Below, one piece after another: positions 1 through 64,000 of a stretch of DNA of 64,000 nt. Below the pieces are notes generated by a model. The model was given only the letters and a program-made list of their open reading frames with translations. It was not told where the DNA came from and ran no database searches. The DNA comes from Styela clava. Its lineage: Eukaryota. Location of the stretch: assembly GCF_964204865.1 (NCBI RefSeq), contig NW_027556593.1, positions 1-64,000 of the forward strand. Direction: 5' to 3'. Each line of letters begins with the position of its first letter. The stretch's first letter is position 1. The translations under genes and the position numbers were made by a program.

Positions 1-939
1 ATCCCATTTGTTGATTTTTCGCTCTGACATGCTAATCCTAAACCTCCATGATTACTCGCTAAAGGTTTAATTGATCTTTATTGCGATAAAATGGATTTTT
101 ATAAAAAAGAACTTAAAACATGTAAAACAATTATTAGTATTAATTTGGACAAGAATAAAGCTCATGATCAAATCAAGAAAGATTTGGAAGCCAACGGAGA
201 ATTAAAAAACCATATTATAGTAAACACAGGTGGGAACGCCGCGTCAGATTCACCTCCAGTTTTGGAATCTTTCCAACCACAAAAAAACTGAAAGGAATTC
301 GACGAAAGTATTGATTCAACATTAAGCTTAATTTGAAGTTTGATGGGATTCAGTTGACCAAGTCAAAAAGATACAAGTACTGCCACAGAAGCTCGTTATA
401 ATTATTCAAACCAAGGTTCAACAATTCAAAAGAAAAAAACAGCCTTGGATCAAAACTTGAATATTTTCTTGGATTTGATGTTTCAAGCTGCCGGTTTTCA
501 AGATCCGCAATTTACATTTGAACTCCATGATAGTAATTCAGTAATTATTGACGAAGTTTTAGTTTCAATAATGCAACAATTATCTAATTACAATTGAATT
601 AGTGATGTTGACGCTATTGCTAAAATTTTCAACATGCCTATCCACAGAGCACAAGAAAAATTGGATGCTATTAACGAAAAAAGAAAACTCGACTGAGAAG
701 CCAACAGAGAGTTTCGAGAAATGACAATGGGAGAAGAAGAAGGTCCATTGTCTAAACAAAGAAGCGGTGAAAATGGCTCAGTAGTTGAACAACAACCGAA
801 AGGTGCTGGACGTCCTAGAAACGATTCTAAACGAGAAGTCATTGAACCATTAGATACTAAACAAAGAATAGCTAAATCATCAAATGAAGGAGGGAAAAAA
901 GGTGGTGTTCGTCGAAGAAAAGAGGTTCATCGAAACTAA
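1..939 (+). CDS. Putative portal protein, 3' part (5' truncated by window)
   Basis: Single code-4 frame joining track ORFs 91 and 721; full copy at 44654-46252; size, position, and a SPP1/A118-portal-like 'TSTATEA' segment. Confidence 0.6.
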
Positions 940-949
940 ATAACATATT

Positions 950-3900
950 ATGAAACAAAGATCAAATATAATATTCAAAACAAATAAAAATGGAACAGCC
1001 TATCCTGTCATTGATACAACCAAAGATATTTATTTTTTCCCAATGGTTGTTTCGTCTGGTCACACTGGCGTTGATGATCAATTGACATTCAATGGTGTTA
1101 ATAAAAGATATATTTACACTGGAAGAAAATCAGTTATTATTAAACCTTTAGGATGAGAAGGAGACGTTACTTTACACCATGTGGAAAATGACGGTACAAT
1201 ATCTGAAATCCCTGCCTCAGAAATAACAAAAGACAACTTAGAAGGTAAAGATCTTGTTGGAAAACGCAACATTTTTCCAGGTATTTTTTTCGTTGGGAAG
1301 ATTGTTTCTGCCCCTACATTTACACAAAACTATCGAACAAGTAAATTGGGCTTTGTAGAAAAAAAAATAGACTCTCGGATTGAAGCTGTCTTTAAAGAAG
1401 ATAAAAATGACGGGTTAAACATTATATGAGATTTTGAACATAATATTATAAAGAAAAACTTTGCAAACTTAATGTTCATGTGTCCAGAACTCAACGAAAA
1501 TAATATTTTGGACATAGAAACTATTACAGTGTATGTCAATGAATCAGGAAAATATGTTTATCATTCAATAGTATTTGTTTCGCTTAATGAAAAACTAGAA
1601 GAAGCTGGACGAATGCTTGGACAATCAATTTTGTTCTCTCATCCAGGATCTAGTTTCTTTTTACCATATGTTGTTGGTTCTAAAGCAGAAAGAGATGTAA
1701 CTAAAATATTAAGTGATGGTTCTTTTTCGCAAACCAAAATAACCGTTCCCAAACATGCTTGCGGATATTACAATAAAGAATGATTAACAAATGGCGATTT
1801 AATAGGTTTTGGAGAATTAGACAACACACTATTAGAAAACAAAAAAACAGAACTGAACGCTGAAGATACTACAGATGAACGAAAAACAGAATTAACAACT
1901 GAAATTTCAACCATGATATCCGATGCCGAAACAAAAGCATTGGAAAAAATTAATGAAATCGAACTTGTTGGTACCTCTGACAGAAGAAGCGCTGGATTAA
2001 AAATAGTACCTGGAGTAGACAGTATACAACTAGCACTTAACGGTATGAGTGGTATAATGGGTGTTGAAGTATACGGAAGAAAAAAACTAGATGATCCTTT
2101 GTATATTTCAGCAGATATAAAAAAATTGATGTTTTCTAGCTTATTGGAACCAACACCTGATCCTTTGTCTTTAACATACCAATACGAATCATCTCACGAA
2201 ATTATTCCAAACGCTTATTTTATGTTAAATAATTATGCTGCGGATTTGATTCAAGAATTGGGAATAGAATATGATCCTCGTATGGATAGAAAAAATATGG
2301 GGTCTATTATGGTTAACAATAAATCATCTTTGGATTATTTAAAATTAAATTATGTTAACGATTTCGCAAATTCAGTTTTACAAAAAAGAGTTACTTTTGT
2401 TAATGGGAAAACTCGAACAGCCGTATCACCTTTATTTGAAAACAAGGAAATTTATGCAGCTAAACAAGAACGTAATATTAGCGAAAATGAAACAGAAACA
2501 ATATTTGATATTGGCGATGTCGCCGAAGACAAAGAAAAAAACAATGATTTAACATTGGATTTTTTATCTATTTGTAATTATCTTAATTTCATTAGTATTA
2601 TTAATTCAGATTTAATGTTTCTATCACCCAATGTTGTTCAAATAACCAACTGAAAATCGTTTTGAGGAGATATTATCCAACAAGGTTCTACTTTGGTTGG
2701 TGCCCTAGTAGGTTTTGGTGTTGGAACAGCAATATCTAAAAAAAGTAAAGGTGGTAAATTCTTTGCCACTGCCGGAGCGTGAATTGGTAGTCAATTGGGA
2801 AATGTTGTTCGAAAAATTTATGACCATGCTGCCAATGCAAATGAAGAAATGTTTATTCAAAGAAAAATGTATAATTCAAATCGGCGTTCTTTCCCATTTT
2901 TAATTAGTTCCGACGCACTTGCCATGATTCATTCAAATCTAAGTGTTGCGAATCAATTATTACATGGTATTCCTATGGTATTGTTTTCGACATCAGACAA
3001 CCCTATAACTTCGGTTATGGATTCTTCTCAATTTAACGATATTTATAAATTGAAATTAACAGACAAATTTAAAACAGAACCATTAAATTTATCGGAACTC
3101 ACTGAACAAGAAAAGGTCGATAAATTAAATGAAACACACGACACTAAAGAGTTATTGAATGGAAAATTTAAAATAGGTGCTAAATTGTTAGCTATCCCAC
3201 AATCCGAAGATGACCCGTATGATTTTGAAATTGATTGAATAGTTATAAAAATGTTAGGAAAAAGACAAATAAGATTGACTTTCTATGATAATGAAGATGA
3301 CATTGTTGGTTTTTTCCATTTGCAGAATTCGGCATTATTCGGAGGTAATATTAGAGAGATAACAACCAATATTATATTAAATACACGAAATGATAATTAT
3401 TCTTCTGTAGATGCTTATCTCGACACATTGATTAATCTTCAACCTTTGGACTTAACGCCAATTGAAGCAGTATCTGCTACGGCAAATGCGGCCGCACTTA
3501 AGGAACTATATGGTTTTATAGACCATGATGTGCTTATATTCGAAGAAAAAATAAAAGAAGAGGAAAAAAAACATTTCAAAGTTAATTTCAATACTATTAA
3601 AAATGAAATTTTCGCTTATGCCATTGAAAAAAACGTTCCTGATAACGCTATTGATTATTGAGATGGAAAAAAAACAATTTTACTAAATAAAATAGATACC
3701 TTAGAAGAACATTATAGTTTTCTAATTTTCGAAAACTACAAAAGATATGTAGAACTTTACTACAATTCTTCTAATCTTCTAGAAATGAAAAGAAAAGAAA
3801 TACAGTCAACAGCAATATTAAATGCATCATTAAAAGAACAATTATTCGAAAAAATTAATTCTTTTCAAGAAAATAATAATATTCTAGCCGAAGAAAGAGC

Positions 3901-5920
3901 AGAGGCTGCAGGTGAAGTGGATAAAGCAGCGAAGATTAAAGCATATAACGATTTTGCTAGTCAAATTATAGCTACCAACACTGAATCTGATTTAACGATT
4001 TTGAGCAATACTATTGAATCCAATACTGTTTTGGATGACTCAGATAAAACAAGATTAAAAGAAATTATTGCTGATAAAATATCAGATATGCAACAAGCAC
4101 TCATTTCATCTTTGGTTTCTAATTTGAATTACCAACTACAAGAATTTATAAATATATATGATTCAACAGAAAACATACAATTACTTAAAAACGATGAAAA
4201 TATAAATAACCTTTTACGATTAGACGTCAATGAAAATTATAACTCTTTTTCAGCGGATAAACTAGCTACATTAAAATTGTCTGCTACCGATATAGATACT
4301 GAATTTTTAAGTGATGTTAAAACCACTACTAATATTGATGGTGCGATAAATACATTGTCTTCTTTTCAAACAAATAAAATATCATCATTAAAAGTACAAA
4401 CATTATTTGACTCTCACGTTGATATGACTTTGGAACCTTATGATGCTGACACTAACCCAACAGGGTTGAAATTAGACGAAATACCTACAGCTCACCAAAA
4501 ACAATTCCTATCTCAAGTATTCAACATCCCTGAAGAAACATGATCTAGTTTTAATAATATATATGATAACAATCAAATATTTATTTATAAAACTCCATTT
4601 AATCTTTATAAGTATTTCTCATTCGAAAAAGTTGAAAAATACCTATCCAACACTGATATTGCTACTATTTACGACACTTTAAAAGATTATGTCGCTCCTG
4701 ATAAACGTTTCCCAAAAATTATTGATTTTCGAGGAGAGTACAATGGTAAAGATGGTGATACGAGATTACAAAATTTTATAGATGATAGCTCTCAATTTAA
4801 CTGAGAAGTAACAACTGACACATCTACAAATGTTGGTTTTAATACACCTAGTGCTTATATAAGTTCTATGTTTATGTCGTCAGATCAATTTTGAGCTACA
4901 ATTCGTAATTATATATATAACAAAGGAAATATAATTAGTAATGCAGAAAATGAACAAAGTTTTACTTTAGAGCAAATAAAAGATGTTGTTTCTCCAACTC
5001 TTTTTAATTCGTACAACACCAATAGAACTAAATTTTTCACAATAGCCAATGAAATCAACAGTATTAATGCTAATTTAACACTCCAAAAAGGAGACCCTTT
5101 GACTAATGCATTAAGGGAAAAATTATTACAACATAGATTAGATATATTAAAAACAACAACCTTTCTTCGTTATTCAAACAAATCTTCTATTTCCGATCCC
5201 AATGTTGAAACAACAACTTTAAAGTGACTAGGGGTTGGTTCACTTGGTGCATATACTGTCCCCTATTTAAATTCAAATTTTGATAGAACACCAGGTGATA
5301 CTACTGACTATACATTACATCCTTACGATGAGCGAAATCTTAATTCCGACTTTCATAGGCTTTCGAATAACCGATCTGGTGGTAGCGGATCAAATGTTTA
5401 CTACCATACTGGTTATTTTATTTATTGAACTGACATATTAAAAAAATGAGAAATTAATCTTCCTATTTCATCAATTTTACAACCTGAATGGAAGACATTG
5501 TCTTTTAATTGTCGATACGATTTTGATTGAACATATAGAATAGATTCACTAATCACTTTTTCATTAGGTATAAACGCTTTGTCTACTCACTTTTCAGATC
5601 CTTATCAGGAATCATCGCTTTTACCCATAGAAATTGATCTTGAAAATTTAGAGGATGATGTCCCTAAAACCTTCTGATTAAGCAATGTGGAATTCAATTC
5701 AGATGGTGCTTATCAATGAAAGAACTATAAGACAGTTTACCTGGAAAATGACACTTTCGGACAAGATATTCGTTTTACTTTGACTAAATCTTCAACGGGG
5801 CTTACTATTAAGTTTTCCAGTTGACGATTACTTTATTGATTAGGAAAAAGAAGAAACGACATAACTTCGTTTATTTTACCCAAAGAAATATCAATAAACA
5901 ACATAAAATTAAAGGTATAA
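950..5920 (+). CDS. Large virion/tail protein (1656 aa, code 4), variable C-terminal half
   Basis: Track ORFs 950, 1181, 1472, 1913, 2795, 3251 and 3785 share one frame and are separated by TGA; ends TAA at 5920. Confidence 0.7.
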
Positions 5921-5921
5921 A

Positions 5922-7070
5922 ATGGCACGTTTTATAAATAATAAACCAAATAGAACAGATTACAGATGAGCAAGAGTAGTTAAAGGGTTGGGTGAAGTAG
6001 CTGAAGGGGCTACTCGTATATTTCTAGGTATTACGGCCGCTGCGCTTTTGACACCTAGTAATGAACGAGATAAAGAAAAAGATAAATTAACAAGGGAGTC
6101 ATTTGATAATGCTCTTAGAGAGATTGGTGATATACCACCTAGTGATATCCAATACAAATTAGATGCATTAAACGAAATGACGTTGAATAATGTTCTAGCG
6201 AGTGATGGAATCGAAATGTTGAAAGGCCAAAACATCAAGGATATTATCAATGATTCCGATTTAACTCAACATTTACGAAACTTAAGAAGGGATACTTTAG
6301 AGTTGTTATTTGAAACAACCCCTATCTTGGATGATATTCGATATTTAACAAACAGTGAATTAATAGCTTTTTTACAAACACCCGTAATAGCAAGATTGAT
6401 TTATCAAAAAGGATTCAAAAGCATAGCTGATTTTATTAAATACTTGGAAAGTGTTGCAGAGGATCCTACAAATCTTGGTAAAACAGCTAATGATGAATTG
6501 GATTTATCAGGAGACAATACAAGTAAAGGTACTTCTACCGACAAAAAGACAAGTAAAGCAGAAAAAGAAAGCAAAGCAAGTGAACAAGAATCAAAACCTG
6601 ATTCCGAGGCAGATGATAAAAAAAAGGATGCTTGTGATATTATTGCCGAAAAATATGCCGGTATTATAGACACTTCATCTGTGTCAACATGAGTGAAAAA
6701 ACTCCACTACAACCCGGATTCCTTCATGTTAGCAACTTTTTTCGCTCCAAGAGCTCGTCCCGGAAAATGATACACATGACCTAATTTTTCATGTGAGTCT
6801 TATTTAAGGTTGATTCGGGTTCTAAAAAGTGGACAACCATTCGTTGCTAGCTCAATTGGAGGAGTAGGGACCTTATTATGAAGAGGTCCACCTGACATAG
6901 CAATAATGCAAACCCGTAACCAATGAAAAGGATTAGGACGCACAAAAGAATTCAAATCGTACAAGGCTGTAAGAAAATCAATTGGGAGAAATCACACTAT
7001 GAAAAAACGGCCAAGAAGAAAAACAAGAAAAATGTTAAAATTAAGACGAGGAAGATATAGCGGAATATAA
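5922..7070 (+). CDS. Hypothetical morphogenesis protein (382 aa), basic C-terminus
   Basis: ATG 5922, in frame with ORF 5988, TAA 7070; late-operon position. Confidence 0.6.
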
Positions 7071-7435
7071 TGGAAAATTCAGAAATTAAAAAAATAAAAG
7101 TACACACTGGAGCACCTTGTCGATGCTTCATGGATTACCTATATTATAAATATAAAATAGATATGATATATGTATTACGTTGATGACAAGAAAAGCAAAT
7201 CAAAAAAGAATATAAAACATGATTAGGAATGGGTTTTTGTTCTGAAAGCCCAGAATGAACATACTTGCGTCAAAAATTAATGGTAACAGCATCACGATCA
7301 GATATGATTCGTCTTGAAAAATATTACGCAGATCTAAACGCAAAAGTTCAATCATCAAAACCAAAAATTGTTTTAGTAGGAGAGAACAAAAGTTCTATTG
7401 ACATAAATGACACAAGAAACGACAAAGAAGAATAA
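7070..7435 (+). CDS. Putative terminase small subunit (121 aa)
   Basis: TAATG-coupled ORF overlapping the TerL start; function inferred from position only. Confidence 0.45.
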
Positions 7436-8927
7436 TCCAGAAAATAATTTAACATTAAGTAATTTGAGAATTTCAGATACATATTCTTATTTATACGACT
7501 TGTTAGATCAAATAAAACACAACAAACCTTTTTCAATTGACGAAGTCAACTTAGCGGGAGGACGTCAAGCTGGAAAAACTTGAAATATTATTACTTTCTG
7601 TTTGTTGGCAAGCCTATACAACTTGGACAAAACATTTCACTTTTATTTCATTCGTAAAGTTTTGACTAATAAAAGAAACATGTTTGAACAAATCAATAAA
7701 GTAATGCCTAAATGATTCTCAAAAGCAATGGGTATTACAACCAACATAACATATAATTCGATGAAAGGTTATAATTTCGAATTAAACGTTTTAGGAATCA
7801 CTGGACAAAAAACAGCATACCAAGCACAATTAGGTCTTCCCCGGACAAATGCGGACTATATTATAATCTTCTACGAAGAAGCTTACGAGTTTAATGCTCG
7901 TGATTTTGACCGTGTATTCAACGCTACCGGAGGATCGAAAAATTCAAAGATTTTGATTTTCAAAGCCAGCAACCCATGAAACCCAAGTTGTGCATATTTT
8001 CAAGACTTTCAAAATGTATTGCCGTGAAACGAAAAAGTAATGATGAGTAAAGGAGAGGATTATTATTTCGACAAGAAAAACAGAACTCTCTATCATTGAA
8101 CATGCATTGTTAAAACGGTTCAGGACGATATTGTTTCGCCAAATCGTATTAAAAAGATGTACGAACGGGCTCATAAAAACAAACTCGAAGCACCAACCAT
8201 ATTATATGGAAAGCCAATGATTGCCGAAAACCAAACATTCGACACATCGAAAATTATCTATGTTGGAGGAGAAGGTGATGAGCCGTCTCTTATTCCATAT
8301 AATGATTTTTTGATTCGTGTAGGGATCGACTTCGGACAAACTCGTAATCCAACAGCAGTTGTTTTCGGGATATCGAATTTTGAAGGATCTCGAATATTGG
8401 TACTCGACACCTTAACAATTGAACATCACGAAAGAGCAATTCACACGCCGGAATTGACAACTCGTATTTTAGGATTTATTGTATATAATATGAATCTTTT
8501 TGAACTAGACAAAAACGAAACTGTTTACGTTAATTGCGATACTAGTGATATGCGACTCGTGTGAGATCTCCAATCATTAGCTGATAAAAGAAATATTGAT
8601 TATCTTTCTTTTTCGGGTGTTAAAAAAAATTCTAAAAGATTTAGAAGAAGCGAACGTCTTATGGCTTGAATGCTAGCTTTAGGAAATCGTTGCTTTTACA
8701 TGTTTCGGAATGAAAACAACAAAAAATTAATTGCTTCTATGCAATCTATCGTTTTGAGACCTGATAAAAAAGGTTTTGTTGAAGACGAAAGTAGTGGTAG
8801 CGGTGACGACCAATACGACGCACTATGTTATGCGTTCTCTGACGAAATTGCCAGAAGAACATTAGGACAACCCACCGAGGAAGTTTCTAAAGAAATGATT
8901 AACGAAAAACCCGTGACTTCTTCTTAA
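7407..8927 (+). CDS. terL: Terminase large subunit
   Basis: Walker A GGRQAGKT, Walker B IIIFYEEA, coupling motif ASNP, nuclease GIDFG and DDQYDALCY. Confidence 0.92.
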
Positions 8928-8998
8928 AAATAAGAGAGAAAACAGGCCTCTAATTTTACCTTTCCATAGTAAAGTACGTTAGGTTGTCCTTTTTGGAC

Positions 8999-9517
8999 CT
9001 ATATTTTTAGGTCTTTTTTCGCATAAACGAATAAAACATAGGCTTCTGCAAGATCATCAGAAAAAAATTTAACTATTGTGCTTCTGGCGACTTGTTTGAT
9101 TCGATATTCCACAGAATTTTTTTTCGTGTTCTTTTCGACTTCAAAACCTTTACCGTGTTCTTTAACGAAAAATTCTACAGACTTCTTTTTTTTGAATTCT
9201 CGTTTCAAAGCTTCGTTCAAAACTTCTTTACTCACTTTTGTCTCATTGTGATAAAATGATTTTAGTTCTCCGCGGATGTTCATTCGTGTTCTTTCGTATA
9301 CAACTCCTTTTTTGAAACTAAGAGATTTAATAATCTTCAAATAACCATACATGTCGTCATAGAAAACCAAGTTAGTAGTACCGTTTATATCTCGAATTAT
9401 TCGCGTATAATTCTCAAGAATGTCGTAGAAATTACCCTGATCATAATAGTATTTACCTTCTATTAAAGCGTAATAACCAGATTTCTTCCCAACATCTCAT
9501 GCGATTAAATTGTTCAT
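8999..9517 (-). CDS. Hypothetical protein
   Basis: Code-4 extension of ORF 8999-9370 to ATG 9517. Confidence 0.6.
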
Positions 9518-10128
9518 ATTTCTTTATTTAAACTCAAATTAGATGTTTCTCCTGTGTTTTTATCGATGTAAACAATATATTTTTCGATTTCATTTACTTT
9601 TAACCCAGCTTTTTTCGGTAAAAAATTAGTTGAGAAAAGTCTTGCGTATGCTCATAATTGACATCCATATTTGAATCTTTCCAAATTGTTTGTTGATCTT
9701 TTACTTGTTTTTCAGTCTAATACGAAAAACTTACGTGTTTTTGTGTTGTAACCAATAACATCAACAGTTCCACAAAGATAAGCCTCTGGATCCATAAGTT
9801 TTTGTTCTATTAAACAAACTTTCATATACTTAGGTAGAATTGTACATTTATCGTTTTTTACCAATTCTTCCATGTGCTTATGGATTTCAATTCCTCTCTT
9901 TGATGCTTTTCGCAAAATCATATCCTTATATTCAGGATCCATTGTCATTGTCTTATCGTAATAATGTTGGGCATAACCAAATACTGAGGTTACGCCATTC
10001 ATTGACTTTTTGTTATATGTATATTTGTGTTTTTTTTCATCGAATTCCAAATATTGACTTCGTTTTTGAAACCTTGAATCGTCCAAGTGTTTCAATAAAT
10101 ATTTTTTATAATTAATATGATGTTTCAT
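9505..10128 (-). CDS. PD-(D/E)XK (Cas4/RecB-like) phage exonuclease
   Basis: GVTSV, RGIEIH, GTVD, LDWKT and QLWAY motifs in code 4. Confidence 0.85.
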
Positions 10129-12559
10129 TGTTATTTTGTTCCTCCCATGTTACATCTTGTTTGAAATAATCTATACATTTCGTATCTCCACAAAAGCATT
10201 TAATGATTGTTCTTTCTTTGAACACCATTAAAAAACCTTTGTATGTTCGTTTGACTGTATCATGATGGATCTTATTAAGGTGACATTTAGGTACAAACCC
10301 TATAATATTTTCCTGTGTCATGCAACGTCTAACGCTATATCCCTTATCTTTTAGCATTTGAACCAAGTTCTGTACTCTACCTTCTGTTTTAATCCCTTTT
10401 TCATAAACAGCACACTCTTCAAGCATATTCTCTACTTCTTTTGGTATGTCTATTGGTTTTACATTGTTGTTATTATAATAGTAATCATTCTTATCTATCA
10501 TCATCATATAGCTATATGGCTTAACTTCAATGTCATATTTCGAAGCAATTTTTCATTTTAATTTTCATAATTTCTTGCTAGGATTTTTAAAAACCAATTT
10601 GTATTTCCCTTTTTCTTTTCCTCACTTAGAAGTTATTGACAATGTTTTATCTTTGTATTTTAACAACAAAGGATGTTTTTGTACAGTGTCATCGTCATCG
10701 AAAACAACGTATTCCTGTGCTGGTTTAATAGCTAATGAATTAAATTGTTGAAACCTTTGTATGTTGTTTCCAGAAGTGAAAGGGTTAACCATATCTACCA
10801 AACTAATTTTTTGTGTGTCTACGGCATATTCCTTTTTCCTATTGATAACAAAACGTTCGGAATTATTATTTTCACCAACATACGATAGTGTTCATTGTAT
10901 TTTATCTAATTCGATTCCGAGCCTTTTGATTTTTTCAACCATATCCATATTGTCTTCAAATAACTTTTTTCGATAACTCTCTTCAAAAGCAAATCCAACG
11001 AATTCGTGAGGCAATTCTTTCATTCGATCTTCCTCGAATAATTTCAATCACGACAATCTTTCTTCATATGGGTACAATGATAGTTTTTTGTTATTAACCA
11101 ACAACGCACTTTGTTTTGATGGTTTGTATATTCCTTTTGCCACTATCTTTTTCGTTTCCTTAATTTTATAGCAGTGGTTGTTCACATCTCGACTTAAAAA
11201 TCAATCTAGTTCTGAAATAGTTACTTCGAAACCACTTTTATCCATTACTTTTTTAGGTACACCCGTCAAATCTTTTTTACTTTGAACGAAAACACCGTCC
11301 GTATTAATGTTGATTATTACAGCCTCGGGATCCTGCAATAAAATATTGCTTATTAACAATCAAATTAAAACTCGTCCTTGTCTGCAAATTCAGTTTTGAG
11401 TGGCAAATCCAGCCTCGTTATTTAAAGAGTTCTTTTTGAAAAAATAGGGAAGAAAACCAAATGTCGAATTCAACAATAGTTTCATCGCTTCACGTTTGAC
11501 CTTGTCCTCTTTTGTTCCGTATTTAAGCACTGTTGTTTGATGTTTTAACTCGCAATATCTGTTAAAGCTAGCTTCAGTAAACAATTTAAACAATTTAGAT
11601 TGTTGTCCAAGTACCAAAATGTTTGGGTAAAGACTTGTGAAATCCATCGAATAAATTTTACCTTCTGTTTCGCTAGCCTTAAAAAACTTTCTAAAAACGA
11701 CATTGTGAACCCCTCCGTTGTAATTATTTCCGTTATTAAGACAATTCTTGTTGTGCGCTGGTAGGTTTATTGGGTTAAAATCATTTTCTTTAATGTGATT
11801 TCAAAACTCAGGATTATCCTTGCTTATCCCGAAATTCATAATCGTATACGGATCGATCACAATTGTTTCTGGATTGAATTTAAACAAATATGGTAAAACG
11901 TATGTAATTTTTTTATTGAAAAGAGCTCAATCCAATTTACGAACTGCCAACAAACTTTGATTTGTCATCAATTGTTTAATGTTTAAATACGGGTGTCTGT
12001 CGTGGTTTTTGTATAATTTGTATGTAGCTTCCAAGTCATTTTTCAAATACGCAATACATTTTTCTTTGTTGTTTTTGTAATAATCTCATTCTTCGAATTG
12101 TCTCTTATCACCTTTTTCGCCCTTTCAAATATCTTCTCCAAATTCTTTGAAGTATTTATTTTTTAATGACGGTCCAATCGACTTATATAAATCAAATTGG
12201 TTATCCGCCAAATCGTAAATCTGTGGTCACTCGTAAGCATAAAGTCATGAATAAAAAGTATTATTTTTCTTGTAAAACTTCGCCACTTGTTTATAACCGT
12301 TATTAATAATATAACCGTTGTATTCATTTAAGTTATTTCCGTTGTTAAAGTAGGTTATCATTAAAACATCATATCGAAAGAAATTGAAACCAATTATTTT
12401 GTCACAATTTGGCATGTATTTTTTTATACCTGCATCGTGATTACTAAACTCTCGAATCGTAATTTCTTTCGTATCAACGTCCATTTCCCCCACAATAAAA
12501 TATCATTCTTCAAAATTTTTGCCTTTGTATAATTCTGTATCGATAATTAATTTTTTCAT
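10112..12559 (-). CDS. Family B DNA polymerase (815 aa) with C-terminal primase-like and Zn-finger extension
   Basis: Exo motifs IDTE, GFNFFRYD, YLKND; Pol motifs DFTSLYPN, KLLLNSTFG, NTDG; frame runs on without TAA/TAG into ORF 10112-10507. Confidence 0.9.
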
Positions 12560-14124
12560 TATTTTATGTTTCCTTCCTTATATTTTTTGCTAATTATAAA
12601 TCATCACCCGTTAACCATTTTACCTGAAAATTCATTTTCTCTTTTTAATCTTACTTTTTCAACATCGTAAGTATCAAAATCAGTATTCTCAAGTAATTTG
12701 TTAAAACGAATTTTTCCTTCATTTTCTCATCTATTATCTTTACAAAAAGACTTGTATTCTTCGTATATTATTTTACCATTTTTTTCCAAGGTTATATCGA
12801 TAACTTCTTCGAATAAATTGTCCAAAAATTGTTCTAATTTTGGTCTTGTTCTTTTTGCGTACAATTCTTTCATTTCTTTTGTTTGATATATTTTACATTT
12901 CGATTTCACAAAATAATAAAATGCGATTGTCATAATCTTTGTCAAACTTTTCTTGTTGTACATAATCGACTCTGGATCATGTCTTGCCTTGTATTTACCA
13001 AAATTGTTTTTTAGTTCTATAAAGCAAAAACGTCTTCGTAAAGCCTCTCGTCCATTGATTTCCGAATTGATATGGTATACTTCATTAGTCGAAAAAATAT
13101 AATTTTGAGGAGGAATTACTTTTGAAAAGCTTGTTTTGTATTTTTCTTCGAAAGATTTAACGCAATTTTTGTCTGTAAAATCCTTCAACAATGCTATTCT
13201 GCTTTTATTTAATTTGTATTCCTCGTCGAATAAAACAGCAACTCGGTTAATTAGAGTTGTATATATCATTTTGTGTCCGGCATCTAGCATTTTGATTGAT
13301 GCTTCATTTTGAATGCCGTCCTCGTTTGTTTTCTTTATTAATCGTAAAAACTCAGATTTACCATTGTTTCCTCCACCATTAATTACTACTATACTTCCCA
13401 TTTTTGCTCTGTAGAGATTGACCTTAGCTAATATTGTGAATAATGTCTTTGTTAATTCTTCGTCTTTTTTAGCGAAATCCGCAACAAATTCGTATTCTTT
13501 ATCATTGCGGAAATCAATTTCGTTATTTAAATATTTAGTAAAAAGTTCATAATCGAAAAAAGTCTCATTTGGTATAAATCATGGTTTTTTGTGTTCCTCT
13601 GTCATCTCCTCTTTATTTTTTAATATCATGTCAGGTAATTCTCATTCGGTAATTCCGTTGTCGGCAACTCGGTATAATCCTTTGTTGGCGAAAAAAAACC
13701 CTTTTCTGTTTTGAATGAATCCTGCCATTTTTTTTTGATATTCAAAACTGCTATCTCTGTCCGTACTAAAATATTGTGGAAAATCTTCTCGAACGTTTTT
13801 GATCAAGTTGATATGTCCAATACTTTTTTTTGTGAAAAACTCTAACAAATCAAAATCGTCTCATTTGATTCATTTTTCTTTATAAAATAAATAAAGTCCA
13901 ATCGAATCAATGTGAAAAATAGGGAGCGTTGCCCTTATATACATACATATAAAGGCAACTTTTCCGTCTTTCAACCCACAATTGTTGAGAAAAAAACTTG
14001 GTGGTCAGTCTGGAACCAATAATCGATGTTCACTGTAGTTAAAATTACTATTATTGAATAGCTTTTTGACCACTTTTGTTTTTTCCGATTGTGTATTGGG
14101 GATGAGGTCTAGCTCGCGTCTCAA
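12559..14124 (-). CDS. SF3 (D5/P4-like) replicative helicase
   Basis: GGGNNGKS Walker A, VLFDE Walker B, IFSTN motif C, ALRRR arginine finger; TTG start after AAGGAG. Confidence 0.88.
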
Positions 14125-14861
14125 CCCGAAGCGTCTCCTTTAACTTCAATTTTTTTTGAATTGATTTCGGGTTTGTCATATACGATTGAGTTGTAGCTAT
14201 TTCGAGTTAATGGAGCAATTGCTTCATCACGTTCTTTTCATTCACCGAATTTATCAGCTAAAAAGACTAATGAGTTTTGGAATTTTGGTGCCATTGAAAT
14301 TTTGTTTCATTTTCTCAAAGTTCCGTCTTCATTTAAGTAAGGTGTCTTTTTTTCCATATCTTGCATTAAGAAAGGTTGACGATAAGTTAATCCTCTAACT
14401 TTAAGATATACACCATTCATTTTGTCTTCTTTGATTAGTTTTACAGCAAAATCGAAAACATCTTTTTCATCGAAAAATTGTCTAATAATGCTAATAAAAA
14501 TTTTGATGTATTTTTGCTTTTCGATTGAATATGCGATGATTTGTAGTCGAATATATGAATCTCCATTCAATTTAGCGTTTTTACTATTTTGAATAATCCC
14601 GTGCGTCGCTTTGATGACTGATCCGATTACCATTTGTGCTCTTTCGAATGCTCGTTTTTTTTCTCCCGCAGTGACAAATTCCACTCCACTTTCTTTTTTT
14701 GCAGGTTCATTAACTACCACATTATTTTTTACAGATTCTGGCGTAGTTGTTGTTGTGTTTTGCAATTTAAAATCAGGTGCGTATTGTACTTCAGTTTTTT
14801 TTGTTGCAGGGTTTGTTGTTGTGTTTGTTGTTGTGTTTGTTGTTGTGTTGTTTGTTTCCAT
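14109..14861 (-). CDS. Putative single-stranded DNA-binding protein, Thr/Asn-rich N-terminus
   Basis: Replication-module position; acidic/aromatic tail GDASGWDAS; function inferred. Confidence 0.4.
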
Positions 14862-14872
14862 TTTTTTTCTCC

Positions 14873-15262
14873 TTATTGTTTTGGCACGTTTATTTTGGCC
14901 ATAATGGTTTGTTTTGCTTCTGTGATTTTTGTATGTTTGTTGATAATTTTTTCCAACTTAGCTGGTGGGATGCCGAATTCTAATTCGATATCCTTAACTA
15001 CCTTAACATAATTAATTTTTCGCATAGAAACTGGTTGTTTCATCGTTACTGAAAAAGAGTTATCTTTTCCGATAATTTTAGTCACTTCGTTTTGTGACAT
15101 GTAATTAATCATTGCTTCTTTGTGTAATTTAACTTTTTCTTTAATACACGCTTCTTCTTTTTTTGCTGTGATAAAACCGTCTAAAACGACCAAATCTTGA
15201 GCTGAAATTACTTCTAATACTTCTTTATTTTTCTTTAACATTAGTGTTTTATTTGTTTCCAT
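14873..15262 (-). CDS. Hypothetical protein
   Basis: ORF with GGAG RBS, conserved in copy 2. Confidence 0.7.
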   Translation of the reverse strand: METNKTLMLKKNKEVLEVISAQDLVVLDGFITAKKEEACIKEKVKLHKEAMINYMSQNEVTKIIGKDNSFSVTMKQPVSMRKINYVKVVKDIELEFGIPPAKLEKIINKHTKITEAKQTIMAKINVPKQ

Positions 15263-15272
15263 TTTTTTCTCC

Positions 15273-15596
15273 TTATTTTTTATTATTTGCTTTGTATTTT
15301 GCTTGTTCTGCTTTTTCTTTTTCTTCCATGTATTTTTTAGTGTGATGTTCTACAACTGCTGATAATTTTGAATAATCAAAAGATGTTTGTAAAATATCTT
15401 CATGCAGTGCTCTAAATTTAATACTTGCTTCTTTGTCTTTCTTGTTTTTTTTGAATTCAGCTTTTAATTTTTTTCCAAGTGATTCAATTTTTGACATTAA
15501 TTGTAATCTGTCATATTCAAATTGTGCTAAATCAATAGCATTTTCTTTTTGTGTTTTCATTGTTTTTTCTCCTATGTTTTTGTTATTTTTGGCCAT
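15273..15596 (-). CDS. Hypothetical coiled-coil protein
   Basis: ORF with GGAGG RBS, conserved in copy 2. Confidence 0.7.
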   Translation of the reverse strand: MAKNNKNIGEKTMKTQKENAIDLAQFEYDRLQLMSKIESLGKKLKAEFKKNKKDKEASIKFRALHEDILQTSFDYSKLSAVVEHHTKKYMEEKEKAEQAKYKANNKK

Positions 15597-16074
15597 TTTT
15601 TGGTCCTCCTTTATTTGTTCTAACTATAAAATAATATCCTAAAATAATTTGTACGATGAATAGTAATAGTATGATTATACCACAAATGATAAAACCAGTT
15701 GTTTTTAGTGATAAAAAATATCCTACTCATGCTGTGTAAAGTGGAATCAATCCACTAACTGTAAATATAAAACCTGATTGTACAAGGCTAAATGATTTCA
15801 AATCTTTTCATTTTCGTTCAATGTTTAATCCTGAAAAGAAAAACGAAATGTTTGTTGCCAGGAAAGCAAACGCCCCCATTGGAAAACCAAGAAGGTAATA
15901 AAAATACACCGCATTATTATCTCCACTCATGTCTCCGATGACACTTCATTCTACGTCACTAATCGCACATATTACTATTGACATTGTCGTAAATAATAAG
16001 GCTAAATAATTAATAGCCAATACTACCTTCAATATTGTTTTTTTTCAGTTTATCGGTTTTTTTATATTAAGCAT
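15583..16074 (-). CDS. Multi-pass membrane protein (163 aa)
   Basis: Code-4 ORF with about 4 hydrophobic segments. Confidence 0.65.
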
Positions 16075-16843
16075 TTTTTTTGTTCTCCGTTCTTTTATTT
16101 ATTATACACTGATAACAATATAAATTGTATCTTTTTCTACCTGTAAAACTTTCAGGTGTTTTTAATTCTGTATTTTCGAGGTTTTTATCTTCCGTGTGTT
16201 CAGCATCAAGATTGTTTCCACATTTACATTTATTGTACGGAATGTCAGTGAAATAATGACTTCTTTCTTTTAAAAAATCAATAATTGCTGTTTCATCTCG
16301 AAAAATACAGCTATATTTGTTAATCATAATATATGTAATTGATACTCCTCTCGAAAGTAAAAAACGAAAAATCATTAACACGTCATCCATTAAATGGTTG
16401 AAAAAACCTAATTCTTCAAAAACAACCATTTTTATATTTTTGGGTTTTTTAATGAATTTCGTGATTCAATCGTATTCGCTTCCAAATTCGAAAAATAAAG
16501 ATTTATTTGAAACAGATAATGATTGTCCCATATCTCACAAGAAACAATTTTTTTCAATTTTTGAAAACTCTTCGTGGCTTAATAATGATGTACTTAATTT
16601 GCACACATTGTATTTATCGTAATTGTCTGTTGGTCGAATTGATTCTTTCGGCACTACATATAGTATTTCATCAGGTTTTAGAAAACTATCCAGTCATTTC
16701 TTGACATTTGTGGTTTTTCCGGTTTTCATTGCTCCGAAAACACCAAACATTAATCCTGTTTCGAAACGTTCTGCGTCTTCTTCGAAATCAAATCATTTCC
16801 GATCATCATTTCGGTTTCATTTAATTATATTACTTTTTTTCAT
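16067..16843 (-). CDS. Divergent thymidine kinase-like protein
   Basis: FGAMKTGKTT, VVFEELGFF, Zn ligands CKC and CYQC. Confidence 0.7.
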
Positions 16844-17484
16844 ATTTCTCCTCAAAGCTCCTTATCTTGGGTTGTTTTCCTATATATTGTAACTTTTTCT
16901 ATTTGTTGTTTAACGGCGTAACCACCTTTAGCGTTGAAAAAATCGAATGTTTTTCGAAACGCAGAACGTATTAGGTTAACGTACTTTTTATCAAGGCATT
17001 TTTCGTCGTAATTGTTTGTTGGTTTTCGAATTGTTGCTCGACGCATTATTTCAGTCGTAGGACAATCGAGAAAATGAATTTCATCAGGGAAATAATCATC
17101 TAAAATAGTTTCGTTATATAATCCTAATAATTCATGTTCATTAATTGTTTTGTCTCCACCGAAAACTTGATAAGCATAAGTACTAAAAATGTATCGATCA
17201 CAAATAACAACATCGTATTTTTTCAATTGTGGTTTGATATATTTCATAAATAATTCTCATCCAATTCCGATAAACAAAACTGCTTTTGTACGTGAACTAA
17301 TATCTAGTTTATCATTGAAAAAGATTTTATTCGCCATAATGCGTCCAAATTTTATGCCTTTTGGTTCGCACGTCGTAAGTACTTTCAATCCTTCTTTTTT
17401 TAATTCTTTTTTTAATTTTTTAATATATGTTGTTTTACCAGAATAATCAATTCCTTCGACAACAATAAATTTTCCTTTTTTCAT
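16825..17484 (-). CDS. tmk: Thymidylate (dTMP) kinase
   Basis: FIVVEGIDYSGKTT, EP, VICDRYIFSTYAYQ, PD..FLD. Confidence 0.92.
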
Positions 17485-17486
17485 TT

Positions 17487-18150
17487 TTACATGTTCTCCT
17501 TTCGTATCACTATTGGTACTGCTTGTCCTTTCAGTTCAATAACTATGTGATCCCCAACCTTGTATCCTTGTTTGTTTGTTGATAAATTCACTTTCTTAGC
17601 GAAAATTTCATTCAATTTAACAGGGTGGTTCAATCATGCTATATAACTTATTTTACCAGTTTTTTTTTCCAAATTGTGTAGTTATTTTTTTGATTGTCGC
17701 ACACGCCGTCGGTCCCGGTAATTTGAACGCATATTTACGCTCGATAATAATACCATCAATAGGATAATCAATTTGTTTTTGTTGTTCGATATAATCGTTT
17801 AATTCATCAATTTTTATTGTTTTTTCAACATTTTTATAATTAATGAAATCAATTAGTTTATGTCGTTCCACTTTTTGCTTCCTATTAAGAAGACCAACAA
17901 CGTCTCTTCGTGTCCCATTTTCTTTCTTCATAACAAGTTCGCCCCAGCCGACTTCCAATATTCCTTCTATGGAAAAAGTTGTTATTTCTGATCAAGAACG
18001 GCAAACAATTAACTTGTTGGTAGAGGCATCATAAAATGCTCCCACTCCGTCAAGTTTTGGACTCACCACTATTGTTTTAGCGTGTGGTGCTAATTTAAAC
18101 AAAATGTCTTCTAAGTTTCAAAATTTTTTTAACGTTTTATTATTTATCAT
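17487..18150 (-). pseudogene. Minimal NAD+-type DNA ligase, +1 frameshift in an A9 tract (copy 1)
   Basis: PKLDG, GEL, YPIDGIII, AFK, then an OB-like domain; 664 nt versus 663 nt in the intact copy 2. Confidence 0.75.
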
Positions 18151-18496
18151 TTTGCAATTCTTCTAGTTTGATAATGTAGAAACTCAATAATCGCTTCATC
18201 ATTTCACAATGTAAAATATAACTAACTGGTTCTTTTATATCTTCTAATAATATATGTTGTGAATTATCTATATATCTTTCTCTTATTTTGAGATCCAACT
18301 CGCTATAGGTTTTAAATAAACTTTTGAGACCTTCAACATTTATTTTTTTAGTATATATTTCATATATTATCGTGTCTTCGATTATTCTATATTCTGAATT
18401 TTCGTTCCCATCAAAAAATCTGTAGGAAAAATATATTTCACTTTTTCTCTCCTTGTAGAAATATTTTTCATGTTCTAATTTGTCTCAATGATTCAT
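18140..18496 (-). CDS. Hypothetical protein
   Basis: Code-4 ORF coupled to its neighbours. Confidence 0.55.
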
Positions 18497-18778
18497 TTAT
18501 TTTGTGATATATCCTTTTTTAATTGCGTTTATCTCTCTTACTTTTTCATACGCTTCTTTTAGCGAGATTTTGAATATTTTAGCAATGGCTTCTGCGTCAG
18601 TACACAAAGCACCAAGGTTTAAAACATCATTAATTAGTTCTAAACCAATATATTTATGCTCAAAACATGGTGTAAATAATAGATGTGATGATTCGTCTAG
18701 GCAGTGAATGGTACAATAATCGCATTCATAAATGTTGTTGAGTATATCTTTATTATTTGGTTCAAATATTTTATTCAT
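18497..18778 (-). CDS. Hypothetical Cys/His-containing protein
   Basis: TAATG-coupled ATG at 18778. Confidence 0.6.
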   Translation of the reverse strand: MNKIFEPNNKDILNNIYECDYCTIHCLDESSHLLFTPCFEHKYIGLELINDVLNLGALCTDAEAIAKIFKISLKEAYEKVREINAIKKGYITK

Positions 18779-19794
18779 TATTTTTTTGTTCCTCCTCTTA
18801 ATTTTTTTCACAATTTAAATGCTGTGCTTGTTAAAACTAAGCTTAAAACGATGAAAGCAACGCCAGCTAATCCAAGCCCAATACTACTATTTACTACATT
18901 ATTTGCGTGATCTCCGTAATGCCCTTCTTCTGTTGAGATTAAAGCGCTTTCGAATGTATTGTCAATTTCTGATAATTTTTCAATATTGTCGTTTTTGGTT
19001 TTAAGTGATTCACTTTTGAATGTTTTATATGGTTCCGATAATTCTTTAATATCGTCTTTGTTAATTTCTTTTTTGTTGTTAGGAAATGTAAACTTATGTT
19101 GTGTTCACTTATCTTTAACGGTATTAAGTTTTTTTAGTTTTAATATTGAATTAGATCATGTTATACCTGCTGTTCTTTTTATTGTAGCTTCTATAAAACT
19201 TTCTTTAGCATAGGCAACACTATTAAAATTTGTACGATCGTATTCTTCGTCTCAAATATCATATGCCCTTCCAGCTATATCAAATTTTAGTTTATTAGTT
19301 TTTATTAATATTTTTTGGGTTATGATTTCTTCATCTAATTCATCAATGAAAATTTGACTATTTAATTTATAATCTTGTTTAATTGATTCTGCTACAAATT
19401 CATTAAATGTAATAGCTTGGGTATTTCCAATTTTATAATTACATTCTCCATTTTCGCTGATTTCAATTGTTACGTTACTATCTTTAATTATTCCATATGT
19501 ATTTTTAGATGCTGTTTTTTGAACTTCAAAATCTGTATCTCGTTTAGCAATTAATTCTTCATTTTTAGTAGTAAATGCTGTTTTTTGAACTTCAAAATCT
19601 GTATCTCGTTTAGCAATTAATTCTTCATTTTTAGTAGTAAATGCTGGTACGCTTTCGCTTAATGTGATACTATGTAACACAACTCCAGTGATAGCACCAA
19701 TTAAACTTAATGCGCCAACACCTAAGACAATACTTTCTCACCTATTTTTTTCTAAGAAGCTTAAAACTTCTTTAACTTGTTTATTTTTTGTCAT
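18778..19794 (-). CDS. Membrane protein with N- and C-terminal TM segments and an internal 22-aa repeat (338 aa)
   Basis: Code-4 ORF; IVLGVGALSLIGAITGVV and IGLGLAGVAFIVLSLVL segments. Confidence 0.7.
19510..19646. repeat. 66-bp exact tandem duplication (AFTTKNEELIAKRDTDFEVQKT x2)
   Basis: gctg recurs at 19511, 19577 and 19643 with identical units between. Confidence 0.92.
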
Positions 19795-20144
19795 TATTTT
19801 TGACCTCCTTTTTTTATTATATTTTCAATTTTTTTAAGTCTGACATCTAATCCTTTTAGTTTAAAATCTCTATTTCAATCAATTAATTCTTTGTTTTTTT
19901 CGGCCTCTCATTTTTCAGGCGTAGGTAACAAAGTGTTTAAATTTTTAATGATTTCTTTTATAGTTTTTAAATTATTTTCTATTTGTATTTTATTGTTACA
20001 TATGTCGACATCTAGAACCCCTAATTTGCTAAAAATAATTTCTAAGTTTCGTTCGAGTTTATTGTGTAAATAAGTTATACGTTCACTATCTGTCATTTTA
20101 TCTAACATTTTATCCTCTAAGGTTTTTTCTTTATTCTTTGTCAT
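19794..20144 (-). CDS. Hypothetical coiled-coil protein
   Basis: Code-4 ORF, TAATG-coupled. Confidence 0.65.
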
Positions 20145-20404
20145 TATTTTTGACCTCCTATTTTATTTAATTCCTTTATGTAATATTTTATCATGCTATT
20201 TATACTTTTGTACACTTTTTTTCGACGCGCCTGTTGTTTTTTTGTAATGTCTTTGGGGATCGAATTAATATCCAAATGTGCTGTCATAAGTCGTTGTACA
20301 TCAACTTTTTTCGATTTGAGATCGGCACGCAATTTTGATTCGCAACGTGACACTTCATCGTCAACAGCAAACATTCGTTTAATTTTATCTATTCTATTTT
20401 CCAT
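20144..20404 (-). CDS. Hypothetical protein
   Basis: ORF with AGGAG RBS. Confidence 0.65.
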   Translation of the reverse strand: MENRIDKIKRMFAVDDEVSRCESKLRADLKSKKVDVQRLMTAHLDINSIPKDITKKQQARRKKVYKSINSMIKYYIKELNKIGGQK

Positions 20405-20427
20405 ATTTTTTTCCTCCTTTCCTTATA

Positions 20428-20501
20428 TGGCAGGGATAGTAGGACTCGAACCCACACCAAAAGCTTTGAAGGCTTTTGTTCTACCTTTAAACTATACCCC
20501 T
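20428..20501 (-). tRNA. tRNA-Trp(UCA), decodes UGA
   Basis: AAAGC-CT-TCA-AA-GCTTT anticodon arm, short variable loop, GTTCGA, encoded CCA. Confidence 0.92.
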
Positions 20502-20506
20502 AAAAA

Positions 20507-20583
20507 TGGTACCCACGGGAGGACTCAAACCTCCAACCTAAGGCTTAGAACACCCTTACTCTAATCAATTGAGCTACGTGGGT
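20507..20583 (-). tRNA. tRNA-Arg(UCU)
   Basis: AGGGT-GT-TCT-AA-GCCTT; acceptor ACCCACG/CGTGGGT; CCA. Confidence 0.8.
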
Positions 20584-20588
20584 AAAAA

Positions 20589-20664
20589 TGGTCGGAAAGA
20601 GAGGACTTGAACCTATGATCTCTCGGACCCAAACCGAGTGCTTTTCCATCTAAGCTACTTTCCG
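20589..20664 (-). tRNA. tRNA-Pro(UGG)
   Basis: CTCGG-TT-TGG-GT-CCGAG; CCA. Confidence 0.92.
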
Positions 20665-20668
20665 ATAA

Positions 20669-20743
20669 TGGCTGGGGTAGCTAGATTCGAACTAGCGAAT
20701 GGTGGTCCCAAAAACCACTGCCTTTCCACTTGGCGACACCCCA
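20669..20743 (-). tRNA. tRNA-Gln(UUG)
   Basis: GTGGT-TT-TTG-GG-ACCAC; U1-A72; CCA. Confidence 0.92.
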
Positions 20744-20746
20744 AAA

Positions 20747-20822
20747 TGGTAGAGCCATTGGGGATCGAACCCAAGACCTCACGCTTATAAAGCGAGCGCT
20801 ATAACCACTAAGCTATGGCTCT
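20747..20822 (-). tRNA. tRNA-Ile(UAU)
   Basis: CTCGC-TT-TAT-AA-GCGTG; acceptor AGAGCCA/TGGCTCT, A73; CCA. Confidence 0.88.
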
Positions 20823-20825
20823 ATA

Positions 20826-20899
20826 TGGAGCAGATGAGAGGAATCGAACCTCCATAGTCAGATTGGAAATCTGAAGTTCTACCATTAAACTACATCTGC
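20826..20899 (-). tRNA. tRNA-Gly(UCC)
   Basis: TCAGA-TT-TCC-AA-TCTGA; U73; CCA. Confidence 0.93.
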
Positions 20900-20902
20900 T
20901 AA

Positions 20903-20979
20903 TGGTGCTGGTTACAGGCCTCGAACCTGTACTCGTCCGTTTACAAGACGGGTGCTTTGCCACATTAAGCTAAACCAGC
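20903..20979 (-). tRNA. tRNA-Thr(UGU)
   Basis: CCCGT-CT-TGT-AA-ACGGA; CCA. Confidence 0.9.
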
Positions 20980-20982
20980 AAA

Positions 20983-21068
20983 TGGTGGAGGAGGAGAGAT
21001 TCGAACTCCCGTATCTAAAAAGAATCTGATTTACAGTCAGACGCGTTTAACCACTTCGCTACTCCTCC
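20983..21068 (-). tRNA. tRNA-Tyr(GUA)
   Basis: TCTGA-CT-GTA-AA-TCAGA; long variable arm; CCA. Confidence 0.93.
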
Positions 21069-21069
21069 G

Positions 21070-21145
21070 TGGCGGACCTGACGAGAATCGAACTCGCTAT
21101 CTCCTCTTAGACAGAGAGGCATGTCATCCATTACACCACAGATCC
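21070..21145 (-). tRNA. tRNA-Asp(GUC)
   Basis: CCTCT-CT-GTC-TA-AGAGG; G73; CCA. Confidence 0.9.
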
Positions 21146-21148
21146 AAA

Positions 21149-21437
21149 TGGTGGAGATGGCGGGATTTGCACCCACTTCTTGACGCAATTTGATCATGAT
21201 TGTTTAATTTCGCTTTATATGATCATTCAAACGAAACTTAGTTGCTATTTACGAAATTGTCCCGCAACTGACAATTAAGGGGTTTTTTTGTTATTATATT
21301 CTCTAATATGACGGTGAAAACTGAAACGTGTTATTAGATACCAATGAGGATTCATTCATCAACATTGAAAGGTTGTTTGTAGTTGTTTTTGCATTTGTTA
21401 AAAAAAGAAACTACGCCAATCGAACCTATACATCCCC
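21149..21437 (-). ncRNA. ssrA: tmRNA (289 nt)
   Basis: 5' GGGGATG pairs with CATCTCC-ACCA including G3.U; T-arm; helix 2 TTGGCGTA/TGCGTCAA; tag ORF 21392-21303; two pseudoknots. Confidence 0.9.
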
Positions 21438-21443
21438 GAATAT

Positions 21444-21449
21444 ATTATA
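21444..21449 (-). promoter_or_regulatory. -10 box (TATAAT) for the tmRNA-tRNA operon
   Basis: TATAAT ends 6 nt upstream of the tmRNA 5' G. Confidence 0.6.
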
Positions 21450-22451
21450 CTACACTTTTCCTCCTCCAAATAATTTTCTTTTTAAATATTGTAGAAATGT
21501 TTCTTTCTTTTCTATTGGTGTTTTAGGTTCGAGTTTCCTATAAACTCTTGCGAAACGATGCAATGCTGGTCATCTACTGGTGAATATTTTATTCTCTCCA
21601 TAAATGTTATAGTGTTTACCAACAACCTCAAAACCTTTATCTTTAATGTTTTTAGGTGTTTCATCGAGCGAAAAAATGTAATCGTTTCAAATTCACAATT
21701 TACGAAAAACAGACAATAAAAGATGATTTGTTTTATCTTTTTTAATTTTAATGTCATTCTCGATAACATATTCTTCGATAATATCTTTAATTTTAGTATG
21801 TGTTTTCGTACTTTTTTTATATTTGTTGTCTAAGTATAAGTTGTCAACCTCTATTGTACTAAATCGCATTCTTTTTATTCGATATAGCGATCATTTAGTT
21901 AATCTATGTTTTTTAAAAAAAGGACTTTGAAATTTAATGTCTTTACATAGTTCGATTTGTTCTTCATTTAGTTTTCACAAATTGTGTTTCTTGATTTCTA
22001 ATTTTTGACAAATAGCTTTTATATCTTTTTCTTGAAGATATATAGTTGTGTTTTTAAATATACTGATTTCGTATTTGAACTTTTCAAGAAACTTTAAATA
22101 TCCAAATTCTTCTCCTGTTTCGATAATCTTTTTCGCCAAAATAGAAGCACTCACTAATGCTGATTTTGGATCAAAGCATTTATTGTATATATTAAGTGAT
22201 TTAATATTGTAAAACACAGGACAACCTTCTTTATTCATGTATCATTTGGCTCCTGCTTTCTTCATTCTATTCAAGAATCATCAATAAACCGAAAAATGTT
22301 CCTCAAAAGTAGTTAATATTCCCGATTTGGTATCTTTCGAGTCTCAGTAGTTAACTCACACTTGTTTACTTGTTATTCCTTTATGTTTGTGTGTGTAGTA
22401 AAACATTCTTTCCTCGTATGTTAATTGATTTATTTGTTTTTTATTTTTCAT
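21450..22451 (-). CDS. Hypothetical basic protein (333 aa)
   Basis: Continuous code-4 frame containing ORF 21975-22238. Confidence 0.65.
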
Positions 22452-22455
22452 AGTT

Positions 22456-23010
22456 TTATTTATATTTAGTCTTTTCTATATAATGTTTAATACATAATAC
22501 TTGATATTTATCAGCGTCTCCAACCAAATTATTACTGTCGTTGTGTAAAATGTAATTAGAATATGCTTTTTCATCGCATTCGAAACAACGAGCTTCGTCT
22601 AATTGGTAACGAACGTCAGCAAATCTTCCAACGTATTCTTGAAAAAAATATCGTGGATCTGTCTTATATAATGTCAATAGACAAAATACAAGAGTAATAC
22701 GACGGCGTTGTAAGTTTGGAATTTGTTGTAGAAACTCATATGGATAAAAGTGAAATTCATCAAAAAATAGAACATTGTGTCCTTTAGCTATGGCATCTTC
22801 AATTTTATTTGTCAAATCGATATGATCACGAAAAGTGATAACTGGTCTAATTTGACGTGTTTCTCTTGTTGTTCCTTCTAATTGAAAAATTTGTGGTTCT
22901 TCAATACCTCATTCTGCGATAAGCTTTTTTAACTTTGTCGTCTTTCCTGCTCTCATGATTCCTTCGATTGAAATAATGAGCCCTTTATTCAATAACTCTT
23001 GTTTGAACAT
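22456..23010 (-). CDS. Thymidine kinase-like protein
   Basis: IEGIMRAGKTT, VLFFDEFHF, RCFEC, YQVLCIKHY; GGAGG RBS. Confidence 0.78.
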
Positions 23011-23055
23011 TGTTTTTTTTCCTCCTGTGTTCCTTTTTTTTTTATTTTTTTTGTT

Positions 23056-23212
23056 TGCTGGCAGAGAGACGAAGCCTTGACGTTTACCAAGACCTCGTCA
23101 TAAAACCGGCCGTAATATGACCGGTTAAGGTGAATGAAACAGTGACTTTGAAAATAAAAAGATAAAGGAAAGGAAATTGTCGCTTAAGCTAGTTGTCACT
23201 GCCTCTTCACAA
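23056..23212 (-). ncRNA. Putative structured leader or small RNA (three hairpins)
   Basis: Intergenic stems 23130-46/23195-210, 23104-26 and 23068-99. Confidence 0.45.
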
Positions 23213-23263
23213 TAATATACATGGTAAAAAAAATAAATTGTGTTTCCTTTTTGCATCTTTTTT

Positions 23264-23665
23264 TTATCTTTTTTTTTCTTGTTTTGTAATTTCCTTTTCA
23301 AACTTTTTGAGCATGTCCTTAAATATCATTTGATGTAGAAAATCATATCCAAATTCTTTATCAAACTTTTTTTCAGGCATGTCTTCTCGTCATTCAGCGA
23401 AAACAACATTCAACCGGCATAGTTTTTTAGTGTCGCAACTTACCATAACCTTAAGGTCAAATGATTTATCCTCGTCTTTACGTTGTTCGAAATTCATGAA
23501 GAACACAACTCTTTTACTGTCGTTATCATCTCAACTGGTGTTTGTGTATATTCATTTTCGATGTTTTTTTGTAATTTCCTTACTGATTTTTTCAAAATAA
23601 TCATGAAACTTCAAATTTCTCTGATTCATTTTTGAATTAAATTTTTCTACTTGTTTTTTTGTCAT
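23264..23665 (-). CDS. Hypothetical protein
   Basis: Code-4 ORF MTKKQVEKF... Confidence 0.55.
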
Positions 23666-24452
23666 ATATTTCATTATTCTTCTCCTTTATATTTATACGA
23701 TCCTCTTTTTTTCGTGAATTTTTGATTAGCTATTTCTTTTCTAATTCTATTAATTGTCTTTATTTTTTCAACGTTTTCTTTTTCTCAATCAAGAACAGCA
23801 TATACACCAATAAATATTTTGGGATTATCGCCTTTTTTTCAAGTTGAAAGTTTTGTTTTTGCTAAGTTAACAAGATTTTTTCGACATCTATTGAAAGCGC
23901 TACGTGAAACTTTATTTTTCATGTAAGATGGGTAATTATTTGTTGATTCATCGGCTTCATTATAGTCTTTGTTAAAATATTTTTGTGAAATTTTTCAAAC
24001 TTTTTTCATACGAATATTTTCAAAATCATAACTATATAATCTATTTCAATTTTTAGCTAGTATAATTGAACTCATTTCTTTTCTAATAGTTTTTTTAAAT
24101 TCTTCAAGATAATCATCTAATTTTTCAAAATCCTCAAGTATTAAATAAACTTCGATTTTGTTATTATCACTATCTTCTAAATGATATCATCGTCTAGGTT
24201 TTTTTTCTAAAATATGAATATTAAAGTTTACAAAGTCAAATCTATGACCCATAGACTCAATAGTGACGACAAAACGACCTCTCAAAGGTTCATGTGGTGA
24301 CTCATCCCAGCTCATTCAATCACAATAAACCATACCACAATTCATTTTTTCAACAGCACTAATAAGTGTATTTTCCATTTTTTTTTCTAATTGTTTTAAT
24401 TCGTCGTAAGATATTTTTTTATATTTTCCATTTCCATCCGAAAAATTTGACA

Positions 24453-25049
24453 TTATTCTTTTCCTCCTTTTAGATATTTAATAATATAATCTATTTTTTT
24501 TTCAACCTCTAATAATCGTTCTTCTGTAATTGCACCGCTACTTGTTGGGTGAGGTACCGCCATTTGAATTAATCTCTTCATGGTCTTAAAAGCCGGTAAA
24601 TTGGGAAATCTATATTTTTCATTTTTGTTTCATCATTTGTTATGTTCATACGTGTATTTATCATCATCCCTTACTGTACTAGTACAGCTTTCTCACACGC
24701 TATTAATGTATTTTAAACTCAAGTATGCGTCTTTTAAGTTAAAAGGTTTAGGTAATAAATTAGCATATCCATTCAATTCATAAAAATCTTCATCTTTATT
24801 TTTTATAATACAGTTACCGTTTGTTAATAGTGGTGTGGCTGACATATAAACACCTGTTTTGTGTAAGCTATATAATCTAACAACATATAATTTATTGTTG
24901 TATATAAACATATCTAATTTTTTATATTTTTTTTTAGAATCGTAAAGTGGAACACCTTTTTTGATGAAAGCCACTTGTTCTTTTGTCAATTGTCATTCTC
25001 AAATATGATCCGCGTTGTGTTTTAGTGTTGTTTCTTTATTTTTTGTCAT
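24453..25049 (-). CDS. Stand-alone copy of the repeat domain found in the giant virion protein (198 aa)
   Basis: WQLTKEQVAFIKKGVP...PFN...LSLKYINSV...FPNLPAF aligns by eye with the repeats at 38704, 39889, 40438 and 42217. Confidence 0.75.
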
Positions 25050-25570
25050 TATTTTTTCCTCCTTTTTCAAACGTTTTAACTGTTACGTAAAAACCTTTTT
25101 TTGCTCAAACAGTATTGTCTTCGTCCCCTTTTGGTGATCATATTGTACTTTCAATACTAGTTCTAGCATCATATTCAATTTTTAAATCTCATAGTATACT
25201 TTCCAATTTATCCAACTCTTTTTTGTTTTTCATTCAAATTTTATATGTTTTCATTATTCTTTTCCTCCTTTGTTATCTAATAATTCTTTTTTAATTAATT
25301 TTTCTTTTTCTTCTTTGATCAATCTTTTCAATTCAATAATATCTTCGTGACCTAACAAAATACATATAGCAGGTATAGTACCTAAAATTGGTATTAATAA
25401 AAGAAAAGCTGTATATATACGTATATTTCTAACTTTTTTTCATAATTCTTTATATTTTGTTTTTACTATTAATGTTGCTTTTTCGTTGTATCTAGCTTCT
25501 AATGATTTGTTGCTGTTATTGTTTGATGATCCTAAGGCAAATCCTATTAATCCACTTGTAAAATTATCCA

Positions 25571-25906
25571 TTATTCTTGACCTCCTTTATTTTTTATAAT
25601 CATAATTATACAATAAACAATAAGTAATGCTCCAAATACTCCTGCTGAAATACCAGAGTTGATAACTTTTGTGGTTAATCTACCAGCATCTCGAAGATCT
25701 CTCGCTACTATATCTATTACTTTTGAATTTGTATACCCTGCTGTAGATTTTACATTTTTAACTCCTATAGTTTCAGTAATATATACTTCCCTATCTACGA
25801 TACGTTGTTGTAGTTTAGAATAAAAAACACCTACACATATCAAAGAACTTACAAGTCCTAACGTAGTAACTCCTACGATTAAACCATCTGTTTTATTAAA
25901 TTTCAT
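25571..25906 (-). CDS. Two-TM membrane protein
   Basis: Hydrophobic ends; TAATG-coupled. Confidence 0.7.
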   Translation of the reverse strand: MKFNKTDGLIVGVTTLGLVSSLICVGVFYSKLQQRIVDREVYITETIGVKNVKSTAGYTNSKVIDIVARDLRDAGRLTTKVINSGISAGVFGALLIVYCIIMIIKNKGGQE

Positions 25907-26078
25907 TATTCTTTTCCTCCTATTGTTTTAAATAATTTTTTAATATTTTTTTCTTGTTCTATACTTTTTTCTGCGTTATGATTAATACATTCACCTAACT
26001 TTTTAATGTCTTCATGATTTGCTTTAATCATCTTTTCAAAATTTTTCAATAATTGAATAATAGTTTCATTTTTTGTCA

Positions 26079-26450
26079 TTATTCTTTTCCTCCTAATTTG
26101 TTTATTATTTTTTCACATGTGTCTACGGTCTTTTCAAGAATATCTTTTTTAGGTAGTTTTACATGTTTTAAACGTTCTCTTAATGGCATTTTATTCAACT
26201 CACTATCTGGCATATCGCCGGTTGTGTTCATTGTTGCCTTATTCATAGCGTACACTGATAAAGGAAACATTAACATCATAACAGAAGAAATTGTTAATGA
26301 AAAACAGCAAACAATAGCTATGAGTTTTAAATTTGTATTATGTAATTCTACTATTCCAAAAATTGAAAGAGAAAAAACTATAATAAAAAACACCAACAAT
26401 AATATATCATAAACATTTAATTTATATTTTTCGTTAATTTGTACATCCAT
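26079..26450 (-). CDS. Two-TM membrane protein
   Basis: Hydrophobic segments; TAATG-coupled. Confidence 0.7.
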   Translation of the reverse strand: MDVQINEKYKLNVYDILLLVFFIIVFSLSIFGIVELHNTNLKLIAIVCCFSLTISSVMMLMFPLSVYAMNKATMNTTGDMPDSELNKMPLRERLKHVKLPKKDILEKTVDTCEKIINKLGGKE

Positions 26451-27065
26451 TATTTTTTTCCTCCTTTTAGGTTTGATCCTATATATTTTACAACAGCGCT
26501 TAAAAGTTTCACTGTGTCATTTTGATTGTGAATTAGTTTTGTTATTTGTAACTTCATTAATTCAATTTCTTTTCGTGAATTATTTTCCATTGGTTTTTTT
26601 CTCCTTAGAAGTGATCTTATCTGTTTTCTTCTTTATTTCTATATTTTTATTATATCACATTATTTTTTTTCTTTCATTATTTTTTTCCTCACTCTCAGGG
26701 AGGTCCTCTTCTTGTTGCGATAATATCTTCATAATTATCTATACAATGTTTAAATGCTATAATCATATTTTTATACTGCTCTTGCATATCCATTTCTTTT
26801 TGTATTCTTTCTTCACATTCATCGTAAAGTCTGCTACTATTCGCTAAATGTTCTCTCAATAAGTTTAAATCGAGACCCCATGGGACAATGCTATTTTCAA
26901 TCTCATATATATATTCTTCTACTGTCTTTTTTTTTACTGGTTGGTTTTCACCATCTTTTTCCTTCATTTTTTGAATTATTGCTCACATAAGCAATTGTTT
27001 ATAAAACTTTAAACTTTCGTATTTTTTTATTACGTTATCCACGTAGTTTTCTACTTTTTTGTACA

Positions 27066-28319
27066 TTATTTTTCTTTTCCTCCTTTTGAAATAATCAAAT
27101 GTTTTTCTCATAATTTTTTAAATTTAATCATGTCTAATTTGAAACTATTTTTCTTACTTATTAATTTAATCAATAATAAAGGTACTCCTTTTGATGTAAC
27201 CAAATCAAATATTTTTTCTCCTTTTAAAACATAACCTTTTTGTATGTTTAATAAATCACTTACTGTTTTTGTTGTCATTATTTTTCAAAAAACCTTTTCT
27301 TCTTTCATTACTATTGTATCATATTCTTTTTCGAAAAGTTTAAATAAAAATGGTCCTCGATAATTTAAGAAGTAACCACGCATTGAAGCATTTCGAATTA
27401 AATGTCGTACAACCGAACCGTGACGTTTTTTGAAATCAATATATTTTTCTTTAATCAAGTCTTTCAAACAATATTTTATCGCTAATACATGATCACAAAT
27501 AATTTTAACATTGATATCATTTGTAGTTTTCTTTTCAATTTTGTCAGCAATATCAGTGTATTCTTTCAACTGGAAAGGTGTTTTAAAGTTGTTAACAACA
27601 ATCAACAATCTTTCCAATCCGGCTCCAGTATCTATATTTTTTTTGTTTGACATAGTATAATTACCTTCACCATCATTTAACATATAAGAAAATACAACGT
27701 TTCATATTTCTAAATATCTGTCATTATCAATATTTTCTTTCAATAAATCAATTCCTTTGTTTTCTTTATCTAACTGCTGTCCCAAATCATAAAAAAATTC
27801 AACATTTGTTCCACATGGGCCAACTCCTAAATCTCAAAAATTAGTTGTTTTATCTCCTGAAATCAAATGGTCTTCTTCAACACCTATATTTAACAATATT
27901 TGTTTAGTTTCATCGTCCGAAAACAAATACGTAATGTACAATTTTTGAATGTCCAAATTCAATCATTTTGGCGATGTTAAAAATTCTAATGCTCACGTTA
28001 ACGATTCTTTTTTTTGATAATCATTAAATGAAAAGTTACCTAACATGCGAAAAAACGTTAAATGTCGATTAGTTTTACCTATTAAAGAGATGTCGTTTGT
28101 TCGTATTACATCTTGTACGTTAAAAAGTCGTGAATGCGGTGGTGTTTTTTCTCCTAAAAAATAAGGTCTCAACGCTGAAACGCCTCTCAACGCTGAAACG
28201 CCTGAATTTACAAATAATAATGAACCTTCTTTGTTAATTATCGATTTGTTTTCTATTTTAAAATGTTTCTTTGAAGTTCAAAACTGACTTCATTTTTCTA
28301 TTAATTCTGTTTTATTCAT
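27066..28319 (-). CDS. alaS: Alanyl-tRNA synthetase, aminoacylation half only (417 aa; no editing or C-Ala domain)
   Basis: LLFVNSGV, Q..IRTNDI..IG...RHLTFFRMLGNFSF.DY.K, NFW..G.GPCG..EFFYD, RYLEIWNVVF, IDTGAGLERL, IICDH; own RBS and coupled stop. Confidence 0.93.
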
Positions 28320-28349
28320 TTTGTTTTTTTCTTTTCTCCTATATTTTTA

Positions 28350-28604
28350 TTATAACATACTTTTTTTTATTTTTGTTTCTAATTTTTCAATTCAATACAA
28401 AGCCACCGGAATCACGACGGCAAGCCCTAACAAAATACGGCCCAACCAATCACCTACCTCGCGTACATTCGATACTGTAATACCATAAATATATAGTACA
28501 TATATTACGCCCATATATATAAATATAATAGTGAGTGCGATTACAGTTGTAAGCAACAACAACCACACCAGATTAAACAATATGGTTAGTGTTTGTTTAT
28601 TCAT
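28350..28604 (-). CDS. Small membrane protein
   Basis: Two hydrophobic stretches. Confidence 0.6.
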
Positions 28605-28995
28605 GTCCAAATCAACCTATGTTATCCAGGCAAATTACAGTAAAAAATGCTAATGCTGGGTTAAATACAAACAATAAACCTAAATTATCAACCGAAGTAA
28701 TATCTATTGTTAATGCCAATACTATACACATGTTTAAATGCGTAAGATAAATAGCCACTATAACCACACCTAAAAAATTAAATACTTCTTTTCTAGTTAT
28801 TGGTCAGAAATTATCAATAACGTCTATCAAGAACATACCAATAAACATTGCCACTATTCACGTCACGGATAAAATAAATCGCACGTAGTCCAACGTCGTA
28901 TTGAATCCTGAGCCCTCGTATATGTTTCAAATACAAAAGCCCAATATTCCAAAGTACGTAATTACTGCCAATCACCCTATAGTTTTGTCTTTCAT
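28597..28995 (-). CDS. Multi-pass membrane protein (132 aa)
   Basis: Code-4 ORF, AAGGAGG RBS, about 4 hydrophobic segments. Confidence 0.65.
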
Positions 28996-29168
28996 GTCTT
29001 TTCGACCTCCTTTTAAATTATTGTACCATACTTTATTAATATTTCTGTCAAAATAAAATAATAATTGCTGTGAATGCATAAAAACACCTCTGCCACAGCG
29101 AAAAAATTAACGGCAAAAAAAATTAATAAATGTTTGTTCATATTTTTCATAATTATATTGTACCACAA

Positions 29169-29540
29169 NNNNNNNNNNNNNNNNNNNNNNNNNNNNNNNN
29201 NNNNNNNNNNNNNNNNNNNNNNNNNNNNNNNNNNNNNNNNNNNNNNNNNNNNNNNNNNNNNNNNNNNNNNNNNNNNNNNNNNNNNNNNNNNNNNNNNNNN
29301 NNNNNNNNNNNNNNNNNNNNNNNNNNNNNNNNNNNNNNNNNNNNNNNNNNNNNNNNNNNNNNNNNNNNNNNNNNNNNNNNNNNNNNNNNNNNNNNNNNNN
29401 NNNNNNNNNNNNNNNNNNNNNNNNNNNNNNNNNNNNNNNNNNNNNNNNNNNNNNNNNNNNNNNNNNNNNNNNNNNNNNNNNNNNNNNNNNNNNNNNNNNN
29501 NNNNNNNNNNNNNNNNNNNNNNNNNNNNNNNNNNNNNNNN
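29169..29540. other. Assembly gap (N run)
   Basis: Run of n. Confidence 0.99.
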
Positions 29541-29744
29541 AAGGCCTCCAAAACGCCCAAAAAGCCCCTTTTTAAGCCATTTTAGGCCCTTTTTAGCTTT
29601 TTTTGGTACTTTTTCCGGTGTTTTCATTTGGTCATTTCCGACCCCTCCACATGCTCAAAATCGACCCATTAGGTGGCCAAACAGAGGCGGAAGGTTGAGG
29701 GTGTGGGGTTTGGTTCATTTATTCATTTTTTGGCTTCCTTTTTT

Positions 29745-29870
29745 CGTTTTCTCGTTTTCTTGTTTTCTTGTTTTCTTGTTTTCTTGTTTTCTCGTTTTCT
29801 TGTTTTCTCGTTTTCTTGTTTTTGTCTTTTTCGTTTTCTGTTTTTGTCTTTTTCGTTTTCTGTTTTTTTT
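29745..29870. repeat. 8-bp tandem repeat TTTTCT(T/C)G, degenerate distally
   Basis: ttttctcg/ttttcttg array directly downstream of the 29893-29921 promoter. Confidence 0.85.
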
Positions 29871-29892
29871 CTTCTTCTTCTTTTCTAATTTT

Positions 29893-29921
29893 ATTATATA
29901 CCAAAATTTTTAATTTGTCAA
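29893..29921 (-). promoter_or_regulatory. Consensus sigma-A promoter
   Basis: TTGACA-17 nt-TATAAT. Confidence 0.85.
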
Positions 29922-30260
29922 GTGTTTTTTTTAATTTTTTTTGATTTTTTTTGGCTTGTTTTTCCTTCTGATAATGCCATTTTTTCCCTTTTGCTAATTT
30001 TTTTTTTGCTTTTTCTTATATTTATTTTATACCTTTTTTTTTATTTGTCAAGTATTTTTTATTTTATTTTTTATTTTTCGATTGTTAAATTTAGGCCCTT
30101 TTTTTTTGCGTTCAATGGTTTAGGTCGTTTTTTTTAATTGCGGGCCTGTTTCGCGTTGTTCAATTTTGAAGGTGTAAAATTAAGCCCGTTTTTTTTTTTG
30201 ACGGCATAAATTACGTATTTTATTTTTTCGCGTCTAATTTTCATAGTGCCCAAATGCGCA

Positions 30261-30287
30261 AAAAAAGCCCGGAGATTCCGGGCCTTT
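30261..30287 (-). terminator. Intrinsic terminator
   Basis: AAAGCCCGGA-ATC-TCCGGGC-TTTTTT on the minus strand. Confidence 0.8.
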
Positions 30288-30378
30288 CTGCTTGTCGCGG
30301 TGGTGCTGTTGGTGGGTGGTTTTAAATGTAAACGCTCGGGGTGTCTTCGTCGTCGCCGTCCACATTTTCGGCCTCTCT

Positions 30379-30708
30379 TTATTCGTCCCAATTTTCGGCG
30401 AATTCTTCCAGTTCTTCGCGTCATTCGCGCGATTCCTTCGCGTAGTCGTCCGCTCCTTCTGCTACGTGTTCCGCTTCGGCTTCACGGAGTAGGTCCGCGG
30501 TCGAGTAACAAGCTGAAAAAATGGTTTGGGTGATTTCTTCGGCTTCGTCCGGTGTTATTTCGTTAAATTTTTCATTGCTTCATTTTTCCGCCATTTCTTC
30601 GCTAATGTTTCCCAATGTGTGGGCTACGTCGTCGACAATGTCGGGGTAATCCAATCCCTCAAAATCATTTTTTAACTCTTCCAATTCCTTAATTGTTCAT
30701 TTTGTCAT
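30379..30708 (-). CDS. Highly acidic early protein (109 aa)
   Basis: MTKWTIKELEEL...EEFAENWDE; AAGGAG RBS; missed by the ORF track. Confidence 0.75.
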
Positions 30709-30775
30709 TTTCTAAAATCTCCTTTTTTTAATTATATCATATTTTAATTTAATTTGTTTTGTTTTTTTGTTTTTC

Positions 30776-31171
30776 TTATCTTTTAAACGGTTCGAAATCC
30801 ATTTTTTCAGGCTCGAAATCTAAAAGCTCGTTCAATCTAATTGAAAAATCAATTAATTTTTTCGCATTTTCAACGTCTTTTTTTGCCAATCGCTTTTTGG
30901 TTGACGTGTTGGCTTCGTCGCTTAATCCTTTACAAATTGCCAAAATTTCAAATTTGAAGGCGTTAAAAGTTGAAGGGGTGAGGTTATCGGCTTTAATTTT
31001 TTTATCAATTAATTTTTTAAATATATTTTTTTTATGGTCGGAATAAATCGATTTTAAACCTAAAAAATAATCGAAACGCTTTTTTACTTCTCCACCCCCT
31101 CAATTCTTTAAAATCTTGTTTTGTAAGATATCGCAAAATTTCGTTTGGTTTTGGCGTGCTAATTTATTCAT
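30776..31171 (-). CDS. Hypothetical early protein
   Basis: Code-4 ORF with AAGGAGG RBS. Confidence 0.65.
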
Positions 31172-31736
31172 TTTTTGCCTCCTTGTCTCATCTTTTCGTA
31201 AACTCTTCAATTTCTTTTAAATATTTTTGAAATTTCGGCGTTGGATTGGCTCGGCATTCTTCCGCAACAATTCGACAACTTGCAAAAATTCATTGTTTTA
31301 ATTCCTCCCATTGTTCAGCGTCCAAAAAATCAACCGTATAATTTTCCCGCAACACTTCGGCAAATTCGAATTTTAAACCATTTAAAACAATATCGAAAAA
31401 ATCCGGATAATTTAAATTAAAAAAATTATCTAAAAAATTTAAATTGCGATTGTCAAAATCAATTTGTTTTTGCTCTTCTTCGCTAAAAATTGAATAAGGC
31501 CAACAAATTACGAAATCGGCCAAAAAGTCGCGGATTTCTTCGCATTGTTCGCGGTCACCGCTTGCGCATTGGTGGCCAAATTTATTAATAATTTTTAATA
31601 ATCGGTTTTTTTCGTCCTCCTCGTCCCTACAGTCCAAACCTCGCAAATTTTGCGTAATGCTGTAAGTGCTTAAATTTTCGGCACATTCAACCGGCATTTT
31701 ATCGGCTAAATATTCTTGAATTTCTTTTTTTTCCAT
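31164..31736 (-). CDS. Acidic early protein (190 aa)
   Basis: Code-4 extension of ORF 31290-31736. Confidence 0.7.
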
Positions 31737-31833
31737 GTCTTTTTTTCTCCTTTCCGGGCTTTCTGCCCTATCTTTATTTATTTATTTACTTGCTTTTTAA
31801 TACTTGGGGAGGCTCTCCCTCCCCCGTGTGGGG

Positions 31834-32058
31834 TTATTGTTCCCACTTTGCCACGAAATCCGCCACCTTGTCGCTAAAAAACTGGATCGCTTGACTTTCG
31901 AAGCTGTCGGCTTCTTCGTCGCAATCAAATTTAGCATTTTTTAAAACTTTAAAGGCTTCGGCTTCATTCAATCCGTCAACCTCTCCAATAATTAATTGGT
32001 AGTGGTCCAATTCTAATAATTCCTTTAATTCATTTTTAAATTGTGTTTTGTTTTCCAT
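31834..32058 (-). CDS. Small acidic early protein
   Basis: ORF with AAGGAG RBS behind a consensus promoter. Confidence 0.75.
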   Translation of the reverse strand: MENKTQFKNELKELLELDHYQLIIGEVDGLNEAEAFKVLKNAKFDCDEEADSFESQAIQFFSDKVADFVAKWEQ

Positions 32059-32135
32059 TTTTAAAATCTCCTTTTTTTTTCTTTTCTTTTATTAAAATTT
32101 AATTTGCTTTTTTCTTTCCCTCTTTCTCTAATTAT

Positions 32136-32163
32136 ATTATAAACCTTTTTTTTATTTTGTCAA
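32136..32163 (-). promoter_or_regulatory. Sigma-A early promoter
   Basis: TTGACA-16 nt-TATAAT. Confidence 0.75.
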
Positions 32164-32776
32164 TAGTTTTTTTTATTTTTTTTTTGGGCTACTTTTCGCC
32201 CTGCTGTAGCCAATCGCTGAAATATTTTAAATTTTTTTTGGTTTTTTTTCGGTTTTTATTGTGTTTTTTTTGTTAAAATTTTTCAGCTTTTCAAAAAATG
32301 AAATTGAAAAATCAAAAAAGCCCCTTTTTAAGCCAATCGGTGAAACCGAAAAGGCCCAAAACTCATTTTGCCCTGTGTTTAAGCCAATAAATAGCGGTTA
32401 GGTCGACTTTTCCCAGTGTTTAAGCCAATAAATGACGGGAGAAACTAGAATATGTCCGTTGATGAGAAATACTTCGTCTCGTGTTCTCTATTTTTATTGG
32501 ACTGTTAATTTTACTTGAAGCTCGGGACAAGGCAGTATGTACCAAAAGGGCCTAAGCTAATAATTTGTTATATATATCTCATAATATATAATGCATTGAT
32601 AATCTATTTTTTTTTAAATGCAAATTGTTCCACATTTATCCTCGTGAACTCATGGCGGTGAAAGCGATACAATTGAGATTATTTTCTGCTGTTTGCGCAG
32701 CGCACACATGAGAATATTGTGATGCAAAATGGTGATCTCACTAGCAGCTGATATGGGAATAGGATTTAAGCACGCC

Positions 32777-33000
32777 GAGCGAAAAAGTTTAAGAGTTTAA
32801 GAGTTTTCGCAAAACTTCTTCCATTTTAAAAATAAAAATATATATATAATTAAAATAATAAATATATAAAACTTTTTGAAAAACTTTTAAACTTTTAAAC
32901 TTTCCCACTTTTTCGCTCTAAAATGGCTTGAACAGTGGCAAAACTGGCGGTTTAATAGTTTAAAAGTTGTTGCCAAATAGTTTAATAGTTTAAGAGTTGA
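32777..33000. repeat. Inverted 8-mer arrays around an A/T-only core; candidate replication origin
   Basis: GAGCGAAAAAG/CTTTTTCGCTC inverted pair; AGTTTAAN and AAACTTTT arrays. Confidence 0.55.
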
Positions 33001-33141
33001 ACGATTCCACCCCTTAAAAAGGCCGTTTTTTGGCTCTATGACTGGGCAAAAACCCGATTGCTCCACTTATTGGCTAAAATAGGGCATTTTTTCGCTCTTC
33101 CTCAAAAAGAGGCTAAAAATATTTTGAAAGGTCCCCCCTCT

Positions 33142-33169
33142 ATTATAACATTAAAAATTAAAAAGTCAA
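33142..33169 (-). promoter_or_regulatory. Sigma-A promoter, extended -10
   Basis: TTGACT-16 nt-TATAAT preceded by TGT. Confidence 0.65.
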
Positions 33170-33709
33170 GGGTTTTTTTAAATTATTTTATTTTTTTTTT
33201 AAAAGGGGCGGAAAATTCCAAAATGAGGCCCCAAAATTGGCTTGGCTATCTCTTAGGCTGGCCAAAATGATACATTTAAGGGGTCAAACAGAGACGAAAG
33301 GAGAAGGGGAGGAGCTAACGGGTGGAAGAGGGCACGAAGTGGGGCAAAATGGCACGAAATGAGGGCAAAGGCTATAAAATGGCATAAACAGGGCACAAAA
33401 TGAGGGTACGAGGTCACAAAATGAGGATAGGGAGGGGGAGGGTGACAACCCGGATTTTATTTTTTCATTCCTTGTTATATCATTTTTTACCCGCGCCCTA
33501 TTTTCGCTTTTCGCTTTTTCGCTTTTCGTTGCGTGCCCCCCCTAAGTTTTTTCTCGTTTCTGTGCAGCGCCGCCCCTATCGACGCCCCCCCCCTATATTT
33601 TTTCGTGTTCCTGTTTGGCCGGGCCCCTACTTTTGGCCACTTCGTGGCATAGCGAAAAAAAAAATAAAAAAATAAACACTATTTGATTTTTTAACCAGTA
33701 TACTATCTT

Positions 33710-33860
33710 GAGGAGGGTTGGTGTTTACGCGCCAACGTACCTTACCGATCCCTTGTTTATCAAGGGAGCATAATTGGTCTACGTATGTAGCCCTGACCAC
33801 GGTGCTATTAATGTCTCGGACGTTTTTAGCGTAGTCCGCTCCGGCGTAAAACGGACGGGC
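33710..33860 (+). ncRNA. Putative multi-hairpin ncRNA upstream of tRNA-His
   Basis: GC-rich stems GTTGG/CCAAC, TCCCTTG/CAAGGGA, TGGTC/GACCA, CGGAC/GTCCG. Confidence 0.4.
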
Positions 33861-33868
33861 TATTTTAT

Positions 33869-33945
33869 GGTGAGTGTGGCGAATCGGTTAACGCTCCGGA
33901 TTGTGGGTCCGGTACGAGTGGGTTCGACTCCCACCGCTTACCCCA
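33869..33945 (+). tRNA. tRNA-His(GUG)
   Basis: CCGGA-TT-GTG-GG-TCCGG; G-1:C73; CCA. Confidence 0.92.
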
Positions 33946-34072
33946 TTTTACAGAAACAGTTATATTTAATTATAGAACAAACCGCCAGTTTGGCGATGCC
34001 CACGGTTAAGTTCGGAAGAATTTTTAGGCGTCAAAATAAGTAAAGGAGAATTGAAAAACCTAATATAATATT

Positions 34073-34681
34073 ATGGAAAATATCAATACAAACAATAATG
34101 CAGGGTCTAATGAAAAAGACACTGGAACTGTTAACGCAACAGTTGGCAAAAAGAGTTTAGATGTTCTTACACTTGAAAACGAAAGATTACAGGAAACGTT
34201 GAAAAACAAAATCACTGAAATCAAGAATCTCGAAAGAATCAAGGCTGAACATTTGGAAATCATCAACCGAGCCAAAGATAGCCGCAGCGAACAAGATATA
34301 CAAATCGAGCAATTGCAAAAAAACAATGATGACTTATCAGGTCAACTTAGTTCAATGAGATTGCAAAATGAGTTTGTTTCGAAAGGCGGAAAAATTGAAG
34401 AATTTGATGACTTCAAACGTTTAACTAACGGGGTTGAACTTAAGGAAGAAGACTGAGGACGATACCAAGATAAGTACGCCGGGTCTATTTTTAAACCTAA
34501 AGAAACAGAACAACCGATAGTTGAACCACTAGCACAAGTAGCCGCAGCACCTGCACCAGGTTTCCAACCAACAGGAGCCGAAGGAAGACGTAATGTCACT
34601 TCGGACACCTTATTAAATGACGAAGGAAACAAAGTGCAAACTCTAGAAGATTTTCTCGGGCCTCCACCATCAGAAAAATAG
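34073..34681 (+). CDS. Putative capsid scaffolding protein (202 aa)
   Basis: Acidic coiled coil with Pro/Ala/Gly-rich tail, directly before the capsid candidate. Confidence 0.65.
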
Positions 34682-34747
34682 TTTTTCGCTCGTAACCTCC
34701 GTAATCGAGTCATAAATATTTAACATATTATAGGAGGAAAAAAAATT

Positions 34748-35770
34748 ATGGCAAAAGTTAATACTAGTTTAGAATCCTTATTAACTGTTAAAGGTGCTGG
34801 AAGCGCTTATGATGTTCCATCTACTTTAACGGAATGACGTCGTTGATTACCAATGCTTGGTATCACTAAGTTAAGTCAATTAGGTTTTTATACTTTCAAA
34901 AATGAAACAGTGGCCGGATCTTTCCGTTTTGTCGCTGGACAAAGAATGATCCCTCGTAAATATACGGTTGAAACAAGCCGAGCATCTTACAGGGACGCAA
35001 CACGTGGTATCAAATTGAACCATGTCGCATATGCAACACTTATCGTTGGATTAGATCAACACTACGAAAACGGTGTAACAAGTGAAATGTTCGACGAAAA
35101 ACGATTTAAAGGAACAGCAGATTTAGTCTTATGATCAGCAAGTACATTCTATGATACTTACTTATTATCAATCGACTTATCATGATTTGTTAAAGCAGCA
35201 GATATCTTAAAAGATACTTCAAGTGGAGCACCAGATACAGTTTTGGTTCTTGACGCAGCAACTATCGAAATCAATTCGAAAGACGCAGCAACGAAGTTTA
35301 TTCGTTTGGTAACACAACACTTGATTAAACTTGAACACTACGTGGACAGTTACGGAAAAACACGTACAGAAGACATTAAAATTGTTATTTCGCCTGTGTT
35401 CGAAAATCTTTTGATCACTGCCGCTACGGCAAGCGCATTCAACCCTAACTTCTACATGAAACGTGAAGGTGGATCGCAAATCTACAAATACTCTGCCCAA
35501 GTCCATCACTTCTTAGGAAGAAATATTGCAGACAATGTCTACGTTTCTGACTCAACAAAAGCTGTTGATTTATCGAAATGATTATTGATTGCGTCTGAAT
35601 ATAAACCCGACGGAACAGGGCCTATTTGTACAGTTGTTGGAAACTCACATATGATTAACATTGCAGCTTTGGAAGCTAATCAAAACAGAGCGATTACATT
35701 CAAAGCCAGTTATGGTATGGAAATTTTCGACGCCTTGAAACCAAGAATGTACGGAATCCGTACTGCCTAA
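34748..35770 (+). CDS. Putative major capsid protein (340 aa)
   Basis: GGAGG RBS, size, position after scaffold, C-terminal YG motif. Confidence 0.65.
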
Positions 35771-35850
35771 TCAGGTTTCACAACACTAGTGTTCAGGGTT
35801 GTCACTAACGAAAAAAACAACCCACCTATAGGAGAAAAAATACATAAAAT

Positions 35851-36312
35851 ATGAGTACAAAAGTTAATTTAAGACCAGATGACATTTTATTCGGAAAAGA
35901 ATCATTATACGATATCGTTGATGGTTTTATGCATCCGATAAATGCCAATGGCAAAGGTAAGGGCGTTTATATTAAACTTCCTGACTATTCATTTTTTGAA
36001 ATTGAACTTGTAAAACCAAAAGCTGATAATTTCAAAGAAGTTAGTGTTCGTTTACATATTTATTATATGCAATCAAAAATCATCCGTGTACGAGGGAAAG
36101 AAAAATCAATTCCTGTATCAGAAATAAATTACGCGACTGAATGATTTGGATTGAACATATTACAATTGGATAAAGAACAAACACTTAATGATATCAAAAG
36201 AGTTGTTGATTCACACCTTCAAACAGTAGGTAATGACAATTATCAATTGAATATTATTACAAAAATAGAAGAAACGATTCTCGAAAAAAAAGAGAATAAA
36301 AAAAAGGAGTAG
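35851..36312 (+). CDS. Hypothetical structural-module protein
   Basis: Code-4 ORF with AGGAG RBS. Confidence 0.65.
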
Positions 36313-36318
36313 AGAAAA

Positions 36319-39300
36319 ATGGCAACACGAGTATACGAATTAACGGAAGCACCTTATATTTCAGTAGCGGATTTTAAAAAATTTTACGCTAGAGAATATA
36401 AGTATGAACCAAGCGACGCGGAAATCCAAGCGGTTATCCAATTAGCTTTCACAAAACTAAACATGTTTGTAGGAGCAAAGGCTATCAGTCAAGAAAGTTT
36501 GAACGAGGCCCAACCTGACCCTATTAAACGGGACTTTTTCAAGGAAGCTATTGGACGGTTAGCGGATTACTTTTTGGACATAGGTATTTACGACCAAGGA
36601 TCACATAATTCTTTTTCTTTCGGTCAAATTAGCGCCAGTTCAAATAACATCTATGAAGTCGAATATGTTCCAAGAATTGTTCGTCAATTAATCGAATATA
36701 GTGAATTGTATACTCCTTTTGTCACTTTGGACAGTTCCATTGGGGAATGTTCTACAGACGTAGATGCCAACAATGTTGTTGATTTTTTCGATGCTTTCAT
36801 TACTCGTGATGACGCTGTAAAATTAGTCGACACAATGAAAACGACACTTCAAGAAGAAATAGGTGTTCGTTTACATAATACTTTAAATGGTACTGATATG
36901 TCATGACATGTTAAAGCACCAATTCCATTAAACGAAACAATCACCAAAATTTTAACAGATTTTGATGAATCAACAAACACACCCAAATATAGTTTGAATG
37001 GAGAACTTATTAATGATCTTAATCTAGCAACAGAAGATTTTGTTTCGCAACAATTCAAATATCTTGACTCAATAAAATACACTACAGATCCTGTTTATGA
37101 ATCTAAAGTGTTAGTCGATTATATTCATAGTGCCACAGAAGGTGGACATCATTTCTTAGCTGTAAAAAGAGAAGACTTGATTTCTCACTGAAATTTGGCA
37201 ACCGAAATATTTGTTTTGAAAGAAATTGAAAAACGTCATCCAACTAACGAAGAGGTTGACGAAGCTGTTTCAACACTTATGACTAAACACAGTGTTAATT
37301 TTATTAAAGGGGACATGACAGAGGATATCGTTTCTCATTTAATAACATTGGATAAAGAATTGGCTACTGAATACGATCATAACGACTCATCTACATTGGA
37401 TGATATTGAACCTCTTACTCTTATTTCATATAACGACGAAATATACATGATGTTTGCAAAAAACACAACATCTATTTATTTAATAAACAAATACAAACGT
37501 GAAATTTGAAGACACGATATAAACACTCAGTCAGAAAATCTTAATGGAACAAAAGTAATTTTAACTATTAAACAAACAACTTTGGCTATTGATTATATTA
37601 AAAATAATAATAATGCTTCGGCTCCTACTCTTGTTAACTACGAGTCAACCTTATTAACAGAAGTTTATGACAGAGATGAAATCGAAGACGGGTTTATTCC
37701 ATTTTATACGGCCAATAAAACATTTGTCGGACATAAAACAGGAGCTCTTGAAACAGGAATCGTGTTAATCGATCCTAAAATAAAAAGTGCTGATGACAAT
37801 GGAACACTGTTGCATCATCCTTTAATCGAAAAATTATCTTCAACAGATAGAACATCGGAATTCTTAAAGTCTCTTTATTATTTCGAAAAAAATGGCAAAA
37901 TGTACATGAAACAAGTTAAGGGTGACATCGAACAATTATTATTGTCTGAATCAGGACTTAACACTGTACATTCTATTTTACATAACAACACAAGTTTTGC
38001 ACCCATAAGAGACACTTATAACAAAGCTGAAATCGATAGTAAACTTGATGGTATACTACGATTAGATGATTTATTATTAAACGAAACTACTTTACCTTGA
38101 ACACAAGTTCCAACAGAAAGTCAAAGAACAACATTAACTGCTGTTTTTAAAGTTCCTAAAACATTTTATGGATTAAACGTTGGAAAATGAGGAAGCGATT
38201 GAGCTTACAATCCTTTATCACTTCGTACAGAAGAAAAAGTTTATCTTTATAAATTTAATAACTTTGGAACACCTCAAACTTTAATTGAAGACATTTGAAG
38301 TTTATGAAAAAAAGATACCGCTGAATTTCCTTCAAATTGATTAGAATTAACTGAAGATCAAAAACACGATGCGGCCTTAAAATTTGTAAATAAAATATGT
38401 GGTTCGAGTTACAAAAGAAGTGACTTTGAACACATTGGAGGTACTGTTTCAAAATTAGATCATATTAGTCCAATTAAAAGAAGCGATTTAGGAAAGCTTT
38501 ACGAATATTTTGTTCTTTCACAAAATCCTCCAGTTTTCCCATTTGAGTCTAATTTCAGCACACCGCAAAAATGATCTGACGAATATGGCTTTACAAAAGA
38601 ACAATTCTATAATCATTTTGTTAAAAACACAATTATTACAGAACATATTAATAATATTGTTAATACCAAAGGTATTGATGTATCATTAGAATCATTTTTA
38701 GAATGAAAAACACCGTTAAGTGACGCGCAAATCGACCATATTAAAGAAGGTGTAGTTTCTTTCGATACGACTAAATATGACACATACAAACCCCTTGATA
38801 AATTTGTTTATGACAACGAAGTATATGCTGTTGTAACTCGATCGGCAGATGATTCGAACTGAATTATTATATCTTTATTTAAGAATATAGGACCTATCGA
38901 AATAAGAGCAAATGGTGACAAAGTACTTATTACGGAATACGATAATACATTACCTAGTCCATATAATTCGAGTGGGGCAAATTTGAATTTACAATACGTT
39001 TGTTCGATTATTTCGTGAATCAAACACGTTCAAGAACATCCGATTTCTGACGCAACACCTCAACAAATCAACGAAAGTTATCACAAAAGATTTACATTCC
39101 TTGAAGGTCATTTACCAACATTTCCTATTTTCACTACTGACGACGGAACAATATATGGTGTAAATGCTCTAGGTTATTTAAACGAGACTTTTGCTAAATT
39201 ACATCAAATCGAAACAGGCGAAACCGTTTATGCTACAAAAAAAGACACTTATACTAGACCTCAAATTGATACAAAAATTGATTCTATTTTCAGAACTACA

Positions 39301-42300
39301 AACCCTTTATTATCAGAACTAAGATTATTCTGAGAATCAACACCAAGTGAAGCTCAAAAAACAGCCTTATTATCAACTCTTAAAATTCCTGAAACTTATT
39401 ATGCTTTAGAAGAAGAAGGGTATGGAGGCGACTACGCAACACAACCTTTGAGTTTAAATGTTGGAGACAAAATAAATATCTATAAAATCCTTAACTTTGG
39501 CGAAAAAACTCATGTTATCAAAGATGCATGAAGTTTATACAAAGGACCCGGTGATTGAGACGATTTGACTGAATATCAAAAACGAGCAACTTTATTAGCT
39601 TGAATTAATGATATATGTAGTTCAACTTACGTGTTGAGTAATTACACAAAACCAGATGGTGAAGTCGAAGAGTTAAGTCATATTGTACATATTAAACGAA
39701 GTGACTTAGGTTTACTTTTCAATCATTTCGAAACGGATAACGATAGTGATGTAAGCGAAGTAGATGGTATTGTTAAAACACCAAAACTTTATAGTGAAAA
39801 AAATCATTTACAAAAAGAAGATTTCTACAACTTACTCAGAGGAAAGATTGAAAACTTAACCAAAGTGTCAATTGATTCTTTCGTTGATTGAGAAACACAA
39901 CTTACAGATGCTCAAATTGATTTTATCAAAGAAGACATTCATGCTTGAGATCAAGCTAAATTCGACGATTACAAAATATTCGATTTATTTACTTATAATA
40001 ATCAAGTTTACATTTGTTCTCGTATTTTAGGAACTAATATCTTTGCTATGAATTTATTGAGAAATCAAGGAATCGTAACATTTAATAAAACTATAGATCT
40101 AGTAGCTTTTCACGATGCAGCCGTAACAACAATCCCAGCACCATTTAATACAAATTTAGCAAACTTAAGTTTAAAATATATTAACTCATTATATTCATGA
40201 ATTGAAGATCACGATAATTCAGCCATTTCAAACCCCGTACCCGGAAGTTCAGTATTTGGTGATTGAGACTCTCGATTATCATATACAACTCCAGAGTACT
40301 CAAACTTCCCTACACTACCTGTGTTTACAAACAGACAAGGTAAGATTTTTGGTGTTAAATCATATAATTATTTAAAAAAGTTTTTTGCTTTAAAAACAGA
40401 CGTGAAATCACATACTACGATTGAATCTTTCCACGGATGAAAAGAACAACTTACAGATTCACAAATTAATTATATTCGTGAAGAAGTTGATAATTATGAT
40501 GAAAGCAAATTTAGCGAATATAAACCATTTGATTTATTTAATTATAACAACAATCTTTACATTGTAGCCAACAAGCATAACGATAAACATTTGTTCGAAG
40601 CAGTTAGTTTATTACGAAATGGAAATGTCTTAGAATTTGGTATAGGCGATGTGGCTATTGTTGCTGGAGGAAGTTTTAGTACTACAATCGAAGCACCTTA
40701 CAATACCGATTCTGCTAACTTGAATTTACTTTATATTAATTCTATTTATTCTTTCGTTGAAGACCATCAAAGTCACGTAATATCCAATCCTGATTTAAGT
40801 AATCAATTCCACAATCGTTGACAAAATCGTTATGATTATATAACGCCTGATTCTTCAAACTTCCCAACTATACCTATTTTCACTAATAGTAAAGGAAAAA
40901 TGTTTGGAGTTGATGCTCATAATTTTATTAAAGAATATTTTGCTGAAAAAGATAACGTATATACTCGTCAACAAGTAGACGCACAGTTAGATAATCGTTT
41001 GTCTGAAATAGAAACTCTAATCGTTGATAATGAATTATTACCTTACGACGCTGACACAAACCCAACAGGGTTAAAATGAAACGAAGTACCGACAGGATCT
41101 CAACGTGGAAAATTATTAAAATTGTTAGGTATTGAAAGTGAATGATGAGGATCTCGTTGAACATACAATCCATCGCGATCTTCTATAGATGTAGGGGACA
41201 CAAGAATTGAGAAAGTTATACCTTTTACAAAAAACAGTGAAATATATGATGTATTAGATGAGTTGAATACTCCTGAATTAAGAATTGCTCGAGTTAATGA
41301 AATCTTAGGGACTAATTATACATCTCCACATTCTTCGGTTTATTGAAGAACTGGCGATATTCAAAAATTGATTGATAGTGGACGACTTTATAAAGCCACA
41401 CCCACTTATGAATCAGTATCATATTACGTTTCGCCACGATGATATTCTGAACCTAATCATCTAACTCAAGATGAATTTTTCAATCTTATCAAACAATATA
41501 AAGCAGATCTAGTTACTAACTTACCAGACGAAATTAATCACAAATTATATGCTAAAATTAAAGACGTTTACAACAAACCTCAAATCGACGCAAAATTTGA
41601 TGGAATTCTACGAACTGAAGATTTAATATTAAACAGAGACACTATTCCTTGAACTACAATCCCAAATGCTGAAAAACTTCAAACTTTAGTTACTGTTTTG
41701 AATACAGAAGCCGAGTATTATAGTCTTGTTCAAGAAGGTTATGGAAGTAACGTAATTTCGCAACCTCTTTCTCTTAATGTAACTGACAAGGTAGATATCT
41801 ATCAAATCTGTAATTTCAAAGAAGAAAGTTGTGTAATTCGTGATGTTTGACAATATTACAGAGGACCTTCGGACTGAGATGATTTAACAGATTATCAAAG
41901 ACATTTAGCTTTATTGACTTGAATTAATAATCTATGTGGTTCAAGCTATACATTAAGTAATTATATTAAAAAAGATGGAAGTACAGATGTATTAAGCCAT
42001 ATTATACATGTTAAAAGATCTGACTTAGGGAAAATCTATACAGAATTTAGAGATGCTGATCCAACTCGATCAACTGAAGTACAAAATATAGCAAGCACTC
42101 CCGAAAAATATTCAGCATTGAATCACTTAACAGAAGATGAATTTTATGACTTACTAGCTGACAAATCTCTAAACGTGAAGGCTGTTAACAACGCGTCAAT
42201 TGAGTCATTTCATGGTTGAAACGAACAGTTGACAGATGATCAAATTGATTTCATAAGAGCAGAAGTACCTGTTCTTGACATGACTAAGTTCGATACATAC

Positions 42301-44112
42301 AAGGTTTATGACTTGTTTGTTCAAGATGACGAATTATATATTATTGCTAATATTGTTGATCCTAGTTTGTACTGTATTAATTTACTAAGAAACTATGCTG
42401 TTATAAAATTTAGCAAAGATGGAAGTTCAGATTTAATTGGATCTCACGGTCAATTCGTAGAAGAACCTTTCAATACAGATGGTGCTAATCTTAGCATGAA
42501 ATATATTAATTCTGTATATTCGTTTGTTGAAGACTATCAAAATCACGTTATTTCAAATCCCGACCCTCAAGACGAAATTGCTCAATCATGAGAAAATCGT
42601 TTCACTTATCTAGACCCATCAAGATCAAACTTCCCAACAATACCTGTTTTCACTAATCAAAAAGGAAAATTTTTTGGTGTTGATGGTTACGATTATTTGA
42701 AGAATTTCTTCGTTCTAATTGGAGCTAATTATACAAAACACCAAGTAGATACATTATTAGAGAACCGATTGTCACCATTAGAAACAAAAGTTGTTGATCT
42801 AGAATTAGAACCTTTTGATGAGAATAATAATGCTGAAGGTTTGAGATGAACTGACAGACCAACAGGTTCACAAAAAGATAAATTGGTTAACATATTAAAA
42901 GCACCTGCAACTTATTCGGCACGTTTTAATTACACAAGTAATGTTTATTTTATAAGTAATAGCCAACCTTTAACAATATATAAGTATTTACCATTTGAAA
43001 AAGTCGAAAAATACTCTTCTGGATTAAATTACAAAGAAACAAAAACTATATTACAAAGAATAGCCCATGTTAATTCTCTTCGTAATATAGGTGGATCTTC
43101 TAGCAGTTATGGTAGATATAGACCAATTAGTTCATCAGAAATTGAAACTGTTTTAGCTAACGTTGACTTTCAATGAACTAAAGGAGCCGATGATTATGAT
43201 TCAACACATGGCGAAAACTCACCGCAAAGTTATTCTAAACGACATGGTCTTACAGAACCACAATTCAGACATTTAATTACACAATATGAAGCAAAAGTGG
43301 AAGGTCAAACACTAATCGAAAATATCGGTAACGACAATATAACAGATGACTACTTTAAAGGTCTAGGTAACACCGAAATATTCGACACAGCACGTAGTCG
43401 TCTTGAAATGTTACACACCCCTCATCCATGAGTAGAAGTTTTAGGTACGGGTTCAGCAATTACAAAAATGGATGCATCAAACAATATTGAAGCAGACACT
43501 TACTACGGTCAAATAGGACAAAAAACAAGTTTCGCAATCACTGACAGAGTAGGAACTCAATTAAAATACTTTAGTAACTCGTTTTTTGTTAGCTTAAATA
43601 CTGGTAGTTCTAAAGAATTTAAAGATGGATTGTATTCTTTTGATATCCATATCGAACCTCCTCTTAATAAGGCTAATGTTAGATGACATTCATTTTTAGT
43701 ACCAAGACAAACTAGCGACACAACAAACAAAACTTTTCAATATTTATCAACATCTGACAATATTAACCCAAATGGTTCAATATCAAAAACATATTTCCAC
43801 TCTACTTTAAAATCAGCGAGTCCATGACAACTCAACTCAAATCTTTTCAATCACTATTTCGCAACAAAAACGGGGGTTAATATTAAAGGGAATCTTAAAT
43901 GAACAAAGGCAACTGGCGACTTATTATACTGAGGAGATATCTGATGATTAGTAAACAACGACGTTTGACGTCATCCTTTTTACGTTTACTACCATATGAG
44001 AGACAATGTTGCTCTAAGAGATATAAAATGAACATTTAACGCTAATGGTAATTATAATTTAGCTAAACCAACAAAATTTAACTTAACAGTTAGAAGAGAG
44101 AGCGGACATTAG
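36319..44112 (+). CDS. Giant modular virion protein (2597 aa): adaptor-like N-terminus plus repeats
   Basis: All plus-strand track ORFs from 36319 to 43686 share one frame and are joined by TGA; ends TAG at 44112. Confidence 0.8.
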
Positions 44113-44122
44113 ATGAAAAGAA

Positions 44123-44491
44123 ATGAATAGTATTATGAATTGAGATAAATTATATTGAAAATTTTTAGCAGGAGGCACAGCTGTTTTCGGCGCAACTCAA
44201 TTGTTACATATTAAGGATTTTGACTTGTGATGACAATTACTTATTATTATTGGCATCCCTGCTTTTGCTTGATGTGTTTTTGCTTGTTTGTTAACTTTTG
44301 CTTTTGTTTTCGATCGAAAATATTCAACAAAAGACTTGACAATAGAAAAAGCTAACGACAAACAAACACAAGAATTGAAAGAATATATAGACAAACGAGT
44401 TAACGGTAAAATAGATCGTATTATAAAAACTATTGACGAATATCACAAAGGAGATGACAACAATGAACAAAACATTAAAAATGATAATTAG
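44123..44491 (+). CDS. Membrane protein, holin/lysis candidate
   Basis: N-terminal hydrophobic segments, charged C-terminus. Confidence 0.5.
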
Positions 44492-44648
44492 TTTCGTAAT
44501 GAGTTTTGCGAAATCACAAATCGACGAAGTGGCAATTTATATTATTAATAAATACGCTACAAAAACTCAAAAAAACGATATCTGTAAAAAGATTTCGTGT
44601 GGTTGCATAAAACCAGTAACAAAAACCAAGAAAAATAAAGGAGCGTAA
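44463..44648 (+). CDS. Small basic amphipathic protein
   Basis: AAGGAG RBS; MNKTLKMIISFVMSF... Confidence 0.55.
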   Translation: MNKTLKMIISFVMSFAKSQIDEVAIYIINKYATKTQKNDICKKISCGCIKPVTKTKKNKGA

Positions 44649-44653
44649 ACGCA

Positions 44654-46252
44654 ATGAATACAGAACAATTACTTCTAAATACATACCATCATTATTTAAA
44701 CAAAAGAAACAAAAACGAGGACAATTTATATCGTTACATTGATTTCCCTGCGGTTATTGCCGATTTGCACGTTAAATTATTGTTTGGTAAATCTTTTTCA
44801 TTCTCAACGGAAGACGAAAAACTACGTGAATGATGAAATGATTTCGTGGAACAAACTCGTTTTCAAATCGTCGTAGAAGGGTTAATTCGTAAAATGGCAT
44901 TGTATGGAAGTACTGTTCTTGGGTTCACAAAACTCGAAAATAAAGAACATGAAAAATGCAAAGGTTTTCGAATTTTCACCAACAAACCACGTTTCTTAAC
45001 ACAAATTGTTTGAGAATATCAAACACTTAAAGCCATTTGATTTACCAGTGAAAGAATGACCGACTCTCTTCGTGAGATTTTCATTCGTGAATCATGAAAC
45101 AGTGACGGACAAGTTCGTCGACAATTCTTCGGATCAGGAGACATGTTACAAGCTGGTAGCCACAATACAAAAATTGGTAAAAACAAAGACGGAACATCTT
45201 ACGTTCGAGCCATACAGGTCAGACAAGTTGGAGAACTCCAAGAGGCCCTTGGAAAAAACGAAGCATGAGAATCCAAAGAAAACCCGTTCAAAGACAATCA
45301 TGGCGATTATATCATCCCATTTGTTGATTTTTCGCTCTGACATGCTAATCCTAAACCTCCATGATTACTTGCTAAAGGTTTAATTGACCTTTATTGTGAT
45401 AAAATGGATTTTTATAAAAAAGAACTTAAAACATGTAAAACAATTATTAGTATTAATTTGGACAAGAATAAAGCTCATGATCAAATCAAGAAAGATTTGG
45501 AAGCCAACGGGGAATTAAAAAACCATATTATAGTAAACACAGGTGGGAACGCCGCGTCAGATTCAGCTCCGGTTTTGGAATCTTTCCAACCACAAAAAAA
45601 CTGAAAGGAATTCGACGAAAGTATTGATTCAACATTAAGCTTAATTTGAAGTTTGATGGGATTCAGTTGACCTAGTCAAAAAGATACAAGTACTGCTACA
45701 GAAGCTCGTTATAATTATTCAAACCAAGGTTCGACAATTCAAAAGAAAAAAACAGCCTTGGATCAAAACTTGAATATTTTCTTGGATTTGATGTTTCAAG
45801 CTGCCGGTTTTCAAGACCCGCAATTTACATTCGAACTCCATGATAGTAATTCAGTAATTATTGACGAAGTTTTAGTTTCAATAATGCAACAATTATCTAA
45901 TTACAATTGAATTAGTGATGTTGATGCTATTGCTAAAATTTTCAACATGCCTATCCACAGAGCACAAGAAAAATTGGATGCTATTAACGAAAAAAGAAAA
46001 CTCGACTGAGAAGCCAACAGAGAGTTTCGAGAAATGACAACGGGAGAAGAAGAAGGTCCTTTGTCTAAACAAAGAAGCGGTGAAAATGGCTCAGTAGTTG
46101 AACAACAACCGAAAGGTGCTGGACGTCCTAGAAACGATTCTAAACGAGAAGTCATTGAACCGTTAGATACTAAACAAAGAATAGCTAAATCATCAAATGA
46201 AGGAGGAAAGAAAGGTGGTGTTCGTCGAAGAAAAGAAGTTCATCGAAACTAA
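44654..46252 (+). CDS. Putative portal protein (532 aa)
   Basis: AAGGAG RBS, continuous code-4 frame, size and context. Confidence 0.6.
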
Positions 46253-46262
46253 ATAACATATT

Positions 46263-49200
46263 ATGAAACAAAGATCAAATATAATATTCAAAACATATAA
46301 AAACGGAACAGCCTATCCTGTTATCGATACAACCAAAGATATTTATTTTTTCCCAATGGTTGTTTCTTCCGGGCATACTGGAGTTGATGATAAATTAACA
46401 TTCAATTCTGTCAATAAAAGATATATTTATACTGGAAGAAAATCAGTTATTATTAAACCTTTGGGGTGAGAAGCAGATGTTACTTTGCACCATGTGGAAA
46501 ATGATGGTACAATATCCGAAATCCCAGCCTCTGAAATAACAAAAGATAACTTGGAGGGTAAAGATCTTGTTGGAAAACGCAATATCACTCCAGGTATTTT
46601 TTTCGTTGGTAAGATTGTTTCTGCTCCCACATTTACACAAAATTATCGAACAAGTAAATTGGGGTTCGTAGAAAAAAAAATAGACTCTCGGATTGAAGCA
46701 GTCTTTAAAGAAGATGAAAACGACAGATTAAACATAATATGAGATTTCGAACATAATATTATAAAGAAAAATTTTGCAAACTTAATGTTCATGTGTCCAG
46801 AACTTAATGAAAATAATATTTTGGACATAGAAACTATTACAGTGTATGTTAATGAATCAGGAAAGTATGTTTATCATTCCATAGTATTTGTTTCGCTTAA
46901 TGAAAAACTTGAAGAGGCTGGACGAATGCTTGGACAATCAATTTTGTTCTCTCATCCAGGATCTAGTTTCTTTTTACCATATGTTGTGGGTTCTAAAGCA
47001 GAAAGAGTTGTAAATAAAATATTAAGTGATGGTTCTTTTTCGCAAACCAAAATAACCGTTCCCAAACATGCTTGCGGATATTACAATAAAGAATGATTAA
47101 TAAATGGTGATTTAATAGGTTTTGGAGAATTAGACAACACATTATTAGAAAACAAAAAAACAGAACTTAATGCTGAAGACACTACTGACGAACGAAAAAC
47201 AGAACTAACAACCGAAATTGCAACCATGATATCTGATGCCGAAACAAAAGCGTTGGAAAAAATTAATGAAATCGAACTTGTTGGTACGCCAGACAGAAGA
47301 AGTGCTGGATGAAAAATAGTACCTGGAATAGATACCATGCAACTAGCACTTAACGGCATGAGTGGTATAATGGGTATTGAGGTGTACGGAAGAAAAAAAC
47401 TAGATGATCCTTTGTATATTTCAGCAGATATAAAAAAATTGATGTTTTCTAGTTTATCGGAACCAACACCTGATCCCTTGTCTTTAACATATCAATACGA
47501 ATCATCTCACGAAATTATTCCAAATGCTTATTTCATGTTAAATAATTATGCTGCGGATTTGCTTCAAGAATTGGGTGTAGAATATGATCCCCGTATGGAT
47601 AGAAAAAATATGGGTTCTATTATGGTTAACAATAAATCCTCTTTGGATTATTCAAAATTAAATTATGTTAACGATTTCGCAAATGTTGTTTTACAAAAAA
47701 GAGTTACTTTTGTTAATGGTAAAACACGAACATCAGTATCACCTTTATTTGAAAACAAGGAAATTTATGCGTCTAAAAAAGAACGTAATATTGGTGAAAA
47801 TCAAACAGAAACAATATATGATGTGGGCGATGTTGCTGAAAACTCTGGAAAAAACAATGATTTAACATTGGATTATTTATCTATTTGTAATTATCTTAAT
47901 TTCATTAGTATTATTAATTCAGATTTAATGTTTCTATCACCGAATGTTGTTCAAATAACAAACTGAAAATCTTTTTGAGGAGATATTATCCAACAAGGTT
48001 CCACTTTAGTAGGTGCCTTAATAGGTTTCGGTGTTGGGACGGCCATATCAAAAAAAAGTAAAGGTGGTAAATTCTTTGCCACTGCTGGAGCGTGAATTGG
48101 TAGTCAATTGGGAAACGTTGTTCGAAAAATTTATGATTATGCAGCCAACGCGAACGAAGAAATGTTTATTAAAAGAAAAATGTATAATTCAAATCGACGT
48201 TCTTTCCCATTTTTAATTAGTTCCGACGCACTTGCCATGATTCATTCAAATCTAAGTGTTGCGAATCAATTATTACATGGTATTCCCATGGTGTTATTTT
48301 CGACATCAGACAACCCTATAACTTCGGTTATGGATTCTTCTCAATTTAACGATATTTATAAATTGAAATTAACAGACAAATTTAAAACAGAACCATTAAA
48401 TTTATCAGAACTCACTGAACAAGAAAAGGTCGATAAATTAAATGAAACACACGACACTAAAGAGTTATTGAATGGAAAATTTAAAATAGGTGCTAAATTG
48501 CTAGCTCTCCCACAATCCGAAGATGACCCTTATGAGTTTGAAATTGATTGAATAGTTATAAAAATGTTGGGAAAAAGACAAATAAGATTGACATTCTATG
48601 ATAATGAAGATGAAATTGTTGGTTTTTTCCATTTACAGAATTCGGCATTATTCGGAGGTAATATTAGAGAGATAACAACCAATATTATATTGAATACACG
48701 AAATGACAATTACTCTTCTGTGGATGCTTATCTCGACACATTGATTAATCTTCAACCTTTGGACTTAACGCCAATTGAAGCGGTATCTGCTACGGCAAAT
48801 GCGGCCGCACTTAAGGAACTATATGGTTTTATAGATAACGATGTTCTTATATTCGAAGAAAAAATAAAAGAAGAAGAAAAAAAACATTTCAAAGTTAATT
48901 TCAATGTGATTAAAAATGAAATTTTCGCTTATGCCATTGAAAAAAATGTTCCCGATAACGCTATTGATTATTGAAATGGTCAAAAAACAATTTTGCTAAA
49001 TAAAATAGACACTTTAGAAGAACATTATAGTTTTATAATTTTCGAAAACTTCAAAAGATACATAGAACTTTACTACAATTCTTCTACTCTTCTAGAAATG
49101 AAAAGAAAAGAAATAACTTCAACGGTCATATTACATGCCTCGTTAAAAGAACAATTATTCGAAAAAATCAATTCTTTTCAGGAAAACAATAACATTATAG

Positions 49201-51239
49201 CTAAAGAAAGAGCTGAGGCTGCTGGTGAAGTGGATAAAGCAGCCAAGATTAAAGCATATAACGATTTTGCTAGTCAAATTATAGCTACCAACACTGAAGG
49301 TGACTTAACAATTTTGAGCAATACGATTGATGGAGATACTGTTTTGGATGACTCAGATAAAACAAGATTAAAAGAAATTATTGCTGATAAAATATCAGAT
49401 ATACAACAAGCGTACGTTTCATCTTTGGTTTCAACATTGAATTATCAATTACAAGATTTTATAAACAAATATGAATCATCAGAAAATATTCAATCATTTA
49501 ATACTGATGGTTATATAAGAAGCATTTTGCAATTAGACGTCGACGAAAATTACAACTCTTTTTCAGCGGATAAACTAGAAACATTGAAATTGGTTGCTAC
49601 AGATATCGATGCTGACTTTTTAAGCGGTGATAAAACCACTGTTAATATTGATAACGCGATTACAACATTGTCTTCTTTCCAAGCAAATAACATATTATCA
49701 TTAAAAACACAAACATTATTTGATTCTCACGTTGACGTTACCTTGGAACCTTATGATGCTGACACTAACCCAACAGGGTTGAAATTAGACGAAATCCCTA
49801 CAGATCACCAAAAACAATTCCTATCTCAAGTATTCAACATCCCTGAAGAAACATGATCTAGTTTTAATGATCTATATGATAACAATAATATATTTATTAA
49901 TAAAACTCCATTTACTCTTTATAAGTATTTCTCATTCGAAAAAGTTGAAAAATACCTATCCAACACCGATATTGCTACTATTTACGACACTTTAAAAGAT
50001 TATGTCGCTCCTGATAAACGTCATTCAACAACTATTGATTTTCGAGGAGAGTACAATGGTAAAGATGGCGATACAAGATTACAAAATTTTATTGATGATA
50101 CCCCTCAATTTAACTGAGAAGTAACAACTGACACATCTACAAATGTTGGTTTTAATACACCTCGTGCATATATATCAGCAATGTTTATGTCGACAGATCA
50201 ATTTTGAATTACAATTCATAATTATAATTACAACAAAGGACATATTATTAGTACCGTAGGTGACGATCCACAAACATTTACTTTAGAACAAATAAAAGAT
50301 ATAATTTCCCCATCTCTTTTCGATTTATATAATACCAATAGAACTAAATTTTTTACAATAGTTAATGAAATTAACGGTAATATTACTAATTTAACTCTTC
50401 AAAAAGGAGACCCTTTGAATACTGCGTTAAAAGAAAAGTTATTACACCATAGAACAGAATTATTGAAAACAATAACTACTCTTCGTTTTCCAAACAAGTC
50501 GTCTTCTTCCGACCCCAATATTGAAACAACACCATCAAAAATACTACATGTTGGTTCAAGTGGTACATTTACTGTCCCTTATTTAAATTCAAATTACGAT
50601 AGAACACCAGGGGATACTTTTGACTATACAACATCTTATTATGATGCTTTAAATAACGCGTCTGACTTTCATAGACTTTCGAATAACTGATCTGGTGGTA
50701 GCGGATCAAATGTTTACTACCATACGGGTTATTATATTTATTGATCTAACATATTAAAAAAAAGATGAGAAATTAAGTTACCTTATTCTTCAACTATACA
50801 ACCCGAATGAAAGACATTGTCTTTTGAGCTTCGATACGATTTTGAGTGAACATATACCGTAGATACCTTAATATTTTTTACAGTAGGTATAAACTCCTTG
50901 GCTTCTTATTTTACAGATCCTTATCCTGAAACATTACGTATAAATGTAACAATTGATCTGCAAACTTTAAACGATGGTGAATCTAAAAGCTTCTGAATAA
51001 GTAATGTTGAATTAAATTCAGATGGTGCTTATCAATGAAAGAATTATAAGACTGTTTACCAGGAAAACGACACTTTCGGACAAGACATTTATTTTGTTTT
51101 AACTAAATCTTCAACAGGTCTATCTATGAGTTTTTCCAAATGATCATTACTTTATTGATTAGGAAAAAGAAGAAGCGACATAACTTCATCTATTTTACCT
51201 AACGAAATATCAATAAACAACATAAAATTAAAGGTGTAA
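46263..51239 (+). CDS. Large virion/tail protein, copy 2 (1658 aa)
   Basis: Allele of 950-5920. Confidence 0.7.
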
Positions 51240-51240
51240 A

Positions 51241-52389
51241 ATGGCACGTTTCATAAATAGTAAACCAAATAGAACAGATTACAGATGAGCAAGAGCAATT
51301 AAAGGGTTAGGTGAAGTAGCTGAAGGGACTGCTCGTGTATTTCTAGGTATTACGGCCGCTGCACTTTTGACACCTAGTAATGAACGAGATAAGGAAAAAG
51401 ATAAATTAACAAGAAAGGCATTTGATGATGCTCTTAGAGAAATTGGTGATATACCACCTAGTGATTTTCAATACAAATTAGATACATTAAATGAAATGAC
51501 GTTGAATAACGTCTTAGCTAGTGATGGAATCGAAATGTTGAAAGGCCAAAACATTAAAGATATTATCAATGATTCCGATTTAACTCAACATTTACGAAAT
51601 TTAAGAAGGGACGTACTAGAGTTGTTATTTGAAACAACACCAATCTTAGATGATATTCGAAATTTAACAAACAGTGAATTAATAGCTTTGTTACAAACAC
51701 CCGAAATAGCAAGATTGATTTATCAAAAAGGATTCAAAAGCATAGCTGATTTTATTAGATATTTGGAAAGTGTTGCAGAGGACCCTACAAATCTTGGTAA
51801 AACAGCTAATGAAGAATTGGATTTATCAGGGGACAATACAAGTAAAGGTACTTCTAGCGAAAAAAAGACAAGTAAAGCAGAAAAAGAAAGCAAGGCAAGT
51901 GAACAAGAATCAAAACCTGATTCCGAGGCAGACGACAAAAAAAAGGATGCTTGCGATATTATTGCCGAAAAATATGCTGGTATTATAGACACTTCATCTG
52001 TGTCAACATGAGTGAAAAAACTCCACTACAACCCGGATTCCTTCATGTTAGCAACTTTTTTCGCTCCAAGAGCTCGTCCCGGAAAATGATACACATGACC
52101 CAATTTTTCGTGTGAGGCTTATTTAAGGTTGGTTCGGGTTCTAAAAAGTGGACAACCTTTCGTTGCTAGCTCAATTGGAGGAGTAGGGACCTTATTATGA
52201 AGAGGTCCACCTGACATAGCAATCATGCAAACACGTAATCAATGAAAAGGATTAGGACGCACAAAAGAATTCAAATCGTACAAGGCTGTAAGAAAATCAA
52301 TTGGAAGAAACCATGCCATGAAAAAACGGCCAAGAAGAAAAACAAGAAAAATGTTAAAATTACGACGAGGAAGATATAGCGGAATATAA
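51241..52389 (+). CDS. Hypothetical morphogenesis protein, copy 2
   Basis: Allele of 5922-7070. Confidence 0.6.
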
Positions 52390-52754
52390 TGGAAAATTCA
52401 GAAATTAAAAAAATAAAAGTACACACTGGAGCACCTTGTCGATGCTTCATGGATTACCTATATTATAAATATAAAATAGATATGATATATGTATTACGTT
52501 GATGACAAGAAAAGCAAATCAAAAAAGAATATAAAACATGATTAGGAATGGGTTTTTGTTCTGAAAGCCCAGAATGAACATACTTGCGTCAAAAATTAAT
52601 GGTAACAGCATCACGATCAGATATGATTCGTCTTGAAAAATATTACGCAGATCTAAACGCAAAAGTTCAATCATCAAAACCAAAAATTGTTTTAGTAGGA
52701 GAGAACAAAAGTTCTATTGACATAAATGACACAAGAAACGACAAAGAAGAATAA
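52389..52754 (+). CDS. Putative terminase small subunit, copy 2
   Basis: Allele of 7070-7435. Confidence 0.45.
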
Positions 52755-54246
52755 TCCAGACAACAATTTAACATTAAGTAATTTGAGAATTTCAGATACA
52801 TATTCTTATTTATACGACTTGTTAGATCAAATAAAACACAACAAACCTTTTTCGATCGACGAAGTCAACTTAGCGGGAGGACGTCAAGCTGGAAAAACTT
52901 GAAATATTATTACTTTCTGTTTGTTGGCAAGCCTATACAACTTGGACAAAACATTTCACTTTTATTTCATTCGTAAAGTTTTGACTAATAAAAGAAACAT
53001 GTTTGAACAAATCAATAAAGTAATGCCTAAATGATTCTCAAAAGCAATGGGTATTACGACCAACATAACTTATAATTCGATGAAAGGTTATAATTTCGAA
53101 TTAAACGTTTTGGGAATCACTGGACAAAAAACAGCATACCAAGCACAATTAGGTCTTCCCCGGACAAATGCGGACTATATTATAATCTTCTACGAAGAAG
53201 CATACGAGTTTAATGCTCGTGATTTTGACCGTGTATTCAACGCTACCGGAGGATCGAAAAATTCAAAGATTTTGATTTTCAAAGCCAGCAACCCATGAAA
53301 CCCAAGTTGTGCATATTTTCAAGACTTTCAAAATGTATTGCCGTGAAACGAAAAAGTAATGATGAGTAAAGGAGAGGATTATTATTTCGACAAGAAAAAC
53401 AGAACTCTCTATCATTGAACATGCATTGTTAAAACGGTTCAGGACGATATTGTTTCGCCAAATCGTATTAAAAAGATGTACGAACGGGCTCATAAAAACA
53501 AACTCGAAGCACCAACCATATTATATGGAAAGCCAATGATTGCCGAAAACCAAACATTCGACACATCAAAAATTATCTATGTTGGAGGAGAAGGTGATGA
53601 ACCATCTCTTATTCCTTACAATGATTTTTTGATACGTGTAGGAATCGACTTCGGACAAACTCGTAATCCAACAGCAGTTGTTTTCGGGATATCGAATTTT
53701 GAAGGATCTCGAATATTGGTACTCGACACCTTAACAATTGAACATCACGAAAGAGCAATTCACACACCGGAATTGACAACTCGTATATTAGGATTTATAG
53801 TGTATAATATGAATCTTTTTGAACTAGACAAAAACGAAACTGTTTACGTTAATTGTGATACTAGTGATATGCGACTCGTGTGAGATCTCCAATCATTAGC
53901 TGATAAAAGAAATATTGATTATCTTTCTTTTTCGGGTGTTAAAAAAAATTCTAAAAGATTTAGAAGAAGCGAACGTCTTATGGCTTGAATGCTAGCTTTA
54001 GGAAATCGTTGCTTTTACATGTTTCGGAATGAAAACAACAAAAAATTAATTGCTTCTATGCAATCTATCGTTTTGAGACCTGATAAAAAAGGTTTTGTTG
54101 AAGACGAAAGTAGTGGTAGCGGTGATGACCAATACGACGCACTATGTTATGCGTTCTCTGACGAAATTGCCAGAAGAACATTAGGACAACCCACCGAGGA
54201 AGTTTCTAAAGAAATGATTAACGAAAAACCCGTGACTTCTTCTTAA
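52726..54246 (+). CDS. terL: Terminase large subunit, copy 2
   Basis: Allele of 7407-8927. Confidence 0.92.
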
Positions 54247-54317
54247 AAATAAGAGAGAAAACAGGCCTCTAATTTTACCTTTCCATAGTAAAGTACGTTA
54301 GGTTGTCCTTTTTGGAC

Positions 54318-54836
54318 CTATATTTTTAGGTCTTTTTTCGCATAAACGAATAAAACATAGGCTTCTGCAAGATCATCAGAAAAAAATTTAACTATTGTGC
54401 TTCTGGCGACTTGTTTGATTCGATATTCCACAGAATTTTTTTTCGTGTTCTTTTCGACTTCAAAACCTTTACCGTGTTCTTTAACGAAAAATTCTACAGA
54501 CTTCTTTTTTTTGAATTCTCGTTTCAAAGCTTCGTTCAAAACTTCTTTACTCACTTTTGTCTCATTGTGATAAAATGATTTTAGTTCTCCGCGGATGTTC
54601 ATTCGTGTCCTTTCGTAAACAACTCCTTTTTTGAAACTAAGAGATTTAATAATTTTCAAATAACCATACATGTCGTCATAGAAAACCAAGTTAGTAGTAC
54701 CGTTTATATCTCGAATTATTCGCGTATAATTCTCAAGAATGTCGTAGAAATTACCCTGATCATAATAGTATTTACCTTCTATTAAAGCGTAATAACCAGA
54801 TTTCTTCCCAACATCTCATGCGATTAAATTGTTCAT
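54318..54836 (-). CDS. Hypothetical protein, copy 2
   Basis: Allele of 8999-9517. Confidence 0.6.
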
Positions 54837-55447
54837 ATTTCTTTATTTAAACTCAAATTAGATGTTTCTCCTGTGTTTTTATCGATGTAAACAATATATT
54901 TTTCGATTTCATTTACTTTTAACCCAGCTTTTTTCGGTAAAAAATTAGTTGAGAAAAGTCTTGCGTATGCTCATAATTGACATCCATATTTGAATCTTTC
55001 CAAATTGTTTGTTGATCTTTTACTTGTTTTTCAGTCTAATACGAAAAACTTACGTGTTTTTGTGTTGTAACCAATAACATCAACAGTTCCACAAAGATAA
55101 GCCTCTGGATCCATAAGTTTTTGTTCTATTAAACAAACTTTCATATACTTAGGTAGAATTGTACATTTATCGTTTTTTACCAATTCTTCCATGTGCTTAT
55201 GGATTTCAATTCCTCTCTTTGATGCTTTTCGCAAAATCATATCCTTATATTCAGGATCCATTGTCATTGTCTTATCGTAATAATGTTGGGCATAACCAAA
55301 TACTGAGGTTACGCCATTCATTGACTTTTTGTTATATGTATATTTGTGTTTTTTTTCATCGAATTCCAAATATTGACTTCGTTTTTGAAACCTTGAATCG
55401 TCCAAGTGTTTCAATAAATATTTTTTATAATTAATATGATGTTTCAT
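54824..55447 (-). CDS. PD-(D/E)XK exonuclease, copy 2
   Basis: Allele of 9505-10128. Confidence 0.85.
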
Positions 55448-57878
55448 TGTTATTTTGTTCCTCCCATGTTACATCTTGTTTGAAATAATCTATACATTTC
55501 GTATCTCCACAAAAGCATTTAATGATTGTTCTTTCTTTGAACACCATTAAAAAACCTTTGTATGTTCGTTTGACTGTATCATGATGGATCTTATTAAGGT
55601 GACATTTAGGTACAAACCCTATAATATTTTCCTGTGTCATGCAACGTCTAACGCTATATCCCTTATCTTTTAGCATTTGAACCAAGTTCTGTACCCTACC
55701 TTCTGTTTTAATCCCTTTTTCATAAACAGCACACTCTTCAAGCATATTCTCTACTTCTTTTGGTATGTCTATTGGTTTTACATTGTTGTTATTATAATAG
55801 TAATCATTCTTATCTATCATCATCATATAGCTATATGGCTTAACTTCAATGTCATATTTCGAAGCAATTTTTCATTTTAATTTTCATAATTTCTTGCTAG
55901 GATTTTTAAAAACCAATTTGTATTTCCCTTTTTCTTTTCCTCACTTAGAAGTTATTGACAATGTTTTATCTTTGTATTTTAACAACAAAGGATGTTTTTG
56001 TACAGTGTCATCGTCATCGAAAACAACGTATTCCTGTGCTGGTTTAATAGCTAATGAATTAAATTGTTGAAACCTTTGTATGTTGTTTCCAGAAGTGAAA
56101 GGGTTAACCATATCTACCAAACTAATTTTTTGTGTGTCTACGGCATATTCCTTTTTCCTATTGATAACAAAACGTTCGGAATTATTATTTTCACCAACAT
56201 ACGATAGTGTTCATTGTATTTTATCTAATTCGATTCCGAGCCTTTTGATTTTTTCAACCATATCCATATTGTCTTCAAATAACTTTTTTCGATAACTCTC
56301 TTCAAAAGCAAATCCAACGAATTCATGCGGTAATTCTTTCATTCGATCTTCCTCAAATAATTTCAATCACGACAATCTTTCTTCATATGGGTACAATGAT
56401 AATTTTTTGTTATTAACCAACAACGCACTTTGTTTTGATGGTTTGTATATTCCTTTTGCCACTATCTTTTTCGTTTCCTTAATTTTATAGCAGTGGTTGT
56501 TCACATCTCGACTTAAAAATCAATCTAGTTCTGAAATAGTTACTTCGAAACCACTTTTATCCATTACTTTTTTAGGTACACCTGTCAAATCTTTTTTACT
56601 TTGAACGAAAACACCGTCCGTATTAATGTTGATTATTACAGCCTCGGGATCCTGCAATAAAATATTGCTTATTAACAATCAGATTAAAACTCGTCCTTGT
56701 CTGCAAATTCAGTTTTGCGTGGCAAATCCAGCCTCGTTGTTCAAAGAGTTCTTTTTGAAAAAATAGGGAAGAAAACCAAACGTCGAATTCAACAATAGTT
56801 TCATCGCTTCACGTTTGACCTTGTCCTCTTTTGTTCCGTATTTAAGAACTGTTGTTTGATGTTTTAATTCGCAATATCGGTTAAAACTAGCTTCAGTAAA
56901 CAATTTAAACAATTTAGACTGCTGTCCAAGTACCAAAATGTTTGGGTAAAGACTTGTGAAATCCATCGAATAAATTTTACCTTCTGTTTCGCTAGCCTTA
57001 AAAAACTTTCTAAAAACGACATTGTGAACCCCTCCGTTGTAATTATTTCCGTTATTAAGACAATTCTTGTTGTGCGCTGGTAGGTTTATTGGGTTAAAAT
57101 CATTTTCTTTAATGTGATTTCAAAACTCAGGATTGTCCTTGCTTATCCCGAAATTCATAATCGTATACGGATCGATCACAATTGTTTCTGGATTGAATTT
57201 AAACAAATATGGTAAAACGTATGTAATTTTTTTATTGAAAAGAGCTCAATCCAATTTACGAACAGCCAACAAACTTTGATTTGTCATCAATTGTTTAATG
57301 TTTAAATACGGGTGTCTGTCGTGGTTTTTGTATAATTTGTATGTAGCTTCCAAGTCATTTTTCAAATACGCAATACATTTTTCTTTGTTGTTTTTGTAAT
57401 AATCTCATTCTTCGAATTGTCTCTTATCACCTTTTTCGCCCTTTCAAATATCTTCTCCAAATTCTTTGAAGTATTTATTTTTTAATGACGGTCCAATCGA
57501 CTTATATAAATCAAATTGGTTATCCGCCAAATCGTAAATCTGTGGTCACTCATAAGCGTAAAGTCATGAATAAAAAGTATTATTTTTCTTGTAAAACTTC
57601 GCCACTTGTTTATAACCATTATTAATAATATAACCGTTGTATTCATTTAAGTTATTTCCGTTGTTGAAGTAGGTTATCATTAAAACGTCATATCGAAAGA
57701 AATTGAATCCAATTATTTTGTCACAATTTGGCATGTATTTTTTTATACCTGCATCGTGATTACTAAACTCTCGAATCGTAATTTCTTTCGTATCAACGTC
57801 CATTTCCCCCACAATAAAATACCATTCTTCAAAATTTTTGCCTTTGTATAATTCTGTATCGATAATTAATTTTTTCAT
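55431..57878 (-). CDS. Family B DNA polymerase with primase-like/Zn-finger extension, copy 2
   Basis: Allele of 10112-12559; the fusion is intact. Confidence 0.9.
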
Positions 57879-59443
57879 TATTTTATGTTTCCTTCCTTAT
57901 ATTTTTTGCTAATTATAAATCATCACCCGTTAACCATTTTACCTGAAAATTCATTTTCTCTTTTTAATCTTACTTTTTCAACATCGTAAGTATCAAAATC
58001 AGTATTCTCAAGTAATTTGTTAAAACGAATTTTTCCTTCATTTTCTCATCTATTATCTTTACAAAAAGACTTGTATTCTTCGTATATTATTTTACCATTT
58101 TTTTCCAAGGTTATATCGATAACTTCTTCAAATAAATTGTCCAAAAATTGTTCTAATTTTGGTCTTGTTCTTTTTGCGTACAATTCTTTCATTTCTTTTG
58201 TTTGATATATTTTACATTTCGATTTCACAAAATAATAAAATGCGATTGTCATAATCTTTGTCAAACTTTTCTTGTTGTACATAATCGACTCTGGATCATG
58301 TCTTGCCTTGTACTTACCAAAATTGTTTTTTAGTTCTATAAAGCAAAAACGTCTTCGTAAAGCCTCTCGCCCATTAATTTCAGAATTGATATGATATACT
58401 TCATTAGTCGAAAAAATATAATTTTGAGGAGGAATTACTTTTGAAAAGCTTGTTTTGTATTTTTCTTCGAAAGATTTAACGCAATTTTTGTCTGTAAAAT
58501 CCTTCAACAATGCTATTCTGCTTTTATTTAATTTGTACTCCTCGTCGAATAAAACAGCAACTCGGTTAATTAGAGTTGTATATATCATTTTATGTCCGGC
58601 ATCTAGCATTTTGATCGATGCTTCGTTTTGAATGCCGTCTTCGTTTGTTTTTTTTATTAGTCGTAAAAACTCAGATTTACCATTGTTTCCTCCACCATTA
58701 ATTACTACTATACTTCCCATTTTTGCTCTGTAGAGATTGACCTTAGCTAATATTGTGAATAATGTCTTTGTTAATTCTTCGTCTTTTTTAGCGAAATCCG
58801 CAACAAATTCGTATTCTTTATCATTGCGGAAATCAATTTCGTTATTTAAATATTTAGTAAAAAGTTCATAATCGAAAAAAGTCTCATTTGGTATAAATCA
58901 TGGTTTTTTGTGTTCCTCTGTCATCTCCTCTTTATTTTTTAATATCATGTCAGGTAATTCTCATTCGGTAATTCCGTTGTCGGCAACTCGGTATAATCCT
59001 TTGTTGGCGAAAAAAAACCCTTTTCTGTTTTGAATGAATCCTGCCATTTTTTTTTGATATTCAAAACTGCTATCTCTGTCCGTACTAAAATATTGTGGAA
59101 AATCTTCTCGAACGTTTTTGATCAAGTTGATATGTCCAATACTTTTTTTTGTGAAAAACTCTAACAAATCAAAATCGTCTCATTTGATTCATTTTTCTTT
59201 ATAAAATAAATAAAGTCCAATAGAATCAATGTGAAAAATAGGGAGCGTTGCCCTTATATACATACATATAAAGGCAACTTTTCCGTCTTTCAACCCACAA
59301 TTGTTGAGAAAAAAACTTGGTGGTCAGTCTGGAACCAATAATCGATGTTCACTGTAGTTAAAATTACTATTATTGAATAGCTTTTTGACCACTTTTGTTT
59401 TTTCCGATTGTGTATTGGGGATGAGGTCTAGCTCGCGTCTCAA
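57878..59443 (-). CDS. SF3 helicase, copy 2
   Basis: Allele of 12559-14124. Confidence 0.88.
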
Positions 59444-60207
59444 CCCGAAGCGTCTCCTTTAACTTCAATTTTTTTTGAATTGATTTCGGGTTTGTCATAT
59501 ACGATTGAGTTGTAGCTATTTCGAGTTAATGGAGCAATTGCTTCATCACGTTCTTTTCATTCACCGAATTTATCAGCTAAAAAGACTAATGAGTTTTGGA
59601 ATTTTGGTGCCATTGAAATTTTGTTTCATTTTCTCAAAGTTCCGTCTTCATTTAAGTAAGGTGTCTTTTTTTCCATATCTTGCATTAAGAAAGGTTGACG
59701 ATAAGTTAATCCTCTAACTTTAAGATATACACCATTCATTTTGTCTTCTTTGATTAGTTTTACAGCAAAATCGAAAACATCTTTTTCATCGAAAAATTGT
59801 CTAATAATGCTAATAAAAATTTTGATGTATTTTTGCTTTTCGATTGAATATGCGATGATTTGTAGTCGAATGTATGAATCTCCATTCAATTTAGCGTTTT
59901 TACTATTTTGAATAATCCCGTGCGTCGCTTTGATGACTGATCCGATTACCATTTGTGCTCTTTCGAATGCTCGTTTTTTTTCTCCCGCAGTGACAAATTC
60001 CACTCCACTTTCTTTTTTTGCAGGTTCATTAACTACCACATTATCTTTTACAGATTCTGGCGTAGTTGTTGTTGTGTTTTGCAATTTAAAATCAGGTGCG
60101 TATTGTACTTCAGTTTTTTTTGTTGCAGGGTTTGCAGTGTTTGTTGTTGGGTTTGCAGTGTTTGCAGTGTTTGTTGTTGTGTTTGTTGTTGTGTTGTTTG
60201 TTTCCAT
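59428..60207 (-). CDS. Putative SSB, copy 2 (+9 aa)
   Basis: Allele of 14109-14861. Confidence 0.4.
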
Positions 60208-60218
60208 TTTTTTTCTCC

Positions 60219-60608
60219 TTATTGTTTTGGCACGTTTATTTTGGCCATAATGGTTTGTTTTGCTTCTGTGATTTTTGTATGTTTGTTGATAATTTTTTCC
60301 AACTTAGCTGGTGGGATGCCAAATTCTAGTTCGATATCTTTAACTACCTTAACATAATTAATTTTTCGCATAGAAACTGGTTGTTTCATCGTTACTGAAA
60401 AAGAGTTATCTTTTCCGATAATTTTAGTCACTTCGTTTTGTGACATGTAATTAATCATTGCTTCTTTGTGTAATTTAACTTTTTCTTTAATACACGCTTC
60501 TTCTTTTTTTGCTGTGATAAAACCGTCTAAAACGACCAAATCTTGAGCTGAAATTACTTCTAATACTTCTTTATTTTTCTTTAACATTAGTGTTTTATTT
60601 GTTTCCAT
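60219..60608 (-). CDS. Hypothetical protein, copy 2
   Basis: Allele of 14873-15262. Confidence 0.7.
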   Translation of the reverse strand: METNKTLMLKKNKEVLEVISAQDLVVLDGFITAKKEEACIKEKVKLHKEAMINYMSQNEVTKIIGKDNSFSVTMKQPVSMRKINYVKVVKDIELEFGIPPAKLEKIINKHTKITEAKQTIMAKINVPKQ

Positions 60609-60618
60609 TTTTTTCTCC

Positions 60619-60942
60619 TTATTTTTTATTATTTGCTTTGTATTTTGCTTGTTCTGCTTTTTCTTTTTCTTCCATGTATTTTTTAGTGTGATGTTCTACA
60701 ACTGCTGATAATTTTGAATAATCAAAAGATGTTTGTAAAATATCTTCATGCAGTGCTCTAAATTTAATACTTGCTTCTTTGTCTTTCTTGTTTTTTTTGA
60801 ATTCAGCTTTTAATTTTTTTCCAAGTGATTCAATTTTTGACATTAATTGTAATCTGTCATATTCAAATTGTGCTAAATCAATAGCATTTTCTTTTTGTGT
60901 TTTCATTGTTTTTTCTCCTATGTTTTTGTTATTTTTGGCCAT
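60619..60942 (-). CDS. Hypothetical protein, copy 2
   Basis: Allele of 15273-15596. Confidence 0.7.
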   Translation of the reverse strand: MAKNNKNIGEKTMKTQKENAIDLAQFEYDRLQLMSKIESLGKKLKAEFKKNKKDKEASIKFRALHEDILQTSFDYSKLSAVVEHHTKKYMEEKEKAEQAKYKANNKK

Positions 60943-61420
60943 TTTTTGGTCCTCCTTTATTTGTTCTAACTATAAAATAATATCCTAAAATAATTTGTAC
61001 GATGAATAGTAATAGTATGATTATACCACAAATGATAAAACCAGTTGTTTTTAGTGATAAAAAATATCCTACTCATGCTGTGTAAAGTGGAATCAATCCA
61101 CTAACTGTAAATATAAAACCTGATTGTACAAGGCTAAATGATTTCAAATCTTTTCATTTTCGTTCAATGTTTAATCCTGAAAAGAAAAACGAAATGTTTG
61201 TTGCCAGGAAAGCAAACGCCCCCATTGGAAAACCAAGAAGGTAATAAAAATACACCGCATTATTATCTCCACTCATGTCTCCGATGACACTTCATTCTAC
61301 GTCACTAATCGCACATATTACTATTGACATTGTCGTAAATAATAAGGCTAAATAATTAATAGCCAATACTACCTTCAATATTGTTTTTTTTCAGTTTATC
61401 GGTTTTTTTATATTAAGCAT
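60929..61420 (-). CDS. Multi-pass membrane protein, copy 2
   Basis: Allele of 15583-16074. Confidence 0.65.
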
Positions 61421-62189
61421 TTTTTTTGTTCTCCGTTCTTTTATTTATTATACACTGATAACAATATAAATTGTATCTTTTTCTACCTGTAAAACTTTCA
61501 GGTGTTTTTAATTCTGTATTTTCGAGGTTTTTATCTTCCGTGTGTTCAGCATCAAGATTGTTTCCACATTTACATTTATTGTACGGAATGTCAGTGAAAT
61601 AATGACTTCTTTCTTTTAAAAAATCAATAATTGCTGTTTCATCTCGAAAAATACAGCTATATTTGTTAATCATAATATATGTAATTGATACTCCTCTCGA
61701 AAGTAAAAAACGAAAAATCATTAACACGTCATCCATTAAATGGTTGAAAAAACCTAATTCTTCAAACACAACCATTTTTATATTTTTGGGTTTTTTAATG
61801 AATTTCGTGATTCAATCGTATTCGCTTCCAAATTCGAAAAATAAAGATTTATTTGAAACCGATAATGATTGTCCCATATCCCACAAGAAACAATTTTTTT
61901 CAATTTTTGAAAACTCTTCGTGGCTTAATAATGATGTACTTAATTTACACACATTGTATTTATCGTAATTGTCTGTTGGTCGAATTGATTCTTCCGGTAC
62001 TACATATAGTATTTCATCAGGTTTTAGAAAACTATCCAGTCATTTCTTGACATTTGTGGTTTTTCCGGTTTTCATTGCTCCGAAAACACCAAACATTAAT
62101 CCAGTTTCGAAACGTACTGCGTCTTCTTCGAAATCAAATCATTTCCGATCATCATTTCGGTTTCATTTAATTATATTACTTTTTTTCAT
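61413..62189 (-). CDS. Divergent thymidine kinase-like protein, copy 2
   Basis: Allele of 16067-16843. Confidence 0.7.
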
Positions 62190-62830
62190 ATTTCTCCTCA
62201 AAGCTCCTTATCTTGGGTTGTTTTCCTATATATTGTAACTTTTTCTATTTGTTGTTTAACGGCGTAACCACCTTTAGCGTTGAAAAAATCGAATGTTTTT
62301 CGAAACGCAGAACGTATTAGATTAACGTACTTTTTATCAAGGCATTTTTCGTCGTAATTGTTTGTTGGTTTTCGAATTGTTGCTCGACGCATTATTTCAG
62401 TCGTAGGACAATCGAGAAAATGAATTTCATCAGGGAAATAATCATCTAAAATAGTTTCGTTATATAATCCTAATAATTCGTGTTCATTAATTGTTTTGTC
62501 TCCACCGAAAACTTGATAAGCATAAGTACTAAAAATGTATCGATCACAAATAACAACATCGTATTTTTTCAATTGTGGTTTGATATATTTCATAAATAAT
62601 TCTCATCCAATTCCGATAAACAAAACTGCTTTAGTTCGTGAACTAATATCTAGTTTATCATTGAAAAAGATTTTATTTGCCATAATGCGTCCAAATTTTA
62701 TACCTTTTGGTTCGCATGTTGTAAGTACTTTCAATCCTTCTTTTTTTAATTCTTTTTTTAATTTTTTAATATATGTTGTTTTACCAGAATAATCAATTCC
62801 TTCGACAACAATAAATTTTCCTTTTTTCAT
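62171..62830 (-). CDS. tmk: Thymidylate kinase, copy 2
   Basis: Allele of 16825-17484. Confidence 0.92.
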
Positions 62831-62833
62831 TTT

Positions 62834-63496
62834 TTACATGTTCTCCTTTCGTATCACTATTGGTACTGCTTGTCCTTTCAGTTCAATAACAATGTGGTCT
62901 CCAACCTTGTATCCTTGTTTATTTGTTGATAAATTAACTTTCTTAGCGAAAATTTCATTCAACTTAACAGGGTGGTTTAATCATGCTATATAACTTATTT
63001 TACCAGTTTTTTTTCCAAATTGTGTAGTTATTTTTTTGATTGTTGCACACGCCGTCGGTCCTGGTAATTTGAACGCGTATTTACGCTCGATAATAATACC
63101 GTCAATAGGATAATCAATTTGTTTTTGTTGTTCGATGTAATCATTTAACTCATCAATTTTTATTGTTTTTTCAACATTTTTATAATTAATGAAATCAATT
63201 AAATTATGTCGTTCCACTTTTTGCTTCCTATTAAGAAGACCAACAACGTCTCTTCGTGTCCCATTTTCTTTTTTCATAACAAGTTCGCCCCAGCCGACTT
63301 CCAATATTCCTTCTATGGAAAAAGTTGTTATTTCTGATCAAGAACGGCAAACAATTAACTTATTGGTAGAAGCATCATAAAATGCTCCCACCCCATCAAG
63401 TTTTGGACTCACCACTATTGTTTTAGCGTGTGGTGCCAATTTAAATAAAATGTCTTCTAAGTTTCAAAATTTTTTTAACGTTTTATTATTTATCAT
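62834..63496 (-). CDS. Minimal NAD+-type DNA ligase (220 aa, intact)
   Basis: KLDG, GEL, DGIII, AFK, then a LigA-like OB fold (QFGKKTGKI...PV.L...VGD...GQAVP). Confidence 0.8.
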
Positions 63497-63842
63497 TTTG
63501 CAATTCTTCTAGTTTGATAATATGAAAACTCAATAATCGCTTCATCATTTCACAATGTAAAATATAACTAATTGATTCTTCTATATCTTCTAATAATATA
63601 TGTTGTGAAGTATCTATATATGTTTCTCTTATTTTGATATCCAACTCGCTATATTTTTTAAATAAACTTTTGAGACCTTTAACATTTATTTTTTTAGTAT
63701 ATATTTTATATATTATCGTGTCTTCGATTATTCTATATTCTGAATTTTCGTTCCCATCAAAAAATCTGTAGGAAAAATATATTTCACTTTTTCTCTCCTT
63801 GTAGAAATATTTTTCATGTTCTAATTTGTCTCAATGATTCAT
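63486..63842 (-). CDS. Hypothetical protein, copy 2
   Basis: Allele of 18140-18496. Confidence 0.55.
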
Positions 63843-64000
63843 TTATTTTGTGATATATCCTTTTTTAATTGCGTTTATCTCTCTTACTTTTTCATACGCT
63901 TCTTTTAGCGAGATTTTGAATATTTTAGCAATGGCTTCTGCGTCAGTACACAAAGCACCAAGGTTTAAAACATCATTAATTAGTTCTAAACCAATATATT

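What the first reader, a model, noticed from the sequence alone, without database searches (positions are those of the whole stretch)
10112..12559. Family-B polymerase fused to a C-terminal primase-like (AEP/Prim-Pol) domain and Zn finger
Seen: in both copies the PolB frame continues about 350 aa past the palm/thumb. It reads LAIKPAQEYVVFDDD, TLSITSKWG...GKYKLVF, DIEVKPYSYMM, then C-x5-HH...KCFCGDTKC. Known: Prim-Pol domains have a hhhDxD motif, a T-x-s-x-G-x-H-hhF motif and a hD/E motif, and UL52/PrimPol-type Zn fingers are C..H..C..C. The adjacent SF3 helicase shows no primase motif I can recognise. Inference: the primase has moved onto the polymerase, giving a self-priming replicase. The motif II His seems to be replaced, so the domain may be degenerate.
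Basis: partly seen in the sequence, partly recalled or inferred. Interest (0 to 1): 0.75.

Follow-up and report, generated by a model that had tools for sequence, protein, structure and literature searches.

The report
Phage polymerase with tail-end primase domain
A bacterial virus that reads TGA as tryptophan carries one 815-residue protein in which a proofreading-type DNA polymerase is followed by a likely primer-making (primase) domain and a predicted zinc-binding domain, so it would likely start and extend DNA chains by itself, a reordered, helicase-free version of a fusion already shown to work in a dairy phage.

Summary
The gene is real: 815 aa in code 4, the same protein in both window copies, and kept at 36% identity in a second phage of the same assembly. 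Residues ~1-600 are a phage family-B polymerase (phrog_1252). The extra tail is about 200-215 aa, not 350. The tail is under purifying selection and keeps D621/D623, K654, E678 and seven Cys/His residues in both phages. Several weak but concordant tests (profile alignment, fold-search enrichment, gene order in relatives, a helicase with no primase part) point to a divergent AEP primase domain plus a zinc-binding domain. None is significant alone, and the models are poor (pLDDT about 50). Lys at motif II has precedent in an AEP family, so it does not show decay. Primase plus PolB in one chain is known (phage 1706 GP55: helicase-AEP-PolB). What differs is the order PolB-AEP-Zn, with a separate SF3 helicase. 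This scan noted the same order once before, with a fused SF2 helicase, and I found one more such protein. Verdict: new variant of a known kind. AEP-derived about 0.8, active primase about 0.6.

The parts
10112..12559 (-). Whole gene, 815 aa in code 4: exonuclease, PolB, likely AEP primase domain, predicted Zn-binding domain
11960..12559 (-). 3'-5' exonuclease domain (res 1-200; D7, E9, D64, Y171, D175 conserved across relatives)
11120..11722 (-). PolB palm/fingers core (res 280-480; D306, K360, N364, D421 invariant in 20 of 20 aligned)
   Evidence: phrog_1252 E 4.6e-25 over res 2-485
10760..11119 (-). Probable divergent thumb (res 481-600), inferred from the length of relatives
   Evidence: median tail 201 aa; 30% identity to phage 2
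10415..10759 (-). Likely AEP/Prim-Pol catalytic domain (res ~601-715): D621, D623 (10691-10708), K654 (10598-10600), E678 (10517-10534)
10160..10387 (-). Predicted Zn-binding domain (res ~725-800): C759, H760, H765, H766, C788, C790, C795
12559..14124 (-). Separate SF3/D5-type helicase, 521 aa, no detectable primase domain; its stop overlaps the polymerase start by one base
14109..14861 (-). 250-aa ORF, possible single-strand-binding protein (guess from position only)
   Evidence: no family hit; not tested further
9505..10128 (-). PD-(D/E)XK exonuclease directly downstream
   Evidence: PF12705 E 3.6e-6, phrog_298 E 4e-15
8999..9517 (-). 172-aa ORF, RuvC-like resolvase by recalled motif pattern only
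   Evidence: no significant family hit
55431..57878 (-). Second copy of the gene in the next unit of the concatemer (offset 45,319)
20428..20501 (-). tRNA with TCA anticodon, supports TGA=Trp and so the read-through of the frame

Best explanation
This is the replicase of a code-4 tailed phage: a family-B DNA polymerase with an exonuclease domain, joined in one chain to a likely AEP-type primase domain and a predicted zinc-binding domain, so it would likely prime and extend DNA by itself. Proposed working: the separately encoded SF3 helicase unwinds the template (inferred). The Zn domain holds the template and the first nucleotide, as in PrimPol (inferred). D621, D623 and E678 bind the catalytic metals and K654 takes the phosphate-binding role of the usual His (inferred). 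The short primer is passed to the tethered PolB site (D306, D421) for proofread extension (inferred from GP55). Likely origin: the gene boundary in the common layout PolB, then AEP-helicase, moved so that the primase part stays with the polymerase.
For: PolB identity. Tail motifs kept in a 36%-identical phage, AEP part 36/112 and Zn part 21/65 identical against 2/17 in the linker; silent:replacement codons 17:2 and 9:2 between two strains. Profile alignment to the AEP that normally follows this PolB puts motifs I and II in register, beats 100 of 100 column shuffles and ranks 1 of 33 equal-depth windows. HMM score reached by 4 of 1000 shuffles. Best PHROG hit of the phage-2 segment is a DNA primase, E 0.012. 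Predicted strand-helix-hairpin order fits the AEP core (core layout recalled). Foldseek: rank 1 Prim_Pol for the 255-aa model; 11 of 31 named rows, and 7 of 9 named rows with TMq of 0.3 or more, are primases for the AEP-only model. Of 119 related PolB loci 46 have this AEP type, 43 downstream and 34 within 100 nt. No other primase domain seen in 40 phage ORFs scanned and no DnaG match in the assembly; phages with a polymerase have a primase in 98% of cases (PMC4889955). GP55 primes and extends without its helicase domain (PMC12205980).
Against: No single test is significant. Both models have mean pLDDT about 50. No Foldseek match at E 0.001 or better. Profile probabilities are only 10-21%. The phage-2 domain does not score on the AEP HMM (483 of 1000 shuffles as high). 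With a smaller profile the window domain was reached by 23 of 500 shuffles. In a panel of shallow full-length alignments (127 of 139 families tested) no AEP family was in the top 8. Direct comparisons with single AEP proteins gave nothing. Only two independent sequences carry this tail. The Gly before the motif II position is not kept in phage 2.
Confidence: 0.6

Rival explanations
1. The tail is AEP-derived but no longer primes. It serves as a DNA-binding, processivity or helicase-coupling module, and primers come from the host's DnaG or RNA polymerase.
For: Motif II His is replaced, and His at this site is essential in many AEPs (PMC5862659; PMC4027207). The domain is short (about 115 aa) and barely detectable by profile.
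Against: All three acidic residues and the Lys are kept between phages at 32% identity. Lys/Arg occurs at this site in the DR0530-like family, and a Lys sits in the matching motif of P0023, whose domain the Atlas calls Prim-Pol at 0.95.
Confidence: 0.22
2. The tail is not an AEP at all: it is an unrelated alpha/beta domain plus a metal-binding domain, and the motifs match by chance in a Lys/Asn/Asp-rich protein.
Against: Independent weak tests all lean to AEP. The conserved residues fall on predicted strands in AEP order. The phage otherwise shows no primase.
Confidence: 0.15
3. The fusion is an artefact of the assembly or of reading TGA through; polymerase and tail are separate genes.
For: The frame needs code 4, and the contigs are concatemers inside a eukaryote assembly.
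Against: TGA is used throughout the polymerase core (15 TGA, 1 TGG); a TCA-anticodon tRNA is encoded; 24 identical-length copies and a second phage have the same continuous frame; a short-read contig bridges the junction.
Confidence: 0.03

Closest known systems
GP55 of Lactococcus phage 1706 (SF3 helicase-AEP-aHD-PolB; PMC12205980, PMC4889955)
   Same: AEP primase and proofreading PolB in one chain with separate active sites; related PolB type (a phrog_1252 member also matches the 1304-position phrog_4210, which I take from its length to be the GP55 family); priming works without the helicase domain.
   Different: Order reversed (PolB first, AEP last); accessory domain is Cys/His-rich rather than the four-helix aHD; the helicase is a separate gene; Lys instead of His at motif II; activity not shown here.
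phrog_1252 PolB followed by a phrog_864 AEP-SF3 primase-helicase gene (e.g. Staphylococcus phage HHU-22)
   Same: Same PolB family; the helicase matches phrog_864; AEP motifs I and II align in register; phage 2 keeps the order PolB, AEP, helicase.
   Different: There the AEP is on the helicase and carries His; here it is on the polymerase and is followed by a Cys/His domain.
Eukaryotic PrimPol / herpes UL52 AEP plus C-H-C-C zinc finger (PMC4027207)
   Same: AEP core followed by a C-terminal Cys/His cluster; spacing C-x6-H...C-x4-C is matched by C759, H766, C790, C795.
   Different: No sequence or fold match shown; extra conserved H760, H765, C788; no PolB in PrimPol.
DR0530-like AEP family (PMC5862659)
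   Same: Lys or Arg in place of the motif II His.
   Different: Membership not tested: no family profile was available and the defining paper was not held.
Unpublished PolB-AEP-Zn-helicase proteins: P0023 (MDB4826388.1) and scan note e1-4382524
   Same: Same order PolB, Prim-Pol-like domain, Cys/His cluster.
   Different: They carry a fused helicase (SF2-like by motif, recalled); P0023's PolB does not group with the window's in a quick tree.

Membership tests
Family B DNA polymerase (phage phrog_1252 group) | Profile match over exonuclease and palm | tested here: met
   E 4.6e-25, res 2-485, when the tail is removed; the whole protein gave no hit
Family B DNA polymerase (phage phrog_1252 group) | Catalytic Asp of motifs A and C, Lys/Asn of motif B, Exo I-III acids | tested here: met
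   D306, K360, N364, D421, Y171, D175 invariant; D7, E9, D64 nearly so in 20 sequences
AEP / Prim-Pol superfamily | Motif I: hydrophobic strand then D-x-D/E | tested here: met
   D621-x-D623 on a predicted strand, conserved in phage 2, aligned to AEP motif I
AEP / Prim-Pol superfamily | Motif II with His (canonical form) | tested here: not met
   K654 in both phages. Not required for the superfamily: Gln, Tyr, Arg or Lys occur in several families
AEP / Prim-Pol superfamily | Motif III acidic residue | tested here: inconclusive
   E678 is conserved and lies within the HMM-matched span, but that stretch is unmodelled (pLDDT under 50)
AEP / Prim-Pol superfamily | RRM-like catalytic fold | tested here: inconclusive
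   Low-confidence models; primase-enriched but non-significant Foldseek lists; no AEP among solved-structure matches
AEP / Prim-Pol superfamily | De novo primer synthesis | not testable with these tools
   needs purified protein
UL52/PrimPol-type zinc finger | C-H-C-C ligands with C-x6-H...C-x4-C spacing | tested here: met
   C759, H766, C790, C795 against C419, H426, C446, C451; conserved in phage 2
UL52/PrimPol-type zinc finger | Profile or fold match to the family; zinc binding | tested here: inconclusive
GP55-type four-in-one replicase | Helicase, AEP, aHD and PolB in one chain in that order | tested here: not met
   Order is PolB, AEP, Cys/His domain; helicase is a separate gene in both phages
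DR0530-like AEP family | Lys/Arg at motif II | tested here: met
   K654
DR0530-like AEP family | Sequence clustering with the family | not tested
   no family alignment at hand

The most novel reading that the evidence does not exclude
A natural, compact (815 aa), helicase-free, self-priming proofreading DNA polymerase with the order exonuclease-PolB-AEP-Zn and a Lys-type primase active site, marking an undescribed lineage of ~45-kb code-4 phages; together with P0023, L140 and the earlier scan note it shows that the primase has been moved onto the C-terminus of this PolB family more than once.
Probability: 0.5. Interest if true: 0.65.

Novelty: new variant of a known kind. Interest (0 to 1): 0.5.

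Why it matters
If it primes, it is a small one-chain enzyme that starts and proofreads DNA synthesis without added primers, useful for primer-free amplification and for studying how a primer passes from primase to polymerase when the tether is reversed relative to GP55. It would also test whether a Lys at motif II supports priming, and show that the primase can stay with the polymerase rather than with the helicase, against the usual primase-helicase fusion (PMC4889955). It is not a new principle: GP55 already shows two active sites in one chain.

Full report
Setting. The window is a head-to-tail repeat (period about 45.3 kb) of a tailed phage: terminase, portal, thymidine and thymidylate kinases, exonuclease and an AlaRS fragment are detected. 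Genes are open in code 4 and broken in code 11, and a TCA-anticodon tRNA is encoded. Code 4 suggests a Mollicute host (established knowledge; host not shown). The phage lies on many small contigs of a 377-Mb eukaryote assembly.

Observation. The ORF gives 815 aa; copy 2 gives the same protein with 27 silent differences. Of 40 matches scored in the assembly, 24 are full-length copies, 11 belong to a second phage at 35% identity, and 5 are partial or broken. The second phage's protein is 782 aa and aligns end to end at 36%. A short-read contig of run X1 spans 10489-12857 without gaps (it may be the source sample). The fusion is real at DNA level.

Polymerase part. Residues 2-485 match phrog_1252 at E 4.6e-25 once the tail is removed; the whole protein returned nothing. 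Exonuclease and polymerase catalytic residues are conserved in a 20-sequence alignment. In 119 related PolBs (105 uncut) the chain ends a median 201 residues after motif C (one row had the motif mis-picked), against 396 here. So the true extension is about 200-215 aa.

Is the tail constrained? Identity between the two phages is 42% (exonuclease), 43% (core), 30% (thumb), 32% (res 601-715), 12% (linker, 2 of 17) and 32% (res 736-800). Between two strains of phage 2, silent:replacement codons are 62:9, 17:2 and 9:2 for polymerase, AEP-like and Zn-like parts. D621, D623, K654, E678 and C759, H760, H765, H766, C788, C790, C795 are kept.

Is it an AEP? For. I built a profile from the AEP domain that normally follows this PolB type (46 hits, 36 distinct). 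Profile-profile alignment places motifs I and II in register: score 24.0, probability 16.6%, above 100 of 100 column shuffles; at equal alignment depth the AEP window ranks 1 of 33 (21%, P 0.001). The window domain's HMM score is reached by 4 of 1000 shuffles. The phage-2 segment's top PHROG hit is a DNA primase at E 0.012. The model shows strand, helices, hairpin, later strand, the AEP core order as I recall it. Foldseek against viral models puts a Prim_Pol protein first for the 255-aa model (E 0.045); for the 136-aa model 11 of the 31 named rows in the top 50, and 7 of 9 named rows with TMq of 0.3 or more, are primases. Against. Mean pLDDT is 50 and 51; no fold match reaches E 0.001; the phage-2 domain does not score on the HMM (483 of 1000), although the Atlas-supported Prim-Pol of P0023 scores poorly too (58 of 1000); a smaller profile gave 23 of 500; a shallow panel of 127 of 139 families showed no AEP in the top 8; pairwise comparisons failed. 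I put AEP ancestry at about 0.8.

Context. Of 119 related PolB loci, 46 carry this AEP type: 43 downstream of PolB (34 within 100 nt), 1 upstream, 2 in the same ORF at its N-terminus. Here the helicase aligns to 34 such primase-helicases only over residues 202-476 (probability 97.6%), its first 231 residues match no PHROG and do not score on the AEP HMM. No other primase domain was seen in 40 ORFs (shorter ORFs were listed but not scanned) and no DnaG in the assembly. Phage 2 keeps the order PolB, tail, helicase with an 8-base overlap; in the window the helicase lies upstream with a one-base overlap. This fits a shifted gene boundary followed by reordering (inference).

The replaced His. PMC5862659 (abstract and two sections read) reports that motif II His is family-specific and is Arg or Lys in the DR0530-like family. 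P0023 has a Lys in the matching motif by eye. So Lys is not evidence of decay, but activity is untested.

What is known. GP55 of phage 1706 joins SF3 helicase, AEP, a helical domain and PolB; it makes RNA primers and extends them, and loses nothing in de novo synthesis when the helicase is deleted (PMC12205980, main text parts 1-5 of 6 read, supplements not seen). PMC4889955 (passages) names two triple fusions and says the primase is N-terminal to the helicase in 94% of fusions. Six literature searches (listings only, apart from the papers named) showed no report of a PolB with a C-terminal AEP and a separate helicase; subscription journals and supplements are not covered. PMC12721341 and PMC3483164 (passages) were not relevant beyond naming other fusions. 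In sequence data the order PolB-then-AEP recurs: P0023 (1639 aa; PolB 3-620, then a domain the Atlas calls Prim-Pol at 0.95, a Cys/His cluster and a helicase-like part), and possibly L140 (cut at the contig end; 1 of 1000 shuffles, Atlas 0.80, a lead only). An earlier scan note describes a 1746-aa protein of that layout (not checked).

Verdict. Works like GP55 minus its helicase, likely; not a member of the GP55 family. New variant of a known kind. Active self-priming 0.6, inactive AEP module 0.22, other fold 0.15, artefact 0.03. Interest 0.5.

Noticed in passing
window 27066-28319 (-): Phage-encoded N-terminal catalytic part of alanyl-tRNA synthetase (417 aa, PF01411 E 3e-73), present in many contigs and at 92% identity in contigs C216 and C318 of the second phage type.
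   Followed up: partly
window 20428-21145 (-) and 33870-33945 (+): Cluster of nine tRNA genes including TCA (Trp in code 4) and TAT (Ile) anticodons, plus a tRNA-His.
   Followed up: partly
whole window; G000 C90, C296, C347, C154: Two related ~45-46 kb code-4 phages occur as multi-unit concatemers on many contigs of a eukaryote assembly; neighbouring units differ by silent changes and indels, so strains are mixed. No host chromosome found.
   Followed up: partly
window 36319-44112 (+) and 950-5920 (+): Very large structural-region proteins (2597 and 1656 aa) with internal repeats and no PHROG match; the longer has no Pfam match either.
   Followed up: no
window 17491-18150 (-) versus 62834-63496 (-): A small DNA-ligase-like ORF (by recalled motif) is 165 aa in copy 1 but 220 aa in copy 2, and 219 aa in phage 2.
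   Followed up: no
window 16067-16855, 16825-17484, 22456-23010 (-): Thymidylate kinase, thymidine kinase and a further kinase-like P-loop ORF: a nucleotide-salvage set.
   Followed up: no
L137:3640-6552 and L138: 970-aa AEP-helicase-PolB fusion whose PolB lacks the exonuclease domain and most of the thumb.
   Followed up: partly
P0011, P0024, P0025, L094:5188-7896: PolBs of this family with long C-terminal extensions, Erf-like by profile in P0011; may be real fusions or read-through.
   Followed up: no
L140:1596-3813: AT-rich PolB on a 3.8-kb contig of a Neisseriaceae bin that runs into an AEP-motif-I-like stretch before the contig ends.
   Followed up: partly

Follow-up and report, generated by a model that had tools for sequence, protein, structure and literature searches.

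The 45-kb bacteriophage analyzed here (phage A) encodes a mini alanyl-tRNA synthetase (AlaRS) and a tmRNA, two genes that were probably taken separately from the host lineage, the AlaRS probably charging any acceptor with a G3.U70 pair and the tmRNA rescuing ribosomes. Under this reading, the genes would have been captured on separate occasions, the enzyme would alanylate host tRNA-Ala, host tmRNA and phage tmRNA alike, and the tmRNA would use the SmpB and EF-Tu of the host to rescue ribosomes that have stalled. The AlaRS is part of an accessory region that is mosaic, and the tmRNA is one member of a swappable tRNA array. Taken with the tRNA-Ala and peptidyl-tRNA hydrolase (Pth) of a sister phage, B', they look like interchangeable genes for translation upkeep. 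It is unusual for such a small phage to carry a synthetase, and the pattern of AlaRS or tRNA-Ala among the phage types is unusual too.

The window, the whole stretch of 64,000 nucleotides analyzed from a eukaryote assembly, is a head-to-tail concatemer of a 45,313 bp phage unit. Phage hallmarks were matched for terminase (PF04466, phrog_2), portal (PF05133, phrog_533) and primase. Genetic code 4 is used, with TGA read as Trp: the AlaRS gene contains 8 TGA codons, several of them where homologues have Trp, and the UCA anticodon of one tRNA fits this reading. Across the assembly, 39 terminase matches were sorted into three phage types (A, B and B'). The comparison base is only three types from one assembly, whose source runs belong to one study. 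Both genes are missing from five A-type contigs (C48, C67, C180, C283 and C339), which are 9-26 kb long and too short to span the loci.

The host of phage A is likely a tiny-genome marine Mollicute (a Mycoplasma-like bacterium). The bacterium itself is not present in the assembly, which contains no SmpB and, outside phage contigs, no bacterial AlaRS. Of 401 genomes of the likely host's order, 21 gave terminase matches at 20-30% identity. Queries with AlaRS or terminase recovered no close relative from IMG/VR; the best AlaRS matches in metagenomes reached 30-40%, and the 27 GenBank phage records that matched were all below 60%. When 15 kb of phage DNA was compared with five family genomes, no CRISPR-spacer-like exact match was seen among the matches listed. 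A promoter scan of the phage gave 46 sites against 47 expected. TATAAT hexamers lie just upstream of the tmRNA and AlaRS genes; the phage genome is AT-rich, however.

Features of phage A in the window
Feature	Position	Strand	Basis or remark
Terminase large subunit	7407..8927	+	PF04466, phrog_2; marker for typing phages
Nine-tRNA array immediately after tmRNA: Asp, Tyr, Thr, Gly, Ile(UAU), Gln, Pro, Arg, Trp(UCA)	20428..21145	-	
tmRNA gene, 289-nt allele, first of tRNA array	21149..21437	-	RF00023, full length
Second pseudoknot at PK4 position, stems of 8 + 7 pairs	21191..21236	-	By eye, pairs verified
H-type pseudoknot at PK3 position, stems of 7 + 6 Watson-Crick pairs	21240..21276	-	Script
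Tag frame of 29 codons, from GCA (resume) to TAG	21303..21392	-	Lowered-threshold ARAGORN and direct translation
13 ORFs between tmRNA and AlaRS	21450..27111	-	One thymidine kinase; rest without Pfam match above cut-off where scanned
Mini-AlaRS, catalytic and tRNA-recognition domains only	27066..28319	-	PF01411
18-nt tandem duplication in AlaRS	28166..28199	-	1 of 24 full-length copies
tRNA-His(GUG), G3.U70 pair but C73	33870..33945	+	Identical in 3 further copies

Both genes named in the initial annotation are real. The tmRNA matched RF00023 end to end (positions 1-374, 38.1 bits, E 4.9e-14), although the gathering score of 47 was not reached and default ARAGORN also missed this 289-nt allele, which occurs in 20 identical copies in the assembly. 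The same gathering score was missed by two of the five tmRNAs of the host family. Thus, diverged phage tmRNAs escape the default thresholds of ARAGORN and Rfam. The acceptor features first described, G3.U and an A discriminator, were found within a 7-bp stem (G1-C72, G2-C71, G3.U70, A73, encoded CCA) that accompanies a 5-bp T arm, and the final 31 nt are 84-94% identical to the five host-family tmRNAs. Helix 2 consists of 12 consecutive pairs, including 3 G.U, and is shorter than the Rfam consensus. An A stands at position -4 of the resume codon, the role of which is taken from PMC2481249.

The pseudoknot at the PK3 position was not reproduced in any of 300 dinucleotide shuffles, by a script that is insensitive in that it found none in the 350-nt sister allele or in 6 cellular tmRNAs. 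PK4 was missed by this script, which is stricter than the eye, and stem 1 of PK2 was likewise picked by eye. The 289-nt allele has no room for PK1, which is absent; replacing PK1 need not impair activity (PMC2481249). The sister allele scored 70 bits, above the gathering score, was detected by default ARAGORN and has a tag of 16 codons. These two unlike alleles share one site, and the adjoining AlaRS genes are 99.5-100% identical. An open tag frame and a correct resume context are kept in both. The reading of the tag as non-degrading was dropped, since tags of the host family also have no common end.

As initially annotated, the phage has ten tRNAs and no tRNA-Ala. The array varies between units, with 7-9 tRNAs in 20 loci, and no tRNA-Ala was detected at the 20 loci flanking the tmRNA. 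Nor was one found in the counterpart of the N gap: a whole unit without N (C154) has 8 tRNAs, none for Ala. Extra weak ARAGORN calls at lowered thresholds had no Rfam support and were discarded. The AlaRS is the sole synthetase among 45 ORFs scanned, in agreement with the earlier description.

The AlaRS gene passed the Pfam check (PF01411, 247.5 bits against a cut-off of 30.3, positions 3-428 of 552). The length first given, 417 aa, was wrong: 411 aa are encoded in 23 of 24 copies. The window copy differs by an 18-nt duplication that is likely an assembly or read error, as it is missing, at full depth, from short-read contigs of all three covering runs. Against TIGR00344, the ORF stops at profile position 431 of 847 (277.8 bits, below the cut-off of 457). 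The C-Ala domain is missing, and no editing domain (PF07973) was found in the phage ORFs scanned. The predicted model (pLDDT 92.5) superposed on the E. coli AlaRS fragment 3hxu with a TM of 0.87. Eight active-site residues with roles described in PMC12143591 (R67, F84, W156, E198, V203, D224, G226 and R231) are common to the phage enzyme and 75 of 75 homologues. Asp400 is replaced by Thr in both phage alleles and all five family genomes, and Asn303 is replaced by Lys, in a loop whose alignment is ambiguous in the family genomes.

The dN/dS between phages A and B was 0.11-0.14 (p<1e-14), and 0.065 within B, which indicates purifying selection. Most A/B differences (19 of 23 changes) fall in residues 241-370, where dN/dS is 0.20 versus 0.046; these changes in the tRNA-recognition part could reflect tuning to different RNA substrates. 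The intact active site, the purifying selection and an architecture like that of the Tupanvirus and cellular enzymes suggest that the phage AlaRS alanylates. Its activity is nevertheless uncertain because of E85R (E in 71 of 75 homologues), P165T, Y296S, two deletions of about 17 residues and the failure of an engineered E. coli AlaRS fragment of 461 residues to complement yeast (PMC10036535). Judged from sequence, both genes look functional, and the enzyme would be capable of alanylating the tmRNA. Recognition of the acceptor stem only would fit the tmRNA without singling it out.

Phylogenetic analysis placed the phage AlaRS among Mycoplasmatales enzymes, nested in the family to which Ca. Spiroplasma holothuricola belongs, within a 10-row clade that includes five family genomes (100/100 under both models). 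A sister relation to the AlaRS of Ca. S. holothuricola MT37 was obtained with LG+G4 (97/88), whereas LG+C20 gave no resolution, and the phage branch is long (0.94-1.4 changes per column). The MT37 enzyme ranked best for the phage query among proteins of similar length and second overall. It is 45% identical to the phage enzyme and shares the truncation point, the Thr motif and the lack of an editing domain, but it is cellular, has 463 aa instead of 411, and keeps two segments missing from the phage enzyme. It is the only AlaRS of its genome, which has no editing domain elsewhere; one AlaRS was found in each of the five family genomes. Because this cellular relative has both the short form and the lost G3.U70-contact Asp, neither need be an adaptation to tmRNA. 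We infer that the transfer ran from host to phage. The tmRNA and SmpB are present in all five family genomes, in line with the original idea of a borrowed host SmpB, for which no gene was found in the phage or the assembly.

A tmRNA was found near all 22 AlaRS copies of phage A, at a spacing of 4,430-5,632 bp with 8-13 ORFs between (5.6 kb and 13 ORFs in the window). In phage B, which shares only 32% (terminase), 34% (polymerase) and 26% (portal) identity with A, three AlaRS copies, 94% identical, were found, and the sole tRNA is tRNA-Gly. Neither tmRNA nor tRNA-Ala was detected in one whole unit (C216) and all of C318, with a search that recovers the 289-nt tmRNA in C154. Phage B', a close relative of B, has no AlaRS and no tmRNA in the three contigs examined; a tRNA-Ala heads its array of 12 tRNAs, and Pth is present in the one annotated unit. 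Each of the three types therefore has exactly one of AlaRS and tRNA-Ala. The genes thus separate in one direction, with AlaRS retained in phage B under purifying selection; the reverse case, a relative that has tmRNA and lacks AlaRS, was not seen. Since the sister phage keeps AlaRS without tmRNA, the two are likely separate helpers of host origin. Since no tmRNA-only relative was found, the AlaRS may still benefit the tmRNA in one direction.

An alternative that we regard as unlikely is counter-defence, in which the host blocks alanine charging by disabling AlaRS or Ala-tRNA, and the phages reply with a diverged AlaRS (A and B) or with tRNA-Ala and Pth (B'). The one-of-two pattern in three of three types and the long branch of the enzyme are consistent with this, and antiviral systems are abundant in the host family (PMC11535214). 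The alanine content is 3.7-4.4% in phage proteins and 4.35% in 16 MT37 genes, so codon demand does not explain the AlaRS or tRNA-Ala, and codon compensation was rejected. However, three types are too few for statistics, the defence system that the idea calls for is hypothetical, and no paper on the idea was found in the open-access literature. Moreover, three larger IMG/VR phages carry a short AlaRS together with tRNA-Ala. A broader version, equally improbable in our estimate, makes alanine charging a point of conflict in the smallest Mollicute symbionts: the host would defend itself by cutting off Ala-tRNA or Ala-tmRNA, and co-infecting 45-kb phages would escape with interchangeable kits, either a resistant mini-AlaRS with or without tmRNA, or tRNA-Ala with Pth. 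If true, the mini-AlaRS would be a recurrent counter-defence enzyme of phages, gained several times; unrelated IMG/VR phages have AlaRS forms of 417-460 aa and 280-300 aa.

The initial annotation had proposed that the mini-AlaRS is dedicated to charging the phage tmRNA for ribosome rescue, which now appears quite improbable. The constant co-occurrence in phage A and its lack of tRNA-Ala agree with such a module. An enzyme that lacks C-Ala is able to recognize the acceptor stem by itself; with a microhelix as substrate, that of Tupanvirus is 26-fold better than E. coli AlaRS (PMC10036535). Two of five IMG/VR records with a short AlaRS, both unrelated jumbo phages, also have a tmRNA, 2.2 kb apart from it in one case, but both also encode tRNA-Ala. 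The module is largely refuted by phage B, where the enzyme is kept with neither tmRNA nor tRNA-Ala. The distance between the genes in phage A, the varying content between them and the short form of the cellular relative argue against it as well, and tmRNA is normally charged by host AlaRS (PMC8012679).

A non-canonical role of one or both genes, in which a relaxed AlaRS would mischarge tRNAs other than tRNA-Ala or the tmRNA would serve as a decoy for SmpB instead of rescuing ribosomes, is very unlikely: the missing editing domain, the replaced Asn303 and Asp400 equivalents, the charging of G3:C70 tRNAs by E. coli N303A (PMC6055181), the G3.U70 of the phage tRNA-His, the absent PK1 with a short helix 2, and the inhibition of host tmRNA by a TLD-only phage tmRNA (PMC11915505) would fit it, but the Asp-to-Thr change is common to five host-family enzymes that are each the only AlaRS found in their genome, the Tupanvirus enzyme lacks both residues and is still G3.U70-specific (PMC10036535), a replacement of PK1 is tolerated as noted above, and both tmRNA alleles keep their tag frame and resume context.

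Giant viruses and huge phages are known to encode synthetases. The closest parallel is the Tupanvirus mini-AlaRS (Antika et al. 2023, PMC10036535), which is also viral, host-derived and reduced to its domains for catalysis and tRNA recognition, and which also lacks the G3.U70-contacting Asn and Asp, with Thr at the Asp position. Tupanvirus, however, is a giant virus of 1.4 Mb that encodes all 20 synthetases, and its enzyme has 461 aa; the phage enzyme is Mollicute in origin, has no cognate tRNA-Ala in its genome and is known from sequence. The two do not share common descent: the Tupanvirus enzyme is eukaryotic-type according to PMC10036535 and outside the present tree, while the phage enzyme falls among Mycoplasmatales. 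Phage-encoded tmRNAs have been described in Bacillus phage G and mycobacteriophages Bxz1, Wildcat and DS6A (PMC4131195), as well as in Melnitz and in 402 of 18,146 phage genomes (PMC9004378). These resemble the present case in a one-piece ssrA, Ala acceptor identity, a lytic-type phage and no phage SmpB. Phage A differs in its code 4, two very different alleles at one site, absent PK1, long tag, escape from default detection and the AlaRS alongside. Huge phages (Al-Shayeb et al. 2020, PMC7162821) likewise carry tRNAs, synthetases and tmRNA related to yet distinct from those of the host, but their genomes exceed 200 kb; among the rows listed in their annotation table, AlaRS occurs only in a plasmid-like genome, and a huge-phage AlaRS may be among their other data. 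None of the papers listed in searches of the open-access literature dealt with AlaRS and tmRNA together in a phage, or with phages that infect this host family.

Here, two distantly related 45-kb phages keep a synthetase under purifying selection. A second, independent viral mini-AlaRS is added, together with a cellular one in Ca. S. holothuricola, with natural full-length relatives for comparison. In 2023, the Tupanvirus enzyme was stated to be the only working natural synthetase of such shape (PMC10036535), and the phage and Ca. S. holothuricola enzymes would stand against this statement. The phages are also candidate viruses of a symbiont family whose CRISPR targets had eluded identification (PMC11535214). 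Furthermore, these three co-occurring types offer a natural experiment for asking what leads phages to carry tmRNA, AlaRS, tRNA-Ala or Pth.

The 45,313-bp unit of phage A is repeated head to tail in the window, with 96% identity between the two copies. Genes of the unit include those for the terminase large subunit, portal and primase; TGA is used as Trp, and one tRNA has the anticodon UCA. Therefore, phage A is a tailed phage, and its host is a code-4 bacterium. In the order that includes Ca. Spiroplasma holothuricola MT37 (G001), 21 of 401 genomes had 20–30% matches to the phage A terminase, and no close relative was found with this query in IMG/VR. In the eukaryote assembly (G000; 377 Mb, 380 contigs), terminases of these phages were present on at least 26 contigs (C25, C48, C49, C54, C57, C67, C72, C90, C98, C125, C131, C137, C138, C154, C180, C191, C216, C276, C283, C296, C318, C337, C339, C340, C347, and C361). 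As far as examined, these contigs are phage concatemers and not host DNA, and the actual bacterial host of the phage is absent from the assembly. The shorter DNA-ligase-like gene of the first unit is likely a frameshift error.

Positions of the phage, IMG/VR and host-family features (window, G000:C191:1-64000; L-handles, other stretches of DNA)
Feature	Position	Strand	Description
tmRNA, phage A	window 21149-21437	-	
AlaRS, phage A	window 27066-28319	-	
DNA-ligase-like gene, first unit	window 17653-18150		165 aa
DNA-ligase-like gene, second unit	window 62834-63496		220 aa
Thymidylate kinase, thymidine kinase, third P-loop protein	window 16067-17484, 22456-23010		third without family match
tRNA-Ile(UAU)	window 20747-20822		in A and B'
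tRNA-His	window 33870-33945		G3.U70, C73
Repeat protein	window 36319-44112; L172/L216		2,600-2,900 aa
8-gene block after AlaRS	window 23674-27111; L170:7546-L171:981		A; one B variant
350-nt tmRNA allele	L211:1501-1850		G000:C137, also C98
Pth, phage B'	L218:4922-5497		G000:C90:34922-35500
Non-coding stretch, phage B'	L219:600-847		~250 nt
AlaRS-like, IMG/VR	L340:10001-10837		
AlaRS-like, IMG/VR	L341:9896-10792		
Shortened AlaRS, IMG/VR	L328:2259-3512		417 aa
Shortened AlaRS, IMG/VR	L325:424-1806		460 aa
Shortened AlaRS, IMG/VR	L335:9977-11974		665 aa
AlaRS, G001	L031:10001-11392		463 aa

Phage tmRNA has been reported in 402 of 18,146 genomes (PMC9004378). The phage A gene is a tmRNA by structure, and its function is predicted. 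The ARAGORN and Rfam check proposed in the initial annotation came out only in part: RF00023 aligned over all 374 model positions (38.1 bits, E 4.9e-14), but default ARAGORN and the Rfam gathering threshold gave no tmRNA call at this site. The acceptor has 7 bp with G3.U70, A73, and CCA, the T arm is present, helix 2 has 12 bp, and the 29-codon tag frame begins with GCA as the resume codon, with A at position -4. One pseudoknot was better than all 300 shuffles; another, as well as part of a third, was identified by eye. PK1 is absent; it is described as replaceable in tmRNA and the -4 A as critical (PMC2481249). A 289-nt allele was found in 20 identical copies in the assembly and a 350-nt allele in two copies at the same site (70 bits, called by default ARAGORN). 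The 350-nt allele showed a small hairpin where PK1 would stand and 77% identity to the tmRNA of genome G005 in its last 106 nt; the tRNA set behind it differs and includes Val. Both alleles stand first in tRNA arrays of variable membership.

The AlaRS matched PF01411 with 247.5 bits at profile positions 3–428. The gene was 1,233 nt in 23 of 24 full-length copies, and an 18-nt duplication, confined to the window copy, was missing from the contigs of all three runs covering the site. Therefore, the enzyme has 411 aa. The earlier description of a tmRNA, as the only alanine acceptor found, beside a 417-aa AlaRS was right that both genes are real; the AlaRS length was incorrect, and a second G3.U70 pair is present in tRNA-His. 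The predicted model (pLDDT 92.5) had a TM of 0.87 to the E. coli catalytic fragment, and its closest viral folds were giant-virus AlaRS. Residues binding ATP and alanine (roles from PMC12143591) were common to all 75 aligned homologues. Departures included E85R, P165T, Y296S, two ~17-residue deletions, Asn303 to Lys, and Asp400 to Thr. Neither the editing domain nor the C-Ala domain is present; loss of editing is reported as common among Mollicutes (PMC4014445). Alanine demand does not account for the gene.

Synthetases and tmRNA are known in huge phages (PMC7162821), and nothing was found in the open-access literature on small-phage AlaRS or phages of this host family. Twenty-seven IMG/VR loci matched the AlaRS alignment; the gene context of five was read, and one more record came from a second scan. 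A short stand-alone AlaRS was present in five records (L325, L328, L340, L341, and L355; 47–100% complete), two of which carried tmRNA, both also with tRNA-Ala. L340, L341, and L355 belong to a clade of 178–207-kb phages with an AlaRS-like protein of ~280–300 aa, tRNA-Ala in all three and tmRNA in two. The shortened enzymes of L328, L325, and L335 were found without tmRNA, and the first two retain the Asn and Asp.

The best AlaRS match of similar length was the only AlaRS of G001, and no editing domain was found elsewhere in that genome. In the four other family genomes, AlaRS has 905–943 aa and occupies the same locus, after the same membrane-protein gene (by eye). All five genomes have Thr at the Asp400 position, SmpB, Pth, and tmRNA (above cut-off in three). 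In a 50-row tree, the phage AlaRS alleles and the five family genomes formed a 10-row clade (support 100/100), with the phage alleles sister to G001 (97/88). A mixture-model tree on 18 of these rows recovered the clade (100/100) and did not firmly recover the sister relation. Thus, the host family assignment is well supported. A single truncation of AlaRS, in the host, is not well supported. Phage tRNAs showed up to 92% identity to family tRNAs. G001 is described as living without tilS by the same tRNA-Ile(UAU) solution (PMC5861454), and Ca. Spiroplasma holothuricola has been placed in Oceanoplasmataceae (PMC11535214).

Two phage types besides A were found in the assembly. In phage A, tmRNA was near all 22 AlaRS copies (21 whole, one cut at a contig end), at 4,430–5,632 bp and with 8–13 intervening ORFs in the two units counted. 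Phage B (C216 and C318) has a terminase 32% identical and an AlaRS 94% identical to those of A, and one tRNA-Gly as its tRNA complement. No tmRNA was detected by Rfam in a whole unit of C216 or in all of C318; the same search, run on 50 kb of C154, recovered the 289-nt allele. Thus, the enzyme is retained where no phage tmRNA exists to charge. AlaRS dN/dS was 0.11–0.14 between A and B (0.046 in the catalytic and 0.20 in the tRNA-recognition region) and 0.065 between B variants; three core genes gave 0.03–0.04 between B and B'. Phage B' (nine terminase copies on three contigs, 97% to those of B) had neither AlaRS nor tmRNA in one unit length on each contig (Rfam on C90). AlaRS and tmRNA are separately distributed, against the co-occurrence in relatives expected earlier. 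A tRNA-Ala with G3.U70 stands first in the 12-tRNA array of B', and its one annotated unit encodes Pth (PF01195 103.9 bits, TIGR00447 above cut-off; 29–37% identity to Pth of the five family genomes). The non-coding stretch upstream of this tRNA-Ala is possibly structured and had no Rfam match.

The repeat protein was 84% identical between A and B over 2,275 aa, unlike the capsid-packaging genes (26–32%), which indicates a gene apparently exchanged recently between the two phages; one might guess at a role in host attachment. A and one of the B variants share the 8-gene block at 99–100% identity, and the other variant has different genes there.

As a whole, these genes are probably best explained by a broad charger of G3.U70 acceptors together with a tmRNA using host SmpB and EF-Tu. 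A defence aimed at alanine charging, answered by phage AlaRS or tRNA-Ala, is rather unlikely: one or the other occurs in each of the three phage types, but this sample is small, and the analysis identified no defence of this kind. The initial annotation proposed the AlaRS as the dedicated charger of the phage tmRNA. Its genes are real and its chemistry is plausible, and the complete linkage in phage A and the A–B AlaRS differences in the tRNA-recognition part fit such a pairing; however, phage B keeps the enzyme without a phage tmRNA, and we consider a dedicated pairing improbable. A relaxed AlaRS, as in E. coli N303A data (PMC6055181), or a decoy tmRNA, with precedent in DS6A (PMC11915505, PMC4131195), is highly improbable. 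A relaxed AlaRS might take the phage tRNA-His, whose G001 counterpart has G3-C70, as an off-target acceptor.

For broad charging, the phage AlaRS probably alanylates G3.U70 acceptors via the acceptor stem alone, by analogy with the mini-AlaRS of the giant virus Tupanvirus, which is described as charging through the acceptor stem and as lacking the same domains and residues (PMC10036535). Ordinary AlaRS is reported to charge tmRNA (PMC8012679). Since the possible substrates of the phage B enzyme are the host's only, the phage A enzyme likely serves host tRNA-Ala and host tmRNA as well as phage tmRNA. The phage tmRNA would work with host SmpB and EF-Tu, and Mycoplasma ribosome recycling is reported to depend on the tmRNA pathway (PMC8403727).

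Follow-up and report, generated by a model that had tools for sequence, protein, structure and literature searches.

How little of the tmRNA scaffold is enough for ribosome rescue is the question raised by a short RNA gene in the window, by which we mean the whole 64,000-nucleotide stretch of DNA analysed here. The structure expected at the position of pseudoknot PK1 is in dispute, a stable hairpin being held necessary on one side and single-stranded RNA being held sufficient on the other. In the available portion of PMC4236655, an E. coli tmRNA with single-stranded RNA in place of PK1 supports efficient tagging in vivo, and swaps in the 2b-2d/PK1/upstream segment almost abolish tagging. According to the accessible text of PMC13692277, Tanner et al. 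concluded that the PK1 position must be occupied by stable structure. Recent cryo-EM and simulation work implicates helix 2 and PK1 in tilting of the head and in loading of the message, and the cryo-EM authors propose that the two assist tilting of the 30S head. A natural RNA lacking both PK1 and three of the four sections of helix 2, usually taken as the best-conserved part of the scaffold, would be a direct test of these views and, if active, would define a smaller working scaffold. The RNA described here, read as a tmRNA in a Mollicute phage, offers such a natural test of the minimal structure for ribosome rescue.

Loss of PK1 by itself is not unique, since there are precedents in Oenococcus oeni, in a Pavlova plastid and in the crAss-like tmRNAs considered below. 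As given in the portion of PMC1168896 available, only helix 4 is missing from the O. oeni and Pavlova tmRNAs, and among helices 2b-2d the best conserved is said to be 2d. These two and the engineered E. coli tmRNAs (Wower 2009; Tanner 2006, both as cited by others) resemble the window RNA in being without the PK1 pseudoknot. In all of them, however, PK1 alone is replaced or reduced and the excerpts do not report removal of helices 2b-2d, whereas the window RNA is without both. The Carsonella tmRNA, 202 nt long according to an extract of PMC4131195, may also lack PK1. It shares strong reduction with the window RNA, as does the mini tmRNA of mycobacteriophage DS6A, which is likewise a phage gene but has no tag frame. 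A literature search on natural absence of PK1 returned nothing relevant by title.

The gene under study and its flanking RNA operon are placed as follows.

21149..21437, minus strand: one-piece tmRNA gene, 289 nt, CCA encoded, matching RF00023

20428..21145, minus strand: nine tRNA genes that come after the tmRNA, spaced 1-5 nt apart, all with CCA encoded

21444..21449, minus strand: perfect -10 hexamer ending 6 nt before G1, with no good -35

An earlier sequence-only reading had described a 289-nt tmRNA and had proposed alignment to RF00023 as a check. With cmscan, the alignment spans model positions 1-374 of 374 at exactly 21149-21437 (E=1.2e-13, 38.1 bits), which agrees with that length. 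The score lies under the RF00023 gathering score of 47, the model positions for helices 2b-2d and PK1 being gapped, and the gene was overlooked in the 64-kb window both by ARAGORN and by the Rfam gathering-threshold scan. Since such genes are missed by these tools, the number of similar ones is probably underestimated, also in lineages described as tmRNA-less. An end-anchored tmRNA pattern matched once in the window and in none of 100 shuffles. Judged by its TLD and its tag, which carry the family assignment, 21149-21437 on the minus strand is a real tmRNA gene. Two other architectures were ruled out. A two-piece (permuted) tmRNA does not fit the standard order of segments, and matches to RF04321 are partial and weak (13-18 bits); a TLD-only mini tmRNA of the DS6A type does not fit the presence of a 29-codon frame with a resume context. 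BLASTN against phages (69 records) and plasmids (11) gave only short matches with coverage of at most 19% and no homologue, so that neither a covariance model nor a count of covariation was possible.

The two ends of the RNA and the scaffold that joins them to the tag are made up of five elements.

21420..21437, minus strand: 5' acceptor strand and 11-nt D-loop, including the G3 of the G3.U pair

21149..21176, minus strand: T arm (loop UGCAAAU), 3' acceptor strand, discriminator A and CCA, from the RF00023 alignment

21408..21419, minus strand: 5' strand of helix 2 (nt 19-30), which with its partner is the whole of helix 2, 11-12 pairs by stacking and pair probability

21180..21191, minus strand: 3' strand of helix 2 (nt 247-258), with no orphan 2b-2d strand before it

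21393..21407, minus strand: single-stranded U/A-rich linker of 15 nt, where helices 2b-2d, PK1 and an upstream element would otherwise lie

The TLD is complete and of the alanine type, with a 7-bp acceptor stem, the G3.U pair, discriminator A, encoded CCA, a stemless 11-nt D-loop and a T arm. A G.U at acceptor pair 3 is found in the tmRNA alone among the ten RNAs of the operon, and T-loops with U-G-C also occur in fetched tmRNA loci (L026, L047, L055, L058, L067). Helix 2a stands where an anticodon arm would be. As a stem of 12 pairs, helix 2 has a stacking energy of -16.2 kcal/mol; with the TLD and pseudoknot stems fixed, its pair probability is 0.90-0.98 and nt 39-45 are unpaired at 0.8-1.0. 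Unconstrained folding gives a rival hairpin, nt 24-29/54-59 (p about 0.5), that disrupts helix 2 and masks the resume codon. Helices 2b-2d are gone on both strands, and helix 2 is shortened in register; because the last pseudoknot ends at nt 247, no strand of 2b-2d remains.

The sequence-only reading held that there is no room for PK1 before the resume codon, and this was borne out. No two-stem pseudoknot candidate was found in nt 30-45. Over nt 30-57, the best candidate scored -2.6, a value equalled by 146 of 300 shuffles, and the segment has an MFE of 0.0 kcal/mol, so that neither a pseudoknot nor a stable hairpin fits. The same reading had called the RNA a naturally minimised tmRNA. Its description of a compact one-piece molecule with no PK1 and two downstream pseudoknots stands, and every motif it gave was found where it had been placed, but the description was incomplete, the bigger loss being that of helices 2b-2d. 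As far as a single sequence can tell, the structural novelty is a one-piece tmRNA without PK1 and without helices 2b-2d, in a Mollicute phage.

Where translation would resume bears directly on this reading.

21303..21392, minus strand: tag reading frame of 29 codons with a UAG stop; GCA resume codon at 21390-21392, alternative ACA at 21378-21380 in the same frame

The GCA starts at nt 46 (window position 21392), directly after TAACAAAT. We scored candidate starts with a weight matrix built from 28 distinct contexts of fetched tmRNAs (training range 0.2-11.5 bits). Among positions 30-134, GCA46, the resume codon of the sequence-only reading, ranks first at 8.8 bits, within the median range of real resume contexts, and the top four positions share one frame. 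The bases at -4 and -5 of GCA46 are A and C; E. coli tmRNA cannot do without A86 and tolerates U85C (PMC2481249, in extract). The A42 of the linker is likely the equivalent of A86, and the resume codon is most likely GCA46. The cmscan alignment, full-length as it is, instead puts the resume consensus further 3', on the ACA at nt 58, in the same frame and again without PK1. This ACA has the second matrix score (5.4 bits), and in the constrained ensemble the U-run and A-run upstream of it form about 1.8 pairs. An active tmRNA could thus be pictured as resuming there with a 25-codon tag, a weak U/A hairpin at nt 30-53 standing in for PK1. We find this alternative highly improbable. The G at +1 holds 92% of the matrix weight, the U/A hairpin alone is unstable at 0.0 kcal/mol, and a start at ACA58 would still leave no PK1, the best candidate scoring -3.5.

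Likeness to a Mollicute tag also supports the GCA46 frame. One row of the 2025 seed alignment, U00089.2, we take to be that of M. pneumoniae. In this row, as given in the part of the PMC11915505 supplement available, M-L-I-A-N stands opposite M-L-M-N-E of the window RNA. A 10-nt run is common to the two tags and occurs in only two rows of the part of the alignment that was searched, the second having letters there identical to those of U00089.2; the run was picked after being seen, and alignment gaps could conceal further rows. Counted by eye, M-L falls at codons 10-11 from GCA46, 6-7 from ACA58 and 12-13 in M. pneumoniae, which fits the GCA start better than the ACA start. The U00089.2 row (387 nt) has the TLD, resume context, long Mollicute-type tag with an M-L-x-x-N stretch and terminal pseudoknots in common with the window RNA, and differs from it in possessing helices 2a-2d, a PK1 stem and, counted from the row, a resume codon near nt 84.

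Mollicute tags are described, in the accessible parts of PMC8403727 and PMC9382460, as long and read by Lon. The window tag is probably of the Mollicute type and read by Lon; its end is an aromatic-rich stretch without the NYAFA-type motif of M. florum. That 29 codons stay open is weak evidence in code 4, where another frame stays open longer. Neither of the other two tag frames was accepted. One of them ends in tandem UAA UAA and has a UGA, which reads as Trp here, in a hairpin loop; its starts among the top ten score at most -0.8 bits.

The interior downstream of the linker contains helices and pseudoknots of unequal standing.

21302..21365, minus strand: two predicted helices within the tag frame, in the nt 73-82/91-100 region and at nt 100-106/130-136

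21240..21276, minus strand: pseudoknot A (nt 162-198; stems 162-168/177-183 and 169-174/193-198), aligned at PK3

21191..21238, minus strand: pseudoknot B (nt 200-247; stems 200-209/223-232 and 213-219/241-247), aligned at PK4 and abutting the 3' strand of helix 2

The sequence-only reading had seen two clear H-type pseudoknots here, and both exceed chance. Among 300 local dinucleotide shuffles, 2 matched pseudoknot A and none matched B, these regions having been chosen after being seen. Over the whole interior (nt 31-247), with no region picked, only A and B reach a stacking of -17.5 kcal/mol; 11 of 200 shuffles of that interval contain one pseudoknot at this level and 1 of 200 contains two in tandem. 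The scores are sums of stem stacking from our own script and not full pseudoknot energies. On the cmscan alignment, A and B would be PK3 and PK4. The same alignment puts the nt 73-100 helix at helix 5 and the nt 100-136 helix, also present where it had been described, at the first stem of PK2, both assignments being uncertain. A third pseudoknot built on the latter is weak (94 of 300 shuffles were as good); since its second stem is at chance level, the count of two stands, and the helix is a possible PK2 remnant.

Compact tmRNAs are known elsewhere, and they allow the direction of the reduction to be judged. GTDB was scanned for one-piece tmRNA ends 276-308 nt apart, a pattern that overlooks genes not starting with GGGG, shorter or longer genes and genomes outside GTDB. 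None of the 73 loci obtained is the window RNA or a relative of it. Sorting by ARAGORN, Rfam and reading yielded 45 tmRNA genes, 20 loci ending in a tRNA and 8 chance matches; where Rfam was applied, 16 of 20 loci were confirmed at the match. Fifteen of the 45 tmRNAs were set aside, eight for N gaps and seven for a missing tag or 5' region. In each of the remaining 30, the resume codon lies at nt 82-109 (three read by eye), helix 2 comprises 20-27 pairs and a candidate for PK1 scores -12.5 or better, against nt 46, 12 pairs and no PK1 candidate in the window RNA. Nine phage loci first sampled comprised five one-piece, three two-piece and one TLD-only gene, and all five one-piece tmRNAs (270-437 nt) keep a PK1 candidate, with resume codons at nt 84-96. 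The compact one-piece tmRNAs of about 270-307 nt, from Tremblaya phenacola, psyllid symbionts, Sulcia, Saccharibacteria (GTDB) and Streptomyces phages Genie2, Jada and Muntaha, are like the window RNA in length and in being one piece, and some are phage genes beside tRNAs. Their reduction lies downstream, with helix 2 and a PK1 candidate retained, whereas the window RNA is reduced upstream. In none of the 35 one-piece comparators, compact or from phages, is helix 2 short or a candidate for PK1 missing, so the window RNA shrank the opposite way. Two further loci were noted in passing. A 304-nt tmRNA that keeps PK1 lies by five tRNAs on a short MAG contig (L045:426-2349) and probably marks another phage tRNA array, and Streptomyces phage Alone3 has an unannotated 80-nt TLD-only gene of the DS6A type (L079:457-536; RF00023 E=5.6e-12).

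The nearest parallel for the absent PK1 is found in crAss-like phages. Eight crAss-like records were matched, of which five were sampled (L076:453-809, L083, L084, L085 and L086). None of the five two-piece tmRNAs has a credible PK1, the best candidates scoring -3.8 to -8.0 and overlapping helix 2, and in all five helix 2 covaries and has 19-22 pairs, the linker is 11-12 nt long and the resume codon lies at nt 63-69. These RNAs (cr124_1, cr130_1, cr131_1, cr273_1 and Dulem virus 42) are, like the window RNA, phage-encoded, PK1-less and furnished with a short A/U linker. Theirs differ in being permuted, with an open ring, a longer helix 2 and short tags, and the sequences are unrelated. To judge from these genes, crAss-like two-piece tmRNAs appear to lack PK1 as a family, a loss of which our literature search found no description. 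Should the window RNA prove a fully active tmRNA, it and the crAss-like RNAs would suggest that phages harbour a hidden class of tmRNAs without PK1, missed by standard tools.

Decay of a copy, or deletion of the 5' scaffold in assembly, would account for the missing parts, and the assembly is imperfect, with a 372-base N gap, two copies at 96% identity and a frameshifted ligase-like gene. N gaps or a missing region also affect the 15 compact GTDB loci set aside above, and the phage alanyl-tRNA synthetase (AlaRS) described below looks eroded. Such an origin would nevertheless require two deletions, one in each strand of helix 2, and yet a perfect helix of 11-12 pairs remains. The linker holds no PK1 remnant, the resume context is good, pseudoknot B abuts helix 2 and elsewhere the operon is intact. 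One of the loci set aside (L060) has the look of a single deletion: the 5' scaffold and resume context are lost and an orphan 3' strand of helix 2d is kept, whereas the window RNA has no orphan strand of helix 2. We consider decay or artefact quite improbable as an explanation.

The sequence-only reading did not recognise that the gene belongs to a phage with a code-4 genome and is not the cell's own ssrA.

1..45313, strand not assigned: phage or prophage genome unit in code 4, 45.3 kb, repeating at 96% identity from 45314 by self-alignment

27066..28319, minus strand: truncated AlaRS of 417 aa in code 4 (PF01411, E=3e-73)

Code 4 fits the window cleanly, with 177 TGA against 3 TGG codons in 24 ORFs. 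Phage genes include those for a terminase, an SPP1-like portal, a primase, an exonuclease, thymidine kinase (TK), thymidylate kinase (TMK) and a family B polymerase; a Pfam scan of 43 ORFs found neither SmpB nor an integrase. The terminase gave no tblastn match in phages and none in a word-indexed protein search, and its best match among 96 representatives has 28% identity. By these comparisons the phage is without a close relative. The host is most likely a Mollicute, because the best named relatives of the phage AlaRS are Mollicute enzymes (about 40%). Our literature search found no tmRNA in a Mollicute phage, and the words 'tmRNA' and 'tRNA' are absent from a 2024 review of Mollicute phages.

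A tight operon of ten RNA genes starts with the tmRNA. The nine tRNAs that follow (Asp, Tyr, Thr, Gly, Ile-UAU, Gln, Pro, Arg and Trp-UCA) are all intact and do not include a tRNA-Ala. Ile-UAU and Trp-UCA fit the codon use of the phage, which has 240 ATA and 177 TGA codons. The tRNA-Ile UAU lies at 20747-20822 and the tRNA-Trp UCA at 20428-20501, both on the minus strand, ARAGORN calling the latter SeC. The -10 hexamer ahead of G1 is absent from a consensus promoter scan, which requires a -35; it is a possible promoter with a leaderless start.

The phage AlaRS consists of the aminoacylation domain alone, without editing or C-terminal domains. It differs at 15 of 84 columns that are invariant in 17 named homologues and keeps most catalytic motifs; homologues left out in turn differ at 0-5 columns, except for a hemoplasma enzyme at 21 of 105. 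The changed residues include the stretch aligned to the P-S-N motif, and the protein has a tandem six-residue duplication near its N-terminus. From its sequence, the enzyme may be linked to the tmRNA and charge it, or else be decaying.

The RNA could act as a decoy or inhibitor that is charged and SmpB-bound and loads message poorly, titrating host trans-translation or absorbing anti-tRNA nucleases, like the DS6A RNA. Inhibitory TLD-only phage RNAs that act on tmRNA are known, as far as the portions of PMC4131195 and PMC11915505 available describe them, and the Alone3 gene is another of the TLD-only type; moreover, the missing parts are those implicated in message loading. A decoy would, however, need no conserved resume context, no Mollicute-like tag and no pair of perfect pseudoknots, and we regard this explanation as unlikely.

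We judge it probable, with considerable room for doubt, that the gene specifies a phage-encoded, minimised one-piece tmRNA that carries out trans-translation from GCA46 in a Mollicute host with host SmpB. For this active reading we counted the perfect TLD, pseudoknots beyond chance, a helix 2 trimmed in register, the top rank of GCA46, the run shared with the M. pneumoniae tag, the intact neighbouring tRNAs, the efficient tagging by the E. coli tmRNA with PK1 replaced and the PK1-less crAss-like tmRNAs. Against it we counted the homologue searches that found none, the sub-cut-off Rfam score, the 35 of 35 comparators in which helix 2 is long and PK1 has a candidate, the rival hairpin, the weak frame evidence in code 4, the tag without NYAFA, the published need for structure at PK1, the segment swaps and the head-tilt proposal.

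On the active reading, the tmRNA would be transcribed together with the tRNA operon and charged with alanine by the host AlaRS, perhaps also by the truncated phage enzyme. Bound by host SmpB and EF-Tu, the charged RNA would enter stalled ribosomes; after translocation, SmpB would stack on A42 and place GCA46 in the A site without the contact between PK1 and the A-site finger. By a rough estimate, a helix 2 of 3-4 nm together with 11 free nucleotides would span the distance to SmpB in the P site. Contour length of the ring that otherwise comes from helices 2b-2d, PK1 and PK2 would be supplied by the linker and the long tag. The phage would gain ribosome rescue during infection, with a Mollicute-type tag probably read by Lon. 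The stronger claim, that this is a fully active closed-ring tmRNA needing neither PK1 nor helices 2b-2d, set in a phage rescue module with a dedicated editing-less AlaRS, we put forward tentatively and lean against.

Several features of the surrounding genome were recorded alongside. The tandem phage copies at 1-18654 and 45314-64000 are 96% identical, with differences concentrated in a 1,650-aa protein, and in the first copy a frameshift interrupts the ligase-like ORF (17653-18150 versus 62834-63496); the copies are either tandem prophages or the product of a concatemer or mixed assembly. The region 28320-34050 is mostly non-coding, has short tandem repeats and promoters close to the consensus besides the N gap, and is likely a control or origin region. 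Within it, just upstream of a tRNA-His, an unannotated structured stretch of 152 nt on the plus strand (33711-33862; z=-3.99, 0 of 200 shuffles) has no Rfam match and is a possible ncRNA. Further along, 36319-44112 on the plus strand encodes a repetitive 2,597-aa protein without a Pfam match, which is probably a tail or adsorption protein.

Follow-up and report, generated by a model that had tools for sequence, protein, structure and literature searches.

Introduction

AlaRS is thought to keep a four-domain form, and the loss of its editing activity is costly in E. coli and mice (PMC6918089). The closest described system is the mini-AlaRS of Tupanvirus (TuAlaRS, 461 aa). As characterized in PMC10036535, TuAlaRS is specific for G3:U70, acts on tRNA and a microhelix to a similar degree, complements a yeast ALA1 knockout, and is not toxic to yeast in the presence of 5 mM extra serine. 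It groups with eukaryotic AlaRS, and in 2023 its authors could name no other natural synthetase able to function with just the aminoacylation domain. The same paper reports that N461, a comparable fragment of the E. coli enzyme, binds tRNA poorly and gives no yeast rescue, so truncation alone is no guarantee of function. In Mollicutes, editing loss is reported for LeuRS, PheRS, and ThrRS, and AlaX-type proteins are reported to be absent (PMC4014445). Wider editing loss in host-restricted bacteria is cited by reviews (PMC11415595, PMC10057733), and a word search of PMC5861454 gave no mention of AlaRS. In the huge-phage annotation table, AlaRS among the rows searched amounts to two rows, both in one plasmid-labelled element (PMC7162821).

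In the literature searched for phage-borne or cellular editing-free AlaRS, the Tupanvirus enzyme was the only case found, and no bacteriophage mini-AlaRS was found; cellular truncations may already be in print. A 2018 study by Melnikov et al. reportedly deals with host-restricted organisms that have lost editing, and truncations of cellular AlaRS may already be described there, supplements included.

Here we describe a real, selected, stand-alone aminoacylation half of AlaRS, of bacterial origin, in a 45-kb phage. Like TuAlaRS as described in PMC10036535, the protein is virus-encoded, is made up of only a catalytic domain and a tRNA-recognition domain, and ends in a long terminal helix. Both proteins also lack the Asn/Asp pair that reads G3:U70 (P321/T416 there; K291/T369 here), with Thr at the Asp site in each. 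The settings differ, as Tupanvirus is a 1.4-1.5-Mb amoeba virus with all 20 synthetases, whereas the gene described here belongs to a 45-kb bacteriophage that has no viral tRNA-Ala but, in its type A form, a tmRNA. Moreover, the phage AlaRS is of bacterial (mollicute) origin and ~50 aa shorter than the eukaryotic Tupanvirus enzyme, its Asn/Asp loss is common to the full-length enzymes of its host family, and its activity is a prediction. Canonical bacterial AlaRS (TIGR00344; structures 3hxu and 1riq) shares the class II fold and active-site motifs with the phage protein, which lacks the editing (HxxxH...CxxxH) and C-Ala domains. As in the split AlaRS of Nanoarchaeum equitans, the N-terminal part is encoded as its own gene (PMC10036535). 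As in the huge phages, a synthetase, tRNAs, and a tmRNA proposed to support translation are phage-borne, but those genomes exceed 200 kb and this one is 45 kb (PMC7162821).

Results

The phage and its copies

The window analysed here is a stretch of 64,000 nucleotides, contig C191 of a 377-Mb assembly in 380 contigs. It contains ~1.4 units of a 45.3-kb repeat that is read with TGA as Trp. Genes for a terminase, a thymidine kinase, and a thymidylate kinase are found in the repeat, together with a portal-like protein that scores below the Pfam cut-off, and the RNA genes of the window are ten tRNAs and one tmRNA. The repeat represents a tailed phage infecting a code-4 bacterium and was assembled together with the eukaryote; the phage's host is likely a mycoplasma-like symbiont. 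At least 24 full copies of the mini-AlaRS gene and one cut copy are present, all on small contigs of the assembly. A largely different phage of ~46 kb (type B; contigs C216 and C318) has the AlaRS module in common with type A, to which the window copy belongs.

Comparisons were made with five genomes (G001-G005) of the Oceanoplasmataceae, a family of symbionts of marine invertebrates that includes the species of G001, Ca. Spiroplasma holothuricola (PMC11535214). No bacterial host chromosome was found in the assembly, which gave no SmpB match and no code-4 AspRS match; the four AspRS-type matches in it lie at megabase positions and lack TGA stops. Four public runs, compared with a family alaS gene, gave only short scattered pieces over the editing region. 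Among the CRISPR matches listed for the five family genomes and 19.9 kb of phage, none linked the phage convincingly to a host; a further 209 matches were weaker than those listed. A query of IMG/VR with the single AlaRS protein found no closer phage relative, a GenBank phage set gave 28 matches, all at 22-47% identity, and the best 80 loci of a metagenome scan were 30-40% identical. In run X2, record 13, a diverged alaS homologue at ~10x depth lies over window positions 27684-28074; its motif 2 region is identical to the phage gene at 120 of 135 bases, versus 84-95 for the family genomes. It is either the true host's gene or a third phage. Eukaryote AlaRS was also observed, as two near-tandem, apparently intronless 861-codon frames at G000 C4:15402371-15422198 and another of 1004 codons on C2.

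A stand-alone aminoacylation half

The mini-AlaRS ORF is located at 27066..28319 on the minus strand and encodes 417 aa here and 411 aa in other copies. It is open only with TGA=Trp (8 TGA), and the plus strand is full of stops. Residues 7-411 match positions 3-428 of 552 in PF01411 (E 3.4e-73), and residues 7-416 match positions 3-431 of 847 in TIGR00344, at 269 bits against a family cut-off of 457. The protein stops after TIGR00344 position 431, and the editing domain and C-Ala domain of the canonical four-domain enzyme are missing in cis. An AlphaFold model has a mean pLDDT of 90.8 and superimposes on two engineered fragments, the E. coli catalytic fragment 3hxu with a TM of 0.86 and the Aquifex fragment 1riq with a TM of 0.80.

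The class II catalytic domain, with motifs 1-3 and the alanine/ATP pocket, is present by the PF01411 match, the kept motif columns, and the fold match. Both phage alleles retain 18 of 18 positions checked in the catalytic core and at the beginning of the helical domain: R67, D70, F84, M86, W156, G161, G164, E198, W200, N201, V203, D224, G226, G228, E230, R231, D270, and H271. The roles of these residues are those described in the AlaRS literature, mapped through the 3hxu alignment. A preliminary description of this DNA had stated that the catalytic motifs are retained, and this agrees with the 18 unchanged positions, the PF01411 match, and the fold match to 3hxu. The helical tRNA-recognition domain is also present, with helices over residues 246-410 modelled at high pLDDT, and contains two internal deletions of roughly 12-17 residues each. 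Phage-only changes at otherwise conserved sites are E85R (Glu in 35 of 35 other rows), P165T, R294H/Q, and Y296S/W; R273L, at a site otherwise conserved, is found in the type A allele only. In place of the G3:U70-reading Asn and Asp (N303/D400 in E. coli; PMC10036535), the phage protein has K291 and T369.

The ORF was described as stopping at about residue 417, at the end of the helical region. The position in the fold holds, with a final helix at 391-410, but the length of 417 includes an 18-nt tandem duplication that is absent from the usual 411-aa protein. The extra copy (28167..28184, minus strand; GVSALR duplicated) is found in this window copy only. Of the other full-length copies listed for the assembly, 23 of 23 lack it, and so do the main contigs that span the site in two public runs (93.6/93.6 and 191.4/191.4 depth units). 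These runs may be the source sample and so are not independent support for the phage itself. The duplication is either an assembly error or a rare variant.

At its 3' end the gene has a coupled junction (27064..27083, minus strand), in which the Shine-Dalgarno of the next gene is combined with an overlapping TAATG. The junction GGAGGAAAAGAAAAATAATG is present, as first described, but is not special evidence. Eleven junctions of this design, the standard one of the phage, lie between 15000 and 29000, and the last residues GGKEK are therefore simply the ribosome-binding site of the next gene. The coupled junction is evidence of normal operon placement only. The downstream coupled ORF (MYKKVENY..., 26677..27066, minus strand) has no Pfam or PHROG match and no editing motif, and is swapped for another gene in one sister-phage copy. 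On the 5' side, an extended -10 promoter-like TGTTATAAT and AGGAG lie at 28336..28357 (minus strand), in type A copies only. The TGTTATAAT site matches the consensus and is a putative promoter; the extended -10 pattern occurs at 13 sites in the phage unit versus 8 expected, a weak excess, and a sigma-70 scan gave 18 sites versus 17 expected.

The editing and C-Ala families were absent from all 38 window ORFs scanned. Across the whole assembly, PF07973 gave five matches among 11 candidates scored, none on any phage contig, and all five lie at megabase positions without TGA stops. A second gene with editing and C-Ala domains, as in a split AlaRS, was not found in the same genome, and the protein is a natural stand-alone aminoacylation half without either domain. 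The absence of these domains elsewhere, noted at the outset, is thus borne out. A separate editing subunit encoded in the sequence gap had been raised as a refuting possibility; the gap, a 372-base N stretch, lies ~850 bases upstream of the AlaRS gene and not at its 3' end, and no such subunit was found in the 38 window ORFs scanned or on phage contigs.

Purifying selection on the phage gene

Selection was analysed by the Nei-Gojobori method with code 4 in seven of the 24 copies, picked to span the allele classes. The dN/dS ratio was 0.04-0.15 in every allele pair with amino-acid changes, although these pairs are not independent. Between C25 (type A) and C216 (type B), dS was 0.234 and dN 0.030, giving a ratio of 0.129 (Fisher p 3.5e-18); the type A versus type B counts were 49.8 synonymous differences over 248 sites and 29.2 non-synonymous differences over 985. 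By part, the ratio was 0.04 for residues 1-236 (catalytic) and 0.19 for the remainder (Fisher p 0.006 and 0.001), with the 236/237 boundary, the end of motif 3, chosen after the data were seen. Nineteen of the 23 amino-acid differences between the types fall in residues 237-358, including RHGSVVRH versus KQGWVVRN, a stretch that is also high in synonymous divergence (dS 0.50). The last 51 codons have no changes between C25 and C318b.

The gene is intact in three gene neighbourhoods, and its stop remains at the same helix in spite of a swapped downstream gene. All seven translated copies are open to this C-terminal helix, and the only internal stop among the 24 full-length copies is one TAA, which ends the frame two codons earlier at the swapped junction. 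The phage mini-AlaRS is kept intact by purifying selection. Neutral evolution, with dN/dS near 1, had been named as a refuting outcome and is not what the allele pairs display; the view of a domesticated rather than decaying gene stands.

Origin within the Oceanoplasmataceae

The best match among proteins of 226-720 aa is P0003 (463 aa, 42% BLAST identity), from Ca. Spiroplasma holothuricola (G001; locus L022). P0003 is the only AlaRS match in G001 and ends in a real stop followed by unrelated ORFs, and PF07973 has no match in G001 at E 0.1. AlaRS is full-length in four of the five family genomes. The tRNA-Ala of G001, the one tRNA-Ala among the G001 tRNAs read, carries G3:U70, and a tRNA-Ile(TAT) is common to G001 and the phage.

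A careful tree built from 24 rows places both phage alleles, at 100/100 support, within a clade that holds G001-G005, P0140, P0141, and P0143. The phage protein and P0003 belong to this clade, share the motifs DLGVGPCG and LVTSxGxP, and are cut at the same helix, with no PF07973 in G001. In contrast to the phage protein, P0003 is chromosomal, keeps the segments deleted in the phage, and has Glu at position 85. The sister of the phage gene is G001 in quick trees (87 and 86) and the full-length P0140 in the careful tree (83/29). In AU tests, both G001 (p 0.336) and G003/G005/P0141 (p 0.084) survived as possible sisters. The first description of the locus had taken the trimming to have happened in the phage. 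Inheritance from an already trimmed host is not rejected (AU p=0.34), and the two origins of the cut are about equally open. The branch of the phage lineage is 1.43 long, versus 0.4-0.9 for its family relatives.

The Asp that reads G3:U70 is Thr or Ser in six of six cellular family rows and the Asn is replaced in five of six, full-length housekeeping proteins included, so this loss predates the phage. By its place in the tree, the phage gene originated inside the AlaRS clade of the family of Ca. Spiroplasma holothuricola. The domain search and phylogeny against mollicute AlaS proposed earlier thus return the N-terminal half of PF01411 and TIGR00344 and a position within the Oceanoplasmataceae, and the AlaRS phylogeny is gene-based evidence for the host family of the phage. 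We infer an independent origin of the phage and Tupanvirus mini-AlaRS, because the Tupanvirus enzyme was grouped with eukaryotes and the phage gene nests in a mollicute family, in a tree without Tupanvirus.

The tmRNA and tRNAs of the phage

A tmRNA is located at 21149..21437 (minus strand). Its acceptor stem has G1:C72, G2:C71, G3:U70, and G4:C69, followed by A73 and CCA, which makes it a candidate substrate. The match to the full Rfam model RF00023 (E 2.8e-12, 38 bits) lies below the gathering score of 47, and ARAGORN run on the window did not call it. Besides the tRNA-like ends with G3:U70, A73, and CCA, it contains an internal tag frame, likely AKTTTNNLSMLMNESSLVSNNTFQFSPSY followed by a stop (21303..21392, minus strand), with the resume codon chosen by eye. 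Its folding energy is unremarkable (z -1.2). The tmRNA assumed in the preliminary description is therefore present, at a score below the Rfam gathering level.

A cluster of nine tRNAs (Asp, Tyr, Thr, Gly, Ile-TAT, Gln, Pro, Arg, Trp-TCA) lies at 20428..21145 on the minus strand and contains no tRNA-Ala; none was found in any phage variant examined. The phage tRNA-Tyr has acceptor pairs 1, 2, and 4 and A73 as in the tmRNA, but A3:U70. A tRNA-His with G3:U70, G-1, and C73 is located at 33869..33945 (plus strand); its third pair is the alanine identity pair, and the tRNA-His of G001 has G3:C70. The tRNA-Ile(TAT) (20747-20822, minus strand) and tRNA-Trp(TCA) (20428-20501, minus strand) are found in a phage in which, over 17 genes, ATA accounts for 216 of 749 Ile codons and TGA for 161 of 164 Trp codons.

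An identical tmRNA is present at 20 places in the assembly (20 of 20 candidates scored). In two type A contigs not among these 20 places, C98 and C137, the tmRNA locus holds an unrelated body that has the same acceptor stem, and the AlaRS gene of C98 has zero mismatches to that of the window. Type A thus retains a tmRNA, since the locus keeps one despite the unrelated body. The alternating bodies are found at L349:3622-3971 and L350:3591-3940 (G000 C98, C137), versus 21149-21437 in the window; their tags are ANISIPLENYAYSYAV and, by eye, AKTTT...FSPSY, and a tRNA-Val replaces the tRNA-Asp in the same swap.

Searches for a tmRNA in type B found none, whether with Rfam across the whole of C216 or with BLAST and ARAGORN on both C216 and C318. 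The tRNAs of type B are a tRNA-Gly and a weak tRNA-Lys-like element only; this tRNA-Lys(TTT)-like element (L015:8458-8525) lies upstream of the tRNA-Gly, has no CCA, and is detected only at a lowered ARAGORN threshold. AlaRS and tmRNA do not strictly co-occur, as C216 and C318 carry the gene and no tmRNA. A phage tmRNA is thus not needed to retain the gene. All five family genomes have a tmRNA match, three of them over the cut-off, and the host tmRNA could be the target in type B. The phage tmRNA and the tRNA-Ala of G001 have G1:C72, G2:C71, G3:U70, and A73 in common. With stems so alike, the sequence offers no obvious way to charge one alone.

Editing-free AlaRS in other cells and viruses

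Among 398 scored genomes sampled from the Mycoplasmatales, 19 lack any PF07973 match. In seven of the 19 the alaS gene was read, as six closed ORFs of 438-465 aa and one frameshifted gene, and the other 12 may be incomplete. Besides G001, there are five small genomes with closed alaS ORFs of 438-455 aa and no PF07973, and four of the six short genes form their own clade. The frameshifted gene corresponds to a protein labelled by a source as coming from a fungal endosymbiont. In G015, alaS lies in two places ~30 kb apart (L179:3049-7107 and L180:1939-3435), where the N-terminal part forms an in-frame fusion with a class I (ValRS-like) synthetase and the part for editing and C-Ala is separate; this is either a rearrangement or a misassembly. 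Three other genomes (G037, G045, and G057) encode a full alaS and a second stand-alone ORF that matches the editing/C-Ala half. Outside Mollicutes there are short AlaRS-related proteins, the P0264 cluster (400 aa) and L209:424-1806 (460 aa), in which the C-terminus lies at the same helix and the canonical Asn/Asp are retained; a source labels one of them as Ca. Limnocylindrales.

In IMG/VR, 28 AlaRS loci comprise 13 full-length genes, four cut by a contig end, five broken or chimeric, and six closed without an editing motif. With one or two neighbours examined at each locus, a host gene, transposase, or integrase lies next to 10 of the 13 full-length genes and the other three gave no hit, a pattern consistent with host DNA at prophage edges. 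Of the six short genes, five (430, 417, 665, 261, and 313 aa) are found on viral contigs of 103-232 kb, and the context of the sixth is ambiguous. Two of these contigs have a tmRNA and a tRNA-Ala, and three, which are 62-76% complete, have no tRNA or tmRNA match. A quick tree places the five viral proteins apart from the window gene, with long branches that make three placements unsure. Judging from these sequences, repeated independent loss in viruses is likely. The 261- and 313-aa AlaRS-like proteins, on jumbo-phage contigs (L225:10052-10837 and L226:9851-10792; putative starts), keep the motif 2 and 3 residues. The 665-aa AlaRS, on a 232-kb viral contig (L220:9977-11974), lacks PF07973 and has a C-terminal extension, as if the editing part had been excised.

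Discussion

On balance, we favour the reading that the gene is a stand-alone aminoacylation half of AlaRS, conserved in a code-4 phage, that likely charges G3:U70 stems without proofreading of its own. The predicted enzyme would activate alanine at its intact class II site and load it onto G3:U70 stems, namely the tRNA-Ala and tmRNA of the host and the phage tmRNA where present. Both RNAs are expected substrates, as they share pairs 1-3 and A73. Substrate binding may need only the acceptor stem, which is what was measured for the Tupanvirus mini-AlaRS, and catalytic activity of the phage protein is likewise presumed. The benefit would be to keep up charged tRNA-Ala and tmRNA, alongside the phage tRNAs, in a host with a minimal translation apparatus. 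Errors would be tolerable if a full-length host AlaRS re-edits in trans, the editing domain being kept in four of five family genomes, or if the host already lives without editing, as in one of five. The preliminary description suggested that Ser/Gly mistranslation could rise, and this is possible. The effect may be small, as the Tupanvirus enzyme was not toxic with added serine (PMC10036535) and full-length AlaRS can resample charged tRNA (PMC6918089). Counting against this reading are the long branch, E85R and the other phage-only changes, the internal deletions, and the poor performance of E. coli N461. In addition, the benefit of an extra AlaRS is not evident, as no phage variant examined encodes a tRNA-Ala.

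The preliminary description had proposed that editing may be dispensable if the substrate is the tmRNA. In such a tmRNA-dedicated charger, the first residue in ribosome rescue would hardly matter and editing would be free to go. In type A, no RNA other than the tmRNA has the complete alanine identity, and a tmRNA is kept at the locus even with its body replaced and the acceptor stem unchanged. Acceptor-only binding, if it resembles that of the Tupanvirus enzyme, would suit a tmRNA. The differences between the tmRNA-bearing and tmRNA-less phages are concentrated in residues 237-358 (19 of 23), but this is where dS is also high. The two jumbo-phage contigs with very short AlaRS have a tmRNA, but they also encode tRNA-Ala, and three of the five viral contigs have no tmRNA, though they are only 62-76% complete. 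The proposal is weakened by type B, where C216 and C318 keep the conserved gene without a tmRNA (the host tmRNA could still serve), and by cells in which the same truncated form is the only AlaRS detected, such as G001 with its equally cut AlaRS beside a G3:U70 tRNA-Ala. We therefore consider it unlikely.

It is quite unlikely, in our view, that the enzyme serves in counter-defence or as a backup, replacing or shielding a host AlaRS or tRNA-Ala pool disabled by a defence system. Phage tRNAs can counter host nucleases. The gene sits among small non-structural genes behind the extended -10 promoter-like site and has been exchanged between otherwise dissimilar phages. The tRNA-binding part evolves fast (dN/dS 0.19 versus 0.04), although a helical domain would in any case be expected to be under looser constraint. 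According to PMC11535214, CRISPR and restriction systems are abundant in the host family.

A relaxed or changed specificity, by which the enzyme would mischarge tRNA-Tyr (A3:U70) or tRNA-His (G3:U70) and diversify or poison the proteome, is very unlikely. It would account for K291/T369 in place of Asn/Asp, for R294 and Y296 being altered only in the phage among family rows, and for the G3:U70 of the phage tRNA-His; the N. equitans alpha subunit alone is reported not to be G3:U70-specific (PMC10036535). However, the Asp was lost in six of six and the Asn in five of six cellular family proteins, before the phage, and the Tupanvirus enzyme stays specific without them (PMC10036535). The phage tRNA-His carries G-1 and C73, but A73 is part of the Ala identity in bacteria (PMC9976931), and both tRNA-Tyr and tRNA-His are absent in type B.

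Some AlaRS enzymes are reported to have non-translational activities at the adenylation site. Such a use here, as in dinucleotide synthesis or acyl transfer to proteins or small molecules, appears highly improbable. It would agree with a catalytic domain far more constrained than the tRNA-recognition domain (0.04 versus 0.19), but the latter is still under purifying selection, with its last 51 codons unchanged between C25 and C318b, and folds with high confidence, and no partner enzyme adjoins the gene.

The long branch, the internal deletions, and the 18-nt duplication peculiar to the window copy could be read as signs of a captured host gene in decay or of an artefact of assembly. This reading is ruled out by the dN/dS of 0.04-0.15 and the intact copies, seven of them translated and open to the same helix, and by a 3' end that public-run contigs cover with no joint or gap listed.

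The gene adds a second natural case of a mini-AlaRS, of bacterial type, from a phage of very small size and with naturally occurring alleles under selection. The same cut is also found in unrelated viral contigs and in cells where the short form is the only AlaRS found. The reading of G3:U70 without the usual Asn/Asp or C-Ala can now be tested with small proteins, as can cell life without alanine proofreading and tmRNA charging by phages themselves. A broader and rather doubtful extension is that these proteins form a recurrent class that emerged on several occasions, in phages and as the only AlaRS of certain minimal symbionts, and that here the enzyme has been re-tuned to an acceptor-stem-only mode favouring the tmRNA, its own or the host's, with alleles A and B tuned to different RNA partners. 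If the enzyme does favour tmRNA in this way, a 45-kb virus would directly control ribosome rescue.
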